Shown here piece by piece: positions 1 through 37,075 of a stretch of 37,075 nucleotides of DNA. The translations under genes were made by a program, and so were the position numbers. Origin of the DNA: a virus (taxonomy: Duplodnaviria; Heunggongvirae; Uroviricota; Caudoviricetes); the IMG/VR virus record IMGVR_UViG_3300010163_000013, positions 64,001 to 101,075 of that record; one strand, 5' to 3'. How positions within the stretch are numbered: position 1 is the stretch's first letter; every line of letters begins with the position of its first letter. The notes beneath the pieces were generated by a model that was not told the origin of the DNA, ran no database searches, and was given only the letters and a program-made list of their open reading frames with translations.

Positions 1-342
1 TTTTAGCAACTTCAAACATTATATTTGAAATTGATTTTGGAAGAAAAGCAATAAAATAATATTCTAAATCTGAAATATTTTTTGTATGCTCAATCTTTAT
101 GCTTTTTAATCACACTTCTTCATCTAATCTACTATTAAAATAATCTGAAAAATCATAGATAGCATTAAATAAGCGTGATTTAGATGTTAAAAAACTACAT
201 CAAGATTTTGTTCGTTTGCTTTTTTTGCATACAAGTTCCATAATTGTTTAATTCGTTTAAAAAAACTTTTTGTTTTCCAGATTTTATTTTTTCTATTAGC
301 GTTACAGCTATAATGTATTCAGCTTTCTACAAAAACTGTCAT
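1..342 (-). pseudogene. Frameshifted remnant of a hypothetical protein (runs off the window edge)
   Basis: RBS-like AAAGGTGG and ATG at 342. Protein-like segments continue in shifting frames (MTVFVES / AEYIIAVTLIEKIKSGKQKVFLNELNNYGTCMQKK / ANEQNLDVVF / LTSKSRLFNAIYDFSDYF...*LKSIKIEH...FIAFLPKS), with later breaks at A/T homopolymers and an in-frame TGA. Confidence 0.4.
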
Positions 343-495
343 AAACAATCCACCTTTGTAAAATTTTTGTTGTTTGATTATAACATATATAATAAAATCA
401 AGACATTATCTGATTATATTATATTTTATAATATGGTAAAACTTAAATTGAAATTTAAAATTTATAAAAATATATTGTACTTATATAATATCTTG

Positions 496-524
496 TTGAC
501 TAAATTAAATATATGTATTATAAT
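496..524 (+). promoter_or_regulatory. sigmaA-type promoter for the orf561-dnaE(N)-dnaN operon
   Basis: TTGACT (496-501), 17-nt spacer, TATAAT (519-524). Confidence 0.6.
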
Positions 525-560
525 ATAATTAAAATACTTTAGAATGGTAGGATAAAAATA

Positions 561-1517
561 ATGGATTTAGATTTAATAAATATGTTAGTTGATTTTAATA
601 AAACACATAATAAATTTTATATAGATTTATTTATAGGTATTACTGCATCAAAGACATTATTATATTATGATACCTTTGATATTTTATCATATTTTACAAA
701 TAAAGATGATTTATATTATTTTTTGGAAAATATAGTTGATATAAAAATTATAAATTTTAATAATGAAGAAATGTTTGAAAGAAATCATATAACAGTTTTA
801 GACATTGTTAATTTTGTTGTTGCAAATAATAAATATGCCATTGCAGTTAATAACTTTTATTATCTTTTTCAATTTTACAAGTATTTTGACGAAAATAATA
901 AATTAAAATTTAATAATATGTTGAATTATTATTTGAATACAAATTTTATTGATAATTCATTATTTTCTGTACTTATACGCTATATATCAAAAGAAGATTT
1001 TTTTAATATTTTTGATAAGTTTAATTTATATAAAAAAACACATATAATTTATTACTTAATCAATAGTACAAGTCCTATTTATAAGTATGATATTAATGAT
1101 ATTTTAATATTGTTATGTAAATCAGACTTAATAACAGATAATATAAAAACAAATACAACACTATTATATAATATGCTTTCTCGTTATTGTAAAAAAACAC
1201 ATAATGAACAATTTATTATTAAAGATTATAATAAAGACTGTTTACAAATGTTAATAAATAAAATTGATATTTCTTTATTGTTTAATCAACTTTGTGGCAA
1301 AAAAAGAATATATATTATTGCTTTTTTAAATTTATTTAAACTATTATTTGATGAAAAAATGGAATATAAATATATTAAAAAGTTAAAAAATAAAAAATTT
1401 TATACAATAGTATTTTTAACTTATTTTAATGATAATTATTGTTATAAATACCCTAACAATAAAAAGTTTGTTGAGGGGTTAATCTTTATGAGCAAATTAA
1501 CAGATAATTTACTATAG
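561..1517 (+). CDS. Hypothetical protein, 318 aa, rich in N/K/Y/F/I
   Basis: Long ORF with promoter and RBS-like GGTAGGA upstream; no motif recognised. Confidence 0.7.
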   Translation: MDLDLINMLVDFNKTHNKFYIDLFIGITASKTLLYYDTFDILSYFTNKDDLYYFLENIVDIKIINFNNEEMFERNHITVLDIVNFVVANNKYAIAVNNFYYLFQFYKYFDENNKLKFNNMLNYYLNTNFIDNSLFSVLIRYISKEDFFNIFDKFNLYKKTHIIYYLINSTSPIYKYDINDILILLCKSDLITDNIKTNTTLLYNMLSRYCKKTHNEQFIIKDYNKDCLQMLINKIDISLLFNQLCGKKRIYIIAFLNLFKLLFDEKMEYKYIKKLKNKKFYTIVFLTYFNDNYCYKYPNNKKFVEGLIFMSKLTDNLL

Positions 1518-1563
1518 AAAAGATAGTATAAATATAATAATACCTTTAGAAAGGAAGATATTA

Positions 1564-3054
1564 ATGAGTAGCCGTTTTGTAAATTTACATGTTCATTCTT
1601 TTTTTTCATTGTTAGATGGATTAACAGATGTAGAAAAACTAGTTGATAAAACAATAAAGTTAGGGCAGCCCGCTTCTTGTATTACAGACCATGGTAATAT
1701 GTTTTCTATTGTTAATCATTTTAAATATGCACAAGAGCAAGGACAGAAAGCAATAGCAGGGTTTGAAGCATATGTTGTAAAAGACCATACTATAAAAAAT
1801 AAAGGAGAAAAAAGAGAACATTTATTATTATTAGCAAAAAACAAAAGAGGATATGAACAATTATCTAAAATATGTTCTATTGGTAATGTTAAAGGAATGT
1901 ATTATAGACCAAGAATAGATGATAATTTATTAAGAGAAATAGGTACAGAAAATCTAATAGGCTCTTCTGCTTGTATTGCTGGTAGAATACCTCAATGTAT
2001 TATTAATGATAATATAGAGGAAGCCATAAAAGAAACAGAGCATTACTATAAATTGTTTAATGGAAATTTTTATTTAGAAATTCAACCAACTATGGAACCA
2101 TCACAAATAAAAGTTAATCAAGGCATAATAGAAATATCTAAAAAATTAGGTATACCATTAATAGCAACATCAGATGCTCATTATTTAGAAAAACAAGATA
2201 GTAAAACACATGAAATTTTACTTTGTTTACAATCTAAAAGTACATTAAATAACCCTAATAGATGGAAATTTACAGGAGATACTTTTTTTGTTATGTCATA
2301 TGATGATATAATAAATGCTTTTAAAGAAAATGGACATGAAAAATTAGATCAAAATGCTATATTTGAAGCAATTCATAATACAGTTGATGTAGCAAATCAA
2401 TGCAATTTGACTTTTGAATTTGGTAAATATTATTTACCTAAAATAGAACCACCAACAAATGATAAGGTATATAATAAAAAAGTAGAAAAACAAAAACAAA
2501 AAGATTCAAATTTTAAATCAACAGATATAAGTTATTTAAAACATTTATGTATGGAAGGATTAAAAAAGAAAGTACCTGATATTTTAACAAACAAAGAAAA
2601 AAGAAAAAAATATGTTGATAGATTAAACTATGAATTAGATGTTATTAAAAAAATGGGTTTTCCATCTTACTTTTTAATTGTTGCCGATTATATTAACTAT
2701 GCTGAACAAATAGAACATATGGGTGTTGGTCCAGGACGTGGATGTGCAACATCCATAAATAAAGTAAGATTAGTTAATGGTAATACAATAAACATTAGTA
2801 AAGTTAAGGTAGGTGATGTTGTAAAAGGTTATGACGAGCAGCCACACAAAGTAATAAAAACTCATAAATATGAATGTAATGAAGAAATAATAAAACTTAC
2901 TACAGAAAACAATAAGATTTTATCAATGACAAAAGACCACAAAATATATGCTATTAAAAAAGAAGATTTTGAAAATGGCATAAGAAAACCAAATTGGTAT
3001 ACAATGGATGAATTAGACGAGGGTGATTATATAGCTGAAATTGAAAATTTATAA
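1564..3054 (+). CDS. dnaE: DNA polymerase III alpha, N-terminal fragment (PHP domain and start of palm) fused to a split N-intein
   Basis: PHP motifs LHVHSFFSLLDG, ITDHG, FEAY, EHLLLLAKN, SACIAG, YLEIQ, ATSDAHY; DRLNYELDVIKKMGFPSYFLIVADYI; ends GVGPGRG followed by intein sequence and a stop. Confidence 0.95.
   Translation: MSSRFVNLHVHSFFSLLDGLTDVEKLVDKTIKLGQPASCITDHGNMFSIVNHFKYAQEQGQKAIAGFEAYVVKDHTIKNKGEKREHLLLLAKNKRGYEQLSKICSIGNVKGMYYRPRIDDNLLREIGTENLIGSSACIAGRIPQCIINDNIEEAIKETEHYYKLFNGNFYLEIQPTMEPSQIKVNQGIIEISKKLGIPLIATSDAHYLEKQDSKTHEILLCLQSKSTLNNPNRWKFTGDTFFVMSYDDIINAFKENGHEKLDQNAIFEAIHNTVDVANQCNLTFEFGKYYLPKIEPPTNDKVYNKKVEKQKQKDSNFKSTDISYLKHLCMEGLKKKVPDILTNKEKRKKYVDRLNYELDVIKKMGFPSYFLIVADYINYAEQIEHMGVGPGRGCATSINKVRLVNGNTINISKVKVGDVVKGYDEQPHKVIKTHKYECNEEIIKLTTENNKILSMTKDHKIYAIKKEDFENGIRKPNWYTMDELDEGDYIAEIENL
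2743..3054 (+). other. N-terminal half of a naturally split intein (IntN, 103 aa)
   Basis: Starts with Cys (CATSINKVRLVNG) right after GPGRG; block A-like ISKVKVGDVV; block B TxxH (MTKDH); ends WYTMDELDEGDYIAEIENL* with no terminal HN. Confidence 0.92.
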
Positions 3055-3087
3055 ATTAATATTAAAAATTGAAAGGAAAATAACTTT

Positions 3088-4260
3088 ATGTTAAAATTTA
3101 CAATCAATGCAAAAGAATTAAAATCTATAATTGATAGAAGTATATCTATAATAAATAAAGACGCTGTTTGTTATGGATATACAAATTTATTTTTTCAAAT
3201 TACAGAAAATGGAATATTAAAAGTATCAGGTACTAATGGTAATGATTATCTTGAAATTATAAGCGAGAATATTTTTGATGTATCTTCTGGTATTGTTGTA
3301 ATTAATATTAATGATTTAAAACTTATTTCAAAAATGAATAATGATGATATTAAATTTACAGATATTTCAACAACAAAAAATAAATTGGTTAATATACATT
3401 GTGGCAAGAAAAAACTTAATGTTGCAAATTATAATGATGCATCTATTTCTTTACCTAAAATGAATACAGAGGAAACTAAAATTTTATCAGTAACAGAAAC
3501 TTGGTTGCTTGAAACATTTTCTAATCTTTCTGTATTTACGTTAAATAGCGAAACAAGAAAAGAATTACAAACAGTTCATTTTAACACAAAAGATAAACGA
3601 GTTGAAGCAACTAACAGTCATTATATTGCAATTAGAAACTTAAAAGAAGAACAAATTTTTACAGAAGAACAAAATATTATGCTTGATAAAAACTGTTTAT
3701 CAATATTTAAAAAGGTTTTAGAAAAAAAATCAAATAATGAAATTATTATATCTCAAAATAACAAATATATAAAAGTCAAAGGTAAAAATTTCACATATAT
3801 TGTTCATAGACTTAGTAGTAATTATAATTATCTTAATTTAAACAATATATTTACAAATGATAACATATATAGTTTTGTTGCTGACAAAACAAATATGTTA
3901 GATATTATGAAATATAATTGTGAATTATTGAAAAACAATAAAAAGCCTGTTGTTTTCTATTGTAAAAATAAAGAAATATTTACATATGTTATAACAGATG
4001 GACGAGAAAGTTTAGATAAAATAGAAGCAGAAGATGTAATAATGGATGATATGTATATGACTTATAATCCTGAATATATTATGAAAGTTATGAAAATAAT
4101 AGATACAGATAAACCAGTATTTAGAATAAAATCAAGTTTACATCCTTTATTTATTGACGGTAATGAATATAAATTTTTAGTTTTACCAATAGCTATAAAT
4201 GATAAAGACACTATTAATAAAATACAAGAACGCATTAACAAAATAATAGAGATTAATTAA
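3088..4260 (+). CDS. dnaN: DNA polymerase III beta sliding clamp-like protein
   Basis: 390 aa; N-terminus MLKFTINAKELKSII...LKVSGTN; central RVEATNSHYIA; C-terminal YNPEYIMKVMK...FLVLPI; 33 nt downstream of dnaE(N). Confidence 0.82.
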   Translation: MLKFTINAKELKSIIDRSISIINKDAVCYGYTNLFFQITENGILKVSGTNGNDYLEIISENIFDVSSGIVVININDLKLISKMNNDDIKFTDISTTKNKLVNIHCGKKKLNVANYNDASISLPKMNTEETKILSVTETWLLETFSNLSVFTLNSETRKELQTVHFNTKDKRVEATNSHYIAIRNLKEEQIFTEEQNIMLDKNCLSIFKKVLEKKSNNEIIISQNNKYIKVKGKNFTYIVHRLSSNYNYLNLNNIFTNDNIYSFVADKTNMLDIMKYNCELLKNNKKPVVFYCKNKEIFTYVITDGRESLDKIEAEDVIMDDMYMTYNPEYIMKVMKIIDTDKPVFRIKSSLHPLFIDGNEYKFLVLPIAINDKDTINKIQERINKIIEIN

Positions 4261-4270
4261 AAACATAATA

Positions 4271-4310
4271 AAATCCTTAGTTTGATATATATAAAAACTA
4301 AGGATTTTTA
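4271..4310 (+). terminator. Intrinsic terminator after dnaN
   Basis: AAATCCTTAGTTT ... AAACTAAGGATTTT hairpin with T-tail. Confidence 0.75.
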
Positions 4311-4405
4311 ATTTTTTAAATAATTTAAAAAAACATTTACTTTTTTATAAATATATGATATAATTTACTAATATAACATATAAAAACGAAGCAAATAACA
4401 GAAAA

Positions 4406-4759
4406 ATGAATTTATATACATTATTTTTTGAGGATAAAATAAATATAAAAAATTTATTAATACCTGATAAATATGGAAATGAAAATAAACTTTTAATTGG
4501 TGGTAATAATATAAAAGGAATGTCAAAGATTATAGATGATAAATTAAATATTATTTTAAACAAATTTAATGCAATCAATATATATAATTTATATTTTTAT
4601 AAAAATAATTTTATTAATGAAATTAAAAACAAAACAATTTTAAAAAAATATAATTACAACATTAATATAATATTTATTGAACATCTTAATAAATATAAAC
4701 TGTATATTGATGGTGAGCGTTTAATTAATTTATTATTAAATGATAAGTTATCTTATTAA
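4406..4759 (+). CDS. Hypothetical protein, 117 aa
   Basis: ORF only; weak RBS. Confidence 0.45.
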   Translation: MNLYTLFFEDKINIKNLLIPDKYGNENKLLIGGNNIKGMSKIIDDKLNIILNKFNAINIYNLYFYKNNFINEIKNKTILKKYNYNINIIFIEHLNKYKLYIDGERLINLLLNDKLSY

Positions 4760-4891
4760 GATATAAAAAGTACAATCAATTTATTATATTAAACAATAAA
4801 GAAAACAGAGATAGTATGCAAAAGTATATTTTAAAAATAAAATAAATAAAATAATTGACATAAAATTAAAAGGAGGACAATATTATATAAT

Positions 4892-5656
4892 ATGTTAAAT
4901 AAGAAAAACATATCAGATACTATTATTAATTGTAATGAGTTTTATAATAAACAAATATATCATAAAATACATAATAAGCGATTAAATGGTATAAACTATA
5001 AACTATATTCCATAGCACAAACTATTTTATTAAATAAAATTAACAAATGTATTAAATTGTCTAAAGCATCGGAACCTGACTTTACTTTAATGAAAGAATT
5101 AGGAGAAACAATGAAACTACATCAAAGTACAAACAAGTTTGACAATTGGAGTGAATATGATATAAATACAGTTAAAATGTATTTGCCTAAGTGTGTTGTT
5201 AGTGGAGATTTTTATAGGTTTATAGGGCTAAAGTCTATAGAAATTAATCAAATAATAGAAAGTAATAATTATGATATAGATAACCTATCAGACATAGAAA
5301 ATGCTATTAAACAAGTCATAATTCCAACAGGAGTTGCTTGTTGTACAAAAGATAAATCGTATGTTGATAACTCAACATTAGATAGTGGTAAATTATATAT
5401 AGATAGGAATAATAAAAATAATGAAGTTGTTATAGATGTACCTTGTAGATTAATTATTACAATTAATGACGGTATAGATGTAGCAATGTTTTGGGAAGAA
5501 TTAAAAAATAATGCTTATGATATTGATTATGATGAATTTGTAAAAGATTTTGGAGAATGCATGGGGCAATTAGTAAGTGACGAACAAGAAGTTATTGGAC
5601 AAATGACATCTAACTATAAAATATACAATTTAAAAGAAATACAAAATTATTTATAA
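4892..5656 (+). CDS. Hypothetical protein, possible ADP-ribosyltransferase (R-S-E type) fold
   Basis: AAGGAGG upstream. Motif order FYRFIG ... VACCTKD ... ITINDGIDV ... EQEVI resembles the ART catalytic Arg, STS-equivalent strand and ExE loop. The ORF is solid; the function is tentative. Confidence 0.4.
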   Translation: MLNKKNISDTIINCNEFYNKQIYHKIHNKRLNGINYKLYSIAQTILLNKINKCIKLSKASEPDFTLMKELGETMKLHQSTNKFDNWSEYDINTVKMYLPKCVVSGDFYRFIGLKSIEINQIIESNNYDIDNLSDIENAIKQVIIPTGVACCTKDKSYVDNSTLDSGKLYIDRNNKNNEVVIDVPCRLIITINDGIDVAMFWEELKNNAYDIDYDEFVKDFGECMGQLVSDEQEVIGQMTSNYKIYNLKEIQNYL

Positions 5657-5671
5657 TAAGGAGAAAATAAT

Positions 5672-6256
5672 ATGATTGACATTGAAAAATATAATCAAGA
5701 TAAAAAACAAGGATTAGAAAAACAACAAGAAAAAAATAGTAAAAAAGAAAAAAAAATGAAATTAATTAATGTTGCTCAATCTATAATATTAAATAAGTTA
5801 TATTCAAGTATTGAAAATTATGAGTTATATTATAATAAAATAATCTCTAATGATAATTCAGAAAACATATTGGAATTGCAAAACAAAGCACAACAATGTA
5901 AAAATTTTATAATTAAATATGCAAGAGGGATAAATACATTTAACGTATACAAAGAAATACTGGACATAACATACAAATGTATATTAAGTAAAAAAGAAAA
6001 TACATTATTACGTTGTAATGAAAATAGTGTTGAAGATTTTTTAAAAGCGGTTTATTTAAATTATAAAAAAGAATTTGAAGAAATAGAAAATGGGTTTAAA
6101 AACATTAAATCAAAAGACAATATTATACCATATTCTATTATTGCTGGATATGTTTTTAGAAAGCGTGCAAGTGAACGTAATAAACCATATTTTAAAACCT
6201 CTCCGTTATCATTATATCGTCAGCAATTTACCCAATTATATAAAAATACACATTAA
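5672..6256 (+). CDS. Hypothetical protein, 194 aa
   Basis: AAGGAG RBS; followed by hairpin AGAGGGA/TCCCTCT plus T-run at 6262-6288. Confidence 0.75.
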   Translation: MIDIEKYNQDKKQGLEKQQEKNSKKEKKMKLINVAQSIILNKLYSSIENYELYYNKIISNDNSENILELQNKAQQCKNFIIKYARGINTFNVYKEILDITYKCILSKKENTLLRCNENSVEDFLKAVYLNYKKEFEEIENGFKNIKSKDNIIPYSIIAGYVFRKRASERNKPYFKTSPLSLYRQQFTQLYKNTH

Positions 6257-6323
6257 TGTTTAGAGGGATTAATTTCCCTCTTTTTTTTATTTAACCAAAA
6301 ATAATTTATTATTATTTTATTTA

Positions 6324-6352
6324 TTGACTTTTATTATATTTTAATTTATAAT
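6324..6352 (+). promoter_or_regulatory. sigmaA-type promoter
   Basis: TTGACT (6324-6329), 17 nt, TATAAT (6347-6352). Confidence 0.6.
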
Positions 6353-6405
6353 ATAAATTACATTTAAAACATTTTATATAATGGATTCCAAAGGAGAGTT
6401 AGAAA

Positions 6406-6666
6406 ATGAATTTTAAGGAATTAACAAATCTTATAGCAAAAGGTATAAGTGGTGAAAATAATGCTTGTATTATCGGTGTGGCAATAGATGCAGGAGATAA
6501 TCTTGATATAACAGGATTTTTTGATGGTGGTAGTTATAATACTCATTCAATTATACAATTTTTAGTTGAAAATTATCTATCACCTTTAGATGATGAAACA
6601 GCTTCCTTTGAAAGAGATTGTTTAATTAAAATTATTGAAGAAGATAAACAAAGAAGAATAAAATAA
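6406..6666 (+). CDS. Hypothetical protein, 86 aa
   Basis: AAAGGAGAG RBS and promoter upstream. Confidence 0.75.
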   Translation: MNFKELTNLIAKGISGENNACIIGVAIDAGDNLDITGFFDGGSYNTHSIIQFLVENYLSPLDDETASFERDCLIKIIEEDKQRRIK

Positions 6667-6761
6667 TTTCAGATTTTATAAAAATAGATTTATACATATA
6701 AAAAATAAAATATAGTAAAAAATATTACAAGTTACAATAAAATTATTAAAGGGAGTTATAA

Positions 6762-7112
6762 ATGAGAAAATTAACAAAAAAACGAGTTATAAAAAATTTC
6801 AGAAAGAAATGGTACAAAATATCTAAAAAAACGATTAAACAAAAAGAAAAATATAATAATAAATTTTTTAAAGAAAAATTTTTAAACGATCGTTCTTGTT
6901 GTATATATGCTATTTTACAAGCACCTACATTACATAATATATGTGAGTTTTGCCCCATTGAATGGTTTAGTGAATGCAATAGCTTTAAGTGCATAAATCA
7001 ACAATTTAGCGGAGACAATAAAGGACTATATAAATTATGGGAAACTGCTGAAAATTGGAAAGAGGCTGCTGAATTAGCTGAAATAATATCAAAATTACCT
7101 GAAAAAATGTAA
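6762..7112 (+). CDS. Cys-rich hypothetical protein, paralogue A
   Basis: AAAGGGAG RBS; CC...CEFCPIEW...C...GLYKLW...WKEAAELAEIISKLPEK; similar to the next gene. Confidence 0.78.
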   Translation: MRKLTKKRVIKNFRKKWYKISKKTIKQKEKYNNKFFKEKFLNDRSCCIYAILQAPTLHNICEFCPIEWFSECNSFKCINQQFSGDNKGLYKLWETAENWKEAAELAEIISKLPEKM

Positions 7113-7161
7113 ATAAAAATGATATAAATTATTAAGAAACTAATAAGGGAGATAACAAAAA

Positions 7162-7608
7162 ATGAAAATTACAAAAGAACAAGCCATAATTGAACACCGT
7201 AAAATGTGGCAGCGGATAGCTAAAGAAACAAATAAACAAAAAAGGGTTGTTGCTATAGAGGAATATTTTAAAAAGTATTTTCCTTATAGTGTTTTAAATA
7301 ATTCTTTTTGTTGTGAGTATGGTTATCATAAATCAGTTAATAAGAAATTTAAAAGGTTAATATGTAGTATTAAGAAATGGTTAAAATACAATATATTTTG
7401 TTTTGACAATTGTAAATATTGTAGTCAACTTTCTTGTTTTTCTTGCCCAATAGATTGGGGCAACGAAACTGATTATCAAATGTGCTATAATAAAACACAT
7501 CATGATGGAAATGGTTTATATGCTATATGGTGTAGAACTGAAGATTGGAAAAAAGCTGCTAAGTTGGCAGAGCAGATAGCAGAATTACCAGAAAGAAAGG
7601 AAATATAA
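7162..7608 (+). CDS. Cys-rich hypothetical protein, paralogue B
   Basis: AAGGGAG RBS; FCCEY...CFSCPIDW...C...GLYAIW...WKKAAKLAEQIAELPER. Confidence 0.8.
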   Translation: MKITKEQAIIEHRKMWQRIAKETNKQKRVVAIEEYFKKYFPYSVLNNSFCCEYGYHKSVNKKFKRLICSIKKWLKYNIFCFDNCKYCSQLSCFSCPIDWGNETDYQMCYNKTHHDGNGLYAIWCRTEDWKKAAKLAEQIAELPERKEI

Positions 7609-7611
7609 AAA

Positions 7612-8241
7612 ATGAAAGAGATATTATTCAAAGGCAAAAGAACAGACAGTAATAAATGGATTGAGGGTTATTATTATCCAAATAAATTGGCTGTTTCAAA
7701 AGAAGAATTGGTTGAGATACTTAATCAATTTTTTAGTATAGAAGATACAGACGCTTATTGGCTTACAAGAGTTAAATCTGCTTTTGATGTCGGAACAGTG
7801 ACTATTGATGATTTTGAAGAGTTTACTAATGAAACTATTGATGAACTTGCAGATTTTATAATAGAGAAAATAGCATGTACTTCAAATTACATTAATGACA
7901 TTGAAGTTAATCAAAAAACTATTGGATAATATACAGGCTTATTAGATAAAAAAGGTAAGAAGATTTTTAAGGGCGATATTGTTAAAAAAACTTTTGAAAC
8001 AACAATTAAGAAAGATGATTATGTAGATATTTATGGTTATGATGTAGGAGAAACGATATTTGTTCCTTCCAAAGGATTTTGTATAAAGAATCCATATCAT
8101 CATGTAGAAATAGATGGAGAAATTACAAAGAAATATGAAAAAACAAAAATGTATAAAAACATAGTATCATATAGATGTGAGATTATTGGAAATATTTATA
8201 ATAATCCTAAATTATTAAAGGCAAAAAATAAAAAATCTTGA
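7612..8241 (+). pseudogene. YopX-family protein interrupted by an in-frame TAA at 7927-7929
   Basis: N-terminus MKEILFKGKRTDSNKWIEGYY; TIG*YTGLLDKKGKKIFKGDIV (family pattern TIGQYTGLKDKNG.EIFEGDIV); same frame continues to EIIGNIYNNPKLL and TGA at 8239-8241. Confidence 0.82.
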
Positions 8242-8373
8242 ATTTTTAAAATTTATAAATAATAATGAAGTTACTTATATTTGTAAACATATGAAAATTA
8301 AAAAATATTGTACAAAAAAGTTACATAAAAAGGTGAAAAATAATTTAACATAAAAAATATTTATACAAAAGGA

Positions 8374-8793
8374 GTGGGATATTTGTTAATCCATTTACTT
8401 GGAAGTAACAAACAATATATTCAAACAATTGGTAAGAATATTGCATATGAATTTAAGTATGATTTTATATCAATCAATAATAAAAATGAATATGATAAAT
8501 TTATTTTTAATATAAAAAATACTAAAGATGTAATATTGGATTATCCATTTAATATATCAATATCTACTGATTATCTTTTAATTATTTTAAAAGATGATAA
8601 TGATATAAATAGATATATAGATAATAAATGCCCTTATTTAATAATAGATATTAATAGCCGTAATTGTAATAAAATTTGTAAATATATAAATTTTTATATT
8701 AAGTATATGCAAATTTTTTTCAAAGAACACAAAATAAAACCTTGTGGGCAGATTGATACAAATAAATTTTTAAAAAGATATCCTATTGTATAA
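8374..8793 (+). CDS. Hypothetical protein, 139 aa (GTG start)
   Basis: AAAAGGAG directly upstream; N-terminus loosely resembles an eroded P-loop kinase start. Confidence 0.5.
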   Translation: MGYLLIHLLGSNKQYIQTIGKNIAYEFKYDFISINNKNEYDKFIFNIKNTKDVILDYPFNISISTDYLLIILKDDNDINRYIDNKCPYLIIDINSRNCNKICKYINFYIKYMQIFFKEHKIKPCGQIDTNKFLKRYPIV

Positions 8794-8848
8794 AACTATT
8801 TACAAATTTAGACATATAGTTTATAATAAAAAAAAGGAGCGATTACTT

Positions 8849-9823
8849 ATGAAAACATTTAATATTAATGATGTAAATAATACAGACGAGGTAGTTGTAG
8901 ATTTATTTATTAAGCGATTAGAAATAAAGATGGCAAAAAATAATAAATTATATATTGAAGGAAACGGTATTAATAATAACTTAGACATAAATTTTAAGAA
9001 ATGGGAAGCGACACAAGAACAATATAACAAATTAAAAAACATAAAATTTATGAGAATTAAGGGTATAATTAATGAATACAATGGAATAAAACAAATAATA
9101 TTAAGTAATTATAAAGAAATTCCCGAAGATAATATTGTATTAAGTGATTATATGCCATCTTCTAATTTAAATATTAATGATGTACAGAATTTTTTTGACA
9201 ATATCATTAATTCTCTTAATAATGATAAGTATAAAAAAATTATTAATGAATTATTGATTGATGCATTCTATATTCAAGGTGCCTCAACTAAATATCATCA
9301 TAATAAAAATATGGGGTTATTAGAACATACTTATCAAATGTTAAATGAAGCTAAATTATTAATAGACAATGATAAAACAGGGTTATATAAAAATGTAAAT
9401 ACTGATTTGTTATATACAGCAATATTATTGCATGATATAGGCAAAATAGAAGAATTAGAAAGCAATGAGTATGGTATTATTGAAAAATATTCTTATATAG
9501 GAGAATTATTGGGACATATCATAATTTGTGTTCAACAAATATCACAAGCCTGTAACAAATTAAATATAGATATTTTTGACAATGATATTGTATTGCTTAC
9601 ACATTGTATAATATCACATCATGGTAGACCTGAATGGGGTTCAAATAAGTACCCAATGATTATTGAAGCACAAATTTTATTTCAATTAGATTATAATAGT
9701 ACTCATATTGATATGTTCAATAATATATTAAGTGAAATAAATGATAACGAATTTAGTAATCGTCAATTTTTAATGAATGATAGGAAAATATATAAAAATG
9801 TGCCACAAGTAGATAATAATTAA
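8849..9823 (+). CDS. yhaM: YhaM/Cbf1-family 3'-5' exoribonuclease (OB fold plus HD domain)
   Basis: HHNKNMGLLEHT, LLHDIGKIEEL, LLGHI, HCIISHHGRPEWGS..P..IEA; OB-like RIKGIINEYNGIKQI. AAGGAG at 8834-8839 favours ATG 8849 over the track's start at 8786. Confidence 0.85.
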   Translation: MKTFNINDVNNTDEVVVDLFIKRLEIKMAKNNKLYIEGNGINNNLDINFKKWEATQEQYNKLKNIKFMRIKGIINEYNGIKQIILSNYKEIPEDNIVLSDYMPSSNLNINDVQNFFDNIINSLNNDKYKKIINELLIDAFYIQGASTKYHHNKNMGLLEHTYQMLNEAKLLIDNDKTGLYKNVNTDLLYTAILLHDIGKIEELESNEYGIIEKYSYIGELLGHIIICVQQISQACNKLNIDIFDNDIVLLTHCIISHHGRPEWGSNKYPMIIEAQILFQLDYNSTHIDMFNNILSEINDNEFSNRQFLMNDRKIYKNVPQVDNN

Positions 9824-9849
9824 TATTATAAAATATAAATAATTTCAAT

Positions 9850-9884
9850 AAAAAAAGAAGATATATTAATTATCTTCTTTTTTT
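9850..9884. terminator. Bidirectional terminator between convergent genes
   Basis: AAAAAAAGAAGATA / TATCTTCTTTTTTT inverted repeat. Confidence 0.7.
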
Positions 9885-9900
9885 ATATTATATATTAATT

Positions 9901-10275
9901 CTAATTACTTTTATTTAATATTGTTATTGTTCGCTTTTTAGATTTTAATTTTATATATTTTGATTTATTATTTAATGATAAATTGTTTTGTACCTTTATT
10001 GAAAGTATTTTATATTCACACTGCTGAAATAAAAATATTTCAGTTAATGCCATTATAGTATTTTGTATTGTTATTAAATCTATATTATCAAAAGTTATTT
10101 GTATACCAAATATATTATCAACTATATTATTTCTTGATAATGAATATTTTACAATATATTCTTTTAATGTATTTAATATATATTTTATATATACATTAAA
10201 AGAATGTTGAATTGTATCATATTTTTTTGTTTTTATTCCTAATGTTATTATTATAGTTTTCTCCATAAACACCAA
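9901..10275 (-). CDS. Hypothetical protein, about 124 aa
   Basis: ORF with AAAGGA upstream; no motif recognised. Confidence 0.55.
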   Translation of the reverse strand: MVFMEKTIIITLGIKTKKYDTIQHSFNVYIKYILNTLKEYIVKYSLSRNNIVDNIFGIQITFDNIDLITIQNTIMALTEIFLFQQCEYKILSIKVQNNLSLNNKSKYIKLKSKKRTITILNKSN

Positions 10276-10999
10276 ATCCTTTTAAATCTATTTATATTCA
10301 GTTTAAATGCCCTTATAAAGTGTTTTTATACATAAGGCATATAAAAATACATATTAAATTAAAAGTGCTTTTAAAACGGCAATAAAAAGGTTTTAAAATA
10401 TGTTTATATTATAAGTTTTAATATAATAAGCCTACAATTTTGTTAAAATCGTTTTATAATATAAATAATGTAACAATATATTAAGGTTATAAAATAGACA
10501 ACACATACATTCCTAAAGTTAATCTATTTTAAAAAATTTTTATAGATATTTTTATTCTCCTATATTATATATATTATATCATTAATTTCTTTAAAATTAA
10601 AGCTATATTTAACGATTACTTTATTATTTATCTATTAATAATAAATTCGTATAAAATTTTATTAAGTATTATCATATCCAATCAATCATAATTTTTATGA
10701 TTAAAGAATATCTTATTTAAGATAGATAAGATATTAAACATATAATTAAAATAAATTTATATAAATAAATATAGTTAAAGGATTATACCTTTTTTCAAAC
10801 ACTATTATAAAATATTGCATAGGGGAGTGTGTTATTTTGATAAATAATTTTATAAAAATATTTAAATTATAATTATATAATATGTTATTTTATGCTTATA
10901 TGGAAAAATAAAATTATTATAAACTTTAAAATTGAATCACAAATAGACCGTTGAAAGTAATTATTTTTTCAACAGCCTAAATACTAAAGAAAACAAAAT

Positions 11000-11893
11000 T
11001 TATTTTTTATTATTCCAATATTCAGTCCAATCAGTATTTGCATAATCATAATTAATTTGATTTTGAATATCAAAATAATATTGTTGTTTTGCATTATACA
11101 ATACAGTTAAAATATATGCTCTTGGATTATGTATTTTAGTAGTTTGTTCATTATATTTTTCTATAACATAAATAATATCATCACAATTTAATTTTAACAA
11201 TCTACTAATTATTATATCTATGGGAGTAGCAGAGCCATTAATATTAATATTATGTTTTTGTGAGTTTACAGTATCATAAATAATGTCAAGAATATAATTT
11301 ATATCATTTTCACTTAACTTAGGATTAATATTAAATACCATATTATAATCATATAAATTTTTTAAAAAGTCTAAGGAATATTTTTCATTTTTTTCTTGAC
11401 TTTTATTATTAGTTGTGTTATTATAATTATGAACATTACTTTCATATTTTATGTTTTGAGGTTGATTTTTCTTTTTCATAAAAGAATTATTAACCTCTTT
11501 TTTTATGTAAATTTCTTCTAAAGATTTATCATCTAATGTCTTATTTTCAAAGTTTTTAATAAGTTCTTTTGCTTCATTTATATCTTTAGCTTTCCATAAT
11601 TCTTCAAAATCATAAATAGTATAATAATTACTCGTTTGACTACCATCTTTACGAAATCTATTCTCAATCTTAATTATACTTTTATCTTTTAATGATTTTA
11701 AGACATATCGAACCTTCCTTGTACAACAATTAGCTCTTTCAGCAATTGCTTTTACAGAAGGGAAACAGGTATTATTTGAATTACAAAATGTTTTAAGCGT
11801 TACTAATATAGTTTTTTCAGCTATACTTAATAATTTACTTGCCCATAAATCTATATGGATTTTAGCAAATGCTCTTGTTGTTGCCATACGCAA
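11000..11893 (-). CDS. Putative replication initiator (N-terminal winged HTH plus DUF6017-like C-terminus)
   Basis: LSIAEKTILVTLKTFCNSNNTCFPSVKAIAERANCCTRKVRYVLKSL...IKIENRFRKDGSQTSNYYTI (HTH_36-like); RLLKLNCDDIIYVIEKY...KIHNPRAYILTVLYNA (DUF6017-like). Probable start is ATG 11887 with AGGAAG RBS. Confidence 0.72.
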   Translation of the reverse strand: MRMATTRAFAKIHIDLWASKLLSIAEKTILVTLKTFCNSNNTCFPSVKAIAERANCCTRKVRYVLKSLKDKSIIKIENRFRKDGSQTSNYYTIYDFEELWKAKDINEAKELIKNFENKTLDDKSLEEIYIKKEVNNSFMKKKNQPQNIKYESNVHNYNNTTNNKSQEKNEKYSLDFLKNLYDYNMVFNINPKLSENDINYILDIIYDTVNSQKHNININGSATPIDIIISRLLKLNCDDIIYVIEKYNEQTTKIHNPRAYILTVLYNAKQQYYFDIQNQINYDYANTDWTEYWNNKK

Positions 11894-11923
11894 TCTTCCT
11901 TTATAAATATATTTTTTAGTTAT

Positions 11924-11995
11924 ATTATAATATAATTTTAAAACGGAGTCAATAATTAAATTTATATTGAAAAAACTTTAAATGTTATGTATAAT
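11924..11995. promoter_or_regulatory. Divergent sigmaA promoter pair: minus strand for the initiator, plus strand for dnaE(C)
   Basis: Minus: TTGACT (11952-11947), 17 nt, TATAAT (11929-11924). Plus: TTGAAA (11967-11972), 17 nt, TATAAT (11990-11995). Confidence 0.6.
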
Positions 11996-12031
11996 AAAAT
12001 AAATAGCCAAATAACTAGGGAGGGATAAAAT

Positions 12032-12145
12032 TTGAAATTTACAAAAATAAAGAAAAAAGAATATGAAAATTATGACGGTTATGTTTACGATTTAACTGTA
12101 GAAGAAAGTCATTCGTATAATATTGATAATTTAATTGTTCATAAT
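12032..12145 (+). other. C-terminal half of the split intein (IntC, 38 aa)
   Basis: MKFTKIKKKEYENYDGYVYDLTVEESHSYNIDNLIVHN then Ser+1: block F VYDLTV..HSY and block G VHN/S. Confidence 0.93.
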
Positions 12146-14911
12146 TCAGGAGCAGGTTCATTAGTTTGTTATACTACTAATATAACAAAAGTTGATCCTC
12201 TTGAATATGATTTATTATTTGAAAGATTTTTAAATCCTGATCGTGGGCATTTGCCAGATGTTGATGCAGATTTTTGTATTAATAATGGATATAAAGTATT
12301 TGATTATTTAAATAAAAAATATGGGAAAGAACATTGTTGTAATATTATTACATTTCAAAGATTACAAACTAAAGCTATTATAAAAGATTTAGCAAGGGCA
12401 TTAGAAATAGATTTTGTAGAAGTTAATAATTTTACAAAAACAATACCAGATGTTCTTGATGGTAAACCTGTTCATATTAAAGACTTAATTGAACATCCTC
12501 AATATAAATGGTTTTTTGATAAATATCCTGTTATTAAAGAACACGCTATTAAATTAGAGGGTATACCAAAATCAAATTCACAACACCCTGCTGGTATAGG
12601 CATTGTACCACAAGAAATAACAGATTTAACACCTGTTATAAGAGCGAAAGAAGAAGTTGGAACTGAAGAAATGTATTTATCTTCATTTGAAAAACAACAA
12701 TGTGAAGACATAGGAATTGTTAAATATGATATTCTTCGTCTTAGTAATATTTCTGATATAAAAACAATGGTAAATATGATAAATCTACACTATAATATGG
12801 AATTAACAGAAGAATCAATACCGTTAAATGATAAAAAAACTTGGGAACTGATAAGTAGTGGCAAAACGTTAGGAGTATTTCAATTTGCCTCACCTCTTGG
12901 AATAGATGTTGTTACAAAAATAAAACCAAATAACATAGAAGAATTAGCAGCGGCTAATGCTTTTATTCGACCAGGAGCGTCTGGTTTGCCAGAATATATT
13001 GCAGGCAAACAGAATTATAAAAATACAAAAAAAATACATCCTAAATTAGATAAATATTTAAAGAAAACATTTGGTAGTATTGTATATCAAGAACAAATTA
13101 TGCAGCTTATTTCTGAATTAATGGGTATTTCTTTTGGTCAAGCTGATATATATAGACGAGCATTAGAAAAGCCTAATAAAGGTAAAAACAAAAAAATAGT
13201 AGATGATTTCAATAATAATGTTGTTGAAAAGGCTACACAATTAGGTTTTTCTAAAGAAATAGCTAATAGTGTCAGAAAATTGATTATTGAAAATTCAGGC
13301 TATGGTTTTAATAAATGTTTAAGTGGTTCAGAATATATTTACGGTTATTCAGATGATATTAAAACCTTATATAATAAATATCAAAAATATAAAAAAAATA
13401 TTTTGTTAAAAAATCCTTTAAACATTAAAACTATTAGTATGGACAATGAACAACAACCATATAAAAATACAATAAAAGACATACAATATAGTGGATTTGA
13501 ACATACTTTTGAAATTGTTTTAGAATCATTTAAAACCATAAAAGCGACTAAAAATCATAAATTCCCCATATATAAATATGGTAATATTCAAGAATTAACA
13601 TTAGATAAAATAAACAAAGGAGATTATTTATTTGTTTATGATTTTAAAAACAATATTTTTAAAAAAGAAAAAATATTAAGAATAACCATTCAACCAAAAG
13701 AAAATGTATATGATATTACAATGCAAAATCCTTATCATAATTTTATTATAAATAATGGTATATTAACTTGTAATAGTCACGCTGTATGTTATTCTATAAT
13801 TTCATATTGGACAGCTTGGATGAAAATAAATTATCCATTAATATTTTATACTGTAATGTTAAACTCTTGTAAGGATAGTGAATTTGCTTTATTTATTCAA
13901 GAGGCTAAAAATAGAGGTATAACAATTAATCCACCTAATATAAATAAATCAAAATACTTATGTACTATAGAAGATAAAAATACTAATTCAATACGAATAG
14001 GATTAAAAGCAATAAAAGGAGTAGGCCCTGCCGCTGTTCAATGTATAGAAGAAAAACAACCTTTTAAAACTTTAAATCATTTTTTTGAAATAAAAACATC
14101 AGCAGTAAATAAAAAAGTAATTGAAGTTTTATCTAAAGCGAGTGCTTTTAGTGGATTAGGCATAGAAATAAATAATATATCTACTTCATTGACAAACACT
14201 AATATAGTGTATCTTAATAATGAACAATTAAAATTATTTTTTGATGTGCTTAACGAAACATCTAAAACAAAAACTATACCTAAGTATGCTATACCTGTTG
14301 ATATGATAAAAGGTAAAATATTAAATTCTTTACAATTATTTATTGAAAAGGATAATACGATTATTGTTCCAGAGGATAAATTAAATATTATAGATATAAC
14401 ATTAACAGAAAACGATAAGAAAAAATATAAAACTCGTAAAACGGCAAAATCGGCATTTACTATACCTGAACAAAATAATAAATTATCTATATTTGAAAAA
14501 GCATTAGTTTATTGTGAAAATCAATTATTAAATGTTAAACCTAATATAATAAAAAGTTATATTGATGAAATGAAAATTGTAGGATATTCATTTATAGAAC
14601 ATCCTTGTATTAAATATATCAATAAGATATATGATCCTAAAAATCCTACATCAACATTTAATGATATGGAAGAAACGTTATTTATGGTTTGTGGAATTAT
14701 TAATGATATAGAAGAAAAATTAACAAAAAATAATAAAAAATATTATTTAATAACCTTAATTACACCTGTTGATACAATTACAATGTCTTTATGGGAAAAT
14801 CAATATAAACAATATGAAAATATCATAAAACAATATAATATAATTAAATCAGTAGGTATTAAAAAGTTTGGGCGATTTAATATTAATAAATTGGCTGAAA
14901 TAAAATTATAG
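12032..14911 (+). CDS. dnaE: DNA polymerase III alpha, C-terminal fragment, preceded by a split C-intein and containing a cis mini-intein
   Basis: GGAGG RBS and TTG start. After VHN comes SGAGSLVCY...VDPLEYDLLFERFLNPDR..PDVDADF, QHPAGI, VKYDILRL, GVFQF, GSIVYQEQIM, GYGFNK/SHA, PPNINKS, IRIGLKAIKGVG (HhH) and a C-terminal OB fold. Confidence 0.95.
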   Translation: MKFTKIKKKEYENYDGYVYDLTVEESHSYNIDNLIVHNSGAGSLVCYTTNITKVDPLEYDLLFERFLNPDRGHLPDVDADFCINNGYKVFDYLNKKYGKEHCCNIITFQRLQTKAIIKDLARALEIDFVEVNNFTKTIPDVLDGKPVHIKDLIEHPQYKWFFDKYPVIKEHAIKLEGIPKSNSQHPAGIGIVPQEITDLTPVIRAKEEVGTEEMYLSSFEKQQCEDIGIVKYDILRLSNISDIKTMVNMINLHYNMELTEESIPLNDKKTWELISSGKTLGVFQFASPLGIDVVTKIKPNNIEELAAANAFIRPGASGLPEYIAGKQNYKNTKKIHPKLDKYLKKTFGSIVYQEQIMQLISELMGISFGQADIYRRALEKPNKGKNKKIVDDFNNNVVEKATQLGFSKEIANSVRKLIIENSGYGFNKCLSGSEYIYGYSDDIKTLYNKYQKYKKNILLKNPLNIKTISMDNEQQPYKNTIKDIQYSGFEHTFEIVLESFKTIKATKNHKFPIYKYGNIQELTLDKINKGDYLFVYDFKNNIFKKEKILRITIQPKENVYDITMQNPYHNFIINNGILTCNSHAVCYSIISYWTAWMKINYPLIFYTVMLNSCKDSEFALFIQEAKNRGITINPPNINKSKYLCTIEDKNTNSIRIGLKAIKGVGPAAVQCIEEKQPFKTLNHFFEIKTSAVNKKVIEVLSKASAFSGLGIEINNISTSLTNTNIVYLNNEQLKLFFDVLNETSKTKTIPKYAIPVDMIKGKILNSLQLFIEKDNTIIVPEDKLNIIDITLTENDKKKYKTRKTAKSAFTIPEQNNKLSIFEKALVYCENQLLNVKPNIIKSYIDEMKIVGYSFIEHPCIKYINKIYDPKNPTSTFNDMEETLFMVCGIINDIEEKLTKNNKKYYLITLITPVDTITMSLWENQYKQYENIIKQYNIIKSVGIKKFGRFNINKLAEIKL
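13316..13774 (+). other. Contiguous mini-intein (153 aa) in dnaE at FNK/SH
   Basis: GYGFNK|CLSGSEYI...ATKNH (block B)...VYDITMQNPYHNFII (block F) NNGILTCN|SHAVCY. Removing it restores YGFNKSHA. No endonuclease domain. Confidence 0.92.
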
Positions 14912-14916
14912 TTTTT

Positions 14917-14946
14917 AAAAGACCACTTTTTTATAAGTGGTCTTTT
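14917..14946 (+). terminator. Intrinsic terminator after dnaE(C)
   Basis: AAAAGACCACTT / AAGTGGTCTTTT perfect inverted repeat. Confidence 0.75.
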
Positions 14947-15011
14947 AATGTTGATAAAATTAAAAATATATGCTATACTAAATAAAAATCAATCAAAGGA
15001 GTTGAGTTAAA

Positions 15012-15400
15012 ATGTTTATACAATATATTTTTTTGTTAATCGTTATGATATTTTTACACATAGTAGATGATTACTATTTACAAGGTAAATTAGCATTATT
15101 TAAACAAAAAAAATGGTGGCAAGAAAACTACCCAAAAAAATATATAAAAAAGATTATTTAATAGCATTGTTTTTTCATAGTTTTAGTTGGAGCTTTATGG
15201 TTATGTTACCATTATATTATTATTATAATTATATGTTTAATAATGTATTGTTAATATTATTTATATTAAATATTGTTATACATTTTATTGTAGATGATTT
15301 AAAAGCGAATAAAGGAATATTTAATTTAATACAAGACCAATTGATACATCTACTACAAATATTTATTTCTTGGTTTGTTGCTGTCGTACCTACTATATAA
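15012..15400 (+). pseudogene. DUF3307-like membrane protein split by a -1 frameshift at CCCAAAAAAA (15131-15140)
   Basis: RBS AAAGGAG and ATG 15012 give MFIQYIFLLIVMIFLHIVDDYYLQGKLALFKQKKWWQENYPKK, and this frame stops at 15159-15161. The -1 frame continues IYKKDYLIALFFHSFSW...IHFIVDDLKANK...DQLIHLLQI. The joined product is 129 aa. Confidence 0.7.
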
Positions 15401-15620
15401 AAAAGTTAAAAATGAATAAAATAACTTAATATATTATAATTAGAAGTTCTTGAACATATTTATTTTTTTATTTAGATAATAAGAACATTATTGATTTAAT
15501 GTTCTTATTATTATATAAATTAAAAAAGAGCGGAATTGTATACCACTTCTTTTTATACTTTTAAAAGTTTATTTGATTATCAACAACTGTTTTAATTATA
15601 AATTAACTACCCTCTCTTTA

Positions 15621-15756
15621 CTATACTTCTCATTCGTCAATCCTTATATCTTCTAAACTAAATTCTTTTTTTTAATGTTTTTTCTCTTGATGAATATATA
15701 TTGTATATATAATCATCATAAAAACTTTCTCTCATTATAACATATATTTTTTTCAT
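15621..15756 (-). pseudogene. Small decayed ORF
   Basis: AAGGAAG RBS; MKKIYVIMRESFYDDYIYNIYSSREKTLKK, then a shift in an A8 run to EFSLEDIRIDE*EV*. Confidence 0.3.
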
Positions 15757-16033
15757 TTTAATCATCTTCCTTTATTTTATATTTTTTAATTAGGATTATA
15801 TTACACATTTTAAATATTGTCAATATTGTTTAAAATTTTCATAAAAGTCAATCAAGCAAGGGTATAAATAATAACCACTCTTTTTATCTTTACAAATATT
15901 ATAATTATGATATATAATTATAATATAACTTATATATATTAAATGAGCAATATGTATGTTAATAAATATTTATGAATTTAATAATATTAAAATAAAAAAG
16001 TTTTAAAAAACAACAAAAAGGAGAATTTATAAA

Positions 16034-17152
16034 ATGAAAATTTTATGTACTGCCGATATTCATATCGGACAACAAGCATATAGTACAATTGATTCTACAA
16101 CAGGATTAAATAATAGAATATTACATAGTTTATCTATTTTTGATGAAATGATAGATTATATTCTTAATAATAATATTGAAGTATTTGCATTTGCAGGAGA
16201 TTTATATAAAAATAATTTACCCTCTCCTACTATTCAAGATGAAGTTAATAAAAGATTTAAAAGATTGTCTGATAACAACATTCATACATTTATTATAGAC
16301 GGCAATCATGATGTTAGTAAATTATCAACTTCTAAATCCGCTATGAAAACTTATGATACTTTTAGTATACCTAATATTATTCATAGTAAATTTTTTAATA
16401 AACATATATATAAATCTAAAGATGGCAGGGCGTATCAATTTATTATGTTACCAACATATACAACAAAAGAAGAATTAATAGATTTAATTAATAATATTGA
16501 TTATACATTACCTACAATATTTATAGGACATTTAACCATAAGAGGAGCGTTATTAAATGATTGGTTAATAGAGGATAAAGAAGAATATATTGACAAAGAT
16601 ATTTTCAACAAACCTAATGTTAAAGCAGTCATACTAGGACATTTACATAAATATCAAGTTATCAATATAGAGCCTTTAATTTTTTACACTGGCTCACCTG
16701 ATAGAATAGATTTTACAGAAGAAAAACAAAATAAAGGTTTTGTAATCTTAGATATTAATAATACAGTAAAATATAATTTTATAGAAAATAATGCAGAAAA
16801 ATTTTTTACATTAAAACTTGATATTGAAAATGAATTAGATTATAATGAATATATCATAAAACAAATACAATTAAGTCAATTAAAAATAAAAAATTCCATT
16901 TTTAGATTAATTGTAAAATTAAACTTACAACAAATTTTAGATGATAAAGCAATATATATGGAATTAAATAAATATTCACCTAAGTATGTATTAGATATAC
17001 AAAAAAATTACACTTCAAAGCGTTATAATCGTAATAGTAATATTACTAACGAATTATCTATTGAAAAAAATATTGAAATATATTATAACAATAAGGATAG
17101 AGGGAAAGAAAGAATTAAATTAGGAAAAGAAATATGTCAACAATATCTTTAA
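16034..17152 (+). CDS. sbcD: SbcD/Mre11-like metallophosphoesterase nuclease
   Basis: TADIHIG, AGDLY, DGNHD, GHL, LGHLH, YTGSPDRIDFTE; AAGGAG RBS. Confidence 0.9.
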   Translation: MKILCTADIHIGQQAYSTIDSTTGLNNRILHSLSIFDEMIDYILNNNIEVFAFAGDLYKNNLPSPTIQDEVNKRFKRLSDNNIHTFIIDGNHDVSKLSTSKSAMKTYDTFSIPNIIHSKFFNKHIYKSKDGRAYQFIMLPTYTTKEELIDLINNIDYTLPTIFIGHLTIRGALLNDWLIEDKEEYIDKDIFNKPNVKAVILGHLHKYQVINIEPLIFYTGSPDRIDFTEEKQNKGFVILDINNTVKYNFIENNAEKFFTLKLDIENELDYNEYIIKQIQLSQLKIKNSIFRLIVKLNLQQILDDKAIYMELNKYSPKYVLDIQKNYTSKRYNRNSNITNELSIEKNIEIYYNNKDRGKERIKLGKEICQQYL

Positions 17153-17170
17153 TATAAGAATAAATAATAG

Positions 17171-17995
17171 GTGAACAATATGACATTAAACAAAGTAATA
17201 AAACTTTCCATAGAAGAACAAATAGATTATTTTAAATCAATTTCAAAAGAAACATTATATGATTTAGATTTTTGTGTTGAAAATTTTTATAAATTAAATG
17301 ATGATATACAAAATATATTGTTAGAACATTATTATAATTTATTTTTTTATAAAAAATTTTTAAATTTATTTTTAAAAAGAATTGTAAAATATTCATGTTA
17401 CAATATAATAGAAAGTGTTTTTAAAAATTTAACTTTTAATGAATTAATTTCTTTAAAAAAATATTCAATGTTTAAATTGCTTAATAAATATAAATGTTTT
17501 AATTTGTATTTATTTGCGTTATTAGATAAATGTAATGATAGTCAACGATTAATATATTGGTTTAAACGTTCGTTTTTAAATAAACCAATTTATAATATTA
17601 TAATATTACATTGTATTCTTAATTGTTTTAATAAAAAATTTATTAAATATAAAAGTAGTGCTTATTTTATATTTACTTTTGTATGTAAATATTATTGTAT
17701 TCTGACAGACAAAGAAAAAAATAATTTGAATAATGATTTATTAATGGAAATAGATAAAGTCTTTGATTTATTTAAACGAGATACGAATAATTTTTATATA
17801 TTAATGAAAATTACTATTAATGAATTACGAAGTAATGAAAATTTATATACCAAATATACAACTCAATTAATACATAATTTAAGAATGAAAAGTAACGAAT
17901 ATTTTGTTGTTCACTATGATTTTAGTTTTTTAAATCAAAATGAACAAGATATTATTAATAATATAAAGCTATTTTATCTGCTAAAAAATAATTAA
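17171..17995 (+). CDS. Hypothetical protein, 274 aa
   Basis: Long AT-rich ORF with GTG start; no motif recognised. Confidence 0.65.
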   Translation: MNNMTLNKVIKLSIEEQIDYFKSISKETLYDLDFCVENFYKLNDDIQNILLEHYYNLFFYKKFLNLFLKRIVKYSCYNIIESVFKNLTFNELISLKKYSMFKLLNKYKCFNLYLFALLDKCNDSQRLIYWFKRSFLNKPIYNIIILHCILNCFNKKFIKYKSSAYFIFTFVCKYYCILTDKEKNNLNNDLLMEIDKVFDLFKRDTNNFYILMKITINELRSNENLYTKYTTQLIHNLRMKSNEYFVVHYDFSFLNQNEQDIINNIKLFYLLKNN

Positions 17996-18069
17996 AATTA
18001 TATATTGATTTTTATATAAAAATCAGTTATAATATATTAACACTAAAAACAAGATACAAGTATTTTATA

Positions 18070-18696
18070 ATGGTGGTGAACTTAATGAGTAATTTTAAAC
18101 AAATACCTGATACTGATTATGAAGAAATTATTGACGAAATGAAAGTCAATAATATTTCAATAAAAGAATTAGAAAAATTAGTTAATAACATTTTACAATC
18201 ATTACCTATTTTAAATAAAAATGAATTAAGAGCGGAAATGCAACAAATGATTGTAAATGTTCCTGAAAACCCAACAACTTTTGATATTAATAAAGGCTTA
18301 TCATTAAGTCAAGGATATAGAGATAGATTATCAGAAATATATATAGATGTAATGAAAGAGACAAAAATAAGAAAAAGATGTTTGGAAATGTTATTAGATG
18401 CAAATAATTTAATTAGTAAAGCATCCTCTGTAGATAAACGAAGAGGAGAGGCAACATTAAAATATCCAATGCAACTATTACAATATGAAAATATTGATTC
18501 TTTTTTAAAAGAAGTAGAACAAATATTAAATAATATGAAAGCTACATTTGATACATTTTCACGAGCAGGTTCTATATTAGCTTTACAAGTACAATTAGGA
18601 GAATATAAACATAATTTAAAAAGTAATAGTTTTAACAACTTTGAAAGTGAAGCAGAAGAAATAAAAAAAGAACCAATACAAGAAATGAAATGGTAA
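18070..18696 (+). CDS. Helical hypothetical protein (possible recombination mediator)
   Basis: Promoter TTGATT-17-TATAAT at 18005-18033; start may be ATG 18085; sits directly before the gp32-like SSB. The function is a guess from position. Confidence 0.6.
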   Translation: MVVNLMSNFKQIPDTDYEEIIDEMKVNNISIKELEKLVNNILQSLPILNKNELRAEMQQMIVNVPENPTTFDINKGLSLSQGYRDRLSEIYIDVMKETKIRKRCLEMLLDANNLISKASSVDKRRGEATLKYPMQLLQYENIDSFLKEVEQILNNMKATFDTFSRAGSILALQVQLGEYKHNLKSNSFNNFESEAEEIKKEPIQEMKW

Positions 18697-18850
18697 GTTA
18701 ATTAAATAATAAATAATTTAAAAAATTTTTATAAAAAAATTTTAAAAATAGTTAATAAAGTTTTTACTTTATTATATATAATATATGTAATTGTAATTAC
18801 ATCAATTGTCTATTGAATAGACCAAAATTTATCATTGGAGGTAATCAAAA

Positions 18851-19480
18851 ATGGATTCAAAATTTAATATGAACTGGAATGATATTCCGTCAAACAGTAA
18901 TCAACAAATGGACTTTTTAAGATTGGAGCAAGGTACAAATCAAATGAGAATTGTTAGCTCCCCGTCTCAAATGGATATTCATTGGGAAAACGATATTAAC
19001 GGTGGAAAAAGAAAAATTATTTGTTTAGGTGTTAAATGTCCTATATGTAAAAAGGGAGAGGGACATACACCACAAACAAGATATCAAATTCAAGTTATTG
19101 ACCGTAAAGATGGTAAAATTAAAGTATTAGAGTGTGGAAAGCAAATAATTAAATCAATAAAAGATTATGCTGTTGATTCTGATTATGGAGATCCTACTCA
19201 ATATGATATAAAAATTAAAAAAGAAGGTTCAGGACGTGATACAAAATATAGTGTTATGCCTGTTCCATCAAAATATCCTTTAACACCAGAAGAAGAAGAA
19301 CTAGTAAAAAACGCACCTACAATAGTAGAATTAAATAAAATTAAAACAGAAGAAGAAATTTTAGCTATGCCATTAACTATATTTGCTGATTCTATTGCTG
19401 ATTTAGCACAAGATGATGATGATGATTTTGACTTAGGTGATGATACTAGCTGGGATGATTTAGACGATATTAACTCTTAA
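18851..19480 (+). CDS. Phage-type (gp32-like) single-stranded DNA-binding protein
   Basis: FLRLEQGTNQMRIV...HW...C..VKCPIC...RYQIQVIDRKDGKIKVLECG...YGDPTQYDIKIKKEGSGRDTKYSV; strongly acidic tail DDDDDFDLGDDTSWDDLDD; GGAGG RBS. Confidence 0.72.
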   Translation: MDSKFNMNWNDIPSNSNQQMDFLRLEQGTNQMRIVSSPSQMDIHWENDINGGKRKIICLGVKCPICKKGEGHTPQTRYQIQVIDRKDGKIKVLECGKQIIKSIKDYAVDSDYGDPTQYDIKIKKEGSGRDTKYSVMPVPSKYPLTPEEEELVKNAPTIVELNKIKTEEEILAMPLTIFADSIADLAQDDDDDFDLGDDTSWDDLDDINS

Positions 19481-19501
19481 TATAAGAAAGGGAAAAACAA
19501 T

Positions 19502-20116
19502 ATGGAAAACACAAATAAAATTGAAATTATTGGAACTGTCAATAGTAAACCTACATTTGATCATGAATCATTTGGAGAAAAGTTTTTTTCTTGTATTGTT
19601 AATACTAAACGTTTAAGTGGTACATATGACTGTTTACCTGTGTTAATTCCTGAACGTTTAATTGATGTTAATACAATAGAAGTTAATCAAAAAGTAAAAA
19701 TCATTGGGCAATTACGTTCGTTTAATCTTAATGAAAATAAGATTAAACTTATACTTACGGTATTTGTTAAAGACATTGAATTCGTAGACGATTCACTTCA
19801 TGACAAAAATGTCATTGAATTAAACGGTTATATCTGTAAAGAACCTGTTTATCGTACAACTTTAAGAGGCAGACAAATTACTGATGTTTTACTTGCCGTA
19901 AATAGAAATTACAAAAAATCAGATTATATACCATCTATTTGTTGGGGTAGAAATGCTATTTTTGCCAAAGATTTAACCGTAGGTAGCAATATTATTGTTT
20001 CAGGCAGATTTCAAAGCAGAGAATATAACAAAAAAATATCTGAAAATGAAATTGTTGTAAAAACAGCATATGAAGTAAGTGTTTCAAAAATAACTGAAGT
20101 AACTAATAATCAGTAA
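19502..20116 (+). CDS. ssb: Clostridial-type tandem-OB single-stranded DNA-binding protein (SSB/PriB-like)
   Basis: Two SSB OB repeats: NKIEIIG...RLSGTYDCLPVLIPERL...GQLRSFN and NVIELNGYICKEPVYRTT..GRQITDVLLAVNR....DYIPSICWGRNA...SGRFQSREY; no acidic tail. Confidence 0.85.
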   Translation: MENTNKIEIIGTVNSKPTFDHESFGEKFFSCIVNTKRLSGTYDCLPVLIPERLIDVNTIEVNQKVKIIGQLRSFNLNENKIKLILTVFVKDIEFVDDSLHDKNVIELNGYICKEPVYRTTLRGRQITDVLLAVNRNYKKSDYIPSICWGRNAIFAKDLTVGSNIIVSGRFQSREYNKKISENEIVVKTAYEVSVSKITEVTNNQ

Positions 20117-20139
20117 AAACAATTAATACAAAAAAACAT

Positions 20140-20175
20140 AAAAAAAGGAGAGGTAATTTACTTCTCTTTTTTTTT
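20140..20175 (+). terminator. Intrinsic terminator after ssb
   Basis: GGAGAGGTAA/TTACTTCTCT stem followed by a long T-run. Confidence 0.65.
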
Positions 20176-20252
20176 AGAAAAACTCATTAACCTATTAACA
20201 TATAATAAATTAATAAATAATTATTTTATATTTAAATTTTTTTAAAAAATAA

Positions 20253-20281
20253 TTGACAAAGTGTTAAATATTTGATATAAT
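20253..20281 (+). promoter_or_regulatory. Consensus sigmaA promoter (cassette family)
   Basis: TTGACA, 17 nt, TGaTATAAT with extended -10 and AT-rich UP element. Confidence 0.8.
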
Positions 20282-20321
20282 ACAATTTAAGATAAACCAA
20301 ATACAAAAGGAGCGATTTATT

Positions 20322-20564
20322 ATGAGTAGAAAAAAATTTAAATATGAAGAAGTAACTGAAATGCAATGTGAGGACGGTACACCTTGCTGTTGGTGTACTA
20401 AATCCACAACAGAACCTTTTATATGGATAACTTTAAATTATAATGGTAAATATGATGTTGAAATAAAAGACATAGAAGATGAATTTGGCATAAAATTAGT
20501 TGCAACCTGTAAAACACTTAATGGTGCAAAAAGATATGTTCGTAATAACTATATTCCTGCATAA
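20322..20564 (+). CDS. Small hypothetical protein, 80 aa
   Basis: Own consensus promoter and AAAAGGAG RBS. Confidence 0.78.
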   Translation: MSRKKFKYEEVTEMQCEDGTPCCWCTKSTTEPFIWITLNYNGKYDVEIKDIEDEFGIKLVATCKTLNGAKRYVRNNYIPA

Positions 20565-20628
20565 ATACATTATATTTATAAAAAAGAATAATATAACTTA
20601 TTATATTATTCTTTTTTAATTTTAACAT

Positions 20629-21198
20629 CTATTTTAATGAATTTATATAATTATATATTTCTATCCAATTTTTAGCTATATAAATATTATCATAAAATTT
20701 ATCACTGCAAAATTTTTTATTATATGGACGAGAAAAAACAATTGTATTAATATTATTTTTTATTAAATAATAAATATTATAAGGACTATCATCTATCATA
20801 TAATCTATATTTTTATAATAGCATATATCTACTTTATTACCACATTTAAAAAATATATCTTTATAATTAAAATTATATTTATTTAGCCATTGTACTGTTT
20901 CATTTGCTCCAGCATAAGAACGAGCAGTAAGTATATATACATTATGTTTGTTATATAGTTTATTAACAAAATAAGAAGATAAAAATTCGGGAATATCTAT
21001 TTTTGTTGGAATGTTTTTATATAGTTCTGTTAAATTTTTTAATCCTATTTTATCTAATAATAATTGAATATTATCATATTGAAATAAATCTATTTTTATG
21101 TTATAATTATTTATAATATAATTGTATAAGTTTTTATGATGATTGTTTAAACATCCATCTATATCAATACCGATGTTTAATATTTTTTTTAAATTCAT
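20629..21198 (-). CDS. HAD-family 5'(3')-nucleotidase (NT5C-like)
   Basis: IGIDIDGCL (DxD), ILTARS, GNKVDIC, IDYMIDDSPYN. AAAAGGAG RBS favours ATG 21198 over the track's start at 21348. Confidence 0.8.
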   Translation of the reverse strand: MNLKKILNIGIDIDGCLNNHHKNLYNYIINNYNIKIDLFQYDNIQLLLDKIGLKNLTELYKNIPTKIDIPEFLSSYFVNKLYNKHNVYILTARSYAGANETVQWLNKYNFNYKDIFFKCGNKVDICYYKNIDYMIDDSPYNIYYLIKNNINTIVFSRPYNKKFCSDKFYDNIYIAKNWIEIYNYINSLK

Positions 21199-21268
21199 TA
21201 TTAAAAAATGCTCCTTTTTATTATATATAATAAAAAGAAATAATAAATTTATAAGAAGGTGAGACAAT

Positions 21269-21550
21269 ATGGAGCAAGAAATTTCTTTAGAGAAAAAAAT
21301 TCTTTTAATAATAGATAAAGTTAAAAAAATGTATAAATATAATAACAATTTGGTTGATTTACTTAAATATCAGCCTGAAATAAAGATAGAATTAGAAAAT
21401 AATAAATTAAAATTAGTTGAAATTAGTTTTTCATATTATAACACTTTAATTATTCAAGAGACCCATATTGATTATTATGAAGAAAATTCTAATAAATATA
21501 TGACATTATATGAATATAAAGACTTTAACGAATTAATTAATTTAAAATGA
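21269..21550 (+). CDS. Hypothetical protein, 93 aa
   Basis: AAGGTGAG RBS. Confidence 0.65.
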   Translation: MEQEISLEKKILLIIDKVKKMYKYNNNLVDLLKYQPEIKIELENNKLKLVEISFSYYNTLIIQETHIDYYEENSNKYMTLYEYKDFNELINLK

Positions 21551-21565
21551 AAGGAAGAACCAAAT

Positions 21566-22447
21566 ATGAATTGTAATAAATGTAAAAATTGTACTTGTAA
21601 TAAAAATATTAGTAAATTAAACATAATGTTATTAAATCATACCCCTGAACCAGAAAAACTAATTGCCTCTGCTGCAAAATTATGTTACAGTAATTCTAAC
21701 ATACAAGAATTATATAACAATCAAACCCCTGATAAAGTAGAAAAATTTATTAATAAGTTATTGACATTACATCATGAATCTCCTTTAGAACACATATCAT
21801 TTACTTTTGGAATAGAAGGTGTTAGTAGAAGTTTAACGCATCAATTAGTTAGGCATAGAATTGCCAGTTATTCACAAAAGTCTCAAAGATATATTAATGA
21901 AAAACAATTTAATTATATTATACCACAACAAATACAAGACAATTACTTTACTAAACATATATACAATGATTTAATGGAACATATACAAGAACAATATAAC
22001 AATATGTTTAATATATTAATGTTTGAAAAAATAAAAAATACAGAAAATATTAAACAATGGTCTAAATATAATGAGTTATTTAATGATAAAAAAATAAATG
22101 TATTATCAGTAATAGATAACTTTAAAAAAGATAATATAAAATTATATTCGCATTATGAAAAATCTATTATTGAAGATGTAAGATATATTTTACCCAATGC
22201 AACTGAAACAAAAATAATCGTAACAATGAATTTTAGAACATTAATTAATTTTTGTAAAGAACGCACTTGTAATAGAGCGCAATGGGAAATACGTCAAATG
22301 GCTTTAGAAATGATTAAATTAATTAAACCTATTTGTCCTACCTTGTACAAATTATTGTGCCCTATGTGCGTTTCTGACGTGTGTAAAGAGGGTTATATGA
22401 GCTGTGGTAAAGGTAATGAAATGAAAGAATTATTTAATAACCTATAA
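21566..22447 (+). CDS. thyX: Flavin-dependent thymidylate synthase
   Basis: HESPLEH, VSRSLTHQLVRHRIASYSQKSQRY, EDVRYILPNATET, MNFRTL, RAQWEIR. Confidence 0.95.
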   Translation: MNCNKCKNCTCNKNISKLNIMLLNHTPEPEKLIASAAKLCYSNSNIQELYNNQTPDKVEKFINKLLTLHHESPLEHISFTFGIEGVSRSLTHQLVRHRIASYSQKSQRYINEKQFNYIIPQQIQDNYFTKHIYNDLMEHIQEQYNNMFNILMFEKIKNTENIKQWSKYNELFNDKKINVLSVIDNFKKDNIKLYSHYEKSIIEDVRYILPNATETKIIVTMNFRTLINFCKERTCNRAQWEIRQMALEMIKLIKPICPTLYKLLCPMCVSDVCKEGYMSCGKGNEMKELFNNL

Positions 22448-22604
22448 AACATTAAAAAGATAGAAAATTAATTTTCTATCTTTTTAATTATAATAAATTA
22501 TAAGCAAATAATATTAAAAAATCTTAATTTTTATTAAATTAATAATAAATATATGTTTTTATATATACTATTATATAATATTATAATTTTAGGAGGTAAT
22601 ATTA

Positions 22605-22802
22605 ATGAGTTGGAAAGAACCGATTGGACGTATAGTTCACAATACAAATATAGGAAGAACAGTTGGTGCTGATATTCAAAAATTTAATGATGAAATATTA
22701 GTAGCAAAAGATGTTGATATTTCTCAACCACAATGTTATTTAATAAAGTCAGGAAGTTATAAAGGAAAAATAGTATGTATAAATCGTTTTCATACTATAT
22801 AA
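22605..22802 (+). CDS. Small hypothetical protein, 65 aa
   Basis: AGGAGG RBS. Confidence 0.7.
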   Translation: MSWKEPIGRIVHNTNIGRTVGADIQKFNDEILVAKDVDISQPQCYLIKSGSYKGKIVCINRFHTI

Positions 22803-22858
22803 TTGTATGAATTATAAAAATTTTTTATTTAGACAAAAGATAATTTTTGTATTAAATA

Positions 22859-22887
22859 TTGACATTAATAATATATTATATTATAAT
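22859..22887 (+). promoter_or_regulatory. Consensus sigmaA promoter
   Basis: TTGACA, 17 nt, TATAAT. Confidence 0.7.
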
Positions 22888-22960
22888 ATAATTGTGATTT
22901 TTTCAATACAATTATAAAAAGAAATTAAAACAATATTTTTAACGAAAGGAGATTAAAATA

Positions 22961-23734
22961 ATGAATATTGAACAAATCAAAAAACAATTAAAATCAGATG
23001 AATATGACTTTTTAAGGAAAGATAAGAATTTAGGTAATAATATCATTATCTTAACTCTTGGTGGAAGTTATGCCTATGGTACAAACAATGAAAATAGTGA
23101 TATAGATATTCGTGGATGTACCTTAAATAGTAAAATGCAAATTCTTACTAATGAAAACTTTGAACAATTCATAGATAAAAAAACGGATACAACAATTTAT
23201 GCGTTTAATAAATTAATATCATTATTAATCAATGCAAATCCCAATATAATTGAAATGCTTGGCAACAAACCAGAGTATTATTTTTATATACATCCAGTTG
23301 GGAAAGAATTGCTTGATAATAAACATCTGTTCTTATCAAAAAAGGTTGTTTATTCATTTGGTGGATATGCAAATCAACAACTCCGTAGATTAGAAAATAA
23401 ATTAAATAGAAATGAAAATGTAGTTAAATATGATAAACTTGGAAAACATATGATGCATTTAATTAGATTATATATAATGTGTCTTGATATTCTTGAAAAA
23501 GAAAAAATTATAACATATAGAGAAAAAGAACATAATTTACTTATGGAAATTCGTAATGGTAAGTATCTTAAAAATAAACAATCTATACTTGAATTTTATG
23601 AAATGATAAATAATTATGAAAAGCAATTAGAATATGCAAAACAAAATACAAGCCTACCAGATAGACCAAATTATATAGCTATTAATAATTTTTTAGCAAG
23701 CGTAAATGAAAGAATAGTAAAAAATGAAATTTAA
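22961..23734 (+). CDS. Pol-beta superfamily nucleotidyltransferase (RlaP/Nuc-transf-like)
   Basis: LGGSYAYGTNNENSDIDIRG (GS...DxD); NPNIIEMLG; helical C-terminus KHMMHLIRLY...LMEIRNG. Confidence 0.85.
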   Translation: MNIEQIKKQLKSDEYDFLRKDKNLGNNIIILTLGGSYAYGTNNENSDIDIRGCTLNSKMQILTNENFEQFIDKKTDTTIYAFNKLISLLINANPNIIEMLGNKPEYYFYIHPVGKELLDNKHLFLSKKVVYSFGGYANQQLRRLENKLNRNENVVKYDKLGKHMMHLIRLYIMCLDILEKEKIITYREKEHNLLMEIRNGKYLKNKQSILEFYEMINNYEKQLEYAKQNTSLPDRPNYIAINNFLASVNERIVKNEI

Positions 23735-23745
23735 TATAAATATAA

Positions 23746-23897
23746 GAGGTTTACATCAATAATAAAAAATTACTTATCAAATAAAGAAAATATAACTTAT
23801 TATAATAATATTATATTTAATCTCCCACCCATTATATAATATGTTTATATATCTATAAAATTGTTGATAAGATTATTGAAAAACATATTGGTATAAA
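23746..23897 (+). pseudogene. Internally deleted remnant of the gene at 25299-25598
   Basis: 23774-23800 matches 25320-25346 at 26 of 27 nt; 23872-23887 is identical to 25569-25584 (16 nt); about 150 nt between these blocks are missing. Confidence 0.6.
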
Positions 23898-23942
23898 AAG
23901 AGAAGATAGGTATTAATACTTATCTTCTCTTTAATTATATTT

Positions 23943-24422
23943 TTAACTAATTGTAACTTGTTCAATGGTAACATTATTAAAAATAACATCTTTTTGGTCT
24001 ATATCAAATACATAACCTTCTAATGTAATCATTGGTTCTGCATTATTAAATTCATTGACTATATATTGATATAAGTCTTTTTCATCATTTTTAACAACAT
24101 CATAAATATTATTAACTCGTAAGTCATAAAACAATTTTAATCCTTTATATGGATTGTTTTTTCCTTGTATATCTACATTACAATATAAATATCCTTTTTT
24201 ATCAAAGCTATTTATATCTACATTAACATCACAACTAATATTTTGTTGATAAACCTGTTCGCTTGTTTTTTCTACTACCGCACTAATAGAGATGTTTGCT
24301 GTAAAGTTCAATGTTTGATTGTCTGTTAATAATTTTTTAATCTTTTTATGTAAAAAACCATCAAAAAGTGATTGTTTAATTAATCTTTTTTCAATTACTT
24401 GTTTTTTAATTAATCTTTTCAT
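23943..24422 (-). CDS. Hypothetical protein, 159 aa
   Basis: GAGGTAGAG RBS; duplicated N-terminal KRLIK motif. Confidence 0.72.
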   Translation of the reverse strand: MKRLIKKQVIEKRLIKQSLFDGFLHKKIKKLLTDNQTLNFTANISISAVVEKTSEQVYQQNISCDVNVDINSFDKKGYLYCNVDIQGKNNPYKGLKLFYDLRVNNIYDVVKNDEKDLYQYIVNEFNNAEPMITLEGYVFDIDQKDVIFNNVTIEQVTIS

Positions 24423-24527
24423 GTACTCTCTACCTCGCTCTTATTAGTTATATTTTATATTTATATAATATATAAATGGCTTATTTTTATTATATAAAAT
24501 TAACATATAACTAATAATATTTAAATT

Positions 24528-24625
24528 TTTTAAAATTTTTTAAAAAAAATAGTTGACAAAGTTTTAGATATTTGATATAATATAATCAAGTTAAAGAGAT
24601 ATATATTTCAAATACAAAGGAGATA
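24528..24625 (+). repeat. 98-bp exact direct repeat, copy 1 (UP element, sigmaA promoter, leader and RBS)
   Basis: Identical to 25718-25815; TTGACA 24553-24558, TATAAT 24576-24581, AAAGGAG. Confidence 0.9.
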
Positions 24626-24632
24626 GATTATT

Positions 24633-25103
24633 ATGAAAAATTTTTACTTTAGAGATTTTACAATAAATAATGAGAAATTTACATTTGTACCAAGCCATAA
24701 AACTCCATTAAAATTACATCAAAATGACGTTGATTTATGTAATACTAATTTGACTATTCCATATGAAGAAATGGAAACAGCAATTAATGAGTTACAAACA
24801 TTTGGAAGATACAAAGATTTTGTCATAGCTGAATATATTGAAGAAAGAAATAAACAATTAGAAGAATATAATAAGAGATGTAACAAAATTTTTGAAGATG
24901 CTCGTAAAGAACGAAAAAGAAAAGAGCGAATAATAAAAGAAATTATAAATGAAGTAAAAGAATACTGTAATAAAAGACAAGTAACACTTGTTTATAATAA
25001 ATTAGAAGAAAATATAAAACAAGGCTACTTTATGATATGGGAATATATAGGTGAACAAAAATTAATATATCTTAAAGAAATTGGAATAAAAGAATATAAT
25101 TAA
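24633..25103 (+). CDS. Hypothetical protein, 156 aa
   Basis: Directly behind the repeated promoter/RBS unit. Confidence 0.8.
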   Translation: MKNFYFRDFTINNEKFTFVPSHKTPLKLHQNDVDLCNTNLTIPYEEMETAINELQTFGRYKDFVIAEYIEERNKQLEEYNKRCNKIFEDARKERKRKERIIKEIINEVKEYCNKRQVTLVYNKLEENIKQGYFMIWEYIGEQKLIYLKEIGIKEYN

Positions 25104-25122
25104 TAATAAAGTTTAAATAATA

Positions 25123-25150
25123 AAGACAAGATTTAAAATCTTGTCTTTAT
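25123..25150 (+). terminator. Palindromic terminator, copy 1 (28 nt identical to 25670-25697)
   Basis: AAGACAAGATTTAAAATCTTGTCTTTAT. Confidence 0.75.
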
Positions 25151-25185
25151 TATTTAAAAATTAATTTTAAATTTTAAAAAAATAA

Positions 25186-25214
25186 TTGACAGTATTAATA
25201 TGTTATATTATAAT
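25186..25214 (+). promoter_or_regulatory. Consensus sigmaA promoter
   Basis: TTGACA, 17 nt, TATAAT. Confidence 0.75.
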
Positions 25215-25298
25215 ATAATCATACGTTTTAAAAAATAATTGTAATTAAACACAACATTCTTAATATTTATTAGATAAACCAAACAAGGAGGAATTTTT

Positions 25299-25598
25299 AT
25301 GTCAGCAATAAAGGATTATTTATCAAATAAAAAAAATATAACTTATCATTATAATGATATTGTATTTAGAGATCCTATTGTCTGTAAAGATGGTTTTTCA
25401 ATGAGTGTACAAGCAAGCAAATTTCATATGTGTGTTCCAAAGCAAAAATTATATAATGGTGAATATAAATTTGTAGAAGTCGGTTATCCCAATAGCAACG
25501 AATTGTTACTAAAAGAACATCAAGTTGACAAGGATATATACTTTGTACCTATTGAAATTATTGACAAAATTATTGAAAAACATAATGGATTAATATAA
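25299..25598 (+). CDS. Hypothetical protein of a recurrent phage family, 99 aa
   Basis: AAGGAGG RBS; CKDGFSMSVQAS..H.C.P...VEVGYP...VP...I.KH.G pattern recognised from phage hypothetical proteins. Confidence 0.8.
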   Translation: MSAIKDYLSNKKNITYHYNDIVFRDPIVCKDGFSMSVQASKFHMCVPKQKLYNGEYKFVEVGYPNSNELLLKEHQVDKDIYFVPIEIIDKIIEKHNGLI

Positions 25599-25669
25599 AA
25601 ATTAGGGAAGTAAATCTCCCATCTTTTATTATCTAATGTTTATTGATTTAATAGTAAAGTTGTATTTTT

Positions 25670-25697
25670 AAGACAAGATTTAAAATCTTGTCTTTAT
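25670..25697 (+). terminator. Palindromic terminator, copy 2
   Basis: Identical to 25123-25150. Confidence 0.75.
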
Positions 25698-25717
25698 TTT
25701 TATTATTTAAAAAATTA

Positions 25718-25815
25718 TTTTAAAATTTTTTAAAAAAAATAGTTGACAAAGTTTTAGATATTTGATATAATATAATCAAGTTAAAGAGATATATATTTCA
25801 AATACAAAGGAGATA
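25718..25815 (+). repeat. 98-bp exact direct repeat, copy 2
   Basis: Identical to 24528-24625 (offset 1190 bp). Confidence 0.9.
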
Positions 25816-25821
25816 ATTAAA

Positions 25822-26394
25822 ATGATAAAAGAAAATTTAAATACAATCAAAGAAAGAATAAAAGAAATAAAAGATAACAGAAAATTAGTAAAAGCCATTT
25901 TCAAAGAAGAATTTAATAAATTGGAAAAAGAAAAAAAACATATGATAAATGAATACAAAAAAGAATATAAAAATAATGAATTTTATTTAGACCATATGAT
26001 AAGAACAGCGGAAAATATATATCAAAAAAAAGTATCACAAATGTGTAATAATACTATAAACAATTATAGTTGTGAAGCAGGCATATATTTAATATATAAA
26101 GACGGAACAGACGCTTATGTTCTTGAAGACGATTTGCTTACAGGTTATGATGAATTCCCTAAAATAACAAACATTGCTTATGCAGAATATTCAGACGGTT
26201 ATGAACACTATGATACAGAAACAGGAGAACTTGATTGGTATTCTGATGAACGTATGGAACAATGTGATTATGAATATGAAATTGAAGATGAAAATAAATT
26301 TCAATATGAAATGTCCATTCAATGTAAATTCCATACTGAATATAGTGAAAAATATATGATAGATAATCCAAACTTTGTTCCTATAGTTAAATAA
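25822..26394 (+). CDS. Hypothetical protein, 190 aa, acidic C-terminal half
   Basis: Directly behind the repeated promoter/RBS unit. Confidence 0.8.
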   Translation: MIKENLNTIKERIKEIKDNRKLVKAIFKEEFNKLEKEKKHMINEYKKEYKNNEFYLDHMIRTAENIYQKKVSQMCNNTINNYSCEAGIYLIYKDGTDAYVLEDDLLTGYDEFPKITNIAYAEYSDGYEHYDTETGELDWYSDERMEQCDYEYEIEDENKFQYEMSIQCKFHTEYSEKYMIDNPNFVPIVK

Positions 26395-26410
26395 AATTAT
26401 TTAATAAAAA

Positions 26411-26439
26411 TTAAACCACTAGCTAAGCTAGTGGTTTAA
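26411..26439. terminator. Bidirectional terminator
   Basis: TTAAACCACTAGC-TAA-GCTAGTGGTTTAA between convergent genes. Confidence 0.75.
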
Positions 26440-26464
26440 TTTTAACATTAATTAATAAATTTAA

Positions 26465-26977
26465 TTATTCTATTTGTTTCCATATATTATTTTCTTTTTT
26501 CCATATTTTTTGATTACTGCTGCCCCTAAATTTAAGTGTTATATCTCGCTGTTCTAAAATAAAGGGACCATCTATTATATAATCGCTTAGATTTAATATT
26601 TCTTTACATTTAGAAAATAAATATTCATAAGTATATCCTGTATAAATCCATAATTTTTTATTAGGAAACTTTTCTTTAAATTTACTACTAATATATAAAG
26701 AAAAATCTATATTATCTATTGGATCTCCACCTGATAATGTCAATCTCTTAATATAATTTTTATTTAAAGCATTAAATAATTCATCTAATATTTTTTTAGT
26801 AAATATCTTACCACCGTCTTTATCCCAAGTGGTTTCATTATGACAACCTTTACAATGGTGTGTACAATATTGCATATACAAAGAAACACCAAAATATAAG
26901 CCATTATTTGTTTCACACTTATCTATACCTGCATACCTTATTTTATTATTTAATATATCATTAAAAATGTTTATCAT
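26465..26977 (-). CDS. nrdG: Anaerobic ribonucleotide reductase activating enzyme (radical SAM)
   Basis: CTHHCKGCHN (CxxxCxxC), LTLSGGDP, IYTGYT, DGPF, FRGSSNQ; overlaps the end of nrdD. Confidence 0.93.
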   Translation of the reverse strand: MINIFNDILNNKIRYAGIDKCETNNGLYFGVSLYMQYCTHHCKGCHNETTWDKDGGKIFTKKILDELFNALNKNYIKRLTLSGGDPIDNIDFSLYISSKFKEKFPNKKLWIYTGYTYEYLFSKCKEILNLSDYIIDGPFILEQRDITLKFRGSSNQKIWKKENNIWKQIE

Positions 26978-29228
26978 GTTTTACCCTCATTTCAACTTCT
27001 TGTTGTTTGCCTTCATTAAAGGCAGTCAAATAATCTCCTGTTAAATACCCTGTTACTCGCCTTAATCGGCGTATTTCGTTATTATTACATTGAGGACACT
27101 TATCATTAATTTCATCTGTATACCCACATTTAGTACAAGTATCATTAGGTACATTAATTGCAAAATAAGGTACATCTTTATCCATAGCATAATTTACTAT
27201 ATCTTCTAATGCTTCAATATTGTTTTTCACTGTACTTTGCAATTCAACATAAGTTATACATCCTGCTGAACTATATCCTATTAATTGAGATTCAATATCA
27301 ATTTTTTCAAAAGGATCTACATTAATCCATACAGGAACATGAATTGAATTTGTAAAAAATTTCTTATCAGATATATTCGGAATTTCTCCAAATTTTTCTT
27401 TAAATTTTTTCATAGCCGTAAAACATAAATTTTCAGCGGGGGTAAAATAAACTCCAAAATTTAATTTATATTTTTCTTTAAATTCTGTACATCTATCTTT
27501 AAATAGTTGTTCAATTTTTTTAGCTAATATCATTCCTTTTTCTGTTGTATGATCGCACCCAATTAATATTTGTAATGTTTCTGCAAGTCCAATCTGACCT
27601 AAAGCAAGTGTTCCATGTTTTAGTGCTGAACGTATTTCTTTACCGTCATAGCCTTCCATTAAACCATTTTCATACATAAATTTAGCAGAATCAGAAGATT
27701 GACTACAAATCCATTCAAATCGTTCAAGTAACATATCTTTTGCTTCGTATATTTTAATATCTAATTTGTCTAAAAAAGCATCAACAATAATATTATTTTC
27801 AACTCCATTAGGATAAGTTTTATTAAAACTATTTTTTATTTCCATAGCAATTGTAGGCATAATAATTGTTACTGGACAAATATTACCACGTCCATCTTTT
27901 AATTGTCCTAACCCGTTTATATCCCATCCGTTTGCAGTTCTACAACCCATTGTACTAAAATATGTTTTAGGATCATTAATATCATATCCTTCATTACCTG
28001 ACCAATCTACATTTGCATAATTAGGGTATAATCTTTGAGCAGTAGACTTTAAAGCAAGTTTAAATAAGTCATAATTAGGATCTCCTGGTTTTCTATTAAC
28101 TCCTTTCATACATTGAAAAATGGTACAAGGAAAAACACTTGTTCTATGAAAATTACCTATGCCATTAATAGAAACTTCTAACAATGCTTTTGTTATCATT
28201 CTACCTTCTGTTTTTGTACAAGTTCCAAAATTTAAAGATGTAAATGGTAACTGATTTCCTGATCTACTTTGTAAAGTGTTTAAATTATGAAATAATCCCT
28301 CTGCACCTTGATATATTTCTTTTTCTGTTTTCTCCATAGCATATTTATAAATTTTTTTAAATTGTTTATATTGTTCACTATCTATAGAAATACTATCATC
28401 AATATTTAATTGCGTTAGTATATTATCAATACTATCTTTTGTCATTTCTTTTATATTATATTTTTGTATCATTTCATCATCTAATAAGTATCTGATTCCG
28501 TCAATAAAATGTTTATAAAAACTTTTTCTTACATAAGGTACCATTGTCCAATCTAAATGAGTAGCTGACACTCCACCAAATTGTTGTAATGACTGTAATT
28601 GAAATATAACCGCAACTAATTGAAAGGCTGTATTACAGGATTGAGCAGGTCTTACGTCTGTTTGTCTTGTATTAAACCCTTGTTTTAATAATTTATCAAA
28701 GGGTATAGATAAACAGTTATGATCTCCAATAGCATAATGGTCTAAATCGTGTATATAAATTTCATTATTTAAATGATTGTTTTTTGCCATTTCAGACATA
28801 CAATTGTCTAAAGCATATTTTTTCATTACTTCATTACTTGCTGCTCCAACTCTACCTCCAAAAGATTTTTCATCAACATTAGCATTTTGGTTTTGAACAT
28901 TGGTAGCCATTAATTTTTCTGTTATATTTTTCATTAATTCGCTTTTTTGTTCTCTTATTTTATTTCTATCATTACGATATATAATATATGTTTTAGCCAC
29001 ATCTTTACGATTACTTGCCATTAATTTTGCTTCAATAATATTCTGAATTTCTTCTACTGTAATTATTTTTTTGTTAATTTTATTAATACTATTAACAATA
29101 TTATATATTTTTATATTATTATCATCTGTTATCTCATTATCAACAGCTAAAAAAGCATTAGTTAATGCATCAATAATTTTATTTTTATCAAATTGTACCT
29201 TTCTACCATCTCTTTTTATTACTTGCAT
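26961..29228 (-). CDS. nrdD: Class III anaerobic ribonucleoside-triphosphate reductase
   Basis: ATP cone (VIKRDGRKVQFDKNKI), IYIHDLD, QSRSGNQLPF, TPAEN, CTKCG..CPQC zinc site, RLRRVTGYL glycyl-radical motif. Confidence 0.97.
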   Translation of the reverse strand: MQVIKRDGRKVQFDKNKIIDALTNAFLAVDNEITDDNNIKIYNIVNSINKINKKIITVEEIQNIIEAKLMASNRKDVAKTYIIYRNDRNKIREQKSELMKNITEKLMATNVQNQNANVDEKSFGGRVGAASNEVMKKYALDNCMSEMAKNNHLNNEIYIHDLDHYAIGDHNCLSIPFDKLLKQGFNTRQTDVRPAQSCNTAFQLVAVIFQLQSLQQFGGVSATHLDWTMVPYVRKSFYKHFIDGIRYLLDDEMIQKYNIKEMTKDSIDNILTQLNIDDSISIDSEQYKQFKKIYKYAMEKTEKEIYQGAEGLFHNLNTLQSRSGNQLPFTSLNFGTCTKTEGRMITKALLEVSINGIGNFHRTSVFPCTIFQCMKGVNRKPGDPNYDLFKLALKSTAQRLYPNYANVDWSGNEGYDINDPKTYFSTMGCRTANGWDINGLGQLKDGRGNICPVTIIMPTIAMEIKNSFNKTYPNGVENNIIVDAFLDKLDIKIYEAKDMLLERFEWICSQSSDSAKFMYENGLMEGYDGKEIRSALKHGTLALGQIGLAETLQILIGCDHTTEKGMILAKKIEQLFKDRCTEFKEKYKLNFGVYFTPAENLCFTAMKKFKEKFGEIPNISDKKFFTNSIHVPVWINVDPFEKIDIESQLIGYSSAGCITYVELQSTVKNNIEALEDIVNYAMDKDVPYFAINVPNDTCTKCGYTDEINDKCPQCNNNEIRRLRRVTGYLTGDYLTAFNEGKQQEVEMRVKHDKHF

Positions 29229-29418
29229 AGTTATCCTCCTATAATTTTAAAATTCAAAACAGTAAGTTTTGATGTATAAAATTAATAATTACCATTATGT
29301 ATTTTATTCATATAAGTTTTTATACTAAAAATAAGACAATTTTTATTTTTTATCTTATTTTTATTGTAATAACAATAAAATAAAATAGTAACTACCAAAA
29401 AAACTTTTTAAAAAATTC

Positions 29419-29688
29419 TTAAATTTCATAATTAATACTAGGTACTTTTCTGGCGAGTACTAATTGTTTTTCATCATCCATAAAAATTAACTCATATTTA
29501 TCTGTACTATTTTTTATAACTTTATCAAATAAATCTACCATTTCATTAATGAAATCTTTACCATCTCCTATAACTTTATCAATAGATAAATCTGTTATTT
29601 CATCTTCTATGGATTTATCTATCTTTAGTTTAAATGTATTATTAAAACTTGTCAATAAACTTTCTATTTTTTTTAATGATTCATCCAT
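29419..29688 (-). CDS. Hypothetical protein, 89 aa
   Basis: AAAAGGAGTG RBS. Confidence 0.7.
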   Translation of the reverse strand: MDESLKKIESLLTSFNNTFKLKIDKSIEDEITDLSIDKVIGDGKDFINEMVDLFDKVIKNSTDKYELIFMDDEKQLVLARKVPSINYEI

Positions 29689-29891
29689 TAAAAATCACTC
29701 CTTTTATTTTTTTCTTGACATTTTATAAAATTACCTTTATTCTTATATATATAAAACTTTTAAAAAATTTTTAATCAGTTAAAAAAATTTTATTTTTTTA
29801 ACTATATAAAATATATAAATAAAAAAATTATACCTTATGAAAGTTTTATAAAAAATATCTACACAAATTTTTAAAGAAAAGGAGAAATAAA

Positions 29892-30416
29892 ATGACAGGT
29901 ATTGTAAAGTTAGAAAACGGACAAGAAATGAATGTTGTTTATAATTGTGGAATTTTAACCATAGTAGAAGATGTTGGAGTATCAAGAGCATCTTTAGGAA
30001 ATAAATATTATTATGTTGATGATGTAGGCGATATACAAGAAAATTATGAAGAAAAAAATAATGATGATACAAATTTTCATTATATGATAGGAAATTATTA
30101 TACTAATAAATTACTTTTACAAATGGATTTAAAAGCTGATATACTTATGAAACAAATAAAACGATATGCAAGGCAATACAATGATTATACAAAGCAACAA
30201 TATTTCATTTCTTATAATTTTGAAACAGGTTTATATATTACTGATAATGAAACAGTAAATAACTTAGCTTTTTATAATTTTATGTTTGATAAGGAGACAG
30301 CAAATAGTATTATTAATAAATTTAAAGAAGATTTATTATGGTACTTTGAAGATTATTTATTAAATTATTCTGGTGTTAATGGACATAGTGTTACAAATAA
30401 ATTAATAATAATTTGA
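29892..30416 (+). CDS. Hypothetical protein, 174 aa
   Basis: AAAAGGAG RBS; IGNYY...LLWYF pattern typical of phage hypothetical proteins. Confidence 0.75.
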   Translation: MTGIVKLENGQEMNVVYNCGILTIVEDVGVSRASLGNKYYYVDDVGDIQENYEEKNNDDTNFHYMIGNYYTNKLLLQMDLKADILMKQIKRYARQYNDYTKQQYFISYNFETGLYITDNETVNNLAFYNFMFDKETANSIINKFKEDLLWYFEDYLLNYSGVNGHSVTNKLIII

Positions 30417-30454
30417 TAAGTATATCAACTATTTTTTAAGAAAGGAATAAAAAA

Positions 30455-30994
30455 ATGAAAATTGTTGATGAAAATAAAATATTGTGGGCAAAAGTTAAAG
30501 AAAATGCTATTATTCCTACAAAAGAAACTGAAAATGCTGGATATGATATTTATGCTTGTTTTGATGAAGATTTTTTAATTATTCTTCCATGTGAAACAAA
30601 ATTAATTTCATCAGGTATAGCTTGCGCTTTAAATGAAAAATATTATTTACAATTAGAAGAACGTGGAAGTACGGGAAGTAAAGGTATAAAAAGAAGTTCA
30701 GGAGTTGTTGATTCATCATATAGAGGTGAAATTTTTATAGCTATAACAAATGTAAATAATATACCTATTGTTATATCAAAAATAAATGATAAAAATAAAT
30801 TTTTAGATTTATTAATAGAACGTGGAATTGAAAATTTTTTCGATAATTATATATTATATCCATATAATAAAGCAATATGTCAAGGCATTATACATATTGT
30901 TCCACAATTAAAAAGTGAAGAAATTACTTATGAAGAATTATGCCAATATGATTCAAATAGAGGTACAACAAAATTAGGAGCAAGTAAAAAATAA
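30455..30994 (+). CDS. dut: Trimeric dUTPase
   Basis: AGYDIYA, ERGSTG, GVVDSSYRGEI, AICQG, RGTTKLGAS. Confidence 0.9.
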   Translation: MKIVDENKILWAKVKENAIIPTKETENAGYDIYACFDEDFLIILPCETKLISSGIACALNEKYYLQLEERGSTGSKGIKRSSGVVDSSYRGEIFIAITNVNNIPIVISKINDKNKFLDLLIERGIENFFDNYILYPYNKAICQGIIHIVPQLKSEEITYEELCQYDSNRGTTKLGASKK

Positions 30995-31071
30995 ATATTT
31001 ACTTTTATATAAAAATTCTTTATAATTAAATTATAAAGAATTTTTTATGCAAAAAAAGGAGAAAACTTTAT

Positions 31072-31875
31072 ATGTTTGATATAAATAAATTTGAAAATAT
31101 TAATGATAGCTTTAATAATTTAAAAAAAATAAAAAATTATGATAGAATAAACATTACATATACTATAAAAAATCCTATAGATATTATTGATAGATTTAAT
31201 ATTAGAACAAACTTAGCTTTTGCTATTTATCTTTTGATATATTTTATAAAAGAATCAGAGTTATTTGATAAATGGTATTATCTTATAGATAATTTTTTTA
31301 ATAAAAAAATAAATCTATTTGTAATAGATGTGAGTATTTATAATTTTTATTTTATAAGAAAAAACAATCATCTTATGTTATATGCTGAAAACAACGAAGG
31401 AAGCACCATAGAAACATATACATCTGAAATGTTTGCTTTTTCTGCATTACAACAATTAATAGCAAATGAATTTCATATGTCCATAGGTGAAATGTCATAT
31501 AGTTGTAAAAATTTAATACTTAATGAAAAAATAAAAAAATTGTATAAATATAATTCAATTACATTTGATTGGAGCAAATTAAATATAAATAATGAAGATT
31601 TTAAAACATTTGTACATTTAGGAGAAAAAATAAAAAATATAAAAACAATTGAAGAATTAATAAAAACAGTAAATAATATAAGCATAAAATATGAAACAAT
31701 AGTTAATATGACTTATATATTAATTCATCATAAATTAAAAGAATTATTATTTACAAATACTGTAAAAGTACGTCATTATGATTGCATATTAAAATCCAAA
31801 TTATATAATTTTTGTGATAAAAATATTAAAGAATATGCAGAAGAAACATGTTTTTATAAAAGAGGTGACTGTTAA
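31072..31875 (+). CDS. Degenerate thymidylate-synthase (ThyA)-like protein
   Basis: FYFIRKNNHLMLYAENNE...EMFAFSALQQLIANEFHMSIGEMSYSCKNL aligns by eye with the TS core (F.IRD..L....MRSND...D...F..LQ.L.A..L....G.......SLHIY), but the catalytic residues are not retained. Confidence 0.5.
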   Translation: MFDINKFENINDSFNNLKKIKNYDRINITYTIKNPIDIIDRFNIRTNLAFAIYLLIYFIKESELFDKWYYLIDNFFNKKINLFVIDVSIYNFYFIRKNNHLMLYAENNEGSTIETYTSEMFAFSALQQLIANEFHMSIGEMSYSCKNLILNEKIKKLYKYNSITFDWSKLNINNEDFKTFVHLGEKIKNIKTIEELIKTVNNISIKYETIVNMTYILIHHKLKELLFTNTVKVRHYDCILKSKLYNFCDKNIKEYAEETCFYKRGDC

Positions 31876-31877
31876 TT

Positions 31878-32318
31878 TTGAATAATATATTTTACTTAAA
31901 TATACAAAATAATGAAGTTCATTCTTATGATTGTTGGAAAAATAAATTATATCAATATATAATTATATACGAAAAAGATATTTATAAAAATAATAAATTT
32001 AATATTAATTGTCCTTGTATGTGTTTTTATAAAAATATTTCTAATATAAAAAAAAATTGTAATTTATATAATTTAAATTATTATGTATTAAATGATATAG
32101 TGTCTATTAAAACAAAAGTTAGTGATTGGAAAATTATTGTTCCAACGCACATAAAACAAAAAACCAAATTATTACATAGTAATTTTTTATACTATAGAAA
32201 TAGTAAACATTATAATAACAACAAACAAGATTATCATATACAATTTATCAAACATATATCTATGCAGGATTTAATAAAGTACATAGCATTACATGATAAT
32301 AAATATGGTATATCATAA
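31878..32318 (+). CDS. Hypothetical protein, 146 aa (TTG start)
   Basis: AGAGGTG RBS at the end of the previous gene. Confidence 0.5.
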   Translation: MNNIFYLNIQNNEVHSYDCWKNKLYQYIIIYEKDIYKNNKFNINCPCMCFYKNISNIKKNCNLYNLNYYVLNDIVSIKTKVSDWKIIVPTHIKQKTKLLHSNFLYYRNSKHYNNNKQDYHIQFIKHISMQDLIKYIALHDNKYGIS

Positions 32319-32429
32319 AAGATACTTGATATTTCACTGTATTTTATATATAATTATATATGATAATAAAAATACCCTTTTCCTATTATAAATTTTTGGA
32401 AAGGAGGTTAGAGGGAAACTTCTATAAAA

Positions 32430-32663
32430 ATGAACATAAATAATAAAGCAATTAATAAAGATATTAATAAGACTTTTTGTTATATAATAGACCAAAAGGG
32501 TAATTTATTACCTAAAATTTTTTATAATAAGAGATGGTTTTATATATGTAAACAAAAAAATGATTTTTTTAATAAAAATCATTTTTTTATACAGTTAGAT
32601 AAAATTATAGATAAACCATTTAATAATTTATCAGATAATAAAATATTTGAATTTAATTATTAA
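32430..32663 (+). mobile_element. Truncated RRXRR/IscB-type N-terminal (PLMP) domain remnant
   Basis: FCYIIDQKGNLLPKIFYNKRWFYICKQK...FFIQLDK is collinear with the recalled clostridial IscB/RRXRR start YCFVVDKNN.PLAPT..NKGWYL.RK.RA.....P..IQL.K; stops before the RuvC-I GID motif; promoter TTGATA-17-TATAAT at 32326-32354. Confidence 0.5.
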
Positions 32664-32706
32664 ATAGTTACTTGCCAATAAAGAAAACATAAATGGAGGA
32701 TATAAA

Positions 32707-33903
32707 ATGGACAAAAAATCAAAACTTAAAGCTATGGCTAATGCAATTAAACACTTAGAAAAATCAACAAAAAAAGCGGGTATGGTTTATAGATTAGGGG
32801 ATAAACCTATGAATAAAGTAGATGTTATTCCTACAGGTTCTTTGCCTTTGGACATTGCTTTAGGTTGTGGCGGTTGGCCTCGTGGTCGCATAATAGAACT
32901 TTTTGGTGCTGAATCAAGTGGAAAAACATTATTAGCTTCAAAAGCAATAGCAGAATGTCAAAAACAAGATGGTGTTTGTGCTATGATAGATATGGAACAT
33001 GCTTTTGACCCTTATTTTGCTGCTAAATTAGGTGTTGATATTAATGATTTATTTTTTAGCCAACCGGATCATTTACAAGACTGTTTTACTGTAATTGATA
33101 ACCTTGTAAACGCTGGTTGCGATTTAATTATATTGGATAGTATTGCAACACTTGTGCCACAAGAAGAATTAGAAGGTGAAGTAGGTAAACAAACAATAGG
33201 TATAATTGCAAGATATATGGGACAATTTTTAAGACGTATTGGCCCTAAATTAAGTCAAAATAATGTTTGCTTAATTTGTATTAATCAAACTCGTGATAAT
33301 ATCGGTGTACTCTATGGTGATCCTACTACAACACCAGGTGGTAGAGCTCTTAAATTTTATTCATCAGTTAGAGTACAAGTGTCAAGAGTATCTACTTTAG
33401 ATGTAAAAGATAAACAAGATAATTTAATACAAAGAGGTATTAGATGTACAGTTAAAAAAAATAAAGTTGGTTTACCCTTTAAAAAAGCTGAATTTCAAGT
33501 CTATTTAGATGGTAGAGAATGTTCTAAAGATTTAAGTGATGATATTGCTAACATTGCTATTAATATGGGTATAATCGGAAGATATGACGCTGCTGGTAAT
33601 CCTTCTAAAACAGGTAGACAATATAAATTTAGCTATGTTGATCCTGAAACAAATGAAGAATTTAATTTATTAGCAAAAAAGAAAGATGATGTTAGTGTAG
33701 AATTAAAAAAATTACCTAAAATGCAACAACATTTATTAGGTATTATTAAAGGTGAAATTGATGCTCCTGAAAATATGGTTCCTAATGAAGAAATGGATTC
33801 AGAAATGTCTGATGAAGATTTTGAAAATATGATGAAAGATGAAAATTATGGAAATGATTTTGACGAAGCTGAAGAAATAGAAAATTTTGATGATATTTTA
33901 TAA
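32707..33903 (+). CDS. recA: RecA recombinase with acidic C-terminal tail
   Basis: IPTGSLPLDIALGCGGWPRGRIIELFGAESSGKT, IDMEHAFDP, ILDSIA, INQTR, TTPGGRALKFYSSVRV, KNKVG.P. Confidence 0.97.
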   Translation: MDKKSKLKAMANAIKHLEKSTKKAGMVYRLGDKPMNKVDVIPTGSLPLDIALGCGGWPRGRIIELFGAESSGKTLLASKAIAECQKQDGVCAMIDMEHAFDPYFAAKLGVDINDLFFSQPDHLQDCFTVIDNLVNAGCDLIILDSIATLVPQEELEGEVGKQTIGIIARYMGQFLRRIGPKLSQNNVCLICINQTRDNIGVLYGDPTTTPGGRALKFYSSVRVQVSRVSTLDVKDKQDNLIQRGIRCTVKKNKVGLPFKKAEFQVYLDGRECSKDLSDDIANIAINMGIIGRYDAAGNPSKTGRQYKFSYVDPETNEEFNLLAKKKDDVSVELKKLPKMQQHLLGIIKGEIDAPENMVPNEEMDSEMSDEDFENMMKDENYGNDFDEAEEIENFDDIL

Positions 33904-33928
33904 TAACTTTTTTATTAAGTGTTTTTTA

Positions 33929-33956
33929 AGAGGAAAAGAATTTAATCTTTTCCTCT
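33929..33956 (+). terminator. Hairpin after recA
   Basis: AGAGGAAAAGA / TCTTTTCCTCT. Confidence 0.6.
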
Positions 33957-34123
33957 GTTGCATATAATAATTAATAAATATTTATTTATATTTTTTAAAT
34001 AAATTATAAATTTCGATTTTAAAATTACTTTAATAATTGATATTTCTGATTTATTATTTATTCAAAAAATAATTATTTATATTTAATCTTGCAAACATAT
34101 CATAGACAATAGTATCATTCTTT

Positions 34124-34381
34124 TCATTTAGTATTTTTATACTCTAAAAAATTTTCTTTGTATTTATTTGGTAAATCATTAAATAACTTATCTTCTAATT
34201 TATTATTAGAAATTTTAAATCTATTATTTGCAAAATTTATAATAGTTCTAATCCTATGCTGCTCGTCAATAATTTCTTTTATAATTTTTCTTGTACTTAC
34301 ATTTATAGTTTGTCTTAAATATATTGGTGAATCAAAGATATTATTGATTTGTATAATCTTTGGTGCTTTTCTATTTAACAT
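34124..34381 (-). CDS. Hypothetical protein, 85 aa (possibly eroded at the 5' end)
   Basis: ORF; the best RBS (AAGGAGTG, about 34430) is about 50 nt from the ATG. Confidence 0.4.
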   Translation of the reverse strand: MLNRKAPKIIQINNIFDSPIYLRQTINVSTRKIIKEIIDEQHRIRTIINFANNRFKISNNKLEDKLFNDLPNKYKENFLEYKNTK

Positions 34382-34511
34382 ATTACTATCACAATTTATT
34401 TTTATTATTAAATTAATTCACTCCTTTTTATTTTATGTTATTCTACATTACCAATTTATAATTTTTTAAGAATTTTATTAAAAACCATTTCTAAAGATAT
34501 TGTTTTAATTA

Positions 34512-34712
34512 TCAATATTTATCAAATCCATCTTTTTCTATAGTTTCTAATATTAATCTGTTAATAAAACCATTTAAACTTTCATTATTTTTTGATGCAT
34601 ATTCTTTAATTATATCTTTTTTACCCTTTGGAACACGTATTTTAATTTCATCATAGTTGTTTTTCATATATTTTATAACTGCTCTTTGTTGTGCCTTACT
34701 TACTGTTGCCAT
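34512..34712 (-). CDS. Small ribbon-helix-helix (Arc/antitoxin-like) DNA-binding protein
   Basis: SKAQQRAVIKYMKNNYDEIKIRVPKGKKDIIKEYASKNNESLNGFINRLI; GAAAGGGAG RBS. Confidence 0.8.
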   Translation of the reverse strand: MATVSKAQQRAVIKYMKNNYDEIKIRVPKGKKDIIKEYASKNNESLNGFINRLILETIEKDGFDKY

Positions 34713-34752
34713 TTAATCACTCCCTTTCTGATATTTATATTATATCATAAAA

Positions 34753-34856
34753 TATATATAGGTTACTATATATAAAAATAACCAAAATTTATTATATATA
34801 GGGTACAAAATTTATTTAATTCGTATATTGATATATAGTACACTATATAGTATAAT
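34753..34856. promoter_or_regulatory. Divergent control region with repeated TATATAG-N4-CTATATA palindromes
   Basis: Full sites at 34755-34772 and 34832-34849, half-site ending at 34801; the second full site lies inside TTGATA (34828-34833)-17-TATAAT (34851-34856). Confidence 0.6.
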
Positions 34857-34942
34857 ATATTTAGAAAAACAAATAAGTTATATTACATAAATAATTAAGA
34901 AAATTTACAAGTTTTATAAAAGATTAGAAGGGACTGAATAAA

Positions 34943-35377
34943 ATGAAGAACATAAAAGAAATTAGAAAAGCAGTTGCTACACTTGCAAATAGAATAAATA
35001 AAAAAGCTAAAAACTTATCAAATTCATTTAAAAGAGCGTGGCAAATTATTAAAGGCAAATCATTAATTACCAAAGTATCAGGTGTAACATTTGGGAACAG
35101 ACAAAAAGCTTTGAAACATTTATGCCGATATACAAGAGAAAGAATAAATGTAGCACTTATTAGAGAATACGATAATAAATTTGATAATAATGCTGTAAAA
35201 GTTATTGTAAATGTTGACAAAGGAAAAAACTATCAAATTGGTTATTTACCAAGAGAATTAGCTGAAGAAATTTCAATACTAATTGATAAAGGTTTTAATA
35301 TAAAAGCAAGTTACAGAACTGTTACAGGCGGATTTATTTTTGATTATTTAGGTTGTTTAATTGATATAAATTTTTAA
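34943..35377 (+). CDS. HIRAN-domain protein with a basic N-terminal helix pair
   Basis: TKVSGVTFGNRQ, LIREYDNKFDNNAVKV, QIGYLPRELAEEIS. Confidence 0.82.
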   Translation: MKNIKEIRKAVATLANRINKKAKNLSNSFKRAWQIIKGKSLITKVSGVTFGNRQKALKHLCRYTRERINVALIREYDNKFDNNAVKVIVNVDKGKNYQIGYLPRELAEEISILIDKGFNIKASYRTVTGGFIFDYLGCLIDINF

Positions 35378-35385
35378 TAATTAAT

Positions 35386-35418
35386 AAAGAAGTGTTTTTA
35401 AAACAAAAACACTTCTTT
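35386..35418. terminator. Bidirectional terminator
   Basis: AAAGAAGTGTTTTT / AAAAACACTTCTTT between convergent genes. Confidence 0.72.
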
Positions 35419-35475
35419 AAAGATATTATTAATTAAAATTACTTTTTAATCAAAATTCTTATAACTAATATTTTA

Positions 35476-37074
35476 TTATATCTCTGATGTTGGAATTTCT
35501 ATATTGCAACAATAATGTTGATTACCCATAATAGTAATATCTCCTAAATTTGGATAACTACTATTGTTTCCTAAACCATAGGCCTCAATGAAAGGTATAT
35601 TTTCTGGAAGTAAACTACTGTTTACATTAACATTAATATATGAAAAATCATAATTATGTCTTGCTTTAAATGCAATAAATCCTGTATTTAAACTATAAAC
35701 ATCAATTTCACTAATAGGATAATTACTATCTAATGAATTAGTATTTACTTGGAATGCTTTATTTTCAATCAACTTAACAACTGATTCATGAGTAACATTA
35801 CCTGTATGCCAAGGATATGTAACTGTAAATCTTAAAGTTTGAGTGTATTTATATAAATCATCTTCAGCAGCAACAAATAAAGTTATATCAGCCGTTCCAC
35901 AACAATATCTATTTTGAGAGGTAACTGCAAGAACAGCAATAGGATAACGTGTATCTGCATCAAGCTGATATCCTGTATATACAGCAGAAGTATTATTAGA
36001 AGAAGATACACTTACCCAATCTGACCATATGTTATCTATATAAATTCTTTTAAATGTAAAATTTTTTTGATCAGTCACAAAAATTTGATAAGGAGTTCCT
36101 ACATCAAAATCAACATATAAAATTCCATGACTGGAAATAGGCGAATTTGTTGTGAAACTTTTTATATGGTAAATACCAGTTGTTTTAATTGTATTTAAAT
36201 CTATAGAACTATTATAGCATTTACTAAACATAGCATCAATACTTGACGGAGTTATATTTATTGATTTAGCGGCACTACCATTATACGCTCCTTGGCTTGT
36301 ACCATTCAATGATAGTGTTAATGAATTAGCTACACTTTTAGCAGCCCCACCAGATGATGTGCTACCTGCATAATTATGAGTATGATTACTAAAAGAAAAT
36401 GTACTACCTTTTGTTGCTGTTATTGTATTTCCTGATTGAGATATACTTGTAATAGCATTACCAGAACCAGATGTATTAATAGAAGAAGCATAATTACTAT
36501 GAGTATGATTACTTGTTGCAGCACTAATAGCATTCGGAGTTATATTTATAGTTTTAGTAGAACTGCCATCATATGATGTATTTGTAGTACCATTGAATTG
36601 TATATTTAACATATATGGATTTTTCATTGATGTAGGTTTATTAGTAAGATTATTATAATTCTGAATTTCACTTACATCTTTACCACCTAAAGTAGTAGCA
36701 TTGCCATTATCATTGATTTTATTCCAACTACCCCAAGAAGAACTACTACCATATCTTATATATAAGTCTGTTGTACCTTCTTTAATAGCTATTTGTTGAT
36801 AATAACTACCTGAATCTGATTTTAATACTATTAAACTATGATAACTTCCAGTAGTTGGTGCATTGGTAGTTGTTGATCTCATTGTGTAAATACCTGGAGT
36901 TGTCATATTGTTAAAATCTCCTGAAGAAACAACAGTATAAGGAATTGCTCCTATGGATGCAGGTGTTATATTTATTGTTTTAGATGATGAACCATTATAA
37001 ATTCCATTAGTAAGAGTTGTTCCATTTCCTTGAATAGTAAGTGAATATTGATTAGGTAAATATGTAGGCTTATT
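35476..37074 (-). CDS. Tail fibre / receptor-binding protein, 3' part (open to the window end)
   Basis: The frame stays open upstream of the track's ATG 36906 (NKPTYLPNQYSLTIQGNG...). Three NG...Y(D/N)GS..K(T/S)INITP..I.A repeats, HTH fibre motifs (NHTHSNY, NHTHNYAG) and two pyocin-knob-like domains (DFNNMTTPGIY...WGSW; DLNTIKTTGIY...WSDW). Confidence 0.85.
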   Translation of the reverse strand, partial: NKPTYLPNQYSLTIQGNGTTLTNGIYNGSSSKTINITPASIGAIPYTVVSSGDFNNMTTPGIYTMRSTTTNAPTTGSYHSLIVLKSDSGSYYQQIAIKEGTTDLYIRYGSSSSWGSWNKINDNGNATTLGGKDVSEIQNYNNLTNKPTSMKNPYMLNIQFNGTTNTSYDGSSTKTINITPNAISAATSNHTHSNYASSINTSGSGNAITSISQSGNTITATKGSTFSFSNHTHNYAGSTSSGGAAKSVANSLTLSLNGTSQGAYNGSAAKSINITPSSIDAMFSKCYNSSIDLNTIKTTGIYHIKSFTTNSPISSHGILYVDFDVGTPYQIFVTDQKNFTFKRIYIDNIWSDWVSVSSSNNTSAVYTGYQLDADTRYPIAVLAVTSQNRYCCGTADITLFVAAEDDLYKYTQTLRFTVTYPWHTGNVTHESVVKLIENKAFQVNTNSLDSNYPISEIDVYSLNTGFIAFKARHNYDFSYINVNVNSSLLPENIPFIEAYGLGNNSSYPNLGDITIMGNQHYCCNIEIPTSEI

Positions 37075-37075
37075 A

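What the first reader, a model, noticed from the sequence alone, without database searches (positions are those of the whole stretch)
1564..14911. Phage replicase fractured by a naturally split intein, halves about 9 kb apart with 12 genes between them
Seen in sequence: dnaE(N) ends GVGPGRG|C...TKDH...EIENL* (IntN, 103 aa). dnaE(C) starts with a 38-aa IntC ending VHN|SGAGSLV. Joining the exteins restores GPGRGSGAGSLV, and removing the second intein gives about 1161 aa, a normal DnaE length. Each half has its own sigmaA-type promoter (496-524, via orf561; 11967-11995), RBS and downstream terminator, so they are made independently. Established: the cyanobacterial split DnaE intein sits at a different site (near FNKSH), and the phage-like fractured genes of Dassa et al. 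2009 (e.g. gp41-1) typically have a homing endonuclease between closely spaced halves. Here the 8977-bp gap (3055-12031) holds a clamp, YhaM, a Rep-like initiator and accessory genes, with no endonuclease I can recognise. The break lies in the conserved GS motif and the catalytic Asp motifs (PDVDADF, KYDIL) are in the C-half. Inference: polymerase activity depends on trans-splicing, which could act as a post-translational AND-gate or timer for replication.
Basis: partly seen in the sequence, partly recalled or inferred. Interest (0 to 1): 0.92.

Follow-up and report, generated by a model that had tools for sequence, protein, structure and literature searches.

The report
Split-intein DnaE polymerase in huge phage
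This uncultured phage encodes its DNA polymerase (DnaE) as two genes 9 kb apart whose ends carry the two halves of an intact-looking self-splicing protein element, but the same arrangement turns out to be common in related phages, so it is a new member of a known kind rather than a one-off.

Summary
ORF 1564-3054 is the DnaE PHP domain plus the start of the palm. It ends GPGRG|C followed by a 103-aa N-intein. ORF 12032-14911 starts with a 38-aa C-intein ending HN|S and carries the rest of DnaE, including a second, contiguous 153-aa mini-intein. Twelve ORFs lie between the halves, and none is a recognisable homing endonuclease.

It is not unique. 69 of 107 related N-extein clusters stop at the same point with a 92-111-aa N-intein, and matching C-halves begin with the same C-intein. 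In all eight phage contigs where I located both halves (this window included), the N-half lies upstream on the same strand. The gaps are 1.1 to 13.7 kb and hold varied cargo.

The catalytic residues (Cys1, TxxH, HN, Ser+1) are invariant across the family. Contiguous inteins occupy the same site in Bacillus phage G, in cyanobacteria and in one relative where the two halves are only 3 residues apart. A complex model joins the halves (0.85 against 0.00 for the best control).

Best reading: an active trans-splicing intein at the stage after endonuclease loss and separation of the halves, as the Dassa 2009 model predicts. The AND-gate or timer idea has no support. This scan has noted split DnaE inteins on other phage DNA many times.

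The parts
496..524 (+). Promoter-like site (TTGACT-17-TATAAT) upstream of orf561 and dnaE-N
   Evidence: It is a consensus match only; the number of such matches in the region is no higher than in shuffles.
561..1517 (+). ORF of 318 aa with unknown function, immediately upstream of dnaE-N
   Evidence: Searches found no family. Weak tblastn matches lie upstream of the N-half in relatives L006 and L076.
1564..2742 (+). dnaE N-extein (393 aa): PHP domain and start of the palm, ending GPGRG
   Evidence: The RBS GAAAGGAAG lies upstream.
2743..3054 (+). IntN (103 aa: Cys1, block B TKDH, acidic tail ending EIENL) plus the stop codon
   Evidence: Cys1, Thr and His are invariant in 19 aligned relatives.
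3088..4260 (+). Sliding clamp (DnaN-like), probably co-transcribed with dnaE-N
   Evidence: Pfam DNA_pol3_beta_2 at 2.8e-06; PHROG 947 at 9.3e-28; only 33 nt separate it from dnaE-N.
4406..8793 (+). Eight ORFs of 86-254 aa with unknown function (cargo in the gap)
   Evidence: No endonuclease family was hit.
6262..6281 (+). Terminator-like hairpin inside the gap, followed by a promoter-like site at 6324-6352
8786..9823 (+). YhaM-like HD-domain protein
   Evidence: Pfam HD. NCBIfam YhaM at 6.5e-55 over the full length, but below the curated cutoff. Conserved in the gaps of L006 and L076.
9901..10275 (-). ORF of 124 aa with unknown function on the opposite strand
11000..11893 (-). DnaD-like or replication-initiator-like protein (HTH_36, DnaD_N, DUF6017), divergent from dnaE-C
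11894..12031 (.). Divergent intergenic region with promoter-like sites on both strands (11952-11924 minus, 11967-11995 plus) and the RBS AGGGAGGG at 12018-12025
12032..12145 (+). IntC (38 aa, TTG start, basic head, blocks F and G ending VHN)
   Evidence: His, Asn and Ser+1 are invariant in 17 aligned relatives, and relatives start at the same position.
12146..13315 (+). dnaE C-extein part 1 (starts SGAGSLV; contains the PDVDADF and KYDIL motifs; palm and fingers)
13316..13774 (+). Second, contiguous 153-aa mini-intein at FNK|SH (starts CLSG, ends TCN; penultimate residue is Cys)
   Evidence: It is absent in P0126 and P0127, and carries an HNH insert in P0125.
13775..14911 (+). dnaE C-extein part 2 (HhH and the C-terminal region) plus the stop codon
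14915..14948 (+). 14-bp hairpin followed by a U-rich stretch; likely terminator of dnaE-C

Best explanation
The window carries a genuine, naturally split canonical intein in the dnaE gene of an uncultured, very AT-rich, probably huge phage. The N-half (PHP domain and start of the palm) ends in a 103-aa IntN. The C-half begins with a 38-aa IntC. After separate translation, the acidic IntN tail and the basic IntC head should associate into one HINT domain. Cys1, the TKDH block, the terminal His-Asn and Ser+1 would then carry out protein trans-splicing and restore GPGRG-SGAGSLV in the palm. A second mini-intein in the C-half splices in cis, giving a mature DnaE of about 1161 aa. The arrangement belongs to a large family of phage DnaE genes split at exactly this site. 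It most likely descends from a contiguous intein whose middle was opened, presumably at the endonuclease position. The endonuclease was then lost and the gap filled with variable cargo genes, while the two halves stayed collinear. This corresponds to stages III-IV of the Dassa 2009 gene-breaking model. Shown here: the sequence anatomy, the conservation, the family-wide arrangement and the modelled docking. Inferred: that splicing actually occurs, and the evolutionary route.
For: The anatomy and the restored junction are confirmed. The family is large: 69 of 107 related N-extein clusters end with an IntN of 92-111 aa after GP(G/A)RG|C. C-halves of 794-1045 aa begin at the same IntC start. Cys1, Thr and His of block B, and His-Asn-Ser+1 are invariant at 30-82 percent identity. 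In all eight contigs where I located both halves (this window included), they lie on one strand with the N-half upstream. Gaps are 1.1, 4.85, 5.5, 7.3, 7.9, 9.0 (this window), 9.25 and 13.7 kb, which also argues against misassembly. Contiguous inteins occupy the same site in Bacillus phage G gp329 (245 aa), in P0135, and in cyanobacterial DnaE (414 aa, LAGLIDADG). In P0013 the stretches matching the window's IntN (53 percent identity) and IntC (68 percent, extein flank included) are 3 residues apart in a single chain. The complex model of IntN with IntC scored ipSAE 0.85, with the best of 3 controls at 0.00. That mark was reached by 58 of 80 solved complexes and 2 of 110 mismatched pairs. The runs agreed in at least 86 percent of contacts and the partner pLDDT was at least 66. 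This pass may partly reflect likeness to solved split inteins. Rfam found no intron and ARAGORN no tRNA in the window.
Against: No splicing assay, transcript data or proteomics exist for this phage. The intein is only distantly similar to solved inteins (profile E about 1e-4 to 1e-3 against PI-SceI and gp41-1), so its activity cannot be inferred from a close characterised relative. Block A (CATSINKV) is somewhat atypical. Other phage DnaE splits recorded by this scan carry splicing-dead intein remnants, so an intact motif set is necessary but not sufficient.
Confidence: 0.85

Rival explanations
1. The split is used as a regulatory device. Because the halves sit in different transcription units, polymerase activity would require both units to be expressed (a post-translational AND-gate or timer), and this would be why the arrangement is kept.
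For: In this phage the halves are separated by a terminator-like hairpin (6262-6281) and a minus-strand gene block. The C-half has its own promoter-like site, a strong RBS and a terminator hairpin. The N-half is coupled to the clamp gene.
Against: The separation is not conserved. Gaps range from 1.1 kb with three small same-strand ORFs to 13.7 kb, the cargo differs between relatives, and fused and intein-less forms are nested in the same clade. Promoter-like matches are at chance frequency in this AT-rich DNA. A neutral ratchet explains persistence without any regulatory role, because re-fusing the halves needs a precise deletion.
Confidence: 0.1
2. The intein halves no longer splice and serve only as a non-covalent clasp holding two DnaE chains together.
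For: Earlier notes of this scan describe such dead-intein clasps in other phage DnaE splits. No activity data exist here.
Against: Every splicing residue is present and invariant across a diverse family: Cys1, TxxH, His-Asn and Ser+1. That pattern is expected for a splicing element under selection and not for a mere docking module.
Confidence: 0.05
3. The 9-kb separation is an assembly artefact, or a chimeric contig, of a gene that is really contiguous.
For: The contig is a metagenome assembly. Reads could not be examined.
Against: The N-half stop codon and the RBS-preceded C-half start codon fall at the same positions as in dozens of independent assemblies. Seven other contigs show the same order and strand, including the 74-percent-identical relative with a 9.25-kb gap.
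Confidence: 0.02

Closest known systems
Cyanobacterial split DnaE intein (DnaE-n/DnaE-c; Wu et al. 1998, Caspi et al. 2003, as cited in PMC2677866; PolIII-alpha insertion point 'a' in PMC4760082)
   Same: Same host protein. A canonical split between blocks B and F, with a long IntN (about 100 aa) and a short IntC (about 36 aa). No endonuclease, and the halves are encoded in separate transcription units.
   Different: Different insertion site. Cyanobacterial N-partners end KFAEY|CLSY in the fingers, whereas this one sits at GPGRG|S in the palm. The nucleophile at +1 is Ser rather than Cys. The host is a phage, not a cell. The halves stay collinear and 1-14 kb apart rather than at distant loci. 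There is no close sequence similarity.
Fractured genes of Dassa, London, Stoddard, Schueler-Furman and Pietrokovski 2009 (PMC2677866), including three DnaE loci and gp41-1
   Same: Phage-like DNA, split inteins in replication genes including DnaE, IntN of 88-105 aa and IntC of 33-54 aa, and electrostatically complementary halves. The paper's model predicts endonuclease loss followed by separation of the halves.
   Different: Those loci have a free-standing homing endonuclease between closely spaced halves. Here the gap is 9 kb with 12 ORFs and no recognisable endonuclease. I could not determine whether one of their three DnaE sites is this one, because the supplement is not held.
Contiguous inteins at the same GPGRG|S site: Bacillus phage G gp329 and relatives, P0013, and cyanobacterial DnaE with a LAGLIDADG domain
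   Same: Identical insertion point, and homologous blocks A, B, F and G.
   Different: Those are single-chain, cis-splicing inteins of about 140 to 417 aa. The window's intein is encoded in two genes.
Nanoarchaeum equitans PolB split intein (as cited in PMC2677866)
   Same: A replicative polymerase encoded in two genes, each carrying one intein half.
   Different: A family B polymerase, in an archaeon, with an unrelated insertion site.

Membership tests
Naturally split canonical (class 1) intein | N- and C-terminal HINT parts lie on two separate polypeptides, at the end of one extein gene and the start of the other | tested here: met
   A stop codon follows the 103-aa IntN, and an RBS plus TTG start precedes the 38-aa IntC. 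Pfam and NCBIfam give weak Hint, Intein_splicing and intein-terminus hits, all below their curated cutoffs except TIGR01443.
Naturally split canonical (class 1) intein | Block A nucleophile (Cys or Ser) as the first intein residue, and block B TxxH | tested here: met
   Cys394 follows GPGRG, and TKDH is present. Both are invariant in 19 sequences.
Naturally split canonical (class 1) intein | Block G terminal Asn (usually His-Asn) followed by a +1 Cys, Ser or Thr | tested here: met
   VHN|S. His, Asn and Ser are invariant in 17 sequences.
Naturally split canonical (class 1) intein | Removing the intein restores a conserved host motif | tested here: met
   GPGRG plus SGAGSLV equals the motif in intein-less DnaE.
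Naturally split canonical (class 1) intein | The halves associate into one HINT domain | tested here: met
   The complex model scored 0.85 against a best control of 0.00 (a model only, and likeness to solved split inteins may contribute). Both halves map to adjacent stretches of the contiguous mini-intein in P0013.
Naturally split canonical (class 1) intein | Protein trans-splicing demonstrated | not testable with these tools
   This needs co-expression followed by western blot or mass spectrometry.
Fractured gene sensu Dassa 2009 | A free-standing homing endonuclease gene between the two split-intein halves | tested here: not met
   No HNH, GIY-YIG, LAGLIDADG or Vsr-like hit among the 12 gap ORFs. 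None at E <= 0.001 among 66 gap ORFs of seven relatives either, apart from two NUMOD3 proteins in one relative.
Fractured gene sensu Dassa 2009 | Phage-like context and a replication or nucleotide-metabolism host gene | tested here: met
   The source is an IMG/VR viral contig. Neighbouring genes include a clamp, SSB, ThyX, NrdD, RecA and an SbcD-like protein.
Cyanobacterial DnaE split intein family | Insertion at the fingers site before CFNKSH (PolIII-alpha point 'a') | tested here: not met
   The window's split is at GPGRG|S, and cyanobacterial N-partners end KFAEY|CLSY. The window's second, contiguous intein sits near that site, at FNK|SH.

The most novel reading that the evidence does not exclude
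The broken intein site has become an expandable insertion slot. In this phage lineage, cargo genes accumulate between the two dnaE halves (1 to 14 kb) while the halves stay collinear. The intein state has switched several times between split, fused and absent within one DnaE clade. In some phages, possibly this one, the resulting separate transcription of the halves may be used to time replication. The family would also be a large natural pool of uncharacterised Cys1/Ser+1 split inteins.
Probability: 0.15. Interest if true: 0.6.

Novelty: new member of a known kind. Interest (0 to 1): 0.4.

Why it matters
The finding adds a large, apparently undescribed family to the short list of natural split inteins: phage DnaE split at the palm GPGRG|S site. 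It also gives a graded series of loci, with gaps of 1 to 14 kb plus fused and intein-less relatives. That series illustrates the later stages of the gene-breaking model proposed in 2009. In practical terms, dozens of diverged IntN/IntC pairs with a Cys1/Ser+1 chemistry are candidate protein-ligation tools. It does not reveal a new mechanism.

Tried and rejected
- **Phage genome collection:** tblastn of both halves against 50,697 deposited phage genomes found no phage with the split IntN. Only Bacillus phage G has an intein here, and it is contiguous.
- **Bacillus phages KLEB27-3 and WH1:** their multi-piece DnaE genes are broken at other places and have no intein at this site, so they were dropped as comparators.
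- **Single-protein scan of IMG/VR:** it found only one distant locus. An alignment query was needed to reach relatives.
- **PDB by sequence:** no close solved relative of the IntN was found.
- **Literature:** searches found no description of this site as split. The supplement of Dassa 2009 is not held, so I could not compare their three DnaE sites.
- **RNA-level explanations:** Rfam and ARAGORN found nothing in the window, so an intron is not supported.
- **Mobile cassette:** the repeat search found no flanking repeats that would mark the gap as one.
- **Public names:** the cluster look-up gave no names or accessions for relatives.
- **Single origin of the split:** the extein tree does not show the split forms as one clade. 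At least 5 changes are forced by well-supported branches, so I make no single-origin claim.
Full report
**Source and context.** The window is the last 37 kb of a 101-kb IMG/VR viral contig that CheckV rates about 20 percent complete. GC content is about 20 percent. The surrounding genes form a replication and nucleotide-metabolism module: a sliding clamp, a YhaM-like HD protein, a DnaD-like initiator, an SbcD-like phosphoesterase, SSB, ThyX, anaerobic ribonucleotide reductase NrdD and RecA.

**Checking the observation.**
- ORF 1564-3054 (P0001, 496 aa) has a PHP domain and the first 69 positions of the Pfam DNA_pol3_alpha model.
- It ends GVGPGRG, followed by Cys and 102 further residues that include TKDH, and closes with EIENL-stop.
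- ORF 12032-14911 (P0002, 959 aa) starts at a TTG six bases after an AGGGAGGG Shine-Dalgarno sequence.
- It begins with 38 residues ending VHN, followed by SGAGSLV. It then carries the rest of DNA_pol3_alpha, the finger domain and HHH_6.
- A second, contiguous 153-aa mini-intein sits at FNK|SH (13316-13774).
- Removing both inteins gives 1161 aa.
- The joined extein sequence GPGRG-SGAGSLV is exactly what intein-less relatives have.
- Twelve ORFs fill the 8977-bp gap, and none hits a homing-endonuclease family in Pfam or PHROGs.

So the core observation is right.

**Expression signals.**
- The two promoters are good consensus matches, but such matches are as frequent in shuffled sequence of this composition.
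- No terminator follows the N-half, because the clamp gene begins 33 nt later.
- A 14-bp hairpin with a U-rich tail follows the C-half.
- The halves are nonetheless very likely in different transcription units. The gap contains a terminator-like hairpin at 6262-6281 and two genes on the opposite strand. The C-half sits in a divergent promoter region.

**How common it is.** A search with the N-half returned dozens of proteins of about 470-550 aa that cover 96-100 percent of it at 40-74 percent identity. In a parse of the top hits, 69 of 107 N-extein clusters end with Cys plus 92-111 residues after GP(G/A)RG, and nearly all close with a GDY-x-x-E-like acidic tail. A search with the head of the C-half returned C-halves of 794-1045 aa that begin M/L-K-F-x-x-I and run into VYDLTV...HSYN...VHN|SG(A/G)GS. 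A full-library HMMER search with the IntN alone gave 329 representatives at E <= 0.001. By a rough motif count, 38 of the 138 newly returned representatives I checked carry an IntN-like C-terminal tail.

**Arrangement in relatives.** I could locate both halves on eight contigs, this window included. In all eight they lie on the same strand with the N-half upstream.

| Contig | Gap between halves |
|---|---|
| L013 | 1.1 kb (three small ORFs) |
| L017 | 4.85 kb |
| L021 | 5.5 kb |
| L076 | 7.3 kb |
| L020 | 7.9 kb |
| This window | 9.0 kb |
| L006 (74 percent identical N-half) | 9.25 kb |
| 416-kb genome rated 99 percent complete (L015, L012) | 13.7 kb |

This repeated pattern makes a misassembly very unlikely, which matters because reads could not be examined.

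The gap content is fluid. By tblastn, only the YhaM-like gene is shared with two relatives. Sixty-six gap ORFs from seven relatives hit assorted families (amidase, AP endonuclease, cytosine methylase, nucleotidyl transferase, SpoIIID, radical SAM, thymidylate kinase). None hit classical homing endonucleases, apart from two NUMOD3-bearing proteins next to one C-half.

**Does it look active?** In alignments of 19 IntN and 17 IntC sequences at 30-82 percent identity, several residues are invariant: the nucleophile Cys1, the Thr and His of block B, and His-Asn-Ser+1 of block G. The last 30 residues of IntN carry a net charge of -8. The first 15 of IntC are net positive with a KKK run. This fits the electrostatic docking described for other split inteins (PMC2677866).

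A complex model of IntN plus IntC, using alignments A1 and A2, scored ipSAE 0.85 in three runs. The best of three controls scored 0.00. The runs agreed in at least 86 percent of contacts, and the partner pLDDT was at least 66. That mark was reached by 58 of 80 solved complexes and 2 of 110 mismatched pairs in the tool's calibration. Because split-intein complexes have been solved, this pass may partly reflect likeness, and it does not show splicing.

**Origin.** Contiguous inteins occupy the identical site in several places:
- Bacillus phage G gp329 (245 aa) and its relatives.
- The full-length protein P0135.
- Cyanobacterial DnaE, where the intein is 414-417 aa and carries a LAGLIDADG domain.
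- Protein P0013, a contiguous mini-intein. The stretch matching the window's IntN (53 percent identity) and the stretch matching its IntC (68 percent, extein flank included) are separated by three residues.

In a quick maximum-likelihood tree of N-exteins, the split, contiguous and intein-less forms are interleaved within one well-supported phage clade. At least five state changes are forced by well-supported branches. The split state has therefore either arisen or been lost repeatedly, or the intein moves between lineages. I cannot say which.

The simplest account is the one Dassa and colleagues proposed. A contiguous intein is opened, the endonuclease is later lost, and the two parts drift apart (stages III-IV). 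The twist here is that the parts remain collinear while cargo accumulates between them.

**Comparison with what is known.**
- Natural split inteins in DnaE are long known in cyanobacteria, at a different site in the fingers. N-partners there end KFAEY|CLSY (PMC2677866; PMC4760082, which lists only that site as split).
- Dassa 2009 reported three phage-like DnaE fractured loci at other sites, each with an endonuclease between the halves. I could not learn whether one is this site.
- The jumbo-phage overview by Iyer and colleagues places phage G among phages with a Pol III alpha, but the passages returned by my term search say nothing about its intein or these splits.
- I found no paper describing a phage DnaE split at GPGRG|S.
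- The intein has only remote sequence similarity to solved inteins.
- This scan's own records hold 158 notes on split DnaE inteins in phages on other DNA, so the general phenomenon is frequent.

**Verdict.** This is a real and probably active trans-splicing intein, and one member of a large, apparently unpublished phage family. The mechanism is standard. Its sense of rarity and the AND-gate idea are not supported by the comparative data, although separate transcription of the halves in this particular phage is likely. Interest is moderate. It rests on the size and diversity of the family, on the series of gap sizes, and on possible use as ligation tools.

Noticed in passing
window 13316-13774: The second intein in the same gene is a 153-aa contiguous mini-intein at FNK|SH, with Cys rather than His before the terminal Asn. 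Relatives have either no intein here (P0126, P0127), a mini-intein with Ser or Cys at that position (P0128, P0125), or a version with an HNH endonuclease insert (P0125).
   Followed up: partly
L007 (Bacillus phage G) 746-11509: Phage G DnaE is in three ORFs. gp329 has a contiguous intein at GPGRG|S and then stops shortly after FLNPTRGKLP. A homing endonuclease gene (gp330) follows. gp331 continues the extein and ends near EALGL. After seven more genes (about 5 kb), gp339 resumes at VKFDILGL. The ends of gp331 and gp339 show no intein halves, so this third break is of another kind.
   Followed up: partly
L006 20742-21488; L017 6612-8257; L018 11978-12989: In several relatives the C-half is interrupted again after residue 65-75 (just after FLNPxRGxLPD) by 0.3-1.2 kb. 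The N-side fragments end in a recurring translated tail like YWASKVNLAQGCAA, which suggests a conserved intron-like insert. The window has no interruption at this site.
   Followed up: no
L020 12615-12884 (G003 45985-46242): A free-standing 89-99-aa ORF between the two dnaE halves resembles the last ~85 residues of the window's IntN (49-50 percent identity). It is an orphan IntN-like fragment of unknown partner.
   Followed up: no
L076 / P0009 (865 aa): A 61-percent-identical N-half carries an extra large intein inside the PHP domain, in addition to the terminal IntN.
   Followed up: no
window 10276-10999: A 724-bp AT-rich non-coding stretch with several short degenerate tandem repeats lies next to the DnaD-like initiator gene. 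It is a candidate replication origin.
   Followed up: partly
window 26465-29228: An anaerobic ribonucleotide reductase NrdD (755 aa, with ATP-cone and glycyl-radical domains) has a 170-aa ORF beside it. Together with ThyX, the YhaM-like gene and SpoIIID in a relative, this points to an anaerobic, low-GC Firmicute host.
   Followed up: no
L012 243-2913: Two large NUMOD3-containing proteins (322-470 aa by different gene calls, and 583 aa) lie directly upstream of the C-half in the 416-kb relative. They may be endonuclease-related remnants in the gap.
   Followed up: no
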